From Bradymonadia bacterium (GTDB lineage Bacteria; Myxococcota_A; Bradymonadia; UBA7976; UBA1532), in assembly GCA_046290225.1 (NCBI GenBank), contig JBKAGE010000039.1, forward strand, positions 1 to 64,000: DNA of 64,000 bases, written 5' to 3'. Position numbers and translations under genes: made by a program. Positions 1-64,000 of the stretch are shown here, one piece after another (the first letter of the stretch is position 1; every line of letters starts with the position of its first letter). A model generated the notes under the pieces. That model did no database searches. It worked only from the letters and a program-made list of their open reading frames with translations, and had not been told where the DNA came from.

Positions 1-179
1 TTACGCAGGGGAGCGAGCAAACAAGGCGAAGCCTTGAGCGACCCTGCCTACCCGGGAAGGTGCCTGCCTCAGCAGGTGCCTGAACGTGTACGCGACCGAT
101 GAGGCGGCCCGAAGGGCTGCCGAAGGCCAGGCGCCTACGCAGGCGGAGCGCAGCGACGACTGCCTACCAGGGCCCAGCC
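1..179 (+). repeat. ~180-bp structured intergenic repeat, copy 1 (REP-like; similarity to copy 3 extends loosely to ~210)
   Basis: Collinear with 16570-16748 (5 substitutions in 179 nt) and homologous to the reverse complement of 16256-16432; several hairpins such as CAAGGC-GAA-GCCTTG. Confidence 0.95.
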
Positions 180-272
180 GCAACGCCCATCACTGCCCAA
201 TTCAACGCCCGCCCAGGGCTCCAAAGATCCCGTAGCAATGCCAAACCGCCATCTGTAGCACTGCAGCAATAC

Positions 273-1085
273 TCAGAGCCCGAACTGCCCCTTGATCCCA
301 CCGATGAAGGTCGCATCATCCTGGGCCTTGCGCGCATCGAGCAACATCTCGGCGTCGTCGCCGGCCCGGTAACGCAACGTGTTGGTGCCGTCAGTGGTGG
401 CCGTGTAGATCACCTCAGCCACCAGGCTGGCCTCAGATCCCCCAGTCATCTGGCTCCAGGCGCCCATGAGCTTCTGGATCACCGGCTGGTACTCCGCCAT
501 GGACTCATCGTTGGCGAAGTCGAAGGACCGACCGCCGAAGTCGGTTTTGATCATGCCCGGTTCGACGATCTTCACCTTCACCCCAATGGCAGCCATCTCA
601 TAGTGCAGAGCCTCGGAGATGCCCTCCACTGCGAACTTGGTGCCGTGGTACAGCGCTCCGAGGGGGAAGGTCATCTGCCCGCCGATGGAGCTGATGTTCA
701 CGATGGTGCCCGCCTTGCGGCTGCGGAAGTGCGGGATCACCCCCTTGGTGGTCTCGATGAGGCCGAGGACGTTGGTGTCGAACTGGCGGCGCACGCGATC
801 CATGTCAAAGGCCTCGAGGGGCCCATAGGCGCCGTAGCCGGCGTTGTTCAGCAGCACGTCGATGCCACCGAAGCGCTCGATGCCCTCAGAGACTGCGGCT
901 GAGATCGAGTCGGCGTCCGTAACGTCGAGGCGTGTGACGAGCACATTGTCGAGGGCAGCGAGCTCTGCCCCCTTCGAAGGGGTGCGCATGGTGGCGATGA
1001 CGTTCCAGCCCTTGCTCTGGAACAGCTCCGCGGTGGCCTTGCCAATGCCAGTGGATGCGCCGGTGATGAGGATGGTCTTGCTCAT
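273..1085 (-). CDS. SDR family oxidoreductase
   Basis: TGASTGIG, NNAGYG and YHGTK motifs; start placed at MSKTIL after an AGGAG RBS. Confidence 0.93.
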   Translation of the reverse strand: MSKTILITGASTGIGKATAELFQSKGWNVIATMRTPSKGAELAALDNVLVTRLDVTDADSISAAVSEGIERFGGIDVLLNNAGYGAYGPLEAFDMDRVRRQFDTNVLGLIETTKGVIPHFRSRKAGTIVNISSIGGQMTFPLGALYHGTKFAVEGISEALHYEMAAIGVKVKIVEPGMIKTDFGGRSFDFANDESMAEYQPVIQKLMGAWSQMTGGSEASLVAEVIYTATTDGTNTLRYRAGDDAEMLLDARKAQDDATFIGGIKGQFGL

Positions 1086-1159
1086 GGGGGTTCTCCTGTG
1101 TCGTCGTGGATGAGGCAGCGAGGAGAATCTAACCAGAGAGAGGCCCAGGGGGATATGCC

Positions 1160-1189
1160 GATCGCGCCGACCTGCCATCAGATCGCGCC
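1160..1189. promoter_or_regulatory. Direct repeat GATCGCGCC with 21-bp period upstream of the SDR gene (AraC-type spacing)
   Basis: GATCGCGCC at 1160-1168 and 1181-1189. Confidence 0.4.
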
Positions 1190-1311
1190 AAGGTGATCGG
1201 GGAGGCGCCCGCTGGGGGAGTATCTGAAGTGGCCAAGGGCGTTGGAAGCATGGAACATGGAATGCCCAACTCAGCCAGGGCCCATGTGACGAATTAGGGT
1301 CAAGGAGCACC

Positions 1312-2016
1312 ATGCGTTCACTCAGCCTGTTTGCGATCGCCTGCCTCACCGCCTGCGGCGGCAAAACTCCCGAGGTCAAATCACCTGAAGCGGCTGCGAG
1401 CCAGCCGGCCGCGCAGATGCCCAAGACCGAGGCGGCTGGCGCAATGCCAGCGTCGATGCCTGCGCGGGTACCCTCCATCCTCAGCGGCGCCGAGATCACT
1501 GAGTCTGGCGCCGACAAGCCCACCAGCAACTCGGGGTGTCACTGGTTGTCTGCCGACGGCAAACAGGTGGCTTGCGTGGAGCACATGATCGAGATGGGCT
1601 TCGGTCACTCGAAGGTGCGCATCTTCGACGTGTCCAACCCCGGGAAAGCCCTCTCCGAACATCTCGTCTTCAACGGCGACACTGGCGATGCGAAGAACAT
1701 CAAGCCCGACGCTGTGGCGGCGGTGAATGCTGCCTTCGCCAAGGGCGGCTTCGTCGCCGAGGGCAAGTATGGTGGCGACGGCAAAATCGACCCCAAGGGG
1801 GCGGCAGCCCGGGCCCCGAAACCCTCGGGAGAGCACAGCACGTGCTGCGTCATGAGCCCCAGCTCCACTGTGGCCTTCGAGCGGACCGGCCTCGTGACCA
1901 CCACCTTCGACATCGCGTGCCACTACGGGGCCGAGAAGAGCGCTGGCGCGTGCTACATCAAGGACTACAACGACGAGAGTCACCCCCACGAGGTGGCCTT
2001 CGTCTTCACGCCTTGA
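1312..2016 (+). CDS. Hypothetical lipoprotein
   Basis: AAGGAG RBS, signal peptide with lipobox LTAC, Cys-containing mature part. Confidence 0.8.
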   Translation: MRSLSLFAIACLTACGGKTPEVKSPEAAASQPAAQMPKTEAAGAMPASMPARVPSILSGAEITESGADKPTSNSGCHWLSADGKQVACVEHMIEMGFGHSKVRIFDVSNPGKALSEHLVFNGDTGDAKNIKPDAVAAVNAAFAKGGFVAEGKYGGDGKIDPKGAAARAPKPSGEHSTCCVMSPSSTVAFERTGLVTTTFDIACHYGAEKSAGACYIKDYNDESHPHEVAFVFTP

Positions 2017-2025
2017 GCGACCTGC

Positions 2026-2883
2026 CTACACAGAGGTTCGCCGCCACAGCGCGGGCAACCCCCTGAGCAACAACAGCAGCGCGCCGCCGACAGCCACCAG
2101 GGCAAGCGAGAGCACCACCGCCAGACGCACGTCGGACTCGAGAGCGGTGAAGATGGCCAGGGGCATGGTCTGGGTGGTGCCCGAGAGGTTGCCGGCGAAG
2201 ATCAGCGTGGCGCCGAATTCGCCGAGAGCCCGAGCCCAGGCCATCGAGATCCCCACGAGCAGCCCTGGCAACGCGATGGGCAGCGCGACGCTGAAGAAAG
2301 CCCGGGTCGGCGAGGCGCCGAGGGTGCGGGCGACGACGAGCAGATCGGGGTCGACCTTGCGGAAGGCGTTCGCCGCCCCCTGCACGAAGAACGGCGCCGA
2401 GACCACCACCTGAGCCGTCACCACGGCGGCCTCGGTGAAGGGCAGGGCGAGGCCCCACGCGCTCAACGTCGGGCCCAGGATTCCCTGGCGCCCAAAGGCC
2501 TGCAAGAGCGCGACGCCGATGACCGCTGGAGGGATGATGACGGGCAGACCCACCACGATCTCGGTGGCCCGTACAAAAGGACTGCGGCGGGTGACGAGCC
2601 ACCACGCCAGCGGCGTGCCTGTGACGATGGTGATGGCGAGGCTCACGAGGGTGGTCTTCACGCTGAGCCAGAGGGCAGGGGCGAAGAGCGGGTGACTCAG
2701 CCCCGCCGTGATGTGGGCGCTGTCACTGGAGAGTGCCAGGGCAACGACAGGCAGGGCCAGCACGCCGACGAGGCTCACCGCCAGGAGCGTACCCAGGATC
2801 AGAGCGGGGGGGAGGCTGGGCACAGGGGGATCGATCTCCGGGGTTGGCTCTATTTTCTTAGAGGCACAGATTGAAGGATGCAA
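2026..2883 (-). CDS. modB: Molybdate ABC transporter permease, ModB-like (true start may be GTG at 2823)
   Basis: [18 protein letters not shown] (EAA-loop region), [26 protein letters not shown]. Confidence 0.8.
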
Positions 2884-2969
2884 ACCCCCTGAGGCAGAGT
2901 CAGGCCGGTCACCTGATGAGCAGCGTGGCGAGCATGGGCCAGCTCAGGGCCCCTGGAGAGGTGTAGAAG

Positions 2970-4778
2970 ATGAATCGATGGGGGATCGCGATCCTCGTGT
3001 TGTCACTCTGGGCATGTGACGACGGCGCGACGATCACTCGGCCTGGAGGCAACAGCGACGCTGGCGGAGCCGGAGGCGTCGGAGGCGTCGGAGGCACAGG
3101 TGGAGCGATGGTCGCAGATGCTGCCGTCGATGATCCGGACGCCATGGGTGGCGCCGACGCCATGGCGGGAGATGCGGCGGTCGATGCGCCTGATGCCGAG
3201 GTGGACGAGCGCCCAGACGCCATGACCCCTGCAGATGGCGCAGTGCCTCCAGCTGATGGGGGCATTGAGCCCCAAGAGGTGCCGTTCCAGACTGGCACCG
3301 AGATCGTCACCGCCAGCGGTGAAATTCAAGGCCGCGAAGACGATGAGTTGCGGGTGTTCAAGGGCATCCCCTTCGCCGCGCCTCCGGTGGGCGAGCGACG
3401 TTTCAAGGCGCCGGCTCCCGTGGAGCCCTGGGGCGAGCCCCTCGTCGCTGACGAGTTCGGCCCTTCGTGCCTGCAGGCCGTGGCCCTCAACGACAACGGC
3501 ACCAGCGAAGACTGCCTCACCCTCAATGTATGGGCTCACCAGGACGATGAGCCCAGGCCTGTCATGGTGTGGATCTACGGCGGTGGGTTCATCGTCGGCG
3601 AGACCGCCATGGGCACCTACGACGGAGCCGATCTCGCCCAGTCTGCTGATGTGGTGGTGGTGTCCATCAACTATCGACTGGGCGTGCTGGGCAACCTGGC
3701 CCTGCCGGAGCTGCGCGACGAAGATCCCATGGGCGCGGTGGGGAACATGGGCTTGCTCGATCAGATCGAGGCCCTGCGCTGGGTGAAGGCCAACGCCGCA
3801 GCGTTCGGTGGTGATCCGGAGAACATCACCGTCTTCGGTGAGTCTGCTGGGGCCATCTCCACCTGCGCGTTGATGGGCGCCCCACTCGCCGACGACTTGT
3901 TCCACAAAGCGATCATGCAGAGCGGCAACTGCACCCTGTTCTCGGTGATCGAGGGTGAGGGGTTGCCCGGGGTGCCTGGGGTCTTCGAGTTTGGTGAGCA
4001 GATCGCTGCCGAGGTGGGCTGTGGCGAGGCGGAAGATCGTCTCGCCTGTCTGCGAGAGGCCCCGGCGGAAGATCTCGTGGACGTGCTCGAAGCTGGGGCG
4101 CTGTTGAACATCTTGGACACGGGTGCCCCTCTCGGGTGGACCATCGACGGGGTGGTCTTGCCCCAGATGCCCTACGATCGCATTCGCGCGGGTGAGGCGC
4201 CCGAGCGACCGGTCATCGCCGGGAGCAATGGCAACGAAGGCTTCATCTTCACCCTCGGGCAAGATGTGCCCAGCAGAGAGGCGTTCCGCGATTTGCTGGC
4301 GCCGATCTTCGGTGGCCCCGAGGCGGCCCAACAGATCGTCGACCTCTACCCACGGGCTGTGTATCCGCTCTCGAAAGACGCCTTTACGGCCTTCATGGGA
4401 GAGTGGCTGTTCAATTGCAACGGCTATCACATGGTGCGATCGCTCGACGGCCTCGGCTATGCCTATGAGTTGCGTGTCGGGCCGCCCTTGCTCATGACGC
4501 CCTATGGCCCCATGCACGCTGCAGATCTGTTCTATGTGTTCGGGAACTTCCTGCGCAGCCTGATGCTGCCTACTGCGGTGGACCTGGGGCTGAGCCGCAG
4601 GGTGCAGTTGGCCTGGGGCAGTTTTGCCCGCACTGGTGTGCCCACGTGGGAAGGGGGCTGGCCTCCGGCCCGAGCGGAGAACCCGCAGCATTTGAGCATC
4701 GAGATCTTCAGCGAGGTCCGTGACGAGTTCCGGGCCGGGCGATGCGACGCCATGCGGGAGATGGGTGTGCTGCCCTGA
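2970..4778 (+). CDS. Type-B carboxylesterase family lipoprotein
   Basis: FKGIPFA, SEDCLTLNVW, GGGF, GESAG nucleophile; lipobox LWAC-DDG followed by a low-complexity linker. Confidence 0.92.
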   Translation: MNRWGIAILVLSLWACDDGATITRPGGNSDAGGAGGVGGVGGTGGAMVADAAVDDPDAMGGADAMAGDAAVDAPDAEVDERPDAMTPADGAVPPADGGIEPQEVPFQTGTEIVTASGEIQGREDDELRVFKGIPFAAPPVGERRFKAPAPVEPWGEPLVADEFGPSCLQAVALNDNGTSEDCLTLNVWAHQDDEPRPVMVWIYGGGFIVGETAMGTYDGADLAQSADVVVVSINYRLGVLGNLALPELRDEDPMGAVGNMGLLDQIEALRWVKANAAAFGGDPENITVFGESAGAISTCALMGAPLADDLFHKAIMQSGNCTLFSVIEGEGLPGVPGVFEFGEQIAAEVGCGEAEDRLACLREAPAEDLVDVLEAGALLNILDTGAPLGWTIDGVVLPQMPYDRIRAGEAPERPVIAGSNGNEGFIFTLGQDVPSREAFRDLLAPIFGGPEAAQQIVDLYPRAVYPLSKDAFTAFMGEWLFNCNGYHMVRSLDGLGYAYELRVGPPLLMTPYGPMHAADLFYVFGNFLRSLMLPTAVDLGLSRRVQLAWGSFARTGVPTWEGGWPPARAENPQHLSIEIFSEVRDEFRAGRCDAMREMGVLP

Positions 4779-4782
4779 GGGC

Positions 4783-5640
4783 TCAGCTGACCTTGTCTTG
4801 CGTCTTCGTCTCGAAGTCGCTGGCGTCATGGCGCTCGTGTAGCTGCTCCGAGGGGTCACCCCAGGCGCGGTTCACCATGCGACCGCGTTGCGTCGCCGGG
4901 CGCTCGGCGACGAGATCGGTCCACCGCTTCAGGTGGGTGTACTCGTGCACCGACAGGAACTCTGCGGCGTTGTAGATCTGCCCCTGGGCCAACACCCCGT
5001 ACCAGGGCCAGATGGCCATGTCGGCGATGGAGTATTCGTCACCGGCCATGTAGGTGTGATCGGCGAGGTGCCGGTCGAGCACGCTGAGCTGGCGCTTGGC
5101 CTCCATGGCGAAGCGGTTGATGGCGTACTCGATCTTCTCCGGGGCATACGCATAGAAGTGGCCAAAGCCACCGCCGAGGTAAGGGGCGCTCCCCATCTGC
5201 CAAAACAGCCAGTTGAGGCACTCCGTGCGGGCGCGGTGGTCAGTGGGCAGGAACGCCCCGAACTGCTCCGCGAGGTAGAGCAGGATCGAGCCAGATTCGA
5301 AGACCCGCACCGGGGGATCTTGCCGGTGATCGGCGAGCACGGGGATCTTGGAGTTGGGGTTGATGTCGACATAGCCGCTGCCGAACTGGTGCCCCTCGCT
5401 GATGTTGATGATCCAGGCGTCGTACTCGGCACCCTCGTGGCCCAGGGCGAGCAGCTCCTCGAGCATCATGGTGACTTTCACCCCGTTGGGGGTGGCCAGC
5501 GAGTACAGCTGCAGACCGTGCTTGCCCACGGGCAGCTCTTTCTCGTGGGTGGGGCCGGCGATGGGGCGGTTGATGTTGGCGAAGCGGCCGCCACTGCTCT
5601 GATCCCAGGTCCAGACCTTCGGGGGGGTGTACTCGGACAT
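4783..5640 (-). CDS. yghU: Glutathione-dependent disulfide-bond oxidoreductase (GST, YghU type)
   Basis: MSEYTPPKVWTW start, SLATPNG, NPNSKIP, FESGSIL, LHERHDASDF. Confidence 0.92.
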   Translation of the reverse strand: MSEYTPPKVWTWDQSSGGRFANINRPIAGPTHEKELPVGKHGLQLYSLATPNGVKVTMMLEELLALGHEGAEYDAWIINISEGHQFGSGYVDINPNSKIPVLADHRQDPPVRVFESGSILLYLAEQFGAFLPTDHRARTECLNWLFWQMGSAPYLGGGFGHFYAYAPEKIEYAINRFAMEAKRQLSVLDRHLADHTYMAGDEYSIADMAIWPWYGVLAQGQIYNAAEFLSVHEYTHLKRWTDLVAERPATQRGRMVNRAWGDPSEQLHERHDASDFETKTQDKVS

Positions 5641-5817
5641 GTGCTGCCTTTTGAGTGAGGGGTGGTGTGTGCACGGTGTGCCTAAACTGCACCCTCTGAT
5701 GCCTCCGGGCAAGCTGGGGTTCCAAGGTGGTTGAACACCACGACATGAGGGCCCATGCTCGCCTTCGCTCGGGGCATCTGGGCCCCTCGATCTTCTCATT
5801 GGAAAAGGAGCGATCGC

Positions 5818-6255
5818 GTGCAAGCTGATCATCCGCTCGTTCAGCGGACACAGGAATGGTTCGACCGGGTCTGGGGGCGCAAGGAGCTCGCTGCAGTCGA
5901 CGAGATGTGCACCCCCGACGTGAAGGTGCACGGCCTCGGCGGGCCCATGGTGGGTGTGGCCCTCTATCGAGATCACGTGGTGGCGCCGTTCTACGCAGCC
6001 TTCGCTCAGTTCAAGGTGGATCTGCTCGATGCCTTCGTCTGTGACGATCTGGTCTCGATGCGGGTGCGCTACACCATCACGCGCCACTGTGGAGAGCAGG
6101 TGGTCATCGAAGGGGCCGGCTTCGTGCGCTTCGAGGACAATCGCCTCGCCGAGGCATGGAACTACATGGATTTCCTCTCTTTACTGGTGCAGACCGGTGA
6201 TGTGGACGCTGATGTGCTGCCCACGATGTTGGGACGGGAGACCGCTCAGGCCTGA
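5818..6255 (+). CDS. SnoaL-like / ester cyclase family protein
   Basis: NTF2-like pattern (WFDRVW, FYAAF, EAWNYMDFLSLLVQ); AAGGAG before GTG. Confidence 0.75.
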   Translation: MQADHPLVQRTQEWFDRVWGRKELAAVDEMCTPDVKVHGLGGPMVGVALYRDHVVAPFYAAFAQFKVDLLDAFVCDDLVSMRVRYTITRHCGEQVVIEGAGFVRFEDNRLAEAWNYMDFLSLLVQTGDVDADVLPTMLGRETAQA

Positions 6256-6296
6256 ATCGTACTGGGCTGAATCGTACTGGGCTGAATTGTACTGGG
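6252..6296 (+). repeat. Tandem repeat 3 x 15 bp CTGAAT(C/T)GTACTGGG
   Basis: Units at 6252, 6267, 6282. Confidence 0.92.
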
Positions 6297-6359
6297 TGTG
6301 AGCCTTCTGCTGCTCTGGTGCATCTCTGATGTCCTGATCTCAACGGAGAGAGTTGGTCT

Positions 6360-7553
6360 GTGCGTCAGAACGAGTTTGTCGCCCTCATGGCGCTCTTGAT
6401 GTCCTTCGTGGCGTTGTCCATCGACGCCATGCTCCCCGCCCTCGGGCACATCAGCGTCAGCCTCGGCATCACCAACGCCAACGACGTGCAGTGGGTGATC
6501 ACCTCGATCTTTCTGGGCATGAGCGTGGGGCTGTTGCTCTACGGACCGCTTTCCGATGCCTATGGCCGAAAGCCCGCCATCTATCTCGGTGTATCGATCT
6601 TCCTCGTGGGGTGTGTGCTCTCGTACCTGTCGGGCAGTTTCGAGGTCATGCTCGCAGGCAGGGTGCTGCAGGGCCTCGGCGCAGCCTCGGCCCGGGTCGT
6701 CACCACGGCGCTGATCCGCGATCGATTCGAAGGCAATCAGATGGCGCGGATCATGTCGCTCATCGTGCTGATCTTCATCCTGGTGCCGGCGCTGGCCCCC
6801 ATGATCGGCCAGGGCATTCTGCTGATCGGCGACTGGCGGGACATCTTCGCCTTCATGATGGCTCTGGGGCTCGTGGGGGTGAGCTGGTTCGCCATCCGAC
6901 AGGAGGAGACGCTCCCCAAAGCGCGCCGGCTGCCTTTCTCGCTGCCCACAATGATGGCCGGGGCCCGAGAGACCCTCAGCCACCCCGTGGCGAGGGGGTT
7001 CACGCTGGCTTCGGGCCTCGTCTTCGGGGCCTTCATCGGCTACCTCGTCTCGGCCCAACAGATTCTACAGGTGCAATACGCACTGGGTGAGCGCTTTCCG
7101 TATGCCTTCGGAGGTTTGGCGCTGTGTGTCGGCGGGGCGTCTTACGTCAACTCGCGGTGGGTGGAGTCGGTGGGCATGCTCAAGGTGTGCGTGCTCTCGC
7201 TCAAGGGCCTCTCAGCCCTGGCGGTGGCTTTCGTGGGCGTCGCCGTGGCCTTCGACGGCCACCCGCCGATGGTGGCCTTCTTGTTGTACCTCGGGGGCAC
7301 CTTCTTCTGCTTCGGGCTGCTCTATGGGAACTTCAACGCGCTGGCCGTTCAGCCCATGGGGCACATCGCCGGCATCGCCAGCTCGATCATCGCCGCCGTG
7401 CAGACGCTGCTCTCCGTGCTCCTCGGCGGGCTCATCGGTGGCAGCTACAACGGTACGGTGCTGCCTCTGGTGCTCGGGTTTCTCGTGCTCGGCATCGCGG
7501 CGTTGGCGTTGACGACCAGGGTGGGGCGTCTGCACATGACCCCCGAAGGATGA
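6360..7553 (+). CDS. Bcr/CflA family MFS efflux transporter
   Basis: LSIDAMLPAL, GPLSDAYGRKP motif A, about 12 hydrophobic segments. Confidence 0.92.
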   Translation: MRQNEFVALMALLMSFVALSIDAMLPALGHISVSLGITNANDVQWVITSIFLGMSVGLLLYGPLSDAYGRKPAIYLGVSIFLVGCVLSYLSGSFEVMLAGRVLQGLGAASARVVTTALIRDRFEGNQMARIMSLIVLIFILVPALAPMIGQGILLIGDWRDIFAFMMALGLVGVSWFAIRQEETLPKARRLPFSLPTMMAGARETLSHPVARGFTLASGLVFGAFIGYLVSAQQILQVQYALGERFPYAFGGLALCVGGASYVNSRWVESVGMLKVCVLSLKGLSALAVAFVGVAVAFDGHPPMVAFLLYLGGTFFCFGLLYGNFNALAVQPMGHIAGIASSIIAAVQTLLSVLLGGLIGGSYNGTVLPLVLGFLVLGIAALALTTRVGRLHMTPEG

Positions 7554-7566
7554 GACTCGAAGACAG

Positions 7567-8502
7567 ATGGACTGGAACGACGTTCGATACTTCCTCGCCC
7601 TGGCCCGCTTGGGCGCCGTGCGGGCCGCGGGCAAGTCCCTCGGGGTGAGCCACTCCACTGTGGCCCGGCGAGTGGAGGCCCTCGAGGCCGAGCTGGGCAC
7701 TCGACTGTTCGACCGGCACCGCGACGGCTACATGCTCACCGAAGCGGGTGAGCAGATGTTGCCTCGAGCAGAGCGGATCGAAGGTGAGATGGCGGCCCTG
7801 GAGCGGGGTCTGGTGGGGCAGGACGAGCGCCTGTCGGGCCCGGTGAACATCACCTGCAGCGATCACATCATCGCCCGTTTGCTGTTGCCCGAGCTCGAGG
7901 CACTCTCCAGGCAGTATCCCGAGATCGAGGTGCACTTCAGCGTGGACAGTCGCTCGTTCGATCTTTCGCGACGAGAGGCCGACATCGCGATCCGCACCCT
8001 CGTGGTGGACGATCAGCCGCCGCCACACCTCATCGGTCGAAAGGTGGCGCCCCTCGTCATCGCCAACTATGTCGCCCTGGATCATGCAGAGCGGCTCGAT
8101 CCCGAGATCGTCGGCCCGCAGGCGACCCGATGGCTGTCTTTCGAGCCTCGAAAGGCCCATGAGGGCATCATCACCCAGTCTGATTACGCCGATGTGGCGC
8201 CGTGGGGCACCTTCACCACGATGGAGCTCACGTTGGAGGCGGCCCTCGTTGGTCTGGGGCTGGCCATGCTGCCCACCTATGTGGGCGATCCACACCCTGG
8301 CCTTCGGCGTCTACGACACCCAGGCCTGTGGCATCTCGCCGACATCTGGCTCATCTCTCACCCTGATCTCAGGGACAATGCACGCTTCAGAGCCGTCCGG
8401 GCCTGCATTGCCAACTGCCTGAAATTGCATCGAGGTCTCTTTGAAGGAGAAGGGTGGTTCACAGATGGGACAGAGGGTCCCGAAAACGCCCCAGGGGGGT
8501 AG
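7567..8502 (+). CDS. LysR family transcriptional regulator
   Basis: MDWNDVRYFLALAR...STVARRV HTH; LSRREADIAIR. Confidence 0.93.
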   Translation: MDWNDVRYFLALARLGAVRAAGKSLGVSHSTVARRVEALEAELGTRLFDRHRDGYMLTEAGEQMLPRAERIEGEMAALERGLVGQDERLSGPVNITCSDHIIARLLLPELEALSRQYPEIEVHFSVDSRSFDLSRREADIAIRTLVVDDQPPPHLIGRKVAPLVIANYVALDHAERLDPEIVGPQATRWLSFEPRKAHEGIITQSDYADVAPWGTFTTMELTLEAALVGLGLAMLPTYVGDPHPGLRRLRHPGLWHLADIWLISHPDLRDNARFRAVRACIANCLKLHRGLFEGEGWFTDGTEGPENAPGG

Positions 8503-8552
8503 AGAGATTCGGCGCTAACCTCACTCTCGTCCACTGATGAGAGGAGCCAGCC

Positions 8553-9191
8553 ATGGCCAACGCCGCTTTCTGGGACAACATCGCTGAAGGCTATGCCGCC
8601 AAGCCCGTGGAGAACCCCGAGGCCTTCGAGCGCAAGATCGTCATCACGAAGGGCCTGATGCGCGCCGAAGATGTGGTGCTCGACATCGGCTGTGGCACCG
8701 GCTCTCTGGCCCTGCGCCTCGCTGACTCCGGTGGCCACCTGCACGGCCTCGACATCTCGAAGGAGATGATCCGCATCGCCCGAGGCAAGGCCACCGACCA
8801 GCAGGTGGGCAACGTCAGCTTCCACGTGGGGCCCTTCGACGACACCTTCACCGTATTCGAGCCCGGCAGCCTCGACGGCATCTGCGCCTACAGCCTGCTG
8901 CACCTCGTCGCTGACCGGCCAGGCGCGTTGAGGCAGATCTTCGAGCTGATCAAGCCAGGTGGGTTCTTTGTGTCGTCGACGGTGTGCTTGGGGAACACGT
9001 GGGTGCCCTTTGGCCCGATCCTCACGGTGATGCGCTGGATGGGCAAGGCCCCCGACATCGTGCGCAGCGTCTCGACCGATACGCTGGTGGCCGAGGTGAA
9101 GGCGGCGGGCTTCGTCGACGTGCAGCTGCCCGACGTCGGGGCCGAGAAGACTGTCGCCTTCATGGTGGCGAAGAAGCCGGAGGTGAAGTGA
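8553..9191 (+). CDS. Class I SAM-dependent methyltransferase
   Basis: VLDIGCGTG motif I, LDISKEM, IKPGG. Confidence 0.92.
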   Translation: MANAAFWDNIAEGYAAKPVENPEAFERKIVITKGLMRAEDVVLDIGCGTGSLALRLADSGGHLHGLDISKEMIRIARGKATDQQVGNVSFHVGPFDDTFTVFEPGSLDGICAYSLLHLVADRPGALRQIFELIKPGGFFVSSTVCLGNTWVPFGPILTVMRWMGKAPDIVRSVSTDTLVAEVKAAGFVDVQLPDVGAEKTVAFMVAKKPEVK

Positions 9192-9259
9192 TGACCACGA
9201 TCTACATGCTCTTTTCCATGGGGCTCTCGGGGATCTTCAAGCGATACTTCGGCCGTTGA
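9191..9259 (+). CDS. Putative 22-aa small protein MTTIYMLFSMGLSGIFKRYFGR
   Basis: TGATG stop/start overlap with the methyltransferase, GGAGGTG RBS, fills the gap before the next gene. Confidence 0.45.
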   Translation: MTTIYMLFSMGLSGIFKRYFGR

Positions 9260-9282
9260 AGGCAGCATGAAACCGAGGAGCC

Positions 9283-9939
9283 GTGATGAAGTGCCTGTGC
9301 GTGCCGGGTCTCGCCTGCAGCAGTGACATCTTCGAAGCCGCCGCCGAGCACCTGCCCGGGCTGAGTGTTCACGCCGTGGACTGGCCGTTGCCCGAGCGCA
9401 TCACCACGATGGACGCAACGGCTTTCTGGGTGGCAGAGCAGATCGAGGCCACTGGGGCCGAGGTCGTCATCGGCCACAGCCTCGGAGGCCTCGCGGCGCT
9501 GCACCTGTACGCCATCGCTCCCGAGCGCATGACTGCGCGCCTCTTCATCGCCGACACGTTCCTCGCGGGGCCTCACCCCATGTTCCGGAACTTTCTGTGG
9601 CAACCTCCACAGCCGCTCGAAGCCCGCGTGCACCAGATGCTCGACACCCTGAGGCCGAAGTTCCCTGTGCTCAGAGAAGCGGTCATGGGCTTCGAGGAGA
9701 CGCCCACATGGCGTGAAGCGGCGCTGAAGTCCGGGGCCATCTTCATCTATGGCGGACGCGGCGGTGAGGTCTCCGATGACGAGCTGGCCCGTCGGGCAGG
9801 GATCCCGGAGGGCGCCACCAACACCGTGCACGTGGTGCCCGGGACCTCGCACTTCCTGATGCTCGAAGCCCCCGAGGCTTTCTATGGCCACATCCGTGAG
9901 GCGGTTCAAGCGAGCGATCAGGGCGTTGAAGGCGGGTGA
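9283..9939 (+). CDS. Alpha/beta fold hydrolase
   Basis: GHSLGG nucleophile elbow; SHFLMLEAPE catalytic His. Confidence 0.85.
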   Translation: MMKCLCVPGLACSSDIFEAAAEHLPGLSVHAVDWPLPERITTMDATAFWVAEQIEATGAEVVIGHSLGGLAALHLYAIAPERMTARLFIADTFLAGPHPMFRNFLWQPPQPLEARVHQMLDTLRPKFPVLREAVMGFEETPTWREAALKSGAIFIYGGRGGEVSDDELARRAGIPEGATNTVHVVPGTSHFLMLEAPEAFYGHIREAVQASDQGVEGG

Positions 9940-11360
9940 TAGACGAGGGTGATCTTCGACGGGGCCCCTTCGATACCCTGAGTGTTCACTGCCCGAATGG
10001 TGAGGGTGTTCTCACCTGGTGAGAGATCCCAGGTGTGGTGAGCGCCCTCGATGCGGGCGCCGTTCACCGTGAAGTGGCTGAAGCTCGGCGTGTTGTGACT
10101 CAGCTTGAGCTCGAGCTGAGCCCCCTGGGGAGCGACCTCGATGTGCACGCTGTTGAGCAGGGGATAGAGGGGGTCAGCGTCGGTGATGATGTCCACGCCT
10201 TCGAGGGGGGCGCCTTGAAACAGCAGCTCCGGAGTCACCCCATGCGGGAGCAAAAACGACTTTGCCGTTGATGACTTCTCTGCGTGTGCGGGGTTTTTGT
10301 CGAAGATGCGATTGTCGTGGGCGAGCTGGAACGCGTGGAAGTAGCTGAGCCACATCTCCCGGTTAGGGGGCTTGGGCATCCAGGTGGAACCACCGTGCAC
10401 CAGCTCGATCTCTCCGGCTTTGCCGCGATGTCGGAGCATCTGCACTTGCCGAGCGCTCAGAGGACGCCCTTCATGGGTCCAGTACGCGTTGTTCTGGCCA
10501 TCGACGGCCACCCACTGCCGGAGGTCATCGTTCCAGACCTCCGAGATCACGTGACCCTTGCCGGTGCCGTAGGACATACCCGCCTGTCGCAGGCTCACCA
10601 CTCGGGCGGGGTATCCCAGGGCGTTGAGGGCCTGGGCGAGCACGATGCTGTACTCCACACAACGAAACCGGGCGCCCTCCTGCACCGCGTGCAGAATGTC
10701 GAGGGCGTTGGGTGAGACCGGCTCGTTGAGGCCGCTGTGGGCCCAGCGATCGTGCACCCACGCCAGCACCGCGGTGTGGGCTTCGAGCTGGGTTCTGGTG
10801 TTGGCCACGAGGGCGGGCAGATCGAACTCTTCTCGGAGCGCCTGGGCGTTCGCCGATGCCATCTCGTCGAAGCGCAGCATCGAAGAGGAGAGGCTGGGGT
10901 TCTCCCACGTGGTGATCTCGTAGACCTTCAGCCGTGTTCGGGCCTCGCGCATGGTCCTGAGGGCCGCGGTGAAGCGAGGGCTCTGGCGAATCAGGGCCAG
11001 ATCATCATCTTTCGCGGTGTGCTCCGCTTCGGTCCAGCCAGTCTTCGACGCAGCTTCGAGGGCGTCGAGGGCTTGCTCGGCCCGACCGGCGCGGCCATGG
11101 ACACAGGCCACTCCATAGTGAACCCGCCCGCGGAAGTCTCTCAGCTTGGGCGGGAACTCCAGGGTGAGCATCTGCTCGTAGGCCTTCAGCAGGGCCTCTT
11201 CGTCCCCAGCTTTGCGGGCAGCCTTGGCCTGGGTGTCGAGGGCCACGAGGGTGTCGAGCACCTTCTGCCTACCTGCATCCGGCGCGGCGCCACAGGCTGG
11301 GGCAAGGTGAAGAAGCATCAGTGTGAGGAGTGACGTTTTCAAGAGGGATCGAATGCTCAT
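9918..11360 (-). CDS. Secreted TPR + transglutaminase-like (Cys-His-Asp) domain protein
   Basis: Signal peptide; TPR-like YGVACVHG...AL; RCVEYS, GHVISEVW, VAVDG triad pattern. Confidence 0.8.
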   Translation of the reverse strand: MSIRSLLKTSLLTLMLLHLAPACGAAPDAGRQKVLDTLVALDTQAKAARKAGDEEALLKAYEQMLTLEFPPKLRDFRGRVHYGVACVHGRAGRAEQALDALEAASKTGWTEAEHTAKDDDLALIRQSPRFTAALRTMREARTRLKVYEITTWENPSLSSSMLRFDEMASANAQALREEFDLPALVANTRTQLEAHTAVLAWVHDRWAHSGLNEPVSPNALDILHAVQEGARFRCVEYSIVLAQALNALGYPARVVSLRQAGMSYGTGKGHVISEVWNDDLRQWVAVDGQNNAYWTHEGRPLSARQVQMLRHRGKAGEIELVHGGSTWMPKPPNREMWLSYFHAFQLAHDNRIFDKNPAHAEKSSTAKSFLLPHGVTPELLFQGAPLEGVDIITDADPLYPLLNSVHIEVAPQGAQLELKLSHNTPSFSHFTVNGARIEGAHHTWDLSPGENTLTIRAVNTQGIEGAPSKITLVYHPPSTP

Positions 11361-12115
11361 GCTCGGGCCTGCTCTCCCTCCACAGGATCGCCCCCGAGCG
11401 ACTCGATGTAGGCGTCGTAGACAGGGATGCGCGGGCTCTGCAGGCCCAGCCGACGCCAGCATTGCACAGCATCGAGACCCCACATCGCCTCGCCGTAGGC
11501 CTTCAGCGGCTCGGGCACCTCGACGCCATAGGTCTCGAAGCGGGTCACTACGGGGAAGTACACGAAGTCGGCGATGGTGGGATGCCCGAACAGGAAGGGT
11601 CCACCAGAGCGATCCAGGCACGCTGTCCAGATCTCCATGATGCGGTCGATCTCGCGCTGGGTCGGCGCATCAGGCGAAAAGTCGGGCACACGGGCGAAGG
11701 GGTGGCACGAGAGGTGTTGCCGCACGTGCAGAAACCCCGACACCATCTCGCTACAAATCGCCCGAGCTTGAGCGCGATCGAGGGCAGCCTCGGGCCACAA
11801 GCGGGCATCCGGCGCGGCCTCGTGGGCCCACTCGCAGATCGCCAGGCTCTCGTGGATGGGCGCGTCGCCGACCCACAAGACCGGGAACAACCCCGTGACG
11901 CTGCCGAGGGCCCTGCGGTTGGGCAGGTCTTCCAGAGGGCTCAGCCCCCCCGAAGTGGTGCCCTCGGCGGTGTTCTGATGCCCCACCTTCACCGGCGCGG
12001 TGTCGGTGGTGAAGTCGATGCCGGCGTGGGTGAGGGTCAGCCAGGCCCGCATCGACCACGATGAGTACCGCAGTGAGAGGACCGAGAGGGTGAGGGGGTC
12101 AGCGTGCTCGGACAT
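11357..12115 (-). CDS. Glutathione S-transferase family protein
   Basis: YSSWSMRAWL, ESLAICE, FLFGHPTIAD. Confidence 0.9.
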   Translation of the reverse strand: MSEHADPLTLSVLSLRYSSWSMRAWLTLTHAGIDFTTDTAPVKVGHQNTAEGTTSGGLSPLEDLPNRRALGSVTGLFPVLWVGDAPIHESLAICEWAHEAAPDARLWPEAALDRAQARAICSEMVSGFLHVRQHLSCHPFARVPDFSPDAPTQREIDRIMEIWTACLDRSGGPFLFGHPTIADFVYFPVVTRFETYGVEVPEPLKAYGEAMWGLDAVQCWRRLGLQSPRIPVYDAYIESLGGDPVEGEQARA

Positions 12116-12146
12116 GGGCCACCTTCGGATTGGGGTGGACCGGTTA

Positions 12147-12743
12147 TCAGTCGCGGGGTGCCAGGCCGTCAAGGAGCGCGCTGATGCTCAAGGACCAGCG
12201 GCGGGCCATGGATTCGGTGCTCGAACCGAGCCAGCCCGCGCGCTCTTGCGTGGCGAGGCCGATGGCCACGGCGAGCAGGCTGTGGGCGATGTCGGTGTCG
12301 TCGCCAGCGAGCACGCCGGCGTCGATGCACTGCCGAACGCGCTTCAGCAAGAAGCGTCGCATGACATCTCCGGCGTGGAGCTCGGCCTGATCAGGCACGA
12401 AGGCCATGAAGGGCCGCGAGAACATCAACTCGCCGAGGGCAGGGTGGTCGTGAGCAAAGGCGCGAAAGGCATGCATCGAGGCTTCGAGGTTTGCTCGGGG
12501 GTCGTCGCGCTCCGGGAGCGCGAGCATGCGCTCGCCCAGCATGCGAAACCCTTCGAAGAACAGGGCTCGAATCAGCCCCTCCTTGTCGCCAAAGAGCTCA
12601 TAGATCGCCGGCGGTGACGTGTGGGCGAGGCGGGCGATGCGTCGAGTGGTGCAGGCCGCTTCTCCCTCGGCTTCGAGCAGCTTCAGTGCGGTCTCGAGGA
12701 CGGTGGCCTTGAGCGCAGCATTGCGGAGTTTTGGTCTGGGCAT
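12147..12743 (-). CDS. TetR/AcrR family transcriptional regulator
   Basis: TTRRIARLAHTSPPAIYELFGDKEGL HTH. Confidence 0.92.
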   Translation of the reverse strand: MPRPKLRNAALKATVLETALKLLEAEGEAACTTRRIARLAHTSPPAIYELFGDKEGLIRALFFEGFRMLGERMLALPERDDPRANLEASMHAFRAFAHDHPALGELMFSRPFMAFVPDQAELHAGDVMRRFLLKRVRQCIDAGVLAGDDTDIAHSLLAVAIGLATQERAGWLGSSTESMARRWSLSISALLDGLAPRD

Positions 12744-12794
12744 GGCTCAGCGATGTACCGCAGAACTCTGCAGAGGTCGACCACGTCGCACGGC

Positions 12795-13496
12795 TCACAT
12801 GCCCCGCTGTGTGTGCTCGCGGATGTCAGCCTCGTTGCCCTGTCGGATCGCCTGCAGGGTGGCCTCGCGGGCCCGCCGCTTAGTCTCTGCATGTGCCCGC
12901 ATGTCCAGTGAGGTGAGCTGAGCTGCTCGGGCCATGGCGGCGTCGAACAACGCCTCTGGGGCCACGACCTGATCGAGGAAGCCAGCCTTCAGCGCGCCCT
13001 CCGGATCAAAGGCCTCGGCAAGCACCACCGCCCGCTCGAAATGAGCTGCGGTGAGGCGCTGGCGGCAAATCGCGATGGCCGCTCTGGGCATGGTGAGCCC
13101 GATGGCGACCTCATTGGCCTGGTAGTTGAAATCACCGGAAATGCCGATGCGGTAGTCCGCCGAGAGCGTCAAGAAGGCCCCCATCGCCATGGCGTGCCCC
13201 GGGCAGGCGATCAGCACCGGCGTCCGGTGCTCGAGCAGGCGGGCGGCGAGTTCGAAGCCCGCTTGCAGCATGCCCAGAGTCTGGGCGTTGCCTTGCTTGA
13301 GGATTTTCAGATCGAAGCCTGCAGAGAAGATGCCCGGGCGACCTGTGAGGACCACGACGGCCCCATCAGCCTCCGCCTGATCGAGGGCGCTGTTGATCTC
13401 GGCGATCATCTGCGGTGACAGGGCGTTCACCTTGCCATCGTCGAGGGTGATGCGGGCGATCTTGTGCTCACAGGCATAGTTGACCAGCTGGCTCAC
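12795..13496 (-). CDS. Crotonase/enoyl-CoA hydratase family protein
   Basis: DDGKVNALS, FSAGFDL, GHAMAMGAF. Confidence 0.9.
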   Translation of the reverse strand: MSQLVNYACEHKIARITLDDGKVNALSPQMIAEINSALDQAEADGAVVVLTGRPGIFSAGFDLKILKQGNAQTLGMLQAGFELAARLLEHRTPVLIACPGHAMAMGAFLTLSADYRIGISGDFNYQANEVAIGLTMPRAAIAICRQRLTAAHFERAVVLAEAFDPEGALKAGFLDQVVAPEALFDAAMARAAQLTSLDMRAHAETKRRAREATLQAIRQGNEADIREHTQRGM

Positions 13497-13507
13497 GTTG
13501 TTCTCCT

Positions 13508-13566
13508 GTTTCGTGTTGGTGTTTCGTTCCGATGTTACGAAACGTTGGTACGAAACGAGGCGAAAC
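13508..13566. promoter_or_regulatory. Nested inverted repeat (GTTTCGT x2 / ACGAAAC x2), candidate operator
   Basis: GTTTCGT at 13508 and 13521; ACGAAAC at 13537 and 13550; GCGAAAC at 13560. Confidence 0.65.
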
Positions 13567-13616
13567 TATGCAACCCTTCTCTCTGTGGTGCGTGTTTCGG
13601 GGGGGATACAGGCTGG

Positions 13617-13928
13617 TCAGCCTACAAAGGCGACACCTTCGAGAAGGAGAGCCCGCCAAAGATCTGCGTCGACTTCGGGGATCGAGACCCACTCTTTGAA
13701 GATCTTGCTGCCTGGTCCGAAGGGCTCGCCCTGACCGGCCTCGATCAGCTCGGCCACGCGGGCCTTCGGCAGCTTCACGACGAGGCCAGCGTCTTTGTAG
13801 CCGGTGAGGGCGAGGAACTCTTTGCCCACGTGCAGGCACCGACTTTTCATGATGGTGCCTTCCCGGACTTCGGGATGGGTGGCGTGCAACTCTCCGGCGA
13901 GGTGCCAGAACAACTCTTCGGCGGTCAT
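13617..13928 (-). CDS. Small hypothetical protein (TfoX/YjbR-like)
   Basis: GLVVKLP...GEPF...KEWV pattern; coding-like codon bias. Confidence 0.7.
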   Translation of the reverse strand: MTAEELFWHLAGELHATHPEVREGTIMKSRCLHVGKEFLALTGYKDAGLVVKLPKARVAELIEAGQGEPFGPGSKIFKEWVSIPEVDADLWRALLLEGVAFVG

Positions 13929-13989
13929 GGGGCTCGACTCTCCATTTTCAAGTGAACGTTGAGCCTACGACACTTTGACCACCGCGGGA

Positions 13990-14757
13990 TCAGAGTCTCA
14001 TGCCACCGCTGGCCTCGATGCGCTGCGCGGTGACCCAGCGAGAGTCGTCCGAGGCGAGGAAGGCGGCCACGTCGGCGATGTCTTCTGCGTGGCCGACGCG
14101 ATCGAGGGCGGTGACGCTGCGCATGAACCCGATGCCGTCTTCGGTCTTGAGCCAGGGGTTCATGTCGGTGTCGATGGCCCCCGGTGCGAGGGTGTTCACC
14201 GTGATGCCCCGCTTGCCCAGGTGCTGCGCCAGCACCTGAGTCATGGTGTCGACGGCGCCCTTGGCGGCGCTGTAGGTGACATACTCCGCCATGGAGAACC
14301 GGGTGAGGCCGGTACCGATGTTGATGATCCGACCATTGTCCCGCAGGCGGGGGAGCGCGCGTTGGATGGTGAAGAACACCCCCTTCACGTTGAGGCCGAA
14401 GATGCGATCGAACTCCGCCTCGGTGACGTCTTCGATGAGTGTGTTGCCGATGACCCCGGCGTTGGCCACCAGAATGTCGAGGGTGGGGCTGCCTTCGCCG
14501 AGCAGTCGGTCGACTTCGTGGAAGAGCGCGTTGATGCCGTCGAGGGTGGCGCCATCGGCGCAGATCCCGTGGGCCTCTCCACCTGCGGTGGCCACGGCCT
14601 GCTCCACCTCCGCAGCAGCCGCTGCGTTGCTGCGATACGAGAACAGAACGCGGGCGCCGTCGGCGGCGAGGCGCAGGACCATGGCCCGGCCGAGTCCGCG
14701 GCTCCCGCCAGTGACGAGGGCGGTTTTTCCGGCGAGAGGAAGCTGAGCGCGCTGCAT
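13990..14757 (-). CDS. SDR family oxidoreductase
   Basis: TGGSRGLG, ANAG, YSAAK, PGAIDTDM. Confidence 0.93.
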   Translation of the reverse strand: MQRAQLPLAGKTALVTGGSRGLGRAMVLRLAADGARVLFSYRSNAAAAAEVEQAVATAGGEAHGICADGATLDGINALFHEVDRLLGEGSPTLDILVANAGVIGNTLIEDVTEAEFDRIFGLNVKGVFFTIQRALPRLRDNGRIINIGTGLTRFSMAEYVTYSAAKGAVDTMTQVLAQHLGKRGITVNTLAPGAIDTDMNPWLKTEDGIGFMRSVTALDRVGHAEDIADVAAFLASDDSRWVTAQRIEASGGMRL

Positions 14758-14922
14758 GGGGAACTCCTATAGATGTACGATTTTGCAGAGCCCGGTGATG
14801 GAAGAACTCTGCCTGTGAGTTGTGCTGAGCTGCTTTGACAATGGCGGCAGGGAGCCTCTTGGAGAAGACACGCCGGTGCACAGGGGATATAAAAATACGT
14901 ATATCGATGCTGTGAGTGTTTG

Positions 14923-15837
14923 ATGCCTGATCACACCGTCACGACAGATCCCCTGAGCGCGGCCTCGTGGGACGACCTGCGTACCTTCCTCGCTGTCGTA
15001 CGGACCGGCAGCCTCTCCCGCGCTGCTGAGGCTTTGGGGATCACCCAGCCTACGGTGGGCCGACGTCTCGATCGTCTCGAAGAGGCCTTCGACTTCCCGT
15101 TGATCCGCCGAACAACTCAAGGGTGCACGGCCACGGCCCGTGGTGCTCGCCTCGTCCCTCTGGTGGAGCGCATGCGGGAGGCCGCGGATGGTGTGGCCCG
15201 AGTGGCGTCGTCCACTTCGAATGATCTACAGGGCGTGGTGCGGATCGCAGTGGGCGATCTGATGGCTCGACACATCGCCCGTCACCTGCCCACGTTGCTC
15301 GCCGACGCCCCAGGCCTGCGAGTGGAAGTGGTCTCCGGGCTCGACTTCGTGCAGCTCGAGCGCGGAGAAGCCGACATCGCCATACGTAACCGGGCCCCAG
15401 AGGGGGATCATTGGGTGAAGCGCCCGATGCCAGCGTCTCCATATGCCATCTATGGCAGCCAGGCATACGCAGAAATGCACCCAGACGCCTTCGACGACGA
15501 GAAACGATGGTCGACATGTGCCTGGGTGTCCTTCGAGCGGGGTCGTACGACGGCGACGTCGACTTTCATTCAGGCCAGGGCGACTCACCCACCGGTCGTG
15601 GGCTTCTCCAACTCGTTGTTGATCCTCGAGGCTGCTGCATGTGGGATGGGGCTGACGATGTTGCCGATGTGGCTGGGAGATGATGATCCCCGATTATGCC
15701 GTGTGAGCGATCCGCTGCCTGACTTCGAGATGAGGGGTTTCCTCGTCATGCACCCCAGCGCTCGCCGACTGCGGCGCGTACGTTGGATGGCCTCTCAGCT
15801 GGTGGAGTTGTTCAGCCACACAGAGGAGGTCAGATGA
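14923..15837 (+). CDS. LysR family regulator, divergent from the SDR gene
   Basis: WDDLRTFLAVVRTGSLSRAAEALGITQPTVGRR. Confidence 0.93.
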   Translation: MPDHTVTTDPLSAASWDDLRTFLAVVRTGSLSRAAEALGITQPTVGRRLDRLEEAFDFPLIRRTTQGCTATARGARLVPLVERMREAADGVARVASSTSNDLQGVVRIAVGDLMARHIARHLPTLLADAPGLRVEVVSGLDFVQLERGEADIAIRNRAPEGDHWVKRPMPASPYAIYGSQAYAEMHPDAFDDEKRWSTCAWVSFERGRTTATSTFIQARATHPPVVGFSNSLLILEAAACGMGLTMLPMWLGDDDPRLCRVSDPLPDFEMRGFLVMHPSARRLRRVRWMASQLVELFSHTEEVR

Positions 15838-16244
15838 GGCATGTATACGTCTTCGGCAACGGCAACCTGAGCTTCGAGGCGTTCCTAGAGCACTATGTGA
15901 CGCCCCTCGGATCTTTGTCCCTCGACGAGACACATTTCATCGTGTGCGATTTCCGAGGTGTGGACACCCTCACGATGGAGTACCTCAAGAGCCGGACACC
16001 CTGCGTGACGGTCTTCCACATCGGCGAGCGTCCGCGCTACCTGCCCGACAAGTACAAGACGCGGGTGAGTCAGTGGCAGGTTGTCGGGGGGTTCGAGAGT
16101 GACGAGGCCCGAGATGAAGCGGCGATGACGGCGTGTACTCATTTCCTCGCCATCGATCAGAACACTTCGGCAAAGAGACAAAGCGGCACCTCACGCAATA
16201 TCGAGCGGTGTCTCGCTTTAGCGAAGCTACCTGTAAATCAGTGA
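15834..16244 (+). CDS. Hypothetical protein, possible SLOG (YspA/DprA-like Rossmann) domain
   Basis: ATGA overlap with the LysR stop; VFGNG, DFRGVD, RDEA, SGTSRNI motifs. Confidence 0.6.
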   Translation: MRHVYVFGNGNLSFEAFLEHYVTPLGSLSLDETHFIVCDFRGVDTLTMEYLKSRTPCVTVFHIGERPRYLPDKYKTRVSQWQVVGGFESDEARDEAAMTACTHFLAIDQNTSAKRQSGTSRNIERCLALAKLPVNQ

Positions 16245-16255
16245 GTCTGAGCTTT

Positions 16256-16432
16256 GGCTGGGCCTTTGTAGGCAGTCGTCGCTTCGCTCCGCCTGCGTAG
16301 GCAGCTGCCGACGGCCGGCCTTCGGGCCGCCTTGGAGCTGCGTACACGTCGCCACGCTCGCTGAGGCGAGCAGGCCTCCGGGTAAGCAGGGTCGCTCAAG
16401 GCTTCGCCTTGTTTGCTCGCTCCCCTGCGTAA
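16256..16432 (-). repeat. ~180-bp structured repeat, copy 2 (inverted, more diverged)
   Basis: Reverse complement starts TTACGCAGGGGAGCGAGCAAACAAGGCGAAGCCTTGAGCGACCCTGC and ends GGCCCAGCC like copies 1 and 3. Confidence 0.93.
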
Positions 16433-16569
16433 AAAGTCAGTCTTGGTATGACTTTGCACTGATTCCGGCGCTGTTGGGACTTTCGCCCAGCGCCGGGGCT
16501 CAGAGGCTTGCACGTTCGCGGTAGATCGAATCCCAGCGGGCATGAGCAACAAGATACAGAAGAAGCTCT

Positions 16570-16748
16570 TTACGCAGGGGAGCGAGCAAACAAGGCGAAG
16601 CCTTGAGCGACCCTGCCTACCCGGGAAGGTGCCTGCCTCAGCAGGTGCCTGAACGTGTACGCGACCGACAAGGCGGCCCGAAGGGCTGCCGAAGGCCGGG
16701 AGCCTACGCAGGCGGAGCGCAGCGACGACTGCCTACCAAGGCCCAGCC
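16570..16748 (+). repeat. ~180-bp structured repeat, copy 3
   Basis: 5 substitutions and no indels versus 1-179. Confidence 0.95.
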
Positions 16749-16794
16749 ACAACATTCGTCACTGCCCAAGTCAATCCCAAATCTGTCTCTGAGG

Positions 16795-17355
16795 TCATGA
16801 GCCACTTGGTGCAAACGTGACCACCGAGTAGGCCACGCTCTGCCCCGAGGCCAGGTTGCGGTAGCCGTGTTTCTGGTCACCCCGAAACACCACCACATCA
16901 CCCTCCGACAGCTCGAAACGTTCTCCACCCACCGACAGCTCGATGTGTCCGGACTCGCACGTCAGGTATTCCCGGGTGCCGAACGTGTGCGGGATCCCTG
17001 CCATCGAGCCGCCCACCTCAAAGAGCATTCGCTCGATGTCGAGGCCCGGCATGCTCTCCGGCAGCAGCTTTCGAATACAGACCAGGCCTCGTTGTCGAGT
17101 CGGCAGGGCATCAGCGCGATAGAGCTGCCCCGTGCGCTTCGGGGGCCCGAGCAGCTCGTCCAGGCGCACATGGAGCGCCTCGGCCACCTTGAGCAGCACC
17201 GAGAGTGTGGGGTTGGCGGCGCCGGACTCCACATTGGACCAGGTGGGCCGCGGCACGCCGGCGAGGCGGGCGATTTGGGCCTGAGTAAGACCGCGGGCCT
17301 CTCTCAAGGTGCGGACGTTTTCGGCGAGATGATCAGCGATGTCGTCGTGGCTCAT
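16795..17355 (-). CDS. XRE-family HTH + cupin regulator
   Basis: LREARGLTQAQIA...VESGAANPTL HTH; C-terminal cupin PH...EY...FRGDQKHGYRN. Confidence 0.9.
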   Translation of the reverse strand: MSHDDIADHLAENVRTLREARGLTQAQIARLAGVPRPTWSNVESGAANPTLSVLLKVAEALHVRLDELLGPPKRTGQLYRADALPTRQRGLVCIRKLLPESMPGLDIERMLFEVGGSMAGIPHTFGTREYLTCESGHIELSVGGERFELSEGDVVVFRGDQKHGYRNLASGQSVAYSVVTFAPSGS

Positions 17356-17363
17356 GCTCACAG

Positions 17364-17380
17364 GTTGTCCGATGGTCAAC
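17364..17380. promoter_or_regulatory. Imperfect palindrome GTTGTCC-GAT-GGTCAAC, candidate XRE operator
   Basis: 7-3-7 with one mismatch, between divergent XRE and SDR genes. Confidence 0.45.
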
Positions 17381-17443
17381 AAAATATCAAACCAGACATT
17401 TCGTGAGCAGGAGTCTCTAGGGTGGTTGCCAGGAGGTGACATC

Positions 17444-18169
17444 ATGAAGCTGAACAAATCATCCATTCTGATCACTGGGGCGAGCCGAGGGCTGGGTCGG
17501 GCGCTGGCCATCGAGGCCGCCCGTCGAGGGGCTCGAGTGGGCCTCGTCGCCCGGAGCGCCGAGGCCCTCGAGGCCGTCGTCGACGAGATCCGCGCCGGAG
17601 GCGGCGAAGCCCATGCGCTGCCTGCAGATATCTCTGATGCGTGGGCGATCCATCCGCTCGCTGGCCGAGCCCACATGGCGCTGGGCCCGGTCTCGATCCT
17701 GATCAACAACGCCAGCCGGCTGGGGCCCACGCCGCTGCGATCGCTCCTGGACACCGAGTGTGAAGATCTCGCCGCGGTCTTCGAGACCAACCTCGTGGGG
17801 CCTTTCCGCCTGACCAAACAGCTGTTGGGGCCCATGATCACGCGTGGCCAGGGGGTGGTGGTGAACATCAGCTCCGACGCCGCGGTAGAGGCCTACCCCA
17901 CCTGGGGCGCCTATGGGGCCTCGAAGGCCGCCCTCGATCATCTGACACGTATCTGGGCCGAAGAGCTCCGAGCGCACGGTGTGCGTCTGTTGGCGGTGGA
18001 TCCGGGCGAGATGAACACCCAGATGCACGCCGAGGCGATCCCTGATGCTGATCCGAGCAGTCTCGCAGATCCTGCCGATGTGGCTCGAGGCATCCTCGAC
18101 CTGGTGGAGCGCGCCGCCGAGTTGCTGACCCGGGTCTCAGTCGACATCACGCAGGAGGTGGCGTCATGA
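17444..18169 (+). CDS. SDR family oxidoreductase
   Basis: TGASRGLG, NNAS, YGASK; AGGAGG RBS. Confidence 0.92.
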   Translation: MKLNKSSILITGASRGLGRALAIEAARRGARVGLVARSAEALEAVVDEIRAGGGEAHALPADISDAWAIHPLAGRAHMALGPVSILINNASRLGPTPLRSLLDTECEDLAAVFETNLVGPFRLTKQLLGPMITRGQGVVVNISSDAAVEAYPTWGAYGASKAALDHLTRIWAEELRAHGVRLLAVDPGEMNTQMHAEAIPDADPSSLADPADVARGILDLVERAAELLTRVSVDITQEVAS

Positions 18170-19263
18170 GAGGCACGATGAAAGCCGCCCGCAGGCCCGC
18201 GGCACACCGATCGGATGTCCGCTTGATGGTGGTGAGTGGTCTCGACGACATCACCCATCATCGACCAGAAAATTTGCCCGAGTTGCTCTGCCCTGGGGAT
18301 CTGCTCGTTCTCAATGATGTGGCCACTCTGCCAGCGTCGTTGAGCGGCAGAGTCCTCGGAGGGCTGCCACTGGAGGTGCGCCTCACGGAGCCGCCTGTGC
18401 ACGGAGAAGCCTGGGTGGTTCTCTTCGGCGAGGGCTCCTGGCGCACCGACACCGACGAGCGGGGGCCGCCGCCGATCCTCGCGCTGGGCGACCGGTTGGT
18501 GCTCGGGGATCTCTCGGCGGTTGTCGCTGAGGTTGATCGAGAGAGCCCCCGGCTGGTCCGGCTGCGGTTCGACGCTCGAGGTGATGTGTTGTGGTCCGGG
18601 CTCTATGCCCACGGCCGGCCGATCCAATACCGCCACCTGGAGGCGGAGCCGGATCTCTGGTCGTTCCAGACGGTGTTCGGCGGGCCACCCTGGGCAGTGG
18701 AAATGCCCTCTGCAGGGCGCCCGCTCACCTGGGACACCCTGGAGGCTCTGCGGAGACGCGGGGTGCGGATCGCCACGGTGAGCCACGCCGCGGGCCTCTC
18801 CGCCACAGGTGACGCGCAGCTCGACGCACGCTTACCGCTGCCGGAGCGCACCTGGGTGCCCGAGGCCACGGTGCAGGCCATCGAGCAGACGCGAGCTGCA
18901 GGCGGCCGAGTCGTAGCCACAGGCACCACTGTGGTGCGGGCCCTCGAAGGCCGTGTCGCCGCATGGGGTCACCTGGTGGCCGGAGAGACCATCACCACCC
19001 TGCGCATCGATCCCACGATGCAGCTGCAGGTGGTGGACGCGATTTTGACGGGCATGCATGCCCGCCACGAGAGCCACTACGCACTGTTGGGGGCCTTCGT
19101 GGGATCTGAAGTGTTGGAGCGCGCGTGGTGGGACGCCGTGGACGCGGACTATCACAGCCACGAGTTCGGCGACTTGGCCCTGATCTGGGCTGAGAGGGCC
19201 TCGGGGCCCTATGTACGGCAGCGCCGGCCGCCCTGTGAGATCGAGCACCAGGCGTCGATCTGA
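18166..19263 (+). CDS. QueA-like (SAM:tRNA ribosyltransferase-isomerase family) protein
   Basis: GDLLVLND, FQTVF...EMPSAGRP, GTTVVRALE, HEFGD; ATGA overlap with the SDR. Confidence 0.85.
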   Translation: MRGTMKAARRPAAHRSDVRLMVVSGLDDITHHRPENLPELLCPGDLLVLNDVATLPASLSGRVLGGLPLEVRLTEPPVHGEAWVVLFGEGSWRTDTDERGPPPILALGDRLVLGDLSAVVAEVDRESPRLVRLRFDARGDVLWSGLYAHGRPIQYRHLEAEPDLWSFQTVFGGPPWAVEMPSAGRPLTWDTLEALRRRGVRIATVSHAAGLSATGDAQLDARLPLPERTWVPEATVQAIEQTRAAGGRVVATGTTVVRALEGRVAAWGHLVAGETITTLRIDPTMQLQVVDAILTGMHARHESHYALLGAFVGSEVLERAWWDAVDADYHSHEFGDLALIWAERASGPYVRQRRPPCEIEHQASI

Positions 19264-19353
19264 TGGGGTGATTTGAAAATATCTTTATGCATGCGTGCCA
19301 TCCCAACGCAGGGCGGTGTCGAACTGTTCGAATCCGCGCTTTGGGAGGCTGTC

Positions 19354-20289
19354 ATGCGATTTTCTCTTCACGCTCTGGTGCTGTTGTCCGGCCTCTTCTT
19401 CTGCAACCACAGTTATGGCCAGGCGTGGGTGCAGCCACCAGGTCACGCTTATATGAAGGTGAGCTACGGCTCATCGACTGCGCGGGACCAGTACGCCTTC
19501 GACGGTCGCCGCAAGCCCTACGCCGATGATGTGCAGGGGAACGCGTTCTTCGATCGCAGCATGTACTTCTATGGCGAGTTCGGCCTGCTGCCCACGCTGA
19601 CCCTCTCGGCGACGGCGGCCTACAAACGCACCATCGTCACCGACGGCAGCTTCCGCTACGAGAGCGGGGCCATGGGCGACTCGGAGCTGGGCCTGCGCTG
19701 GTCCCCGAGCATGGTGAAGCGGTGGTTGCCTTCTGGCGGCTCGGCCTCTCTCAACCTGAAGGCGGGCCTGCCCACTGGATACGCCCGCAACATCACGCCG
19801 GCACCCGGCGAGGGCCCGGCGAGCGCCACACTGAGCCTCGACTACGGCCAGAGCCTCAGCGGCTGGGGATACACCCAGGTGGGCCTGGGCTACCGGGTGC
19901 GCACAGGGTGGTACGGCCTGTCTTCGGCTGTGCCCTGCGAGCCTGGGGTCGATCGGACCTGCGTCGCCGACGAGCGTCCGGATCTCGGCGACGAGGTCGT
20001 GGGCCGCGCCGAGTTGGGCGTGCGGCCCTGGCCATGGCTGCTGGTCCAGGGTCAGGGAGAGCTGGTGTGGTCGCCCGAGGCCCCCACGGTGGGCTTCGCC
20101 GTGGGCCAGACTCAGCCGGTACACCGCCGCTGGCTCAGGACCAATGTGGGCCTGCTCGTGGAGCCGGTGCAGCATCTCGGCCTGAGCGCCACGGTGGGTG
20201 GTACGATTTGGGGCCAGAACACGGTGCGATCCTTCGACGTGTTCTTCGGCATCTCCACCGACTTCCAGCTCTGGTCCTCAGGCGGCTGA
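19354..20289 (+). CDS. Secreted probable outer-membrane beta-barrel protein
   Basis: Signal peptide followed by AWVQPPG; alternating aromatic/hydrophobic strands. Confidence 0.6.
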   Translation: MRFSLHALVLLSGLFFCNHSYGQAWVQPPGHAYMKVSYGSSTARDQYAFDGRRKPYADDVQGNAFFDRSMYFYGEFGLLPTLTLSATAAYKRTIVTDGSFRYESGAMGDSELGLRWSPSMVKRWLPSGGSASLNLKAGLPTGYARNITPAPGEGPASATLSLDYGQSLSGWGYTQVGLGYRVRTGWYGLSSAVPCEPGVDRTCVADERPDLGDEVVGRAELGVRPWPWLLVQGQGELVWSPEAPTVGFAVGQTQPVHRRWLRTNVGLLVEPVQHLGLSATVGGTIWGQNTVRSFDVFFGISTDFQLWSSGG

Positions 20290-20403
20290 GCCCCAGGGCA
20301 GGCCGCCCCGACATCGAACATTTCTGAAATCAGCGTCTTCAGCGCTCGCGGCGGCGAGAAGCCACCGGTGCGCCCTGTCTTTGCCATGAATCGGAGGATA
20401 CTC

Positions 20404-21531
20404 ATGTTCCAGCCCGCACGACCCCTGACCTCTCTTCGTCAGCACCGCCCTCGCCGCCCTCAGATCTCTCGACGAGATTTCATGAGACAGACCGCCGCGG
20501 GGATCCTCGGCGTCGCCGCCGCGGGGTGCGGCTACCAGAGCCTCACGGCCCTGGTGCCCGGCGTCGCCGTACCGTTCCTCACCCCCACTGATCGTCACTA
20601 CATGAAGAACGGCGCCGAGGGTTCCATCGCCGGCTGGCGACAACCTCGGATCGACCCGGAGAGCTGGCGCCTGACCATCGATGGGCTCGTCGATCGCCCG
20701 CTGACCATCAGCCTCGCCGAGCTGGGGCCGCCGCGTATGGCGATCCTCAAGACCCTGCAGTGTGTGGTGGACAGCAACAGCGCCGAAGGGTTGGTGGGTA
20801 CCGGGCTCTGGGGTGGGGTGCCTCTCTACGAGCTGCTCGATCGAGCGGGGCTGCAGCCCGAGACACAGCGGCTGCGCTTCTTCGGCGCCGACGGCTTCAC
20901 CAACAACCTGCCCCTCGATCGTCTACGAGGCGGCCCGGAGCTGCCCCCCGTGTTGCTGGTGACCCACATGAACGGCGAGCCTCTGCCCGCCGAGCACGGG
21001 GCCCCGGTGCGTCTGCTGGTGCCCGATGGCTTCGGCTACGCCAGCATCAAGTGGCTCACCCGCATCGAGGCCACGGCCGACACCAGCCCCTTCGGCACCT
21101 ACCAGGACACGGGCTTCACCAACGAGAGCCGCACCCCGATCTCGAGCCGGATCACCGCCCCCCTCGACAACCTGCGGATGCCCGCAGGGGTGGTGACGGT
21201 ACACGGGGTGGCCACCAGCGGCTTCACCGGCGTGGATCGGGTAGAGGTCGCTGTCGGCGACGGCCCCTGGCTCGACGCCAACCTCGCCACCGAGGCCCAG
21301 CTGCTGTCGACGTACCCGGAGCTGAGTGAGGCGGAGCAGTTCAAGGGGGGCTACAGCTTCCCCTTCACCGGGGTGTGGGTGCCCTGGAGCTTCGCCTTCG
21401 ACGCTGCCCCCGGTCGTTACACGATCCGGGTCAGGGCCGTCGATCGGTTCGGCCAGTCACAACCTGAGAGAGACACCACAATTGCCGATGGCATCACTGC
21501 CTGGCCCTCAGTCCGCGTGGAGGTGGCCTGA
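20404..21531 (+). CDS. Sulfite-oxidase-family molybdopterin oxidoreductase, Tat-exported
   Basis: SRRDFM Tat motif, TLQC Mo-ligand Cys, HGAPVRLLVP..GYASIKWL, C-terminal Ig-like dimerisation domain. Confidence 0.88.
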   Translation: MFQPARPLTSLRQHRPRRPQISRRDFMRQTAAGILGVAAAGCGYQSLTALVPGVAVPFLTPTDRHYMKNGAEGSIAGWRQPRIDPESWRLTIDGLVDRPLTISLAELGPPRMAILKTLQCVVDSNSAEGLVGTGLWGGVPLYELLDRAGLQPETQRLRFFGADGFTNNLPLDRLRGGPELPPVLLVTHMNGEPLPAEHGAPVRLLVPDGFGYASIKWLTRIEATADTSPFGTYQDTGFTNESRTPISSRITAPLDNLRMPAGVVTVHGVATSGFTGVDRVEVAVGDGPWLDANLATEAQLLSTYPELSEAEQFKGGYSFPFTGVWVPWSFAFDAAPGRYTIRVRAVDRFGQSQPERDTTIADGITAWPSVRVEVA

Positions 21532-21532
21532 T

Positions 21533-22459
21533 ATGTTGAAGCTTTATCCCCCCATTCTGCTCGCAGCCCTGGCCCTCTGTGGCTGCGAAGTGCTCGATCC
21601 CGCTCCGGGCCCACAGCCCGTGAGCAACGCGGTGCCTCCTGGATCCTCGAGCGTGCCAGGGGCCACGCCTGGGACCGGCTCTGCAGGCAGCAGCGCCACT
21701 GTGGCCCATGGCGAGGCGCTCTATTTCCAGTATTGCGCTGTGTGTCACGGCGCCGACGGCGGCGGCGCGGGTCCGTATCCTGGTTCGATTCAAGGGGCCA
21801 CCGACATGTTCCAGGTGGTCACCCAGGGCGCAGGCGAGATGCCGGGGTTCCCCCAGCTCAACGCCGATGATGTGCGGGCGATGGAGGCATGGCTCGCCAC
21901 ATTCGTCAACGGTGGCTCAGGTGGAGCAGGGGTGTCTCGAGATGGCCTGGGCGCCTACGCTGTGGCCTGTGCCGGATGTCACGGCGCCACGGGAGAGGGC
22001 CATCGCCGTGGCCCGCAATTGCGCAGCCCAGTGGTGCCCTACGCCACCCACATCACCCGGAACGGTCGCTCCGGCGTGGGCTATGACGACGCGATGCCTG
22101 CATACGGTCACGCGGAGATCTCCGACACAGAGCTCGAGGAGATGCTCGCCTGGCTGGGCAGCTTCCCCAAGCCCACCGACGGCGCTGGGCTCTATGGGCG
22201 CTTCTGCGCCAACTGCCACGGCGCAGACGGCCGGGGGGGGCCGACCAGAGCGAGCATCCGCGGGGACGATCTCGGCGATTGGTTCGAGGCGATCCGCGAA
22301 GGGGAAGGGGGCCGCAACTACGGCAGCCGAGGTGACTATATGCCCCGTTGGAGCCGCTCGGCGATCACCGACGACGAGGTGCGGAAGATGTACCAGCACA
22401 TCAGAGGTGGTGGGGGCTCAACCTCTGCAGGGGATGAAGAGGAGGAAGACGACGACTGA
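21533..22459 (+). CDS. Triheme c-type cytochrome lipoprotein
   Basis: CAVCH, CAGCH, CANCH each followed by an MP axial Met; lipobox LCGC. Confidence 0.9.
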   Translation: MLKLYPPILLAALALCGCEVLDPAPGPQPVSNAVPPGSSSVPGATPGTGSAGSSATVAHGEALYFQYCAVCHGADGGGAGPYPGSIQGATDMFQVVTQGAGEMPGFPQLNADDVRAMEAWLATFVNGGSGGAGVSRDGLGAYAVACAGCHGATGEGHRRGPQLRSPVVPYATHITRNGRSGVGYDDAMPAYGHAEISDTELEEMLAWLGSFPKPTDGAGLYGRFCANCHGADGRGGPTRASIRGDDLGDWFEAIREGEGGRNYGSRGDYMPRWSRSAITDDEVRKMYQHIRGGGGSTSAGDEEEEDDD

Positions 22460-22566
22460 GTCAGCGCCCGACCTGGAGCAGGCTCGACAAAGAACAACCT
22501 TCATGGTTCATGCAGACCTCGATGAGCGCCGCGCTCGAACGTTGGCGCATCGATTGAGGAGATGAG

Positions 22567-22842
22567 ATGGACACGAGAGCCCGAGTCGCTGAACTGCTCG
22601 CCGAGATCCTGGAGCATGTCACCGGAGGTCTCGAGGCCGAGCCGGATCTGCCACTTGGATCGTTGGAGCTGGGATTCGAAGGCCTCATCGCCTGTACCGG
22701 GCGGGCCTTCGGGCTCCCCGAGGGCTGGGTGGGCAATGGCGAAGCCGTCAATGACACGTTCGATGTGATGGTGGACCACGTCGCCGCATATTGGGACGGC
22801 GCCACGGTGAACGAAGACTGGCCCGACCTCTCTGAATTGTAG
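22567..22842 (+). CDS. Small acidic hypothetical protein
   Basis: GAGGAG RBS region; coding-like bias. Confidence 0.55.
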   Translation: MDTRARVAELLAEILEHVTGGLEAEPDLPLGSLELGFEGLIACTGRAFGLPEGWVGNGEAVNDTFDVMVDHVAAYWDGATVNEDWPDLSEL

Positions 22843-22971
22843 GCTGCGCTGCCGTTGTCGATGTGGTGCGGCGCACAATAGAGTTGCTGTTCTCGATTCC
22901 GCCGGTACACTCCCGCGCTCTTTGTGAGGTGCTCGTCGCGCCTCTCATATGAAGCACCGAGGGAGCGACCC

Positions 22972-24444
22972 ATGCTCGAGACGCTCAAGACCCAATGGCT
23001 GCAGAACCCCAAGGCCGATCTCATGGCCGGGGGGGTGGTGGCCCTGGCGCTGATCCCCGAGGCCATCGCCTTCTCGATCATCGCTGGCGTCGATCCTGCT
23101 GTGGGGCTCTACGCCTCGTTCTGCATCGCTGTGGTGACGGCTCTCGCTGGCGGACGCCCGGGGATGATCTCCGCCGCCACTGGCGCCATGGCCCTCGTGG
23201 CCATGCCCCTCGTGCGCGATCATGGGTTGTCCTACCTGCTCGCCGCCACCCTGCTCACAGGGGTGATCCAGATCGCCTTCGGCTCGCTGCGGCTCGGGCG
23301 CTATATGCGCTTTGTACCCAAAGCGGTGATGACGGGCTTTGTGAACTCTCTGGCGGTGCTCATCTTCATGGCGCAGCTGCCTCAGCTCGAAGGGGGTGGT
23401 GTGCTGGCTTTGGGGTTGGTGGCCCTTGGGCTGGCCATCATCTACGGCCTGCCACGGCTCACCACGGCGATACCCTCGCCCATGGTGGCCATTGTGGTGG
23501 TGACGGCGTTGTGCTGGACCTTGAAGCTCGACGTGCGCACCGTGGGTGATCTCGGGGCCTTGCCCGAGGGGTTGCCGGTCTTTGCGCTGCCTCAGGTGCC
23601 TCTCACCTGGGAGACCCTCGAGATCATCACCCCCACAGCATTCGCGTTGGCCCTCGTGGGTCTCATCGAGAGCCTGCTCACCGCCAAGATCATCGACGAG
23701 ATGACCGACACCGACAGCTGCCGCCACGTGGAATCCCGTGGACAGGGGATCGCCAACATCGTGGCGGGGCTCTTCGGCGGTATGGCGGGCTGCGCCATGA
23801 TCGGGCAGTCGGTGATCAACGTGAAGAGCGGCGGCCGCGGTCGTCTCTCCACTCTGGTGGCGGGGCTTTTCCTGCTCGTGCTGGTGGTGGGCCTCGGCGA
23901 GCTGGTGGCGCAGATCCCCATGGCGGCTCTGGTGGCGGTGATGTTCATGGTGTCGCTGAGCACCTTTGACTGGTCCTCTCTCAAGCGCATGACCGTGATG
24001 CCCCGGAGCGAGGCCATTGTGCTGGTGGTCACCGTGGCGGTGGTGATCACCACCCACGACCTCTCCAAGGGGGTCATCGCCGGGGTGCTGTTGAGCGCGC
24101 TGTTCTTCGCCCGAGTGGTGGCCAAGCTGATCTACGTCACCGAGACCTATGACGAAGCTGATGACACCCAACACATCAGGGTGAGCGGGCAGCTGTTCTT
24201 CGCCTCAGTGGAGTCGTTCCTGGAGCTGGCGCGGCCCCGAGAAGGGGCGAAGCGCATGGTGGTGGATTTCACCGCCTCCCACGTGTGGGACGAGTCGGCG
24301 GTGGCGGCCATCGACAAGCTGGTGCTCGCCGCCAAGGGTCGAGGCATGGAGACGAAGCTCGTGGGTCTCAATGAGGCGAGCGCCTCGCTGCTGACGCTCT
24401 CTGCCCAACACGACAAGCCTGGTGCGGCCGTCGGACACCACTGA
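22972..24444 (+). CDS. SulP family anion transporter with STAS domain
   Basis: [38 protein letters not shown]. Confidence 0.93.
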
Positions 24445-24539
24445 CCTACGGCTGCCCACCCCTTGCCCAAAATGGGGCACCCCATTACTCTCGGTGTTCC
24501 GATCAGGCACTGTCCGTCTGACACATGAGGGTGAAGTCG

Positions 24540-25247
24540 ATGAGCCATCACAAGTTGACCGATGGGGGTCGGTCACAGAGCCAGATCGCCGAGGCCATGT
24601 GTGGCCCCGAGCATCAAAGCTCAGTCCAATCTCAGTTGGGGTGGAACAACTACATCAGGCGCATCTACCCCATCGACGATCTCTCTGATCTGACCGACAG
24701 CCAGCGGACCTACATCGAGACCCTCCAGGCCATCGAGAAGCACAATCCCGAAGCAGCCCCTGACGAGATCGCCATGGCGATCTCGCTGCTGCTCTGGGAA
24801 GGCCGGATCTGGGATCGAGATGGTGCAGCAAGCGATGTGACCAATGTCGCTGGCCTGCCGCTCGTGATGGATTACCAGGGGGGCGAGGGCTACAACGACG
24901 TCAAACTCACCCCCGAGCAGGAGAAGTTCCTGCGTGAGTCGAGGCAGGTCTCCGATCGGCAGGGCACACCGTCGGGCGTCACCCACACCTTCCCCGCCGT
25001 GGCCGCCATGGCCGGCCGTGAGGGCACCGCCGCCGGTGCGGTGAACACCCACATGGTGACCTCTGGGGGTGACTTCATCCAAGACATGGCGCGGGTGATC
25101 GTCGAGCAGGATCTCAATGTGTTTCGCGAGGCCGAAGCCCGTGACAACGAGCGGGCCATCGAGGTGGCGCACAAGAACGCGGGCAGCGGCCGGAAGCTCT
25201 CCGAGTGCCTGCTCGAAGAGTTCCGGATAGACAATATGGAGGATTGA
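24540..25247 (+). CDS. Hypothetical protein
   Basis: Long ORF with strong GC3 bias; no recognised motif. Confidence 0.7.
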   Translation: MSHHKLTDGGRSQSQIAEAMCGPEHQSSVQSQLGWNNYIRRIYPIDDLSDLTDSQRTYIETLQAIEKHNPEAAPDEIAMAISLLLWEGRIWDRDGAASDVTNVAGLPLVMDYQGGEGYNDVKLTPEQEKFLRESRQVSDRQGTPSGVTHTFPAVAAMAGREGTAAGAVNTHMVTSGGDFIQDMARVIVEQDLNVFREAEARDNERAIEVAHKNAGSGRKLSECLLEEFRIDNMED

Positions 25248-25252
25248 TTCTG

Positions 25253-25918
25253 TCAGTTGAAGGTGGCGGAGAACTCCAACGCACCGCCGCCGAACCCTGC
25301 GTCGACGTCCCGGTTCAGGTTGTCCTCACCCCCGCCGCCTCCGCCGTAGACAGAGAGGGCCACTCCGAGCCCCCAGTTCTCGGAGACCCACCACTCCTTG
25401 CCCACCTTCACCCGGCCCAGAGCGCCATAGCCCACCTCGATGAGGTCGACGTCATTGGCACCCGAGGTGTCGGTGAGCTGAGCGGCGATGGCCATGATCG
25501 AGCCTGACAGGTAGATGTTGTAGGGCATCCAGTAGTAGGTCACCCCACCACCGACGCCGCCGAGGACCAGCTCGTGGTCGTTCAGGTTGAGATCGAGGTT
25601 GTTGTCATCTTCTCCGTCGAGGTCGTTGGTGGTGGCGCCGAGGAAGTCGGCGTGCAGGATCAGGTTCTTCGTGATGGCGTGGCCAATCGAGAGCTCGAAC
25701 TGGCTGCCAGAACCACTCACGGAGTAGTCGGTGCCACCCTCGACCTCGAAGGCTGCGCCGATGCCGCCAGGGCCCGTGGTCATCCGTAGGAAGAAGCCGT
25801 CATGGGTCTCGGCGCCGGTCTGGAGCTGTCGAGTGATCTCGGGGGCTTCGGCGGCAGCGGTGAAGGGGGCGGCGAAAGGCACGGTGAGGGCGAACAGGGC
25901 AGGGATCATACGGGACAT
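25253..25918 (-). CDS. Outer-membrane beta-barrel protein
   Basis: Signal peptide, HDGFFLR, GKEWWVSENWGLG, C-terminal SATFN. Confidence 0.75.
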   Translation of the reverse strand: MSRMIPALFALTVPFAAPFTAAAEAPEITRQLQTGAETHDGFFLRMTTGPGGIGAAFEVEGGTDYSVSGSGSQFELSIGHAITKNLILHADFLGATTNDLDGEDDNNLDLNLNDHELVLGGVGGGVTYYWMPYNIYLSGSIMAIAAQLTDTSGANDVDLIEVGYGALGRVKVGKEWWVSENWGLGVALSVYGGGGGGEDNLNRDVDAGFGGGALEFSATFN

Positions 25919-26069
25919 TGCGTCTCTCCTATGTGTTGATGCCCGGCTCCTTGAGCAGCCTCCGTGCCAAATGTGTGAGTTGTTTGATTTCAGGTGGTTA
26001 GCTGGTTGTGTCCGTGTCCTGACCGCTCAAGCGGACACAAAGTGACCGTTGTGGACGGACGAGTGTCTG

Positions 26070-28406
26070 CTACTGACCCTGCATCGCCGCCGCCCGCTCT
26101 TCGGCGATCTCCCACATACGCACCACCGCCTCTGCCGAGCGGAACAGCGGCTCGAGATCCTCGTCGGTGGCGCCGTCGAGGCGGGCGTCTTCGATCAGCT
26201 CTGGCAACAAGCCGATGTGCAAGAAGCCCTCGGTGTTGAAGTCTACCTCGCGATCAGCGAGCTGGGGCCTCTGGAACTCCACCGTGCCGTCGTGGGAGGT
26301 GAAGGGGTACTCTACGGGGTTCGCCTGAGGCTGAGGGCAGTTGCTCTGCTCACCGAAACGGGGCCGACGAGCGCCAGCGAAGCCGTTGAGATCGAAGCCC
26401 AGGGCCGTGCCGGGGTGTGCCCCGGCGTCGACCCGCTCTGCAGAGCGGGTGGTGATGTTGCTGATGATCCGGCCTGGGCCGTCGACGTCGGCGCAGCCCC
26501 GCATGTTGATCTGGGTCATACCCCCTTGACGCATGAGGGCGCCGTCGTGGGTGTTCCCGTGGGTGGACAGTGCGGGGTAGGACTTCTCCTCGAGGATCTC
26601 CAGCGTGCGTTGGAGCGAGCGCTGGGGCAGGTGGGCGATGTCGGCGAGCATGCCCCGACGCATCATCTCGTCGAGCAGGGTTTCGCCGAGCTCTGTGAGG
26701 GTGGCGGTCTGGCAGTAGTTGCCCTCCGCAGGGCCCGAAAGCAGTCCGCTGAGGTGAGGCGTCAGCGTGGCGATGGGATCTTCAGCAAAGCCCGACATAT
26801 CCACCACCGGCGGGTCGAGGTAGTCGTTCCGAGGTTGATTGAGTTCCGAGAAGGTCAGGCCGCCCTGATCGAAGCTCTGCATGCCCAGGGGACAGTTCTC
26901 AGTCTTGCTGGTGTAGTGGCCGGTGTTGATGAAGTTGCCCATCTCGATCACCCCATCCATGCCGTCGCCAGGACCAAAGCCGTTGTCGAACTTGTGCACG
27001 GGGAACACGATGCGCACGCCCTGGTCGTAGTAGCGATCGAGAGATGCCCTGACCGAGTCTGCCGTACAGCGCTCGAAGCCCTCGGGCGGGGTCAGGAAGC
27101 AGTCGAAGACGTTGGAGATCTCGATGCCGAGCACGATGGCCAGCTTGCCCTCGTTGATGACCTGTCGGGCCTCGGCGGGGCTGGTGACGATGCGCATCCA
27201 GCCCTGACCCGGGCCGCCGGACTGGGCGTCGATGTAGCGCTCGAGCTGTCGGATCGCCTCGATGCTGCGATCGGTGGTGAGCATGTCGTTGCAGCCATAG
27301 CGACCCACCTGAGTGCCCAGGCCGATGCCGAACTCACAGAGCACCGAGTTCCCGGTCACGTGCTGGAACACCAGCCTCAGCCCGCCACGCCAGGCGCGCT
27401 CGAGCCACTTGTAGTACATCGTCTGGTGGGTGCTGCGCTTCCAGGCGTTGGGCCACTCGCTGAAGGTGGGGTAGCCGTCGGTGAAGTGGTTGAACTCGTT
27501 GGTCTCCCCAGCGGTGAGGATGGGCAGCAGCGAGGCCACGTCGAAGCTGTCCAGGCCACCGTCGAAGGCGAGGCCCACAAGATCTTTGCGCCCTTCGTTG
27601 CCGTGATAGGGGGCGCAGTCGGGCAGCGCGTGCTCCACCCCGAGAGGGTGGAACGGCGCACCGTGGAACATGTTGCTGCCGCCGAAGGCCACATTGGTGA
27701 ACATGTGGGAGTGCACCTCGGCGATGCCGTACAGATCACCATCGGGCCACTCGCGGGGGCCAGGCATGCCCTCGGCGTCGATGGTGAGTTCTGGGAACGC
27801 GGCGCAGCCCTCTGCAGGGAAGAAGGCGATGACCGAAGCGTCGGCCTCTTCGGCGAGCCCATCGAGGGCGAGGTATTGCCCCGAGGCCTTGTGCTGCAGC
27901 TGGAACCGGTTGGGGTCTTTGCTCGACACCTGCATCACCCACTCCGCCGGTGATTCGAAGCTGTCGTCGAGCAACGAGATCTTGGAGTCGAGCTCACTGG
28001 GCGCGGTGAAGCGCCACGCCCCATCGTTCTCCTCGGCCACGAGGTAGCGCCCCTCGGTGTCGTAGAGCAGGTAAGTGGCGAGATCGCTCGGCTGGAGCCT
28101 GAACTTCACCGCGTCGTCGCCCTCGCCAAATGCGTATCCGCCGTCGGCGCTCTGGATCATCTGTACCGAGGCGCCGTCGTACCCCTCCACCGTGTAGCAC
28201 CCGTGTACGAACCCGTAGATGCCGTCGTTGGGCGGGGCGCCGTCACGAGGCGGGGCCGCGTCAGGCGTGCCGACGTCGGCGAGGCCACCTGCACCACCCG
28301 CTGCACTGTCTGCTTCCGGGCTGTCTTGTGAGCCGCCGTCGTCACAGCCGGCGAGGGAGAGAGCGAGGCACGCCGCGATGCGGCACCAAGTGGGGTAGGG
28401 GCGCAT
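26070..28406 (-). CDS. Lipoprotein with membrane-dipeptidase/amidohydrolase-like domain
   Basis: Lipobox LAGC-DDG; HSH, LGIE, VHKFDN, DIAH, STH, DLNG, HIGLLPELIED motifs. Confidence 0.8.
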   Translation of the reverse strand: MRPYPTWCRIAACLALSLAGCDDGGSQDSPEADSAAGGAGGLADVGTPDAAPPRDGAPPNDGIYGFVHGCYTVEGYDGASVQMIQSADGGYAFGEGDDAVKFRLQPSDLATYLLYDTEGRYLVAEENDGAWRFTAPSELDSKISLLDDSFESPAEWVMQVSSKDPNRFQLQHKASGQYLALDGLAEEADASVIAFFPAEGCAAFPELTIDAEGMPGPREWPDGDLYGIAEVHSHMFTNVAFGGSNMFHGAPFHPLGVEHALPDCAPYHGNEGRKDLVGLAFDGGLDSFDVASLLPILTAGETNEFNHFTDGYPTFSEWPNAWKRSTHQTMYYKWLERAWRGGLRLVFQHVTGNSVLCEFGIGLGTQVGRYGCNDMLTTDRSIEAIRQLERYIDAQSGGPGQGWMRIVTSPAEARQVINEGKLAIVLGIEISNVFDCFLTPPEGFERCTADSVRASLDRYYDQGVRIVFPVHKFDNGFGPGDGMDGVIEMGNFINTGHYTSKTENCPLGMQSFDQGGLTFSELNQPRNDYLDPPVVDMSGFAEDPIATLTPHLSGLLSGPAEGNYCQTATLTELGETLLDEMMRRGMLADIAHLPQRSLQRTLEILEEKSYPALSTHGNTHDGALMRQGGMTQINMRGCADVDGPGRIISNITTRSAERVDAGAHPGTALGFDLNGFAGARRPRFGEQSNCPQPQANPVEYPFTSHDGTVEFQRPQLADREVDFNTEGFLHIGLLPELIEDARLDGATDEDLEPLFRSAEAVVRMWEIAEERAAAMQGQ

Positions 28407-28624
28407 GATGGACCTTGTCGTGTCGGAGGGTGGGCCAGCTTACCCCCAGCGCGCTTTGGCCATCAACCTGCCGGTCACATCGACGAAGATTCCGTCGAGA
28501 GCGTGAACCATTCGCTGGGATCATGGGCGGAGAACAGCGTGATCTCGTCCTGATGCTCTGCTTTGAGCACCCGCAGTCGCTCCTGGTTGTGGCCTGGTGA
28601 GACGAATTGTGGGGGACCAGCCCC

Positions 28625-28670
28625 CTGAACGTGCACGGTTCTGATCGTGCACTGTTCTGATCGCACTGTG
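28625..28670 (+). repeat. Degenerate tandem repeat, 3 x ~16 bp CTGAWCGTGCACKGTT
   Basis: Units at 28625, 28641, 28657 in a divergent intergenic region. Confidence 0.7.
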
Positions 28671-28844
28671 TGATGCGCGAAGCTGGTCCTTCCATCTCTG
28701 GTGTGCGAACGATAGCATGCGGAAAGCTTGTCATCGCAAAGGTTTTCCCGGCCTCCCGGCTGCTCGCGAACGTGCACCGCGGCCATGACGTCGGCGTATG
28801 TGTGGAGTGGCGATTTGCATCGACATCGGTCTGGTTACGCCTCG

Positions 28845-29849
28845 GTGAGGCATCTACTCGTATGTGTGCTGACATCTCTGTTGATCGCCTGCGGGGGCAC
28901 ACCCGCGCCAGAGACATCGATACACACTGGAGAGGCGAAGCCCACCGTCGAGCGACGTGCCTTTGCCCCCATGTTCAATGGCGAGCCGGTCATCGCTGGC
29001 ATCTCGTACGGGCCATTTCGAGAGGGGCAGAAGCCCGGGGGCCCCGAGCCTACGGCAGAGCAGGTGCTGGAAGATCTGAAGATCCTCGCACCCCGATGGC
29101 ACATGATCCGGATGTACGGCAGCCGGGGGGTCGCCGAGACCATCATCAAGGTCATCCGTGATCACAAGCTGCCGATTCACGTCATGGTGGGGGCGTGGAT
29201 CGCCCCCGACAAGCCTGAGGACAACGCCGCTGAGGCCGCGACGGCGATTCGCCTCGCCAACACTTATCCTGATCAGGTGATCGCCGTGAGCGTGGGCAAC
29301 GAGTCTCAGGTCTTCTGGTCGGGGCACAAGACCCCCCAAGAAGAGCTGCTCAAGCACTTGCGCCATGTGCGGGCCTCGATCAAGCAGCCAGTGACCACCG
29401 CCGACGACTACAACTTCTGGAACAAGCCCGAGAGTCAGGCCGTCGCCGCAGAGGTCGATTTTCTACTGCTGCACGCATACGCCATGTGGAATCAGCAAAA
29501 GCTCGAAGACGCGGTGCAGTGGACGGCGGACACAGTGGCTTCGATCCAGAAGCATCACCCCGATCTCAAGATCGTGATGGGCGAGACGGGCTGGGCCACG
29601 GCCCTCAACCCCGAGGGGAACGAGAACAAGTACATCAAAGCCCCAGCTGGAGAGGCCGAGCAGACACGGTTCTATACCGAGTTCACCGCCTGGGCGGCGA
29701 AGGCACAGCAGCCTTATTTCTACTTCGAGGCCTTCGACGAGCCCTGGAAGGGCAGTGCCGATCCTCGCGAGGTCGAAAAGCATTGGGGGCTCTACAATGT
29801 CGACCGTACCCCCAAGGCGGTGTTGCGCGACGCAGGGCAAACGCCTTGA
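28845..29849 (+). CDS. Glycoside hydrolase family 17-like lipoprotein
   Basis: VSVGNE acid/base, GETGW nucleophile, FEAFDEPWK, EKHWGL; lipobox LIAC. Confidence 0.85.
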   Translation: MRHLLVCVLTSLLIACGGTPAPETSIHTGEAKPTVERRAFAPMFNGEPVIAGISYGPFREGQKPGGPEPTAEQVLEDLKILAPRWHMIRMYGSRGVAETIIKVIRDHKLPIHVMVGAWIAPDKPEDNAAEAATAIRLANTYPDQVIAVSVGNESQVFWSGHKTPQEELLKHLRHVRASIKQPVTTADDYNFWNKPESQAVAAEVDFLLLHAYAMWNQQKLEDAVQWTADTVASIQKHHPDLKIVMGETGWATALNPEGNENKYIKAPAGEAEQTRFYTEFTAWAAKAQQPYFYFEAFDEPWKGSADPREVEKHWGLYNVDRTPKAVLRDAGQTP

Positions 29850-29857
29850 GGTGGTCC

Positions 29858-31006
29858 GTGCGGGCATCGCGTGAAGGGGCATTGCTGGCCGCTGTGTGTC
29901 TGATGCTGGGCTGCACTGAGACGTCGTCCACCGCGGAGTCGGGGGTCGATCTGGGTGGGCTGGGGGGCGGAGGCAACGCAGATGGCATGCAGAGCGACGC
30001 TGTATTGCCCGACGCCAGACCTGCAGATGCAACGTTGCCCTCGGACGCTGGGGAGACTCCAGCGGACATGGGCGTATCTGTCCCCGCAGACATGGAGGTG
30101 GTTGATCCTCCGGACGCGAGTGGGTCGGCCGATGCAGAGGTCGAAGAGTTGCCAGACGCTGCGGGTCCCATGGGCGACGGGTGTGGTGCACCTCCTGGGG
30201 CCAATGACCAGGTATGGGATTTGAACCACGACGGCCGCCCTCGACAGTTCAAAGTGCATCTTCCGCCGGACTATGATCCCGCGGTGCGCACCCCAGTGGT
30301 GATCAACTTCCACGGCAGAGCGCTCAACGCCGAGGCTCAAGTGGGGGTGAGTGGCATGAACGATGTGGCCGACGAGGGTGGCTTCATCGCCGTGCATCCT
30401 GAGGGCACGGGCGAGCGGGAGCAGACGTGGAACGGCGGCCTCTGTTGTGGCGACTCTGCCCGTGACGATGTGGACGACGTGGGGTTCACCGCGGCCATGC
30501 TCGACCAGCTGGAGCGCTCGCTGTGCATCGACACCCGGCGCGTCTACGCCACGGGCATCTCGAATGGCGGCTTCATGTCCCATCGCCTCGCCTGCGAGCT
30601 GTCGGATCGCATCGCCGCCATCGCCCCGGTGGCGGGGACCATCGTGACCTTGAGCTGCAACCCGGGTCGCCCTGTGCCGGTGTTCCAGTTCCACGGAGAC
30701 GATGATCGCATCGTGCCCTACGATGGCTTCGTCGGGGTGGCCTCGGTGGAGTCCACTACCGATGGTTGGCTCGATCGCAACGGTTGCATGGGCGGCAGCG
30801 AGATCTTCTTCGAGGCCGACGACGTACGCTGCGAGGCATGGTCACAGTGTCGCGACGGCGCCGAGGTGCGGTTGTGCACGATTCTGGGCGGGGGACACAC
30901 TTGGCCTGGGGGAGAGAGGCTGGGCATCTTCGGCTACACCACGCAGACGATCTCCGCCTCACAGATGATGTGGGACTTCTTCACCGAGCACGCGCTGCCT
31001 GAGTGA
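29858..31006 (+). CDS. PHB depolymerase/LpqC-family esterase lipoprotein
   Basis: WNGGLCCG, DDVGF, GISNGG, FHGDDD, GGHTWPG; lipobox MLGC; start approximate. Confidence 0.85.
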   Translation: MRASREGALLAAVCLMLGCTETSSTAESGVDLGGLGGGGNADGMQSDAVLPDARPADATLPSDAGETPADMGVSVPADMEVVDPPDASGSADAEVEELPDAAGPMGDGCGAPPGANDQVWDLNHDGRPRQFKVHLPPDYDPAVRTPVVINFHGRALNAEAQVGVSGMNDVADEGGFIAVHPEGTGEREQTWNGGLCCGDSARDDVDDVGFTAAMLDQLERSLCIDTRRVYATGISNGGFMSHRLACELSDRIAAIAPVAGTIVTLSCNPGRPVPVFQFHGDDDRIVPYDGFVGVASVESTTDGWLDRNGCMGGSEIFFEADDVRCEAWSQCRDGAEVRLCTILGGGHTWPGGERLGIFGYTTQTISASQMMWDFFTEHALPE

Positions 31007-31014
31007 TCTCTCGC

Positions 31015-31941
31015 TCACCCTTCGTCATGTGCATCAAGCCATTGCGCGCAGCGATCTGCCCGGGCGGCGAAGCCCTCGGCGATGGCTTCATCTACCGCCC
31101 TGACGCGCGCTGACATGAAGCGGTGACTCGGAAACACTGCGTGCACGATGGTCTTCGGCCCCACACAGTGTGGCAGGACCTGCACCAGCTGGCCCGACTC
31201 GAGATCGTCGATGACGTCGAACAGGCTCTTGAGCGCCACACCCATCCCTGCCACGGCCCAGCGACGGCTCAGGTAGCCATCACCACACAGCGGACTGTCG
31301 AGCTGAATGGTGTGCGCTCTGCCATGCTCGGTGAGCCGCCAGGACACGTGGGGCCGGTTGGCGAGTTGGAGCGTGAGGCAACGATGTGTCGAGAGCTCGG
31401 CGAGCGTCTCCGGCGCACCGTGGGCTTCGAGATAGCCTGGTGAGGCCACGAGGATGGTGGGGCCTTCGATGAGCTTCCGGGCGGTGAGGGTGCTGTCTGC
31501 CAGGGCGCCGTATCGAATGGCGATGTCGATGGCATCACGGAGCAGGTGGTGCACCGTGTCGCTGGCATGAACCACCATCTGTAGCTGTGGGTGTGCCGTC
31601 GAGAGCGACGCCATGATGGGCTCGATGAGCTGATAGGTGGTGTCCACCGGCGCCGAGAGCCGCACGGTCCCCGAGAGCACGGCGCGATCGCCCTGAGCGT
31701 CTTCGAGAGTCTGACGCCATTGAGCGAGAATTGTCTGGCAACCATTGATGATGGCCAGGCCTTCCTCGGTGGGGTGCAATGTGCGGGTGGTGCGCTCGAA
31801 CACGCGCAGGCCGAGCTCTTCTTCCAAACGGGCCACTGTGGCGCTGACCGCAGCAGGTGTGAGGTGAAGCTGCTTGGCGGCGCGGCTCATCGAACCCGAC
31901 TCTGCCACTCGGGTGAGCAGCTCCATATCGCGAATCTTCAT
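31015..31941 (-). CDS. LysR family regulator
   Basis: GSMSRAAKQLHLTPAAVS, FERTTR, DIAIRYG. Confidence 0.93.
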   Translation of the reverse strand: MKIRDMELLTRVAESGSMSRAAKQLHLTPAAVSATVARLEEELGLRVFERTTRTLHPTEEGLAIINGCQTILAQWRQTLEDAQGDRAVLSGTVRLSAPVDTTYQLIEPIMASLSTAHPQLQMVVHASDTVHHLLRDAIDIAIRYGALADSTLTARKLIEGPTILVASPGYLEAHGAPETLAELSTHRCLTLQLANRPHVSWRLTEHGRAHTIQLDSPLCGDGYLSRRWAVAGMGVALKSLFDVIDDLESGQLVQVLPHCVGPKTIVHAVFPSHRFMSARVRAVDEAIAEGFAARADRCAQWLDAHDEG

Positions 31942-31950
31942 CGTTGGTTT

Positions 31951-31967
31951 TTCAATAATTGTTTGAA
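31951..31967. promoter_or_regulatory. LysR-type palindrome TTCAA-N7-TTGAA
   Basis: Immediately upstream of the LysR start in an AT-rich patch. Confidence 0.55.
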
Positions 31968-32142
31968 GATGATTCAACACCTCTTCGCTTCTCGTTGGCA
32001 AGAGCCTCCACTCTAATCGGGTCATGCCACCCAGACTTGATCTGCACGGTCGATCTCCGGGCATGTTTCCTCTACACGTGATGTTGTGAACTCAGGCTGG
32101 GCCGTGTCGCTCTGTCTGAACGCGTCGGTGACGGAGGAACAT

Positions 32143-33069
32143 ATGGGCGATGAGCGCGAACGCGCAGAGGGTGAAGCGGTCTCCCGCCGAGGCGCGCTCC
32201 AGACCATTGGAGCGTTGACCGCCAGCCTCGCCCTGTCAGGGTGCGGGGCGTCGAGTCTGTCCGAGGGTGAAGAAGATGCCGGTGGCCCTACCGGCGGTCG
32301 CCCCGACGCTGATGTGCCCGAAGACATGGGAGCCGGCGCCCTCGACGCGATGTCGAGGGATGCCGCGCCAGCAGACGCCAGCCCTCGAGATGGACAGGTC
32401 GCTGATGCATCGAACACTGATGAGGGGGTGGGGGACACCGCTGTGCCCGACGCCGCACCTGAAGACGCGATGTTGCCCGACGCGCAGATGTGTGTGGTGA
32501 CCCCTGAACAAATCGAAGGGCCCTATTTTCTCGATACTGGCTTGAATCGGCGGGACATCACCGAAGATCGGCAGGGCGTGCCCCTCACGGTGCGCTTCAA
32601 CGTCGTGGAGGCGCCCAGCTGCAGGCCGCTCGAGGGCGCCATCGTGGAGCTGTGGCACGCAGACGCCGAGGGGGCGTACTCGGGGTTCGACGAAGATGAG
32701 GGCAACCTCGCAGATCACGCCGGGCGCACGTTCTTGCGAGGGTATCAACGCGCTGACGCTCAAGGGCAGGTGGAGTTCACCACGATCTACCCCGGGTGGT
32801 ATCCCGGCCGCGCCCCCCATGTGCACGTGCAGGTCATCCTCGGTGACGACGAGCTCGCCGGTACACAGTTCTACTTCGACGACGCGGTGTCGGAGCGTGT
32901 CTATGGTCAGGGGGTGTATGCCGCACGGGGCAAACACGACACCAACAACATCAAAGACACTGTGAGCCGGCGCAATGGTGGTCCGGGGACCGGCCCGCTG
33001 CTGTTCCAGATCGCAGAAGAGGGCAATGGCGTGATCGTGCGTTATACCATCGGGGTCGTGACACCCTGA
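32143..33069 (+). CDS. Intradiol ring-cleavage dioxygenase-like protein, Tat lipoprotein
   Basis: EGPYF, VELWHAD..G.YS, TIYPGWYPGRAPHVH; SRRGAL plus LSGC. Confidence 0.88.
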   Translation: MGDERERAEGEAVSRRGALQTIGALTASLALSGCGASSLSEGEEDAGGPTGGRPDADVPEDMGAGALDAMSRDAAPADASPRDGQVADASNTDEGVGDTAVPDAAPEDAMLPDAQMCVVTPEQIEGPYFLDTGLNRRDITEDRQGVPLTVRFNVVEAPSCRPLEGAIVELWHADAEGAYSGFDEDEGNLADHAGRTFLRGYQRADAQGQVEFTTIYPGWYPGRAPHVHVQVILGDDELAGTQFYFDDAVSERVYGQGVYAARGKHDTNNIKDTVSRRNGGPGTGPLLFQIAEEGNGVIVRYTIGVVTP

Positions 33070-33089
33070 GCACGCACCATCGATGGAGC

Positions 33090-33419
33090 TTGCCCGTGAA
33101 GCATCTGTACCTCGCCCTCGCCGTCTTGGGCACTGTGGTGCCCCTGGCCATCTTCGCGCCGTGGTTCACAACGCACGGCCTCGATGTGCCGCTGTTGGTA
33201 CAGGAGATGTTCTCCACCACCGTATCGAGCTTTTTCAGCACAGATCTCATCATCAGCGCTCTGGTGGTCTTTGTCCTCGTTGGTCGAGGCATGCGCCGAG
33301 GCATACCTCATGTATGGCTCGCTGCCCTGGGCACCGTGAGCGTAGGTGTGTCGCTGGGGCTGCCGCTCTATCTCTACCTCGAGGCGCGCCATGAAGAGAC
33401 GGTGTCTGAGGGAGGATGA
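33090..33419 (+). CDS. Small membrane protein (DUF2834-like)
   Basis: Three TM segments, DLIISA, VGVSLGLPLYLY. Confidence 0.75.
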   Translation: MPVKHLYLALAVLGTVVPLAIFAPWFTTHGLDVPLLVQEMFSTTVSSFFSTDLIISALVVFVLVGRGMRRGIPHVWLAALGTVSVGVSLGLPLYLYLEARHEETVSEGG

Positions 33420-33421
33420 AG

Positions 33422-33820
33422 TCAAGCCTTTTGAGGCAGGCCGTCTTCGAGGCTGTAATAGTCACCGCGCTCTGAGGTGAAGACGTGAATGGCGATCTCC
33501 ACCCCCGTGGGATCATCGAAGGCCCCCATGGCCACCGCAGTCCAGTCATGGTGGATCGGATCCCAGAACAAGGTGGATCCACATGTGTCACAGAACCCGC
33601 GGCGTACCTTCTCCGAGCTCTGATACCACTTCACGTGGTCTTCCCCCTCCACGACCCGCAATGACGTGCGCGGCATGTCGGTGGACACCAGAAAATGCCC
33701 AGTGCTCTTGCGACATGCCACACAGTGGCAAGCGTCGGGGGCTTTCAAGGGGCCGTCGACCTCGAAGCGCACCGCGCCGCAGAGGCAGCTGCCCGAGAGC
33801 TAGTTGGGATCATTGTGCAT
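33422..33820 (-). pseudogene. GFA (glutathione-dependent formaldehyde-activating) family gene with in-frame TAG at codon 7
   Basis: Reads MHNDPN*LSGSCLCGAVRF...CHCVACRK...RGFCDTCGS; stop at 33800-33802. Confidence 0.7.
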
Positions 33821-33878
33821 GAGGCGTTCGATCCGATTCAGGGTGTGAGCGACGTGGGCCTCTGGACGGGAGCTTAGC

Positions 33879-35144
33879 TCAGCGTATTCGGGGCCACAAC
33901 GTCGTCAGCTCGGCGCCTCCGAGGGGGGATTGGCCGATCTCCACGGCGCCCCCGTGGCGCTGCATGATACGGCTCACGATGGCCAGGCCCAGACCCACGC
34001 CGCCGGTCTCACGGCTGCGGTCAGCCTGGAGCCTGAAGAAGGGCACCAGCACCTTCTCTCGCTGCGTCTCGGGGATGCCCGGCCCGTCATCGTGGATGGC
34101 CACCCGCACGTGATCGTCGTCTTGAGTCAGCTGCAGTAAGACCCGCCCGGCGGCGTGTTGCATGGCGTTGCGCAGAAGGTTCTCCACCGCCCGTTGAAAC
34201 AGTCGCGGATCTGCGCAGATCGAAGTGCCCTCAGGCAGCTCGACTGTGAGCGTAGGTGATTGAGCTTCAGGGGCGTCAAGGGTGGCGAGTTCGGCGAGAT
34301 CCGTGAGGCTGCGGTGGGGGTCGAAGGTGGAGCTCTCGAGGGTGAGCTCGTCGGACTGCACATAACTGAGCAACTCGGCGACCAGGGCGTCGAGAGCGTC
34401 GAGCTCGCGGGTCATGGCATCGAGGCGCTGTTGCTGTGGCAGATCAGCGTCGTCTTCGAGGAGTGCCAGATGGAAGCGCAGCCGCGACAGAGGAGAGCCA
34501 AGCTCGTGAGAGACCGCCTGTACAAGCTCGTCTCTGCTGCGCACGAGCCGTTCGATGCGCTCGGCCATGGCGTTGAACTTCGCCGCGAGCTCTCGCGAGG
34601 GACCACCCTCGCTGTGCACCCGGGCGTTGAGATCACCCGTGGCCAGGGCCTCGCTGGCCCGCTCCACTTTCTGGATGGCCCGCTCCACCCGCAGTGCCAG
34701 CAGCCCTGCGAGCAGCGGCAGGGCGATGGCGGCGATGAAGAGCCCGATGGGCAAGAAGCCCTTGGGGTTCGTGGGATCCATGGGACCCACCGCCAGCGCG
34801 CCGCTGCCGTCTTTGAAGGCGAAGAAGTACCATTCTTCATCGAAGTCGACCCGGTGGGGGATGTGCTCACCTGGGTGTACGGGCTTCGAGATGTGTCTGC
34901 GCACCTCGTCGAGGTTCATCAGGCTCAATGGGGCTTCATAGTGTGGTTGTAGAGAGGCCACGCGCTCGGCGCGTCGAGCCACAGGCTGCGCCTCCACCAG
35001 CTCCAGGGCCAGGAACACGCCATCTGTCTGTGCTCTGTCTTCGAGCCAGGACAATGTGCGGCTGTACCCGAGCATGAGCACGAAGCTCAGAGTCCAGCAC
35101 CCGAGCACGCTGAGCACCACCAGCCTGACGAATGAGCGCCTCAC
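33879..35144 (-). CDS. Sensor histidine kinase with HAMP domain
   Basis: SHELGSPL H-box, NLLRNA, DDGPG, GVGLGL. Confidence 0.92.
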   Translation of the reverse strand: MRRSFVRLVVLSVLGCWTLSFVLMLGYSRTLSWLEDRAQTDGVFLALELVEAQPVARRAERVASLQPHYEAPLSLMNLDEVRRHISKPVHPGEHIPHRVDFDEEWYFFAFKDGSGALAVGPMDPTNPKGFLPIGLFIAAIALPLLAGLLALRVERAIQKVERASEALATGDLNARVHSEGGPSRELAAKFNAMAERIERLVRSRDELVQAVSHELGSPLSRLRFHLALLEDDADLPQQQRLDAMTRELDALDALVAELLSYVQSDELTLESSTFDPHRSLTDLAELATLDAPEAQSPTLTVELPEGTSICADPRLFQRAVENLLRNAMQHAAGRVLLQLTQDDDHVRVAIHDDGPGIPETQREKVLVPFFRLQADRSRETGGVGLGLAIVSRIMQRHGGAVEIGQSPLGGAELTTLWPRIR

Positions 35145-35845
35145 CGGGCGGCCAGCAGATAGCCCACGCCGCGTACCGACTTGAGGCGGGTGGGATCAAA
35201 GCCAGAGCGCTGGAGCTTGCGGCGAATACGGCTGATGTGTACGTCCATGCCCCGATCGATGCCGTCATACTCGATGTCGAGGATCTCGGTATAGAGCGTG
35301 TCTCGCTCCACGACGCTGCCCCCGTGGCGAGCCAGCATGAGCAGGATGTCGAACTCCATCGAGGTGAGAGAGACCCCCTGGTCTTCGATGTAGGCCTGCC
35401 GGGCGGCGACGTCGATGCGCAGCGGCGCTACCCGCAGCCATCCATCGTCCGTGGGTGCCGAAGGGCGAACTGCACCGGTGCGCCGAAGCTGAGTTCGGAT
35501 GCGGGCCAGCAGCACCCGGGGCTCGATGGGCTTGATCACGAAGTCGTCGGCCCCGAGCTCGAGGCCCGAGACATGATCGGCGTCGCTCTGGCTGGCGGTG
35601 AGCATCACGATGGCGCCGGTGTAGCGACCGCGCACCTGGCGGCAGACCTCGAGGCCGCTCATGCCCGGGAGCATCAGGTCGAGCACGACGAGATCTGGCT
35701 GGAGCGCATTGATCTGGCGTACCCCATCGTCTCCAGAGGCGGCACGGTCGAGGGTGAAGCCGTGCTGGCCGAGGTATTCCACGAGCAACCCGGCGAGGGC
35801 GTCGTCGTCCTCGACGATGAGGATATGGGGCTGGGGGCTGTGCAT
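35141..35845 (-). CDS. OmpR-family response regulator (RstA-like)
   Basis: VEDD, LDLMLP, GADDFVIKP, SVRGVGY. Confidence 0.93.
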   Translation of the reverse strand: MHSPQPHILIVEDDDALAGLLVEYLGQHGFTLDRAASGDDGVRQINALQPDLVVLDLMLPGMSGLEVCRQVRGRYTGAIVMLTASQSDADHVSGLELGADDFVIKPIEPRVLLARIRTQLRRTGAVRPSAPTDDGWLRVAPLRIDVAARQAYIEDQGVSLTSMEFDILLMLARHGGSVVERDTLYTEILDIEYDGIDRGMDVHISRIRRKLQRSGFDPTRLKSVRGVGYLLAAR

Positions 35846-35975
35846 GACCTTTTCAGAGGACCATCTTCCATCACCGGACTCAAACAACTCATCACTTCTC
35901 TACAGTTCGTACATTGCTCTCATGAGGGGCAGCTCGTTCACTTGAGTTCAGTCACTTCATGAAAGGAGCTGAAGC

Positions 35976-37814
35976 ATGTGGCGTGTCAAAACCCTGGTCG
36001 CGTTGAGTCTCTGCGTTGCCCTCGCGGGTTGTGATGATGAGGACAGCGAGGCGGAGAGCACAGGTGGCGAAGGCGGCGCTGTTGCAGGCGCAGGTGGGGC
36101 CGCTGGCGGTGCTGGTGGAGAGGCCGGCATGGGCGGCGCCCACGAGATGCCCGACGACACAGCCTGTGACGCTGAGCCTGTGATCCGGACCACCGCCGCA
36201 GGTGTCGAGTTCGTGCGCACGCCCGATGCGTGCTTCGAGGGCCTGCCAGGGTGGCCCTTCGAAGCCGAGTACGTGGAGATCGACGGGCTGCGGCAGGGCT
36301 ATGTCGACGAGGGCCCTGCCGATGGCCCCGTGGTCTTGCTGCTCCACGGCCAGCCCTCGTGGTCCTATCTGTATCGCAAGATGATCCCCGTGCTCGCCGA
36401 GGCCGGGTATCGGGTCATCGCCATGGATCATCTCGGCATGGGTCGCTCCGACAAGCCCGTGGACATCGAGCAGTACACATATCTCGGCCACAATGATCGC
36501 CTGTTGCGCTTCATCGAGGCCCTCGAGCTGCGAGACATCCACTTGTTCGTTCAGGACTGGGGCAGCCTCATCGGCCTGAGAGTGGCGGGCCTCAACCCCG
36601 ATCTCTTCGCCCGCATCGCCGTGGGCAATGGGGACTTGCCGGTCATCCCCGAGGGGTTCCAGCCTTTCGAGCCCGTGGAGAACCCGAACGAGCCCGCCGA
36701 CTTGCCGCTGCCCTTTGGGGGGATCCCGGATCAGCAAGTGCCGTTTTATGACGGCTGTGACCCCCTGTTCAGCGGTGGAGATGCGCCTCAAGGGGGCTTT
36801 GGGGCGTGGATGGAGTATGCCTTGAGAGCCACGAACTTCAGGCCCTCCGAGGTCATCGAGGCGCTGACCTGGTTCGACTTGCCGCCAGACGAAGAGGCTG
36901 CCTATGACGCGCCCTACCCGAGCCGCATCTACATGGCCGGTCCCAGAACCTTCCCCTCGCTGGTGAACGAACTCCCAGGCACCACCGAGGCGGCCTGGGC
37001 CGGGCTGATGGCGTTCGAGAAGCCCTTCATCACCCTCTGGGCGGCGAACGATCCCGGGAACCTCGGTCAGTGCGCCACTCAACAGAAGCTCGTGGACAGC
37101 ATCCCCGGTGCTCAGGGGCTGCCCCATATGCGTTTGCCAGAGGCCAGCCACTTCTTGCAGGACGATCAGGGGGCCCAGATCGCCCAGCGACTCGCAGCCC
37201 TCTTCAAGATCGTGCCGCACCGCCGCGCCTCACGGTATTGCGAGCTGCTGATCGTATATATGCACGATGGCGCGCTCGAAGCAGAGGTGTGGGGTACACC
37301 TGGTCTGAACGCCTGCCCCGAAGAGGCCTGGGCGGCCATCGACATCGACGCCATTCAGGCCGAGACCGGGGCCCTCGCGGTCATCCGGAACGGGCCCCGT
37401 CATTGGATCCCCAACACCACCACTTCCGAAGCCCAGGGAGAGCGTATGCGCCGGACCTTTGGCACGTTGGAGATGAACCTCCTCGCCAGCGTACCGCTCG
37501 AATCAGGTGCTCAGGAGAGTACCCCCTACACACCACAAATCGTCCGAAGGGCCACCACATACACCTTCAACGCGGGCGAGGAGATTTACGAGCTGACCTC
37601 AGCAGAAGGGGAGATCTACGTGATGCAGTCGATGTCGCTGATGTCCGACCCCGAGCTGACCTTTGCAGATCTGCCGAATCTCTCAGCACGGCTGAGTCTG
37701 CCCGAGGGTTGGGCCTATCAGGCCCGGACCCTGAGCGAAGATCTGGTCATGTCTGTTGATGGAGAGGCCACTGTGTTGATTGATGACTTGGGCAACACCT
37801 ATCAGCAGCGCTGA
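35976..37814 (+). CDS. Haloalkane dehalogenase lipoprotein with an extra C-terminal domain
   Basis: HGQPSWSYLYRKMI, GRSDKP, VQDWG, SHFLQDD; lipobox LAGC-DDED; about 200 extra C-terminal residues. Confidence 0.87.
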   Translation: MWRVKTLVALSLCVALAGCDDEDSEAESTGGEGGAVAGAGGAAGGAGGEAGMGGAHEMPDDTACDAEPVIRTTAAGVEFVRTPDACFEGLPGWPFEAEYVEIDGLRQGYVDEGPADGPVVLLLHGQPSWSYLYRKMIPVLAEAGYRVIAMDHLGMGRSDKPVDIEQYTYLGHNDRLLRFIEALELRDIHLFVQDWGSLIGLRVAGLNPDLFARIAVGNGDLPVIPEGFQPFEPVENPNEPADLPLPFGGIPDQQVPFYDGCDPLFSGGDAPQGGFGAWMEYALRATNFRPSEVIEALTWFDLPPDEEAAYDAPYPSRIYMAGPRTFPSLVNELPGTTEAAWAGLMAFEKPFITLWAANDPGNLGQCATQQKLVDSIPGAQGLPHMRLPEASHFLQDDQGAQIAQRLAALFKIVPHRRASRYCELLIVYMHDGALEAEVWGTPGLNACPEEAWAAIDIDAIQAETGALAVIRNGPRHWIPNTTTSEAQGERMRRTFGTLEMNLLASVPLESGAQESTPYTPQIVRRATTYTFNAGEEIYELTSAEGEIYVMQSMSLMSDPELTFADLPNLSARLSLPEGWAYQARTLSEDLVMSVDGEATVLIDDLGNTYQQR

Positions 37815-39743
37815 TCAGTCGCAGACGAAGCCTGCAGCGTCTCTCACCGAGAGCGTGTCGTAGCTGATCACGCCGCCCTCGGCCCCGAGGGTGATCACCG
37901 CGCCATCTTCAACCCACAGTTCATCTGCCCAGAGGGCCCCGCCGGGCAGCTCGTCCCATCGCACGCGCACAGTGCGTTGGTCGTCGAGCAATCGCGCCCC
38001 TGAGGTGGTGACCGGATCTCGAAGGTGCCACCCCGTGTCGATTTGAAGCTCCCGATCCCAGGCGTCGAGGTGGAGCGCGATGGGTGATTCATCTGGCTCC
38101 CAATCGTCGAAGGTGGCGGTGAACGCTTCGAGGGCTTCGCCTGCCTCAGGCTGGATCAACACCCGGATCGTACTGTTCGGCCCGCCTCCGGTGACCTCCA
38201 GGTGCACGGCCGGGCTGTCATCGGGGGCGAACAGGGGCAAGCGGAAGCGCTCCACGTGACGGATGGTGTCGAGGGGCCACAGGCTGATCCTGGTGGTGCC
38301 GCCACCAGAGACCTCGAGGGTGGCCTTCAAAACCAGGCCATGTCGGTCCCACCAGGACACCCGGTTGGCGATCAGCACGCCAGCGGCCTCATCTCGCCCA
38401 TCGAGTCTCAACATACCTTCGGATTCCGTGACACCTTCGGTGATGGGGATCACCCCGTCGCCGGGGCCGTCACTCGCCCACAACACCCCATCTTCGAAGT
38501 CATCCTCCACGACAGAGAAGAGCGGATGCTCCACATAGCCGAGAGCGTCGTAGAAGTGAGCCTCGTTGGTGGCGCAGTGCCCACCGCCGGTTTGGATCAA
38601 CCGAGAGTGCAGACCATCGAGCTTCATGCCGTTGTGGTGCACGTTCATGATGTCGCCCTCGCGGAAGTCATCGAAGCTGGCCATGAGGGCGAAACGATGA
38701 CCAAAGTCACGCAGGTAGTCGATGTAGGGCACACCACCAACGTTGCGGAAGAAGGCCTCGCCCCAAAACTCATAGTGGCCGTCGGGCTCGCGAGTCTCGT
38801 AATCCTGATCCACCCGTCGGGGGTAGTTGGCGCCACAGCGTGGCATGGCACCGGTGTAGAGCTGTGGGTACTGATACAACAGCATGTTCGCCGTGCGGGC
38901 CCCACCAGAATTGCCCATGGCGTAGACGCGGGTCTCGTCGATGTTGAAGATCTCCATGGCCCGCAGGGTGCCCACCAGCGCCCGACCCATGCGGATGTCC
39001 ACGTTCACGGGATTGCCTGCACCATCAGGGGCGATCTGAATCAAGCGCTCGCGCTCCAGGAGCCCCCGGTAGCCACCGTTGGGTCCGCCGCCGTTGTTGC
39101 CCGAGTTGATGAACGTGATCAGGCCATAAGGCTCCGAGCCGTCGTACCCCGGAGGCACGTAGACGTCATAGGTGATCGTGTCGAGATCTTCGTCGAGTCG
39201 CACCACCCCTGGCTGTCCGACGGGTGGCACCACGACGCTGGGATCTTCGAGAGCTCCGAGCACGACATCGCCACTCACGCCCTCGGGATAGGGCGACACG
39301 GCCCCTGGGCGGGTGCCCTCGCCCCGCGGTGCCATCTGTGAGCGCGAGACTTCGCCACACACGCCCGTGGGTGGCGCGGCGTCAGGGAGAGCGAGGGCGG
39401 CGTCGAGCTCCGCATCAGCCAGCAGGGCGTCCGCAGGCTCAGCGTCAGAGAGGCCAGCGTCAGCAAGTTCAGCGTCAGAGGGGGCTGCATCTGATGCCGA
39501 GGCATCAAACATGTCGGTATCTGGGCCCCCAGCGTCTTCACCTGCCTGCGAAGATGCGTCAGCGATTGCGGCGTCTTCGATACCGGTCATTGCCACAGCA
39601 TCTGTGGTGCCGCCGTCGAGCGAGGCGCCAGACTGCGCATCTACGCTGTCGGCAGAGCCGTCATCATCACATCCGAAGAGACAAAGCTGTAGACAGGTGT
39701 AGAGGGTGAGAGAGAAGCGAAGATGTGTGCGTGCATGCCCCAT
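37815..39743 (-). CDS. Lipoprotein with alpha/beta-hydrolase-like (GNSGG) domain
   Basis: LFGC-DDD, DA-rich linker, VYVPPGY, RVYAMGNSGGA, GGHC. Confidence 0.7.
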   Translation of the reverse strand: MGHARTHLRFSLTLYTCLQLCLFGCDDDGSADSVDAQSGASLDGGTTDAVAMTGIEDAAIADASSQAGEDAGGPDTDMFDASASDAAPSDAELADAGLSDAEPADALLADAELDAALALPDAAPPTGVCGEVSRSQMAPRGEGTRPGAVSPYPEGVSGDVVLGALEDPSVVVPPVGQPGVVRLDEDLDTITYDVYVPPGYDGSEPYGLITFINSGNNGGGPNGGYRGLLERERLIQIAPDGAGNPVNVDIRMGRALVGTLRAMEIFNIDETRVYAMGNSGGARTANMLLYQYPQLYTGAMPRCGANYPRRVDQDYETREPDGHYEFWGEAFFRNVGGVPYIDYLRDFGHRFALMASFDDFREGDIMNVHHNGMKLDGLHSRLIQTGGGHCATNEAHFYDALGYVEHPLFSVVEDDFEDGVLWASDGPGDGVIPITEGVTESEGMLRLDGRDEAAGVLIANRVSWWDRHGLVLKATLEVSGGGTTRISLWPLDTIRHVERFRLPLFAPDDSPAVHLEVTGGGPNSTIRVLIQPEAGEALEAFTATFDDWEPDESPIALHLDAWDRELQIDTGWHLRDPVTTSGARLLDDQRTVRVRWDELPGGALWADELWVEDGAVITLGAEGGVISYDTLSVRDAAGFVCD

Positions 39744-39790
39744 GCGTGATCTCGAAGGTGGTGGTCGACGACCACCAACCTATCAGCAGA

Positions 39791-40372
39791 TCACGGTGTA
39801 GGACTACGTACGGGGGTGTTCGAGCGGGCCGCAGAGGCCTTCGGTGCGAAGAAGGTGTGGGTGGGGTTGTCTGCGGTGAGCGTCTCGACCTCGCGCTTGA
39901 GCGTGTGGCCACCTTCCGTCACCGTCACCTGTATTTCCAGGGGCTCCGGCTGAGCTGCCCAGAGGTTCGAGGTGAAGGTCAGAGCCTCTGGAGCCCCCTG
40001 CATGCGGGCCACCACCATGACGACGATCTCGCCGCTCTTGTCAGGATCGTGGTCGTAGCCCGTAGGCAGGTTGAGCAGCACTTTGTCGATGGTCGCAGGG
40101 GCGCCTGATGCGATCTGCAGTCCCTTGCGTACGGCGTCGTGCATGGCCCCACGGTGTGTGTTCAGCTCCGTCTGACTGAGTACGCCGTCCGCACACACTG
40201 GGATGTCCCGAAACGCCGAGACGGGCAACGAGAGGATCACATAGGCCTTCTCACCCACGATGTTGATCGTGCCCTTGCCCAAGGGCATCAGGTGCCCGTT
40301 GGCGGCGAAGGGCAGCACTGCGATGCCGAGCAGCATCGTGAGTAGACAGCACTTGAGTCGAGCGAGGACCAT
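39791..40372 (-). CDS. Secreted hypothetical protein
   Basis: Signal peptide ending ANG-H; same strand and downstream of the YHYH gene. Confidence 0.7.
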   Translation of the reverse strand: MVLARLKCCLLTMLLGIAVLPFAANGHLMPLGKGTINIVGEKAYVILSLPVSAFRDIPVCADGVLSQTELNTHRGAMHDAVRKGLQIASGAPATIDKVLLNLPTGYDHDPDKSGEIVVMVVARMQGAPEALTFTSNLWAAQPEPLEIQVTVTEGGHTLKREVETLTADNPTHTFFAPKASAARSNTPVRSPTP

Positions 40373-40427
40373 GGTCGTTCAGCCTATGACGAGAGGAGTG
40401 GTCGAGTCATCGATGTCGAGCTGATGC

Positions 40428-41594
40428 TCAGGGAGGAGGGCCGCCACCAGGGGGGCCTCCGCCACCAGGTCCACCGCCGCCAGCGCTCGTACCCTTCACA
40501 CAGCGCTGTACGAAGGGGTACGTTGCGGTGATGTAATAGTGATAGATGCCGTCGGGGAACTCAGGGGTCACCGCGAAGCGACCATTACACTCGTCGAGAT
40601 CGCCGCTGCCCTCGACATACTCCCAGTCGGACTCGAAGTGCCCCAAGGGGAAGTCCTCAATAGAAGGACGATTCGCCTGCGGGGTCTCGATCGTGCGCCA
40701 GCTGCTCTGCATCTCTTCTACAGCCGAGCCGCCATCTTCAGGATCGGAGTGCCCCATCATCGAGTAGATGGGGAAGCCATCGGTGGCCCAGCCCACGAGG
40801 GTCATGCTGGTCTCATAATCCGGGTTGAGCGCTTCCACCAGGCTCACCGGGTTGCCGTGATAGTGGTATTGCCCGCCAGGCTGTACGTGGGCGTCGTTGA
40901 TGTCGACGCCGAACCCGAACTGCCAGGGGCTGGTGTCGCCCGGGGTCGCCACCATGCGCCACATATCGGAGCCCATGCCCGGATCGCAGTCCCCGACCGC
41001 CGTGGCGTCGTCGGGGCACGTGCCCGCCGTCGCTGGATCGAACTTGACGCTGTTGAGGGCATAGCCCGGCTCTTTCACATTGGTGACCTGACCGGTGAGC
41101 TCGGGGGTGAGGGTCATCGAGAAGGAGATGGTTTGTGCACTGATCTGACTGGCGAATTCACCGCCAGTGACGACGTGGTTGGGCACGCCGTTGCCTGTGA
41201 CCGTGCGCTCCATCTCGTCGCATGACCAGGTGAAGTTGTATGCGAGGGTGGTGTCGACAGGGGTGGTGGTACCATTCATGGGGTTCATGTGGTTGTACAC
41301 CAGCTGCTGTTCACCCTCCTCACCGTAGCCACACAGCACATTGGCAGTGCCATCACCCACTGGCGGTGTGCCAGCGTCAGGCTCTGGCATCTCGCCGGCG
41401 TCGGGGGCTGGCATCTCTCCAGCGTCAGGCTCGGGCGTCTCCTCACCCATGTCCGGAGCGTCACCTGTCTCCATGTCTGCAGTGGTTTCTGCGTCTGGGG
41501 TGTTGGCGCTGCCACCACCGTCGTCGTCATCGTCACACGCCGTCAGCGATCCGACGGCGAGGAGAGTGGCCAATAGAAAGTGTTGAGTGCTCAT
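40428..41594 (-). CDS. YHYH domain lipoprotein
   Basis: NGVPNH, HVQPGGQYHYH, DGFPIY, GDLDECNG, YHYY; lipobox LTAC-DDDDD. Confidence 0.88.
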   Translation of the reverse strand: MSTQHFLLATLLAVGSLTACDDDDDGGGSANTPDAETTADMETGDAPDMGEETPEPDAGEMPAPDAGEMPEPDAGTPPVGDGTANVLCGYGEEGEQQLVYNHMNPMNGTTTPVDTTLAYNFTWSCDEMERTVTGNGVPNHVVTGGEFASQISAQTISFSMTLTPELTGQVTNVKEPGYALNSVKFDPATAGTCPDDATAVGDCDPGMGSDMWRMVATPGDTSPWQFGFGVDINDAHVQPGGQYHYHGNPVSLVEALNPDYETSMTLVGWATDGFPIYSMMGHSDPEDGGSAVEEMQSSWRTIETPQANRPSIEDFPLGHFESDWEYVEGSGDLDECNGRFAVTPEFPDGIYHYYITATYPFVQRCVKGTSAGGGGPGGGGPPGGGPPP

Positions 41595-41664
41595 GGGCTC
41601 CTCGTGCCTGTCATGCAACATGTGCATATGCCGCGATGTCTACACCAAAACATTAAGGGAGAAT

Positions 41665-41685
41665 TGTGCAGACAATGTGCAGTCA
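41665..41685. promoter_or_regulatory. Tandem direct repeat TGTGCAGWCA (11-bp period), candidate OmpR-family binding site
   Basis: TGTGCAGACA at 41665 and TGTGCAGTCA at 41676, about 70 bp upstream of the YHYH start. Confidence 0.55.
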
Positions 41686-41744
41686 GGCAGGAGAAACGAC
41701 GAAGTTTGTTGCTCGGAGCACTCGAAACGAAGAGCTGCAATGCT

Positions 41745-42416
41745 CTACTCGAGCTTATAGCCTACGCCATAGATCGAGTGGAGGAGGTCCTCGGGGGTGT
41801 GGGTGTTGAGTTTTCTCCGCAGGTTGCTGATGTGGCTGTCCACCGTGCGCTGGCTCACCGTGCGGGCGTCATCGTAGGCCAGCGACATCAGCTGCTGGCG
41901 AGAGAAGACCCGACCAGGAGCGGCGAGCATCGCCGAGAGCATGCGGAACTCGACCCGTGTCAGCTCGAGATCTGTATCACCCACCTGACACGCGAAGCGG
42001 TCTTTGAAGATCGTGACGCCTCGATAGGCCACCTGGCCTTCATGGGGCTGACGACTGCCGTTGACCCGTCTGAGGATGGTCTTTGCCCGTCTGACCACTT
42101 CGCGAGGGCTGAAAGGCTTGCAGACATAGTCGTCGGCCCCCAGCTCGAGGCCCAGCAGGCGATCGATCTCTTCGACTTTGGCTGTGAGCATCAAGATGGG
42201 CACGTCGGAGAACTGTCGAAGTTCCCTGCAGATCGTCAGCCCGTCTTTTCCGGGGAGCATCAGATCGAGGATTACGAAGTCCGGCGCCTCGGTGCGCACC
42301 GTGTGCACGGCGTGGGTGCCTTGATGAAGCACCAGTGTGGTGAACCCTTCTCTCTGAAAGTAATCCACCAGCACCTGGGCGATCTTGGGCTCGTCTTCGA
42401 TGATGATGATTCTCAT
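41745..42416 (-). CDS. OmpR-family response regulator (BaeR-like)
   Basis: IEDEPKIA, GADDYVCKPFSPREVV, SIYGVGY. Confidence 0.93.
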   Translation of the reverse strand: MRIIIIEDEPKIAQVLVDYFQREGFTTLVLHQGTHAVHTVRTEAPDFVILDLMLPGKDGLTICRELRQFSDVPILMLTAKVEEIDRLLGLELGADDYVCKPFSPREVVRRAKTILRRVNGSRQPHEGQVAYRGVTIFKDRFACQVGDTDLELTRVEFRMLSAMLAAPGRVFSRQQLMSLAYDDARTVSQRTVDSHISNLRRKLNTHTPEDLLHSIYGVGYKLE

Positions 42417-43810
42417 GCAACCTCTTCGCTGGGCAGGATGATCTTCACCTCGAGGCCTCCGAGGGAGGAGGGCTCGGCGGAGATGGTGCCACCGTGAGCT
42501 TCGGCGATCTTGCGGGAGATCGCGAGGCCGAGGCCTGATCCCGCTGTGCGCCGACTGCGAGAAGCTTCCACACGATACAGAGGATCGAAGAGGCGCTCAC
42601 ACTCCTCGGATGGCACTGAAGGTGCCGAGTCGCTGATGATGATCTCAACGGTGTTGTCATGCTGCTTCAGATCGACCTCGATTCGACCCGGCGTGTGCGT
42701 ATACGCCATGGAGTTGAGCAACACGTTGCGGCACAACTGTTCGAGTCGCCGCTTGTCGACGCGGGCCACTGCAGGGCTCAAGGTGGCGCTCACTTCGAAG
42801 GCCGAGGCCTGCACCGAGAGCTTGCCCAGAGTGTTCAGGACCACATCGCGTACGTCGCAGATCTCGAACTGGTATCGCAACATGCCCAAATCCGAAGTGG
42901 AGAGCTCGTGCAAATCACCTACGAGATAGGTGAGGCGCTCCACCTCCTCCGACAGTGAGTTCAGCGCCTGGGCGTCGAAGGTGCGCACACCATCTTGGAG
43001 GGCCTCGATCTCACCTGACAGGATCGACAGCGGGGTCCTCAGCTCGTGGGCGATGTCGGCGAACATGCGCTGGCGTGCGTCGCGGATCTCTCGCAGCGTG
43101 CGGGTGAGGGTCTGAAAGTCATGGAGCAGATCGCCGAGCTCATCGTTGCGGGCGCCTTCGAACTCGACATCGTAGTTGCCCCGCGAGACCTCCGATACGC
43201 CCTCGGCGAGGCGCTTGATCGGCGCGAGGAGTGCCCGAGCGATGATGGTGGCAAAAGCCACGGCGAGCAGCAGAAGTACGAGCCCGATCACGACGCTCGA
43301 CCAGAGCTGGCGTCGCTCGAAGGCCGCGCCGAGGGGGCGGCTGACCTGGCGGTGGGGCACGCTCTCGACAAAGCCGACGACGTGCGCATCCACCAGGACA
43401 GGGACAGAGATGCGCTCCACCGATGAGCTGGACAAGTCTGCCCCACCCAAATGGCGCCGCGATGCGTCGAAGAGGGCTGTAGGGTGAGGGCCTGTGGCGC
43501 CAGGCCGCCTCATATGCGCAGGGGGCGGCCCGATGCCACCGCGGGCAAGGTGAGGCGGGCGATGTGGTGGAGGCTTCGAGGCCGCTCGCACGAAGCGCCG
43601 CGACACATCGTCGGGCCAGCGTGAGTCCTGGGCGTACACTTCGGCCATCTGCGTCGCGATGCTCTCGACGCGATGCCGCTCAAGGCCATCGAAGTAATCG
43701 ATGAAGCCCTGCTCGAAGCTCCAGCGGGCGATGAAGATGGTGGTGGCGAGCACGCTGAGCGTGAACCCGACGAAGACGAGGCCCAGCCGAGTGTGGATGG
43801 AGATGCGCAT
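42413..43810 (-). CDS. Sensor histidine kinase (BaeS-like)
   Basis: ADIAHELRTPL, SRSRRTAGSGLGL, two TM segments, HAMP. Confidence 0.92.
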   Translation of the reverse strand: MRISIHTRLGLVFVGFTLSVLATTIFIARWSFEQGFIDYFDGLERHRVESIATQMAEVYAQDSRWPDDVSRRFVRAASKPPPHRPPHLARGGIGPPPAHMRRPGATGPHPTALFDASRRHLGGADLSSSSVERISVPVLVDAHVVGFVESVPHRQVSRPLGAAFERRQLWSSVVIGLVLLLLAVAFATIIARALLAPIKRLAEGVSEVSRGNYDVEFEGARNDELGDLLHDFQTLTRTLREIRDARQRMFADIAHELRTPLSILSGEIEALQDGVRTFDAQALNSLSEEVERLTYLVGDLHELSTSDLGMLRYQFEICDVRDVVLNTLGKLSVQASAFEVSATLSPAVARVDKRRLEQLCRNVLLNSMAYTHTPGRIEVDLKQHDNTVEIIISDSAPSVPSEECERLFDPLYRVEASRSRRTAGSGLGLAISRKIAEAHGGTISAEPSSLGGLEVKIILPSEEVA

Positions 43811-43944
43811 GGCACCACCTTACACAAAACAGCATCGAGGCCCAGATGGCAGGTAGGCGGATCAGGGCTGCACACCCAGCTGATGAAGCAGGGACATCTG
43901 CTCCTCGTGGGTACCCAGGGCGAATGAGGAGGTCCTGGTCCAGA

Positions 43945-44616
43945 TCACGTGCCCGGCTCGCTGCCGAGGGTGCGGTCTGCGCGCAGCTCTTGTGATCGAG
44001 CGTGCAGGCGCCTCAGCTTCTCCGAAGGGGTCGACAGCGCCTCTGCTTGCCCCTGGCGGGCCACGAGGCGCAACATGTCGGCGCGCTTCTCGGGTGAGAT
44101 CGAGCCCACCTTGGCGAGCAGGGTGGTGGATGTGTCGAAGCCGACGAACTTGAGCGTGCCTTGGACCACCGCGCCATGGGCGGCGCCGCGGAAGTTGAGC
44201 CAGTACCACCACTTGGGGCTGTCCATGGTGAGCACGAGGCGCGCCGTGCGCCCCTTGAGCAGCTGAGTGGGGAGAGATTTGCCCTCTTCGAACCGGAAGC
44301 CCCATCCCGGCAGAAAAGCCCGGTCGAAGATCCCTTTGAGCCCTGCAGGTACACTACCCCACCACAAAGGGGCGAAGACAACGAAGTGATCACACCACTC
44401 GATGTCGCGCTGCAGCGTCACCAAATCGGGTTCGAGGGGTTGAACCTCTGCATAGCCAACGCGGAGCACTGGGTCGAACTGCATGGCGCCGGCGTGATGC
44501 ACCCGGATCTCCGCCCCAGCCGAGGCTGCAGCGTCGACATAGGTCTCAAGCAGGGCGGCGTTGAAGCTCTTCTCCGAAGGGTGCCCCAGCAGGGCTACGA
44601 TGCGTTTGGCGGTCAT
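43945..44616 (-). CDS. Flavodoxin-like NAD(P)H-dependent oxidoreductase
   Basis: GHPSEKSFN, PLWWGSVPAGLKGIFDR. Confidence 0.88.
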   Translation of the reverse strand: MTAKRIVALLGHPSEKSFNAALLETYVDAAASAGAEIRVHHAGAMQFDPVLRVGYAEVQPLEPDLVTLQRDIEWCDHFVVFAPLWWGSVPAGLKGIFDRAFLPGWGFRFEEGKSLPTQLLKGRTARLVLTMDSPKWWYWLNFRGAAHGAVVQGTLKFVGFDTSTTLLAKVGSISPEKRADMLRLVARQGQAEALSTPSEKLRRLHARSQELRADRTLGSEPGT

Positions 44617-44659
44617 GGTCTACCTCAATGTGTTGTCCTGGCGTCGGCTTCACGGTAGC

Positions 44660-44676
44660 CATGCGATCTCTGCATG
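44660..44676. promoter_or_regulatory. LysR-type palindrome CATGC-N7-GCATG
   Basis: Lies between the divergent oxidoreductase and LysR genes. Confidence 0.5.
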
Positions 44677-44702
44677 TGAACGGCACGAAACGGATGGTGG
44701 GT

Positions 44703-45599
44703 ATGCAAAAATCGACAGGGGGGAAGGGGTTGCCACCGGCAGCGTGGGCGGACTGGCCTTTTTTTCTCGCCGCCTATCGCTCTGGGAGCTTGTCGGCCGC
44801 AGCCAAGGTGCTCAAGGTCGAGCAGTCCACCGTGAGTCGACGGGTCGCCCGCCTCGAGGAGATGTTGGGCCACGATCTGTTCTACCGAGGGGCTGGAGGG
44901 TTGGTGCCCACGGAGATGGCTCAGCTGATCGCGCCACAGGTCGAGCGTGGTGAGAGCGCCTTGCTCGACGGGCTCACCGCTGCGAGCGGCCACGAGCGTC
45001 AGGTGGAGGGCTTGGTACGTGTGGCTTGCCCGGAGTCCATGGCCTATCTGTTCCTGGTGCCAGAATTGCCAAAGCTCTACGCCCACTATCCCGGCTTGGA
45101 GGTGGAACTGCGTACAGGCTACGCCGTGGCAGATTTGAGCCGGAGAGAAGCCGACATCGGCATTCGTGGTGTCGTGCCCACTGATCCTGATCATGTGAGC
45201 AAGATCGCCGGGCGCTTCACGGTGGGCATCTTCGCCCACCGATCGTGGATCGAGCGCGGCGTACCGGAGCACGAGATCCCCTGGATCGGTACCTCGGGGA
45301 TCTTCGAGAGCTTTATGGAGGGTCAGTGGGATCTGGCGATCCGGCGCCCGCCGATCATGCGCAGCGACAGCTACCTCACCCGCTATGCTGCGGCCCAGAG
45401 CGGCCTGGGCTGCACACTGCTCCCGAGGCCCTGGGGCAGGCAAGACGAGCAGCTGGTGGAGCTGTCATTGCCACCGGGTGCCCCCGAGCCTCCTGAGCGG
45501 ATCATGTACCTCGTCGTTCATCGCGCCCTGCGACGTGTGCCGCGGATCGCTGCCACCTGGGCGTTCCTCGAAGAGAGCCTTCAAGCGTTGAACGAGTAG
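44703..45599 (+). CDS. LysR family regulator
   Basis: GSLSAAAKVLKVEQSTVSRR, DLSRREADIGIR. Confidence 0.92.
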   Translation: MQKSTGGKGLPPAAWADWPFFLAAYRSGSLSAAAKVLKVEQSTVSRRVARLEEMLGHDLFYRGAGGLVPTEMAQLIAPQVERGESALLDGLTAASGHERQVEGLVRVACPESMAYLFLVPELPKLYAHYPGLEVELRTGYAVADLSRREADIGIRGVVPTDPDHVSKIAGRFTVGIFAHRSWIERGVPEHEIPWIGTSGIFESFMEGQWDLAIRRPPIMRSDSYLTRYAAAQSGLGCTLLPRPWGRQDEQLVELSLPPGAPEPPERIMYLVVHRALRRVPRIAATWAFLEESLQALNE

Positions 45600-45611
45600 G
45601 CCAGAAACGTC

Positions 45612-46847
<1,236 letters not shown>

Positions 46848-46898
46848 GGGACTTCTCTCAGAATAGGGCTCAGAGGCAGCACATTTGCCCCGCTTTTA

Positions 46899-46917
46899 TA
46901 TGCAATCCGATTGCATA
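46899..46917. promoter_or_regulatory. Perfect palindrome TATGCAAT-CCG-ATTGCATA, candidate Zur/Fur-family box
   Basis: 8-3-8 inverted repeat about 50 bp upstream of the COG0523 start. Confidence 0.65.
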
Positions 46918-47069
46918 GACAAGTAGGACAGACACATGGGGCAAAGACGAAGCCATCTATGTTCTTGGGTCTGGATGTGCTGGGAGGTCAGGGGACAGGT
47001 GGTGACATCATCGCTTTCCGACGTAGATCCGGCCATGATGGCGGCCTCGATTGACCACTGAGGCCATCC

Positions 47070-48395
47070 ATGACCGCCACCACTTCGTTCTTGCCCCACG
47101 ACGACAGCCCCAGGGCCCACGCTGAGGGATTGCTCCGCTTCATCAACGCCTCCCCGACGCCGTTCCATGCCGTGGCCAACACCGCGAGCGCGCTGGAGCA
47201 GGCGGGCTATCAGCCCCTCGACGAGTCTCGGACGTGGTCGTTGAGCCCGAACACGGGCTACTACGTCGTTCGTGGTGGGGGCTCCATCGTGGCCTTTCGC
47301 ACTGGCACCGAGCCTGCTGCCGAGGCTGGCTTTCGAGTGGTGGGCGCCCACACCGACTCGCCGAACCTGCGGCTCAAGCCTCGCCTCGCGAAGTCAGCCC
47401 ATGGCCTCGCCCAATTCGATCTCGAGCCCTATGGTGGGTTGATCGTGGCCACATGGGCCGATCGCGATCTGGCCCTCGCTGGCCGGGTGGTGGTGCGGGG
47501 CTCCGATGGCCACGAGACCCGACTGATCCGTACGCCCAAGCCCGTCTGTCGGATCCCCAACCTGGCGATCCACCTGAACCGCACGGTGAACACCGACGGT
47601 CTGGTGATCAACAAGCACAGCCAGCTGGGTCCCGTGGCGGCCATGTGGTCTGGAGCCGGCTCACCAGAGGCCTGGCTGAAGGGGCACATCGCCGAGCTGG
47701 CCGGGGTGGAGGTCGACGATGTCATCGGTCACGATCTCATGCTCTTCGATGTGCAGGATGGGTGCTTCACCGGGATTGACGATGACTTCATCTCCGTGGC
47801 TCGGCTGGACAACCTCGCCATGAGCTACGCCGGCCTCGTGGCCCAGCTGATGCACGACTCGACGGCGACGCCCCACGCTCGGGTGCTCAGCTTGTTTGAT
47901 CATGAGGAGGTGGGCAGCCAGAGCGCCCGAGGGGCCGACTCCACGTTCATGACCGACATCCTCGGCCGCATGGCTGGTGACGGTGCGGAGGCGCTGCCCC
48001 GGGCCATGGCCCACAGCCGTCAGGTGAGCGCCGACATGGCCCACGCGCTGCACCCGAGCTATGCCGATCGCCACGACGGTACACACCAGCCGCTCATGAA
48101 TGGCGGGCCGGTGATCAAGACCAATGTCAACACCCGTTACGCCACCGATGGGGTCACCGCAGCGCTGTTCCGTTCAGTGTGTCAGTCTGAGGGCATCACC
48201 TGCCAGGAGTTCGTGAACCGGCCTGATCTGGCCTGCGGGAGCACAATCGGGAGTATCACCGCGGGCCGATTGGGTCTGGCCACCGTCGACGTGGGCAACC
48301 CCATGTGGGCGATGCACAGCGTGCGGGAGATGGCCGGGGCCCACGACGCCGAGCCCATGGCCCGGGTGCTGGGGCGTTTTTTACGGGGTGACTGA
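47070..48395 (+). CDS. M18 family (aspartyl) aminopeptidase
   Basis: SPTPFHAV, AHTDSP, RLDNL, DHEEVGS, SADMAH, MHSVRE. Confidence 0.93.
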   Translation: MTATTSFLPHDDSPRAHAEGLLRFINASPTPFHAVANTASALEQAGYQPLDESRTWSLSPNTGYYVVRGGGSIVAFRTGTEPAAEAGFRVVGAHTDSPNLRLKPRLAKSAHGLAQFDLEPYGGLIVATWADRDLALAGRVVVRGSDGHETRLIRTPKPVCRIPNLAIHLNRTVNTDGLVINKHSQLGPVAAMWSGAGSPEAWLKGHIAELAGVEVDDVIGHDLMLFDVQDGCFTGIDDDFISVARLDNLAMSYAGLVAQLMHDSTATPHARVLSLFDHEEVGSQSARGADSTFMTDILGRMAGDGAEALPRAMAHSRQVSADMAHALHPSYADRHDGTHQPLMNGGPVIKTNVNTRYATDGVTAALFRSVCQSEGITCQEFVNRPDLACGSTIGSITAGRLGLATVDVGNPMWAMHSVREMAGAHDAEPMARVLGRFLRGD

Positions 48396-48421
48396 ACCCT
48401 GAGTGCGATGAGTGGGCGTCA

Positions 48422-49327
48422 TCAAGGGGGTGGTATCTGAGCAAACCCCTCCACCAGAGCGCTCACGAGGCGCTGTACACGTGCTGGCTTTGGGCCCCTA
48501 CCAGGCAACACGAGGTGCAGAGGGATCTCTGAGCCCGACCACTCAGGCAGTACATCGACAAGATCTCCAGCCTCGAGATCAGCGCGGACATCGAGGCCGC
48601 ACTTAAAGACTACGCCGTGGCCTTCGATGGCCCAATTGCGCAGCAACACGCCATCGTTGGCCGAACGATGGCCACTCACCTCTACAGTGATGTATTCGTC
48701 ATCTTGGGAGAAGCCCCAGTGATTCAAGGCCCGGCCTGGGCGATGCCAAATCAGCGCTTTGTGTTGGGCGAGATGAGCAGGGTGCGTGATGGGCGGGTGG
48801 CGCTCGACGTACTCGGGCGAGGCCACCGCCACGCGTCGATCTCGATACAGCCGACGGGCCACGAGCTCGGCGTCTTCGAGGGCCCCATAGCGGATCGAGA
48901 TGTCGATGCGGGTGTCCACCACATCGTACACGTCGTCCGAGAGCCACAGATCGAGCCTGACCCCAGGGTGCTGTTCGAGGAAAGCGTCGAGCATGGGCAT
49001 CAGGGTGTACCGCCCGAGATCTGATGGGGCCGAGACACGCACCGGCCCCACGAGCTCGTCCCTCAACGGACCCACTGATGACTGCGCGGCCTCTACAGCT
49101 TCGAGCAGCAGTCGACACTGCTCGAGATAGATCTCGCCCTCTGCGGTCAACGAGATGGCCCGCGTGGTGCGCAAGAGCAGCTGCACCCCGAGCATCTCTT
49201 CGAGGCGCTTCACCGACACGCTGGCGGCGTTGGCGCTCAGATTGAACACTCGAGATCCCGCCGACAAGGAGCCGTGCTGCACCGCTGCGACGAACAAACG
49301 AATGTCTCTGAGTGCTGGGTCTTCCAT
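48422..49327 (-). CDS. LysR family regulator
   Basis: GSLSAGSR, LLRTTR, DISIRYG; divergent from the duplicated lipoproteins. Confidence 0.92.
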   Translation of the reverse strand: MEDPALRDIRLFVAAVQHGSLSAGSRVFNLSANAASVSVKRLEEMLGVQLLLRTTRAISLTAEGEIYLEQCRLLLEAVEAAQSSVGPLRDELVGPVRVSAPSDLGRYTLMPMLDAFLEQHPGVRLDLWLSDDVYDVVDTRIDISIRYGALEDAELVARRLYRDRRVAVASPEYVERHPPITHPAHLAQHKALIWHRPGRALNHWGFSQDDEYITVEVSGHRSANDGVLLRNWAIEGHGVVFKCGLDVRADLEAGDLVDVLPEWSGSEIPLHLVLPGRGPKPARVQRLVSALVEGFAQIPPP

Positions 49328-49370
49328 CGATTGCAATTTGTTTCCAGGTGGTTATGCGCTCTGCGGCACT

Positions 49371-49387
49371 TGTACTCGATCTGTACA
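49371..49387. promoter_or_regulatory. Palindrome TGTAC-N7-GTACA (LysR box), repeated at 50783-50799
   Basis: Same distance to the ATG in both duplicated units. Confidence 0.6.
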
Positions 49388-49482
49388 AGCCCTTCTCGAA
49401 CTCTGTCAAAGACATCGGCGATTCTCCCCACTAATTTGAGTCTCGTCGAACACACAAGACATACACAACAGAGGAGGATCCC

Positions 49483-50379
49483 ATGTTCAGTTCTGCCACG
49501 CTCATGTCGCTCGGTCTGTCTGTCGCTGCCTGCGGTGTCTCCAACACGAAGGTTGCCACGAGTACTCCCCCCGAGGGCATCTCGAAAGTGCAGGCCATCG
49601 AAGGCCCAGTGTCCTTCCCCGAAAGCGGGGTGTGGGATGAAGAGGCTCAGGTCTGGTATGTGTCGAGCTTCGGTCAGGCCTTCGACCCCACAGGGGGCAC
49701 CGCTGACAAGTCAGGCTTCATCTCTCGGCTCGACGCCAGGGGGCGCGTGCTCGATGCCCGGCTGGTGGAAGGGGCCGGTGACTTCCTGGGCCTCGCCATG
49801 ATGAATGGCAAGCTCTACGCCTCTCATGGGGCCGACATTTGGGAGATCGACCCGAGCACGGGGAAGCATGACGTCATCACCGTGCCCGGGGCTGGATTCC
49901 TCAACGACATTGCCGTGGGTGAGGGTGCCCTGTACATCACGGATACTGGTGCCGGCGCTGTGCATCGATACGTGCCAGGGAAGACGCCCACGGTCTTCTC
50001 CAAAGATCCGGCCCTCAAGGCCCCCAACGGGATCGCTGTAGACAATGGCCAGGTCGTCGTAGTCACTCTCGGGGCGTTCCCGCCCAACCCGGCAACTCCG
50101 GGCTCGGTTTTGGCTCTGGACGACTCTGGCAAGGCGACGCGCCTGGGTAAGGTGAGTGGTCTCTTCGACGGTGTCGAGGTGATCAACGGCAGCTATGTTG
50201 TGTCCGATATCACTGGGCCACTGTTGCGGGTAGATCCCAACGGTGACACCAGACAGTTGGGTGACTTGAAGACGCTCGGGCTGGGCTCGGCGAATGACTT
50301 CGGCGTCGACCCCAACACCATGACCCTCATGATGGGTGATCTCACCTCGAACAAGGTCTGGCAGGTCTCGCTCTTCTGA
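49483..50379 (+). CDS. SMP-30/gluconolactonase-like beta-propeller lipoprotein, paralog A
   Basis: FPESG, FLNDIA, PNG, DGVE motifs; lipobox VAAC. Confidence 0.82.
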   Translation: MFSSATLMSLGLSVAACGVSNTKVATSTPPEGISKVQAIEGPVSFPESGVWDEEAQVWYVSSFGQAFDPTGGTADKSGFISRLDARGRVLDARLVEGAGDFLGLAMMNGKLYASHGADIWEIDPSTGKHDVITVPGAGFLNDIAVGEGALYITDTGAGAVHRYVPGKTPTVFSKDPALKAPNGIAVDNGQVVVVTLGAFPPNPATPGSVLALDDSGKATRLGKVSGLFDGVEVINGSYVVSDITGPLLRVDPNGDTRQLGDLKTLGLGSANDFGVDPNTMTLMMGDLTSNKVWQVSLF

Positions 50380-50894
50380 ACCCTCTCCCAAACCTTCCTT
50401 CCAGCGCCTTCGGCGCTCCGATCGTGCTGTGAACTCAAACTCAATCCGAATGCACAGCACGATGAGTATCCAGCGGGCCACCGCGTCGGATCATGCCCTG
50501 GTGACAACTTTTCCCCAATAGGTGAACAAGAGGTCCTCGCACACCAGAGGACTTCTGAGCATGTCGTTCCAAGTGGCCTTGCACCGTACGAGGACACCCT
50601 TGCGTGTGTCGCTGATTGAAGCAGCACGAGCCCTCAACTGGTCATATACACCATCAGTCATCCAGTCATGTCGTCTGCATCACCTTTTTGAGCAATCGGT
50701 GAAGGGGCAAGAGCCTCGTATTGCTGATGGCCATAGAGTGATTCCTCTTGAATCTTGAGTGCTTCAGGTGGCGGGGATGACCTGTATGCGATTTGTACAG
50801 ACCCTTCTCGAACTCCTCTAAAGACAGTGATGGTGGCCCGCACTACCTTGAGTCTCGTCAAACACACAAGACGTACACAACCCAGGAGAGTCCC

Positions 50895-51791
50895 ATGTTC
50901 CGCAACGCCATGCTCGTTTCGCTCAGCCTGTCCCTCGCCGCCTGCGGCACCTCCGATGATGAAGAGACCATGAACAGTGCCCCTGAGGGCATCTCAGGCG
51001 TCGAGGCCGTTCAAGGCGCGGTGTCTTTCCCTGAGAGTGGGGTGTGGGACGCCGATGCCCAGGTCTGGTACGTGTCGAACTTCGGTCAGGCTTTCGATCC
51101 CACGGGGGGCACCCCTGACCAGCCGGGTTTCATCTCTCGGCTCGACGCCGACGGCAACGTCCTCGACGCTCGGCTGGTGGAGAGCGACGGTGACTTCCTA
51201 GGCCTCGCGATGATGGACGGCATGCTCTACGCCTCTCGCGGCGCTGACATCTTGCAAATCGACCCTGATACCGGCGACTTCGAAGCCATCGCCGTGCCTG
51301 GGGCCGGCTTCCTCAACGACATCGCTGCCGGTGATGGCGAGCTCTACATCACTGACACAGGCGCTGGCGCTGTGCATCGATACGTGCCTGGCGAGACGCC
51401 CACAATCTTCTCCGATGATCCTGCGTTGCGGGCGCCCAACGGCGTCACTGTGGATGGAGATCGTGTCATCGTGGTCACCCTCGGAGCTTTCCCTCCTGAT
51501 CCGGCGACCCCGGGCTCAGTGTTGTCCCTCGATGGTTCCGGTGCGGCGACGCAGATCGGCGAGGTGAGCGGTCTCTTCGATGGTGTCGAGGTGCTCAACG
51601 GCAGCTACATCGTGTCGGACATCACTGGGCCGTTGTTGCGGGTGGATCCCAATGGAGAGGCTGTGGAGCTTGGCAACTTGCAAGAGATGGGGTTGGGCTC
51701 GGCGAATGATTTTGGCATCGATGTCACCACCATGACTCTCATGATGGGCGATCTCACCTCGAACCAGGCTTGGCAGATCTCGCTCTTCTGA
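50895..51791 (+). CDS. SMP-30/gluconolactonase-like beta-propeller lipoprotein, paralog B
   Basis: Collinear paralog of 49483-50379 with the same length; lipobox LAAC. Confidence 0.82.
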   Translation: MFRNAMLVSLSLSLAACGTSDDEETMNSAPEGISGVEAVQGAVSFPESGVWDADAQVWYVSNFGQAFDPTGGTPDQPGFISRLDADGNVLDARLVESDGDFLGLAMMDGMLYASRGADILQIDPDTGDFEAIAVPGAGFLNDIAAGDGELYITDTGAGAVHRYVPGETPTIFSDDPALRAPNGVTVDGDRVIVVTLGAFPPDPATPGSVLSLDGSGAATQIGEVSGLFDGVEVLNGSYIVSDITGPLLRVDPNGEAVELGNLQEMGLGSANDFGIDVTTMTLMMGDLTSNQAWQISLF

Positions 51792-51801
51792 GCTTTGCTC
51801 C

Positions 51802-52353
51802 TCATCGCCGGAGGGCGTTGATGCTCACGAGGCGCCAGCTGTTGAAGCCGTGATTGTGCAGATGCAGGCCCAAGCGGGCATCGGGGGTGGGGGTGAAGTC
51901 CAGGGCCACCTCCGCGCCGAGGGTGCGGGAGGGGGCGGGGATCTGCACCACCTCTTCCCAGATGACCGTGTCGTCGATCCACACGGCGATGTGCCCCTCA
52001 GCGGGCTCTGGTGCGTCGAGAAAGTCGTGCCACACCGTGATGACGAGGGTGTCGCCTGCTTCGAGATCCATGGGCAGAGGCTGGTCGAAAGCACCGTAGG
52101 CACATGCCCCGGTCTGGACCTCGAAGCCGCCGCCCTCGGGGCCCCATGTGGCCGAGGGGCAATCCACGTCGAGAGGGCGGTGGTGAGCCAGCGGGTCGAG
52201 ATCGGCGGTGACGGGCGTGAGGGCAAAGGGATCGAGCACCGACACAGGGGGCTGCGCAGGCTCTTCCATCATCGGATCTGCCATGGGCGTCGAGTCGACG
52301 TGCTCTTCACCGCATCCGGTCAACAGTGCTGCCATCACCATCACCCAGCGCAT
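51802..52353 (-). CDS. Hypothetical lipoprotein with His-rich HLHNHG motif
   Basis: Lipobox LTGC; starts directly after the monooxygenase stop. Confidence 0.75.
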   Translation of the reverse strand: MRWVMVMAALLTGCGEEHVDSTPMADPMMEEPAQPPVSVLDPFALTPVTADLDPLAHHRPLDVDCPSATWGPEGGGFEVQTGACAYGAFDQPLPMDLEAGDTLVITVWHDFLDAPEPAEGHIAVWIDDTVIWEEVVQIPAPSRTLGAEVALDFTPTPDARLGLHLHNHGFNSWRLVSINALRR

Positions 52354-52355
52354 CT

Positions 52356-53861
52356 TCACTCCCCAGTCACATAGAGACCGCCGAGGCACATCTCGTCGGT
52401 GGTGCCTTCACCCCAGGATACGTCGGCGGGGGCTCGGACTTCGCCATCGATGATGGGTTGGTTGGCGGCGGAGTTGTCCCAGCTGCAGCCCATCCAGAGG
52501 GCGTCTCCGGGACGCAGCGTCACCGAGTCTTCGAGGGCGTAGCTGCCCTGCCAGTTGAAGTCCCAGTCGGGGATGTCGAGCACGCAGGTGTTGCTGCCGT
52601 CGGCGTGGCGGATCTCCGTCCGCTGGCTCCGCCCGAGGCCGTGCATGTGGTGGTTGGCAGAATGGATCACCAGAGGTGCCCCCTCGGGCAGCCCCAGCGC
52701 CTGCCGAGCGCGGTCGACGAGGAAGGAGTCGTAGGTCAACAGGGTGGAGTGCTCCACCTTGGACTCACCAGCGGGGATGGTCATGGGCTCACCGATGAGG
52801 CCATTGCTGATCCAGCCGAGATCCACCATGGCGAGGTTGGTGGCCTCGCGCTCCACCGCCGGGGCGGTGGCGATCTCGATGCTGGACTGATCGGCCACCG
52901 GGGCCGAGCTCAGGGTGTTGTAGTGCATTTGCACCACCATCATCGAGCCGGGCTCAACGGGGATTCCGGTGCCCGCGGGGAGTGGCCGCTCCGGGTTGCC
53001 AGGCACCCACGAGCCGATGGTGGAGAAGCCCGCGGTGCCCATGGTGCCGCCACCGCCGAGCTCTTCGATGAGGGCGCTGAGCTGCGCCGCGGTGAGGTTG
53101 CCGGAGCGCACGTCGGCGAGAGAGAGCCCGAGGGTCTCGAGGGCGGCGAGCAACCGCGCGGGATCCACGTTGTCGAAGCCTCCAGCGCCGCCGCCCTGTG
53201 GGCCGCCATAGCACGTGTACCCCGGGCCCTCTTCCGCGGCGTCGTAGGCCATGAACTCTTCCACTTGATCAGGGCCAATCAAGAACACGATGACGTGGTG
53301 CACGATGGCCCGCTGGTCGGGCTTCACCCGGAGCCCGGTGACGAAGCGTTTCTCATCTGCAGGCCAGGGGATCAGCTGACAGCGATAGTCGTCGGGCTCG
53401 AGCACGGGCGTATAGGGCTCGGGGAGCTTCACGACGATGTCGGTCTCGTAGGGGGCCGGGGCTGCCACGGCCTCAGGGGCGTCGGCGGGATCACCCTCCA
53501 GGCTCTCGCCCTCGAGCCAGGCCATGAGGTCGGCCTTCTCGTCGTCGGTGATGTCGATGTTCCCTGCGTAGGTGTTACACGCGTCATCGGGCTGCCAGGG
53601 GGGCATGGTGCCGTTGGCGATGCTCGCCTGCACGGGCACCTTGAAGGCCATGACCTCTTCATAAGTGGTGAGGGAGAAGGGGCCGATGTCGCCAGGGCGG
53701 TGACAGTTGGCGCAGCGGGCATCGATGATGGCTTTGACGTCCTTGTAGTAGGTCAGCGCCTCTGTCGAGGGGGCATTCTCAGCGGGGGCTGGCGTCGCGG
53801 AGTCGTCGTTGCCGCAGCCGAAGGTGAGCAGCAGCGGGAGCAGCACAAGGCATCGTTTCAT
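52356..53861 (-). CDS. Copper type II (DBH/PHM-like) monooxygenase lipoprotein with N-terminal heme c motif
   Basis: CANCH...MPPW; DDYRC, VHHVIV, QMHYN, HMHGLG, WDFNWQ, DEMC. Confidence 0.85.
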   Translation of the reverse strand: MKRCLVLLPLLLTFGCGNDDSATPAPAENAPSTEALTYYKDVKAIIDARCANCHRPGDIGPFSLTTYEEVMAFKVPVQASIANGTMPPWQPDDACNTYAGNIDITDDEKADLMAWLEGESLEGDPADAPEAVAAPAPYETDIVVKLPEPYTPVLEPDDYRCQLIPWPADEKRFVTGLRVKPDQRAIVHHVIVFLIGPDQVEEFMAYDAAEEGPGYTCYGGPQGGGAGGFDNVDPARLLAALETLGLSLADVRSGNLTAAQLSALIEELGGGGTMGTAGFSTIGSWVPGNPERPLPAGTGIPVEPGSMMVVQMHYNTLSSAPVADQSSIEIATAPAVEREATNLAMVDLGWISNGLIGEPMTIPAGESKVEHSTLLTYDSFLVDRARQALGLPEGAPLVIHSANHHMHGLGRSQRTEIRHADGSNTCVLDIPDWDFNWQGSYALEDSVTLRPGDALWMGCSWDNSAANQPIIDGEVRAPADVSWGEGTTDEMCLGGLYVTGE

Positions 53862-54045
53862 GTCGACCTCAGGGGGCAGGGGGGCATTCTCGGTATGGCC
53901 TGAGGCTCAACGATAGGTGGCAGTTGTTGAGCAAATATGAAGCGTCGACACAACGTGCTGCCCGAGCGCTCACGATGTGCTCAATATGGGTCGAGTACAG
54001 CGTCACGCTCGCCCCGCTGCTCGAACCTGTTGCATGAGAGGTGCG

Positions 54046-54729
54046 ATGTCCGAGTCTCCCCATATTCTCATCGTCGAGGACGATCTCGGCGTGGTGCAGG
54101 GCCTCGTGCGTGGCTTGCAACATGCAGGCTTCGAAACCAGCCTCGCCATGGCCGGCGACGAAGCCCTCGGGCGGATTCTGAGCGAGTCCTTCGATCTCGT
54201 GCTGCTCGACCTGATGTTGCCCGAGCGCGACGGCTTCGAGGTGCTCGAAGCGGTGCGGACCCGGGTCTCGGTGCCCATCATCGTGGTCTCTGCCCGGACC
54301 GAGCTCGGGGCGCGCCTGAAGAGCTTCGAGCGAGGCGCTGTGGACTTCGTGCCCAAGCCGTTCTTCATGGAAGAGCTGGTGGCCCGCATCAGAGCACGGC
54401 TCGCATTGAGCAGTGCAGCCCCTCGCCGGGCGCTGCAGATCGTCGATGTCACCCTCGATCTCGACGCCAGGGTAGCCCGTCGAGGCGAGTCCGATCTGGG
54501 GCTCACCACTCACGAGTTCAATGTGCTGGCCTTCTTGCGCGAGCGGGCAGGGCGGGCCTTCACCCGGGCCCAGATCGCCAACAACGCGCTGCCGGAGAGC
54601 GGGGAGCGCGGGGAGCGCACGGTAGACAGCCACCTCTCCCGCATTCGAAAGAAGCTCGGCGCCGAGGCTGCAGAGCAGATTCAGACGGTGTGGGGCATCG
54701 GCTACCGCTGCGCTGAAGAGGCCCCATGA
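54046..54729 (+). CDS. OmpR-family response regulator
   Basis: VEDD, LDLMLP, KPF, TVWGIGY. Confidence 0.92.
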   Translation: MSESPHILIVEDDLGVVQGLVRGLQHAGFETSLAMAGDEALGRILSESFDLVLLDLMLPERDGFEVLEAVRTRVSVPIIVVSARTELGARLKSFERGAVDFVPKPFFMEELVARIRARLALSSAAPRRALQIVDVTLDLDARVARRGESDLGLTTHEFNVLAFLRERAGRAFTRAQIANNALPESGERGERTVDSHLSRIRKKLGAEAAEQIQTVWGIGYRCAEEAP

Positions 54730-56054
54730 CCCGGCGTTTGTCCCGTGGGATCCTGGTGAGCGCCGCCTCGAGCGTGGTGCTCGCCGGGTTGCTCGTCATC
54801 GTGGCGTTGGCATTGGCGCGCCCCACCCTGCGCCGGGCGGCGCTCGACAGCGTGATCCACGCCGCCGACTTCGAGACGTGTACCGCACACCCCGAGGCGT
54901 GGGGCTGGCGGTCGGGCAACCTCTCGTTCTTCGCCTATGACCGCAGCGGCCGCTCCACAAATCCGCTGGCTGTGCCCCTGGAGCCCGATCTGCTCGAGCA
55001 TGTGCTCACCACTGGAACCCCAGCTGAGTTGTTCGAGCGACATCGGGCTGTCTCGGTGGTGCCCAACGGGCCTGAGGGCCCCTGCGCGCTGATCCGCATC
55101 AGCTCGGGCAACATCGCCGCGGCCACCCTGCCTGGGGCCCTCGGCATGCTCGGGCTCTCCATCATCGGCGGCATGTTGCTCGCGGCTATGGGCACTTTCT
55201 GGTTCGTGGTGCGGCCACTGCGACGGCGCATCGATGCCCTGGCGATCTCTGCCAGCGGGGTGGGGGCGGAGGAGTTCACCCCTGAAGAGGCGACCCCTGA
55301 TGCCCTTGGCCACATCGCCGAGGTGCTCGCTTCGAGCCACACCCGTGTGGTGGAGACCCGAGAGGCCCTCGAGCAGCGCAACCAGGCCCTCGAAGAGCAC
55401 CTCACGGGCATCGCTCACGATCTGCGCACACCCCTGTCGAGCATGCAGCTGGCTCTGGAGGCCGTTGCGGGGGAAGCGAAGGGGCCACTGCAGCAGGAGG
55501 CGCGGCGAGCCCTCGCCGACATGGTGTATCTCTCATCACTGGTGGAGAACCTGCACCAAGCCACCCGCCTGCGCCACGCCGTCGACGTATCCTCCGGGGT
55601 GGTGGAGCTCGGTGAGCTGGTCCGTCGCCTGGAGCGTCGCTTCGTCATCGTGGGCCGACACGCCAGCGTAGAGGTGGCGGCGAGCATCCCCGAAGCGCCG
55701 ATCTGGGCGGCCTGTACGCCGGCCCTCGCCGAGCGAGCCATCGCCAACCTGATCCAGAATGCCATCGAGCACAACTCTGGGCCGGGGCATGTGGCCATCA
55801 CCCTCACGGCCGACGCCTCGACCAACCGCTTCGAGGTGTGCGTCGCAGATGATGGCCCGGGGCTGCCCGAGGAGATGCTCGCCAGCCTCGACGACGAGAC
55901 GTTCCTGCTCGAGTCCGCCCGCCGCCGGGGCCCCAGTCTGGGCATGTTGATCACCGCTGAGGTGGCCCGCCGAGCGGGCTGGTCGGTGCGCTACGCGCCG
56001 TTGGCGCCCACGGGGCTCTCGGTGCACATTGAAGGGCCAGTGACGTTCGAGTAA
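54726..56054 (+). CDS. Sensor histidine kinase
   Basis: AHDLRTPL, NLIQNA, DDGPG; atypical G2 box GPSLGM. Confidence 0.88.
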   Translation: MTRRLSRGILVSAASSVVLAGLLVIVALALARPTLRRAALDSVIHAADFETCTAHPEAWGWRSGNLSFFAYDRSGRSTNPLAVPLEPDLLEHVLTTGTPAELFERHRAVSVVPNGPEGPCALIRISSGNIAAATLPGALGMLGLSIIGGMLLAAMGTFWFVVRPLRRRIDALAISASGVGAEEFTPEEATPDALGHIAEVLASSHTRVVETREALEQRNQALEEHLTGIAHDLRTPLSSMQLALEAVAGEAKGPLQQEARRALADMVYLSSLVENLHQATRLRHAVDVSSGVVELGELVRRLERRFVIVGRHASVEVAASIPEAPIWAACTPALAERAIANLIQNAIEHNSGPGHVAITLTADASTNRFEVCVADDGPGLPEEMLASLDDETFLLESARRRGPSLGMLITAEVARRAGWSVRYAPLAPTGLSVHIEGPVTFE

Positions 56055-56057
56055 TCA

Positions 56058-56918
56058 TCACTCGGGGGCGTTGACCCGTCCTTCGAACCGGCGCTTCTCG
56101 GTGAGAAGGCGAGGCACCAGAAAGTTGATCAGCGCCCTGACCCGAGCGGAGCGGTGCAGGTCGGCGTGGACAAGGAGCCACAGCTGATCCGCAGCCACCG
56201 GTGCGCCGACGCGCCGCAAGGTCGGATCGGCATCTCCAATGAAGCAGGGCAGCACCCCTTGAGCGCCAGATGGCGCCAGGACGGCATACATGCCCATCAC
56301 ACCGTGCACCATCATGCGGGGTCGGGCATTAGGGAACATCTTTCGCCGCCACTGAACCGCCCGGGCATGATCCATACCGACATAGTGCACCCACGGCAGC
56401 TCGGTCCCTTCGGTCTCCGCAGGGGCATAGTGGCCCCAGGCCAGATCACACAGATGACGACCGATGGCTGTACTCAGCGGTTGAGTTGTGGCCCGAAAGG
56501 CGATGTCGGTCTCTCGATGCAGGTCGAGCAGCAGGTCGTTGGGCTGCAAAATCGGGCGGATGCCACCACAAACCTTGGAGAACTCGGTCAAGTGAGGGGT
56601 GAGCATCGTCAACATCATCAATGGCAGAGTGATCCGGACCTCACCTGAAGCCTGCTGATCGTGCCCCACGACAGCGCGGGTCGCGGAAAAGACCGCTTCC
56701 TCCACCTCCTCGGCGTGGGGCAACAGCGCTTCTCCCGCCTGAGTCAGTTGGTAACCGCGTGGATCCTTCGTGAAGAGGCTCGAGCCCACCGCCTCTTCGA
56801 AGGCGGCGAGGCGCCGGTGCAAGGTGGACACGCTCACCGCCAGCTCTGCCGCGGCGCCGGTCAAGGTGCCTGCCCTCGCCACCGCGAGGAACAGCCGTAG
56901 ATCGTCCCATCGATCCAT
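56058..56918 (-). CDS. LysR family regulator
   Basis: MDRWDDLRLFLAVARAGTL...STLHRR. Confidence 0.92.
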   Translation of the reverse strand: MDRWDDLRLFLAVARAGTLTGAAAELAVSVSTLHRRLAAFEEAVGSSLFTKDPRGYQLTQAGEALLPHAEEVEEAVFSATRAVVGHDQQASGEVRITLPLMMLTMLTPHLTEFSKVCGGIRPILQPNDLLLDLHRETDIAFRATTQPLSTAIGRHLCDLAWGHYAPAETEGTELPWVHYVGMDHARAVQWRRKMFPNARPRMMVHGVMGMYAVLAPSGAQGVLPCFIGDADPTLRRVGAPVAADQLWLLVHADLHRSARVRALINFLVPRLLTEKRRFEGRVNAPE

Positions 56919-57076
56919 TTTTCATTTCCGGAATATGGTTTTGGTTAATCTGCCATATGTTTTCCATTGGTGGGTCAGTAAGGTGTCTCCAGTCAACCTG
57001 AATTTTGCATGGGTGAGGACGCACGGCGGCAAAGGGGTCGAGCTGCGTCCGGACCCCGATGAGAAGGAGATCACCT

Positions 57077-58132
57077 ATGTCGACAGTGAATACATGGCGC
57101 GTCTGGATCGCGATGGGCTGCCTCTTGGGCTCCGTGGGATGCTCGGGCAACAGCGAGAGCACCAAGGGAGAGGTGGCTGTCCAGCAGTTCGCCGCCTGTA
57201 AAGCGGAGTTTCAGATCACCGAGCCTGTCGCTGGCCGCCCCTGGACGCCCAACGCCATCAAGCTCGTCTCGAAGGCGCTCTCGCCCGGGGTCTTTGTCGT
57301 CTACGACGAGGGGGCGCCCAACTTGGGTCCACAGGGGATCCCGCTGGCGACGTCAGCGGGCTTCGTCATCGGCGAAGATGGAGTGGTGCTCATCGAGACG
57401 ATGATCAACCGCCAGCTCTTTTGTCAGCTGATCGATCTGGTGCGGGCGGAGACCGACAAGCCACTGCTCTATGCCATCAACACCAGCCATCATGGCGATC
57501 ACAGCTACGGCAACGCGTTCCTGCCCGAGGGGGTGCAGGTGGTGCAGCACCGGGGCACAGTGGATTTCATAACCGATCCCGAGGCGTTCGCGGGTGACGT
57601 GGCTTTCATGGAGGCCAACTTCGGCGATGATCAGGGCATCGACGAGGTCACCGCTGTCAGGGCCGATGTCATCGTCGAGGACTCTGGCTGGTCCGTGGAC
57701 ATCGGGGGCCGAACCGTCGAGGCTCTCTATCTGGGCTTTGGGCAGACCCACGGCGATCTCTTCGTTTATGTGCCCGAGGCCAACGTGGTGTGGACCGGCA
57801 ACCCCATCGTCGCCCGGGCCCCTGCGTTGCCCTGGCTCCTTGATGGCCACGCCAAAGAGGTGCGTGAGACCCTCATCGGTTTGAGAGACAGGTTCCCGGG
57901 TGCCACGATCATCCCTGGTCACGACGAGCCCCGGGTGGTGAGCGATCTCGACTTCGCCATCGAGTACTTGGGGGTGATGATCGACGAGGTACAGAGCGCT
58001 GTCGATGGCGCGAAAACGCTGGAAGAGACCGTCGCCAGCGTCACCATGGAGCGATTCCAGGGGTACGCCCTCTGGGATTGGGTGCACAGCGTGGTGAACG
58101 TCCCAGCCACTTACAACGAGCTCAGCAAGTGA
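57077..58132 (+). CDS. MBL-fold metallo-hydrolase lipoprotein
   Basis: NTSHHGDHSYGN, QTHGD, IIPGH; lipobox SVGC. Confidence 0.85.
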   Translation: MSTVNTWRVWIAMGCLLGSVGCSGNSESTKGEVAVQQFAACKAEFQITEPVAGRPWTPNAIKLVSKALSPGVFVVYDEGAPNLGPQGIPLATSAGFVIGEDGVVLIETMINRQLFCQLIDLVRAETDKPLLYAINTSHHGDHSYGNAFLPEGVQVVQHRGTVDFITDPEAFAGDVAFMEANFGDDQGIDEVTAVRADVIVEDSGWSVDIGGRTVEALYLGFGQTHGDLFVYVPEANVVWTGNPIVARAPALPWLLDGHAKEVRETLIGLRDRFPGATIIPGHDEPRVVSDLDFAIEYLGVMIDEVQSAVDGAKTLEETVASVTMERFQGYALWDWVHSVVNVPATYNELSK

Positions 58133-58160
58133 GCTCTGTGAAGGCGGGAGGTCGAATCTC

Positions 58161-59720
58161 ATGAGTCAGCACAACGATGTATCAAAGCCAGTCGTCGCTG
58201 GGCGATCGCCCATCGCCGTGGAGCTCGAGCAAGGCAAGGCCTACCATTTCTGCGTATGCGGGCGATCTGCGTCACAACCATATTGCGACGGATCCCACGT
58301 GGGCACGGGCCTCTCGCCCAAACGTTTTGTCGCTGAGGAGACAGGTCAGGCGCATTTGTGCGCCTGTAAACACACAGGCAACGCACCGTTTTGTGATGGC
58401 ACGCACACACGGTTCCAAGAGGCTGATGTGGGCAAGCCCGGGCCAGGGCGCGATGCGAAGTCGGGTGCCCTCCCGGAGCCGGTGCCCTCGCCAGAAGAGC
58501 CCCACGTGGCCCTCATCCATCAGCTGGCAAGAGAGGGCCTGAAGCACCTCGGTCATCACGGCCCGATGACCGCCATGGGCGTGCCCAGAGATCAGCTGCC
58601 CAAGTGGGACGACATCCAAATCATGACGGCACAGCTCGCCCGTAGGCCGCTCATGGAGGAAGAGGCCGTGGACACCCGACTGGTCATCGGGCCACGGGCA
58701 GACAAGCCCCTCACCCTCGACATCCCACTGTTCGTCTCCGACATGAGCTTTGGTGCGCTGTCCGAAGAGGCAAAGATCTCTCTCGCACGGGGTGCAGAGA
58801 TGGCGGGGACGGGCATCTGCTCTGGCGAGGGGGGCATGCTGCCCGAAGAGCAGGCAGAGAACAGCCGCTACTTCTATGAGCTGGCGAGCGCTCAATTCGG
58901 CTTCGACGAGGCGCTGATGCCGCGAGTGCAGGCCTTTCACTTCAAGGGCGGCCAGGGGGCTAAGACCGGCACCGGAGGCCACCTGCCGGGGGAGAAGAAC
59001 CGCGGCAAGATCTCTACAGTGAGAGGCATCCCCGAAGGTCAGCCGGCGATCTCGCCACCCACGTTCAAAGACTTGAAGTCCGTGGACGACTTCCGACGCT
59101 TCGCTGATCGGATCCGGAGCCTCACCGGAGGGATCCCCATCGGCTTCAAGCTCAGCGCCAACCACATCGAGCGTGATGTGCAATTCGCTCTCGACGCCAG
59201 CGCGGACTACATCATCCTCGATGGCCGTGGTGGCGGCACAGGCGCGGCGCCGGCGCTGTTTCGAGATCACATCAGCGTGCCCACGATCCCCGCGTTGTCC
59301 CGAGCGCGTAGATACCTCGATGAGCAGGGGCGCTCTGGTGAGGTGACCCTCATCATCACGGGGGGCTTGAGAACGCCCGCAGACTTCAGCAAGGCCTTGT
59401 GTCTGGGCGCTGACGGCATCGCTGTCTCAAACGCCGCCATGCAGGCCATTGGTTGCGTAGGGGCCAGGATGTGCAACACGAATCAGTGTCCGGCGGGCAT
59501 CGCCACTCAGCAGGAGTCGCTACGAAAGCGCCTGAATGTTCAGATCGCCGCATTGCGTCTGTCGCGCTTCTTCGGCGCGGTCACCGAGCTCATGCAAGTG
59601 ATGGCTCGGGCATGTGGTCACGACAGCTTGGGCGCGTTCTCTATGGACGACATCGCCACATGGCATTACGAACTCTCACGCCTGGCGAGGATCCCCTACG
59701 CAGGAGAGGCGTCACGTTGA
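58161..59720 (+). CDS. FMN-binding glutamate-synthase-family protein with two N-terminal CDGSH Fe-S domains
   Basis: CVCGRS..PYCDGSH and CACKHT..PFCDGTH; MSFGALS, SGEGG, GQGAKTGTGG, DGRGGGTGA, C..ARMCNTNQCPAGIATQ. Confidence 0.9.
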   Translation: MSQHNDVSKPVVAGRSPIAVELEQGKAYHFCVCGRSASQPYCDGSHVGTGLSPKRFVAEETGQAHLCACKHTGNAPFCDGTHTRFQEADVGKPGPGRDAKSGALPEPVPSPEEPHVALIHQLAREGLKHLGHHGPMTAMGVPRDQLPKWDDIQIMTAQLARRPLMEEEAVDTRLVIGPRADKPLTLDIPLFVSDMSFGALSEEAKISLARGAEMAGTGICSGEGGMLPEEQAENSRYFYELASAQFGFDEALMPRVQAFHFKGGQGAKTGTGGHLPGEKNRGKISTVRGIPEGQPAISPPTFKDLKSVDDFRRFADRIRSLTGGIPIGFKLSANHIERDVQFALDASADYIILDGRGGGTGAAPALFRDHISVPTIPALSRARRYLDEQGRSGEVTLIITGGLRTPADFSKALCLGADGIAVSNAAMQAIGCVGARMCNTNQCPAGIATQQESLRKRLNVQIAALRLSRFFGAVTELMQVMARACGHDSLGAFSMDDIATWHYELSRLARIPYAGEASR

Positions 59721-59728
59721 CGAGTCGG

Positions 59729-60253
59729 TCAGGGGGCCACCAATCGCGCGTCCAGTGTGTTGAAGCCCACTTTCTCGTAGCTCCGAATGGCCCCAGTGTT
59801 GCTCTGGGTGACGTACACTTCGGCCACATGGAGGTCGAGGCCTCTCATCCACGCCTGGGCCCGCTGAAGCAACTGTGTCGATATGCCTCGATGGCGCGCC
59901 TCGGGGCAGACATAGACCCACGAGATCACCCCGATGGCGCCACACAGGTAATAGTCCGTCTGCTGCCCTGCCTGTACGATCCCGAGGGGGGTGTCGCCCT
60001 CAACGGCGAGTTCGATGTGGGTGTGTGGATCATCCACGGCCTTGAGCAGCTCGGCATAGTCTCGATCGACGAGGCTATGGTCCTGGATGTGCGCGCGAAT
60101 GTCCTGCGGTGTCCAGGGCAGACCATAGACCTCGACCCACCCGGCGATGTGGTGTTGCATGTAGTCGTACAGCCAGCGGCGGACGATGTCTTCGTCGTCC
60201 CAGCTCAACGTGCGAAATTGAATCAGTGGGGTGCTCCTTTTACGACCATCCAA
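59729..60253 (-). CDS. GNAT family N-acetyltransferase
   Basis: VYVCPEARHRGIS motif A; N..AIRSYEKVGF. Confidence 0.85.
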   Translation of the reverse strand: MDGRKRSTPLIQFRTLSWDDEDIVRRWLYDYMQHHIAGWVEVYGLPWTPQDIRAHIQDHSLVDRDYAELLKAVDDPHTHIELAVEGDTPLGIVQAGQQTDYYLCGAIGVISWVYVCPEARHRGISTQLLQRAQAWMRGLDLHVAEVYVTQSNTGAIRSYEKVGFNTLDARLVAP

Positions 60254-60266
60254 TGGGTGGGGTGCA

Positions 60267-60959
60267 TCAATTCACATCGTCGTCCACCCGCCATGACAGC
60301 CCGATGAACGGGGTGATGTCCTGTGTACCGTGGACCAACTCGTCCACCAGCGGCTTGCCGCCTCGCTGGTCGTAGTACCGGATGCGGTAGTTCACTCGCA
60401 ACGCCACATCCAGCGTCTCAGTGATGGGTACATGGGCGCCGAGGCCGAACATCCAGGCCACCGTCGGCGATGTCTCCAGAGCATCGTCTACATTGCCGGC
60501 GGTGTTCGGCAGATCGCCCCGAGCATCATCCGTTCTGCGGCCCAACAGTCCATACCCCAGCTCCAGATACAGCTGCTTCCACTGGCCCCGAACGACCGGC
60601 CCCAACCACAGCTCCGAGAAGCCTCCGCCGACCTCGCCTTCCACCACTGTCATGTTGTTCTCGTCCAAGCCTTCGAAGCGGCCCGCCCGTCGGGTGCCTG
60701 CGTCATATTGCAAGAAGCCTCCCACCGAGAGAGGGCCCCAAGCGTGCCATGTGGCGTAGGTGACCGCCCCCAGGCGGCTCTCTTCGACGAGTCGCTCTCC
60801 CCGAGCACCGCCGATCTCCGACTTCACCTGCTGCTCGAAGCGGCTGAGGGTGAGGCCGACGTCGAATCGCCATGATTCTGTAGGCCAGGGGCTCTCGGCG
60901 TTGCTGAGGGTCGGCGCGCTGAGGATGAGCAGGCACGGGGCAATGTACAGAGGGCGCAT
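60267..60959 (-). CDS. Probable outer-membrane beta-barrel protein
   Basis: Signal peptide, amphipathic strands, TPFIGLSWR near the C-terminus. Confidence 0.65.
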   Translation of the reverse strand: MRPLYIAPCLLILSAPTLSNAESPWPTESWRFDVGLTLSRFEQQVKSEIGGARGERLVEESRLGAVTYATWHAWGPLSVGGFLQYDAGTRRAGRFEGLDENNMTVVEGEVGGGFSELWLGPVVRGQWKQLYLELGYGLLGRRTDDARGDLPNTAGNVDDALETSPTVAWMFGLGAHVPITETLDVALRVNYRIRYYDQRGGKPLVDELVHGTQDITPFIGLSWRVDDDVN

Positions 60960-61016
60960 GGGCTCGACTCCAAGTCAGGGGGCAGGCAACCTCTTACACC
61001 TCTGAGCGTGCTGGCT

Positions 61017-61895
61017 CTACTCCGTCCAGCCACAGCCGATGTCGAAGAAGTCGCGCGGAGCGTCGATGAGGGTCTGAACCCAGTACATGCGCCAGTCGGT
61101 GGCGAAGAGCGCGAACTTCGCTACATCTTCGTCCTGCTCTGCGGCTGCGAGCATCCATTCGCTGTCGAGGTCCACCCGACCCTCGGCGTTGCCCAGCCCT
61201 GGGATCCTGGTCGACAGCCTGCCGATGTCGGTGCGCTCCGCCCATGGATCCGTCTCTTTGTCCTGGGGCAACATGCCCGGCAGGTCGGACCACGCCTCCA
61301 CGAAGGTCATCTCCCCAGCATCATTGAACGTGAACTCCTCGTAGATGGGGCATGGGCCCTTGCGATACTCGAAGACGACGTAGCAGCGGGCGAAGGGCTG
61401 AGTGTCGAAGAATCTGCAGTCACGGACGGGCACTGTAGAAGGGTCGAGCTCCATCAGTGCGTCGATGTCTTCGATGAGGTCGGCTGCGGTGAAGCCCGTG
61501 AGCAGCAGCCACGGCGGCCATTCCCAGCGGGCGGCAAGCTCCGAATAGTTCGGAAGACTGCCCCGCGGGGCGTCGACGTCGAGGGTGTCGAAGTAGATCG
61601 AGCCCTGCTCGGCGTAATATTCCGGGCTCAGCGTAGGGCTGAGGCAGCCCGCCGTGGCTCCAGGAGTACCGGCGTTCAGGCAGGGGGCCGGCTCGAAAGC
61701 CACCTCGGCGTCGGGCAGGCTGGCGTCAGGCGTTCCCACATCAGCGAAGGCGGCATCAGGTGTACCCGAAGGGCCGCCTCCAGCGGCATCATGAGCACTG
61801 TCGTCGTCACAGCCTGAGAGGCAGAGGGTGCCGCTGAGCATCAACACAAGGCGGAGATCATGCTGGGTGCGTGCCCTGAGCAGAGACGGCTTCAT
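61017..61895 (-). CDS. Hypothetical lipoprotein
   Basis: LSGC-DDD followed by a PDA linker and an aromatic/Cys-containing domain. Confidence 0.75.
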   Translation of the reverse strand: MKPSLLRARTQHDLRLVLMLSGTLCLSGCDDDSAHDAAGGGPSGTPDAAFADVGTPDASLPDAEVAFEPAPCLNAGTPGATAGCLSPTLSPEYYAEQGSIYFDTLDVDAPRGSLPNYSELAARWEWPPWLLLTGFTAADLIEDIDALMELDPSTVPVRDCRFFDTQPFARCYVVFEYRKGPCPIYEEFTFNDAGEMTFVEAWSDLPGMLPQDKETDPWAERTDIGRLSTRIPGLGNAEGRVDLDSEWMLAAAEQDEDVAKFALFATDWRMYWVQTLIDAPRDFFDIGCGWTE

Positions 61896-62038
61896 GAGAT
61901 CTCCGTGCGTGATTCAGCAACATCCTCTCACACGCGTCGAGGCGAGAGGCAAGACACCTGTACGCCGACTGGACTGTCCGACAGGTTCGAGATCGATGCT
62001 ATACATGTGCTCCACGCAAGCACCTGCGGAGCCTGTCT

Positions 62039-63049
62039 GTGAAGATCGCTGTCTTCAGCACCAAACCGTATGACCGTGCCGCCCTCGACGCGGCCAACGG
62101 CGCCCACGGGCACACGCTGATCTACCTCGAGCCCCACCTCGACGCCACCACGGCACCGCTGGCCTCTGGAGTCGAGGCCGTGTGCCCCTTCGTCAACGAC
62201 GATCTCTCGGCGCCGGTCCTCAAGACACTCGCCGAGGGTGGGGTGAAGCTGTTGACCCTGCGCTCTGCGGGGTTCAACCACGTCGACCTCCAAGAGGCGG
62301 CACGGCTGGGCATCACCGTAGCCCGCGTGCCTGCCTACTCGCCTCATGCCGTGGCTGAGCATGCCATGGGGTTGATCCTCACCCTCAACCGCAAGTTTCA
62401 TCGGGCCCACCAGCGGGTGCGAGAGGGCAACTTCGCCCTACAGGGTTTGCTGGGGTTCGACCTGAGGGGCAAGACCATCGGGGTGCTGGGTACGGGCAAG
62501 ATCGGCGCAGCGTTCTGCCACATCGCGCTGGGCTTCGGTTGTCGGGTCGTGGCCTGTGACCTCTACCCCAGCGATGACGTGAAGGCCATGGGCGTAGAGT
62601 ATGCAGATCTGGCCTCCGTCTTTGCCTGTGCCGACGTGATCGCGCTGCACATGCCCCTCACCCCGGAGACCCATCACGTCGTCGACGCGAAAGCCATCGA
62701 GCAGATGAAACGTGGCGTCATGCTCATCAACACGAGCCGTGGTGCTCTAGTGGACACCCGGGCGGTGATCGAGGGGCTCAAGCACGGTCACATCGGCGCC
62801 CTGGGGCTCGATGTGTACGAAGAGGAGGCCGACCTGTTCTTCGAGGACCTCTCCAACACCGTGATTCAAGATGATGTGTTCGCGCGTCTGCTGACGTTCC
62901 CCAACGTGGTCATCACCGGACACCAGGGATTCTTCACCCGAGAGGCCCTGCAAGCCATCGCCGAGACGACGTTGGCCAACGTCACGGCCTTCGAGCGCGG
63001 CGAAGGCACGCTGCACGCGGTGAGCACAGAGGTTCAGGGCGTTCGATGA
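62039..63049 (+). CDS. ldhA: D-lactate dehydrogenase / D-2-hydroxyacid dehydrogenase
   Basis: RSAGFNHVD, PAYSPHAVAEH, GTGKIG, LDVYEEE, TGHQGFFT. Confidence 0.9.
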   Translation: MKIAVFSTKPYDRAALDAANGAHGHTLIYLEPHLDATTAPLASGVEAVCPFVNDDLSAPVLKTLAEGGVKLLTLRSAGFNHVDLQEAARLGITVARVPAYSPHAVAEHAMGLILTLNRKFHRAHQRVREGNFALQGLLGFDLRGKTIGVLGTGKIGAAFCHIALGFGCRVVACDLYPSDDVKAMGVEYADLASVFACADVIALHMPLTPETHHVVDAKAIEQMKRGVMLINTSRGALVDTRAVIEGLKHGHIGALGLDVYEEEADLFFEDLSNTVIQDDVFARLLTFPNVVITGHQGFFTREALQAIAETTLANVTAFERGEGTLHAVSTEVQGVR

Positions 63050-63070
63050 GAGACAGCGGCCCGTTGCCGA

Positions 63071-64000
63071 TCAATCGCAGGTGCACGACAGCGGCGCGGC
63101 GGTGAGCTGGTTGACGGCTGCGCCTGGCAGACAGATCGAACCATCGAAAGGCAGTGCAGCAGCTGCAGCGGCGCTGCAGTCGCGGCAGCAAGCGTAGGCC
63201 CCCTGGCACTCACCGGCGTCGCAGCCCTCCCGTGTGCAGAAGCCCGTGCCCTGACCTTGAGGATCAAAGCACGTGCTGGCGCCTTCGCTCGGGCAATCAT
63301 CGTCGCTCTGGCAGAAGGTGCCCGTGCCGTCCTCGGTCACTGGCAGCTGCTGGCCGCCGCCCTCGGCGCTTGGGGCGCCAGGGATCTCCTGGATGTTCGG
63401 GTAGGAGATCAGAGAATAATTGTCCGCGAGCGCTGCACGCCGGTGATGCTGCCCTGCCTGCCGGGCCTCGTCTTCGAGCAGGGCCTGGAACCCGGCCATG
63501 CTGGGCATCCGCACGATGTTGATCTCGCTCCACTCGCGGCCGTCGCCGATGAACACACCCTGCACGACGAGGCGGGCCGTCGGGTAGACGCCGATGGCCT
63601 CAGAAGCCTCAGCGCCGGCGGCGGCGTATACCTCCCAGGCTTCTTGCCCAGTGCGTTCGGGCTCGTCGGTCCCCTCATCGTATTGAGCGACGTCGTGGAA
63701 GCGCTGCACATGGACCAGCTCGAAGGCCGGATCGGCTGGATCTGCGAAGGGGCTCTCTGGTGGCGTGAAGCCTTCGGGCAGGGGGGAAGATTGCAGCTCG
63801 GTCACCATCACGAGGCTCTCCTCAACCCCTGCCTCCTTGTGTACGGACCGGGCCTGGAACTCAGGGTGGGCGAGCATCGAGAAGAAGGCGAGCGGGCAGG
63901 GGTACTCCACGATGGCCACGGTCTCCCAGATCGTGTCGTCTCCGTCGATCTGCTCGTTCACCGAGGCTGAGAAGACGACCCGGGCGCCGATGGCCGTGAG
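63071..64000 (-). CDS. 5'-truncated protein with DUF1330-like repeats and a Cys-rich C-terminal module
   Basis: Frame open to the window edge; WETVAIVEYP...F..M pattern twice; CQSDDDC...FCTREGC...CC tail. Confidence 0.65.
   Translation of the reverse strand, partial: LTAIGARVVFSASVNEQIDGDDTIWETVAIVEYPCPLAFFSMLAHPEFQARSVHKEAGVEESLVMVTELQSSPLPEGFTPPESPFADPADPAFELVHVQRFHDVAQYDEGTDEPERTGQEAWEVYAAAGAEASEAIGVYPTARLVVQGVFIGDGREWSEINIVRMPSMAGFQALLEDEARQAGQHHRRAALADNYSLISYPNIQEIPGAPSAEGGGQQLPVTEDGTGTFCQSDDDCPSEGASTCFDPQGQGTGFCTREGCDAGECQGAYACCRDCSAAAAAALPFDGSICLPGAAVNQLTAAPLSCTCD

Follow-up and report, generated by a model that had tools for sequence, protein, structure and literature searches.

The closest described counterparts of the repeat analysed here are the GTAG repeats known as REPs, BIMEs and REPINs, together with REPtrons and TIRtrons, and the RAYT transposases associated with them. 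As portrayed in the available text of PMC3733652, PMC3337134 and PMC8266576, such repeats are extragenic and carry GTAG beside a bulged hairpin, and REPINs are inverted doublets that have GTAG on the outside, fold into one hairpin, combine unlike dimer partners and lack target duplications. The transposase is described as cleaving the folded repeat strand-specifically (PMC8266576, available portion). Our locus has the same layout, with 39 extragenic inverted doublets in the genome, predicted to fold into a hairpin, and with GTAG next to 20-40-nt imperfect palindromes, namely modules A and B on the strand opposite the GNA loops. The differences lie in size and content. The element is ~495 bp long compared with 89 bp for the model REPIN of these reports, each arm holds four hairpin modules with shuffled alleles, the core is common to another repeat family, and a gene for a four-helix-bundle protein is the only cargo, with no RAYT found in the genome. 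Because the defining RAYT test failed, we do not file the family as REPIN in spite of its REPIN-like layout.

The cargo gene invites comparison with intervening sequences (IVSs) of 23S rRNA. According to the available part of PMC4990558, the S23p family (PF05635/TIGR02436; structure 2GSC) is the ORF of these IVSs and lies between terminal inverted repeats that form stems cut by RNase III, and mobility of the IVSs was proposed rather than shown. Here a PF05635/TIGR02436 gene between terminal inverted repeats is present in 1 of 39 doublets, where it is frameshifted. Unlike the IVSs described there, the family sits at ordinary gene ends and not in rRNA, has ~200-bp mosaics of DNA-type mini-hairpins in place of a 28-bp stem with heptamers, and has gene-less copies that exceed the gene-bearing one 38:1. 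Homology has also been described between PF05635 and the Avd protein of diversity-generating retroelements (PMC10053308, available text), whereas the two RVT_1 genes of this genome have their best scores as retron-type and sit on a contig that carries neither PF05635 gene. With bacterial MITEs the family shares its non-coding, multi-copy nature and inverted ends; it differs in its ragged ends, its internally structured arms and the lack of target duplication above control. We hold, with about even confidence, that the ~495-bp element is a gene-less, REPIN-like fold-back form of a PF05635 cassette, likely spreading as folded single-stranded DNA.

The fold-back doublet and its copies

The window, a stretch of 64,000 nucleotides at the start of contig C39 of an 8.58-Mb genome with 64% G+C, contains three copies of the repeat with a mean column identity of 88% (Table 1). 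The original prediction had located all three correctly, and its account of modules A and B, of GCA versus GAA loops and of a compensatory CCTGC/CTCGC stem agrees with ours. It also placed the copies just beyond gene 3' ends, and the outer ends do face stop codons at distances of ~12 nt (16244), ~47 nt (16795) and ~94 nt (273). What it misjudged was the unit. The 180-bp repeat is one arm of a ~495-bp fold-back doublet, in which two inverted arms surround a core. Copies 2 and 3 belong together as arms of a single 493-bp element (16256-16748) with a 137-bp core between them, and copy 1 is an arm truncated from its doublet by the contig start.

Table 1. Parts of the repeat in the window and the genes beside it.
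Feature	Position	Strand	Remarks
Arm, copy 1	1..179	+	very start of C39; partner arm and core absent from contig
Left arm, copy 2	16256..16432	-	alleles H1 b, H2 a, H3 a
Core, 137 bp	16433..16569	.	non-coding, asymmetric, conserved; one GNAA-loop hairpin on minus strand
Right arm, copy 3	16570..16748	+	alleles H1 b, H2 c, H3 e
Module A	16574..16620	+	outer stem, two tandem GA/GA mismatches, inner hairpin H1, then CTAC
Hairpin H1	16592-16604	+	GAA loop, inside module A
Hairpin H2	16628..16649	+	three alleles, all with tandem T·G/G·T
Hairpin H3	16672..16690	+	five alleles; GNA triloop
Module B	16708..16736	+	GA/GA-bulged GNA hairpin, then CTAC (GTAG on other strand)
Outer extension	16749..16780	+	ragged, decaying; co-varies between both ends of an element; neither sharp end nor target duplication
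Flanking gene	15834..16244	+	no Pfam match; stop codon ~12 nt from left arm; context only
XRE-HTH/cupin regulator gene	16795..17355	-	converges on doublet; context only
Short-chain dehydrogenase gene	273..1085	-	ends near copy 1; context only

An arm profile built from 84 full-length BLAST hits gave 95 matches in the genome, 86 of them full arms, which is far above chance expectation. Most matches (78 of 95) pair up into the 39 head-to-head doublets. A conserved asymmetric core of 136-139 bp is present in 36 of these; the remaining three comprise one with an unrelated 176-bp element in its core, one fused element and one with a 485-bp gene-bearing spacer. Contig ends coincide with 4 arms, and the fold-back families cover ~0.5% of the genome. 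The core is homologous to that of a second repeat family, and one hybrid has one arm of each. The IHF consensus was found in 0 of 36 cores, and consensus folds of the core were weak and showed no convincing covariation.

The family lies mostly at gene 3' ends. With gene gaps called by a crude gene caller of our own, 18 of the 39 doublets fall between convergent genes, 18 between tandem genes and 3 between divergent genes, while convergent gaps number 520 of 4221 in the genome. The GNA strand of each arm runs toward the neighbouring stop codon, which makes it antisense to the transcript of the converging gene. The outer extension, judged by eye, is G-rich on the side expected of IVS-type PF05635 cassettes, and a heptamer periodicity of the arms is not obvious.

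Outside the source genome we did not find the element in 40 relatives by DNA search, in 112 class genomes by core pattern, or in pattern scans of genome-contig (two scans) and metagenome-contig (one scan) collections, all of them searches that may not show near-identical records. The further copies for which the original prediction proposed a BLASTN search are present within the genome (86 full arms) and were not found in the 40 relatives. The short pattern GAGCGNAGCGA occurs in all 113 class genomes and does not discriminate. The prediction of novelty agrees with Rfam, which gave no hit on the repeats in window positions 1-20000 (E<=5) or in 5 loci (E<=1). In the literature covered, mainly open-access, no paper tied four-helix-bundle genes to such repeats; the TIR sequences of PMC3733652 lay outside this comparison, and the family may match one of the TIR families described there.

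Other fold-back repeats were noted in the same genome. The second family (24 loci, e.g. C9:16315, C37 and C75), which shares the core of the 495-bp doublets, has arms in which a CTGTAGCGGAC motif recurs alongside GNA hairpins; the hybrid lies at C82:48470-48781. A third family (36 loci) has arms of GGCACG hexamers, often with GNA mini-hairpins at the ends; one copy (L023, C72:82266-83361) encloses an intact PF05635 gene and another (L049) a DDE transposase. The 176-bp core insertion (C34:360961-361136) has terminal inverted repeats of its own; it occurs again at C78:372744 and is matched in part at other places. A 680-bp palindrome (L050:477-1156; C46:54976-55655) has an AT-richer core between 174-bp arms in which GTA-loop hairpins abound, and a genome-wide survey of inverted repeats gave ~25 loci of 140-170 bp (e.g. 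L051 and L052) that make up an unassigned family of short imperfect palindromes. At L047:646-2453 (C36:153145-154952), 165-bp inverted repeats that overlap the ends of ferredoxin-looking ORFs bracket a gene of the small-multidrug-resistance family together with two small ORFs.

Hairpins, strand asymmetry and allele combinations

Covariation was assessed in 49 of the 86 arms over 39 drawn pairs, with the structure drawn from the same sequences. In this set 97% of cells pair, and both sides vary in 13 of the 39 pairs. The score for covariation was 0.28, whereas shuffles gave 0.12 (0 of 500 reached 0.28) and slid controls no more than 0.057. The number of double-changed pairs alone was not above shuffles (132 of 500 reached 13), and the covarying changes stem from a few alleles, so that these counts are not independent events. 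On the GNA strand G·T/T·G cells outnumber A·C/C·A cells by 103 to 3, and the tandem GA/GA mismatches are retained in 47, 48 and 44 of the 49 arms. A structured repeat with covariation, tandem GA/GA and G-T wobbles on the GNA strand had been predicted from the three window copies, and the larger set upholds each of these points.

In a loop census that parsed 85 of 86 arms for each hairpin, with patterns that fix the closing bases, loops starting with G and ending with A numbered 81 in H1, 68 in H2, 83 in H3 and 85 in module B. Arm loops are mostly GNA or GNNA, and tetraloops are GNYA (76) more often than GNRA (19). The loops of the core hairpin are only GNAA (35 of 36 cores). Across the 86 arms, GCGNAGC/GCGNNAGC hairpin cores number 273 on one strand and 30 on the other, against a genome rate of 0.19 per arm length. 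This type of motif is described as an unusually stable DNA mini-hairpin with a much weaker RNA form (PMC13037366, available text). Selection on folded single-stranded DNA is the best reading of the loops and the strand asymmetry, the folds themselves being predicted. The 86 arms offer a natural alignment that gives a direct view of selection on DNA mini-hairpins.

The folding energies that the original prediction proposed to compare gave a divided result. Single arms folded no better than shuffles in ViennaRNA (z -0.66 and 0.01 as DNA, -1.77 and -0.30 as RNA), while the whole doublet folded far better (z -23.5), as a rod with side hairpins. ViennaRNA has no special energies for sheared G·A pairs or GNA loops, and the single-arm result therefore says little.

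The inner hairpins occur as three alleles of H1, three of H2 and five of H3, and the 35 fully typed elements show 32 distinct module combinations. H1 alleles are unlinked to those of H2 and H3, which are linked to each other. Within one element the arms tend to differ on the inside. Excluding the fused element and one damaged element, the H1 allele is alike in both arms in 4 of 37 elements where 12.5 are expected (P 0.001) and the H2 allele in 7 of 37 where 11.8 are expected (P 0.016), while H3 shows no avoidance of like alleles (5 of 37 compared with 6.5, P 0.33). The outer module-B stem shows the opposite tendency and is alike in 24 of 36 elements where 16.2 are expected (P 0.004). All of these P values are optimistic, as copies share ancestry and H2 and H3 alleles are linked. 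The 30 nt beyond module B are likewise more alike within an element than between elements (0.80/0.65/0.47 compared with 0.69/0.49/0.37). Short palindromes in the genome form a deletion series of collapsed elements, cut inside H1, H2, H3 or module B, and in the fused element, whose arms are joined at H1, the H1 allele is identical to either side. From this we infer that outer ends pair and homogenise and that unlike inner hairpins guard against collapse, although some elements do have long perfect arm matches of up to 167 nt, which speaks against it. A comparable protective role has been proposed for REP heterodimers in the available text of PMC3733652. The combination of like outer ends and unlike inner hairpins provides a measurable rule for the persistence of long palindromes in a bacterial chromosome.

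PF05635 genes between inverted repeats

The gene-bearing doublet (C77:107012-107852) encloses a frameshifted PF05635/TIGR02436 four-helix-bundle gene, the only gene within arms of this family. Its neighbours are protein-coding, so this copy is not in 23S rRNA, and its locus (L021) had no Rfam hit. The second PF05635 gene of the genome is intact, resembles structure 2GSC and lies in arms of the hexamer family, so that 2 of 2 such genes are inside fold-back arms (197 bp and 316 bp, respectively). Among relatives, several PF05635 genes have inverted arms of short repeats and others do not. We fetched 80 metagenomic loci with PF05635 homologues, 55 of which had enough flank to test. Flanking inverted repeats were found at 45 of these 55; the corresponding control counts were 6 of 150 for mismatched pairs and 1 of 150 for small genes from the genome. 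In 41 of the 45 the upstream arm has G>C.

The top metagenomic hit (L073) has a PF05635 gene with GA-GC-GNA-GC-GA hairpins of the same kind and polarity as the doublet arms. It is the single clear case of such mini-hairpins among the 55, most homologues having short arms of heptamer type, and the mini-hairpins in the vicinity of homologues are not biased to one strand overall (12 compared with 9). As a separate observation, the arms at L073:100-680 mix G-rich runs with GA-GC-GNA-GC-GA mini-hairpins and could represent a link from heptamer to mosaic arms. The idea that the core of the doublet is a remnant of a PF05635 gene was rejected, since its similarity score to the gene-bearing spacer (31) equals the 95th percentile of shuffled sequences (31). 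Because the core is unlike this spacer, and the gene in 1 of 39 doublets is broken, it would fit as well that an existing repeat captured the gene.

Under the reading of a fold-back form of a PF05635 cassette, the element would act as single-stranded DNA, with its outer ends pairing to bring both element ends together and its GNA/GNNA mini-hairpins forming a scaffold that resists nucleases. Ragged ends and the lack of a target duplication could result if cutting and joining took place inside the outer stem, and recombination would swap hairpin modules among copies. Arms with unlike inner hairpins would form a branched rod rather than a long perfect palindrome and so survive, while matched arms would collapse into the short palindromes seen in the genome. 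Avd binds nucleic acid, and the Avd-like four-helix-bundle protein may bind the folded arms as an accessory factor. Because this protein has no known catalytic activity, the cutting enzyme would probably belong to the host or act in trans. The repeat had been called structure-selected and probably mobile but non-autonomous; a structured, multi-copy, non-coding repeat with DNA-type mini-hairpins is what we see, and it is likely mobile, with no empty site seen. The sequencing runs gave only small shares, and contigs from 4 of the 10 listed runs yielded only fragments, with no bridging contig, empty site or excision and no information on expression.

More speculatively, and in our view less likely than not, PF05635 genes in inverted repeats could constitute a widespread mobile class without an HUH or DDE transposase of its own. 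The family described here would then be its most elaborate gene-less form, with a protein that recognises a branched rod of single-stranded DNA, the side hairpins of which would be deliberately kept different and exchanged between copies like kit parts. The element supplies a concrete substrate for the unexplained PF05635 protein family.

Candidate enzymes and other explanations

The original prediction linked the repeat to a RAYT, and much of its layout would follow if it were an oversized composite REPIN or BIME whose REP-associated Y1 transposase has since been lost or left unassembled and which captured the PF05635 gene by chance. GTAG stands 5' of bulged hairpins and faces outward in the doublet, the copies are extragenic at gene 3' ends without target duplication, and composite long TIRs of GTAG units, unlike dimer partners and REPtron loss are all on record (PMC3733652, available text). 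Among 27 other genomes of the bacterial family, 9 also have Y1-type genes. No Y1/RAYT gene, however, was found in the assembly with PF01797 (Pfam), with NF047646 (NCBIfam), by tblastn with the Y1 proteins from 28 loci of relatives or with a profile of those proteins. The assembly is rated 99.4% complete but breaks at some repeat copies, so this absence is not absolute. Of the 28 Y1 loci, 3 have short terminal inverted repeats and none has these arms, the gene that does lie between arms is PF05635, and chance capture does not predict that both PF05635 genes sit in fold-back arms. We regard a REPIN that lost its transposase as the main alternative, though an unlikely one. The family raises the question of what spreads REP-like repeats in genomes without a RAYT.

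Other enzymes gave no better candidate. A GIY-YIG gene flanked by copies had also been suggested, but the only match was a 625-aa frame 5.9 kb from the nearest arm, which we rejected. A Y2/IS91 search of the genome had no match, a result that carries no information since its control was silent as well, and no DUF559 gene was found in the genome. No integron integrase scored over the TIGR02249 cut-off in the genome, and an attC cassette array was rejected on this ground and because the arms are inverted rather than tandem.

The repeat might instead act as RNA, as a long hairpin at 3' ends that serves termination, stabilisation or RNase III cutting, in the manner of the ORF-bearing 23S rRNA IVSs, and be spread by recombination. 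Its position just behind stop codons, often between convergent genes, would suit such a role, as would the RNase III-cut stems of PF05635-bearing IVSs (PMC4990558, available part) and the exclusively GNAA loops of the core hairpin. Against this, the triloops and GNYA tetraloops of the arms are a DNA-type motif, the GNA strand is antisense to the converging gene's transcript, and positions 16200-16820 contain no terminator-like or promoter-like site. We consider an RNA role improbable.

Movement by a DDE transposase, as for a classical MITE whose terminal inverted repeats are long, could account for ~40 copies of inverted arms round a non-coding core in a genome that has such transposases. It is made very improbable by the ends, which are ragged and reach 2-64 nt past GTAG, and by target-site duplications that are not above control: 31 of 38 doublets have none and 7 have 3 bp, compared with 30.2 and 5.9 in the control.

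Copying by reverse transcription through the retron-type enzymes of the genome, giving msDNA-like products, is very improbable as well. In its favour, the genome has just two RVT_1 genes, both retron-like, whose ends converge on a collapsed mini-copy, and msDNA-like repeats have reportedly been found in a myxobacterium. Against it, convergent gene ends are the usual site of the family, and the arm and core profiles have no match in the hairpin region upstream of the first RT gene. At the locus of these two genes (L046:5176-8443; C79:178176-181443), the mini-copy lies between them, the first is preceded by a long hairpin, and HEAT/SWIM-looking genes flank the pair, a layout that we take to be that of a type XIII retron.
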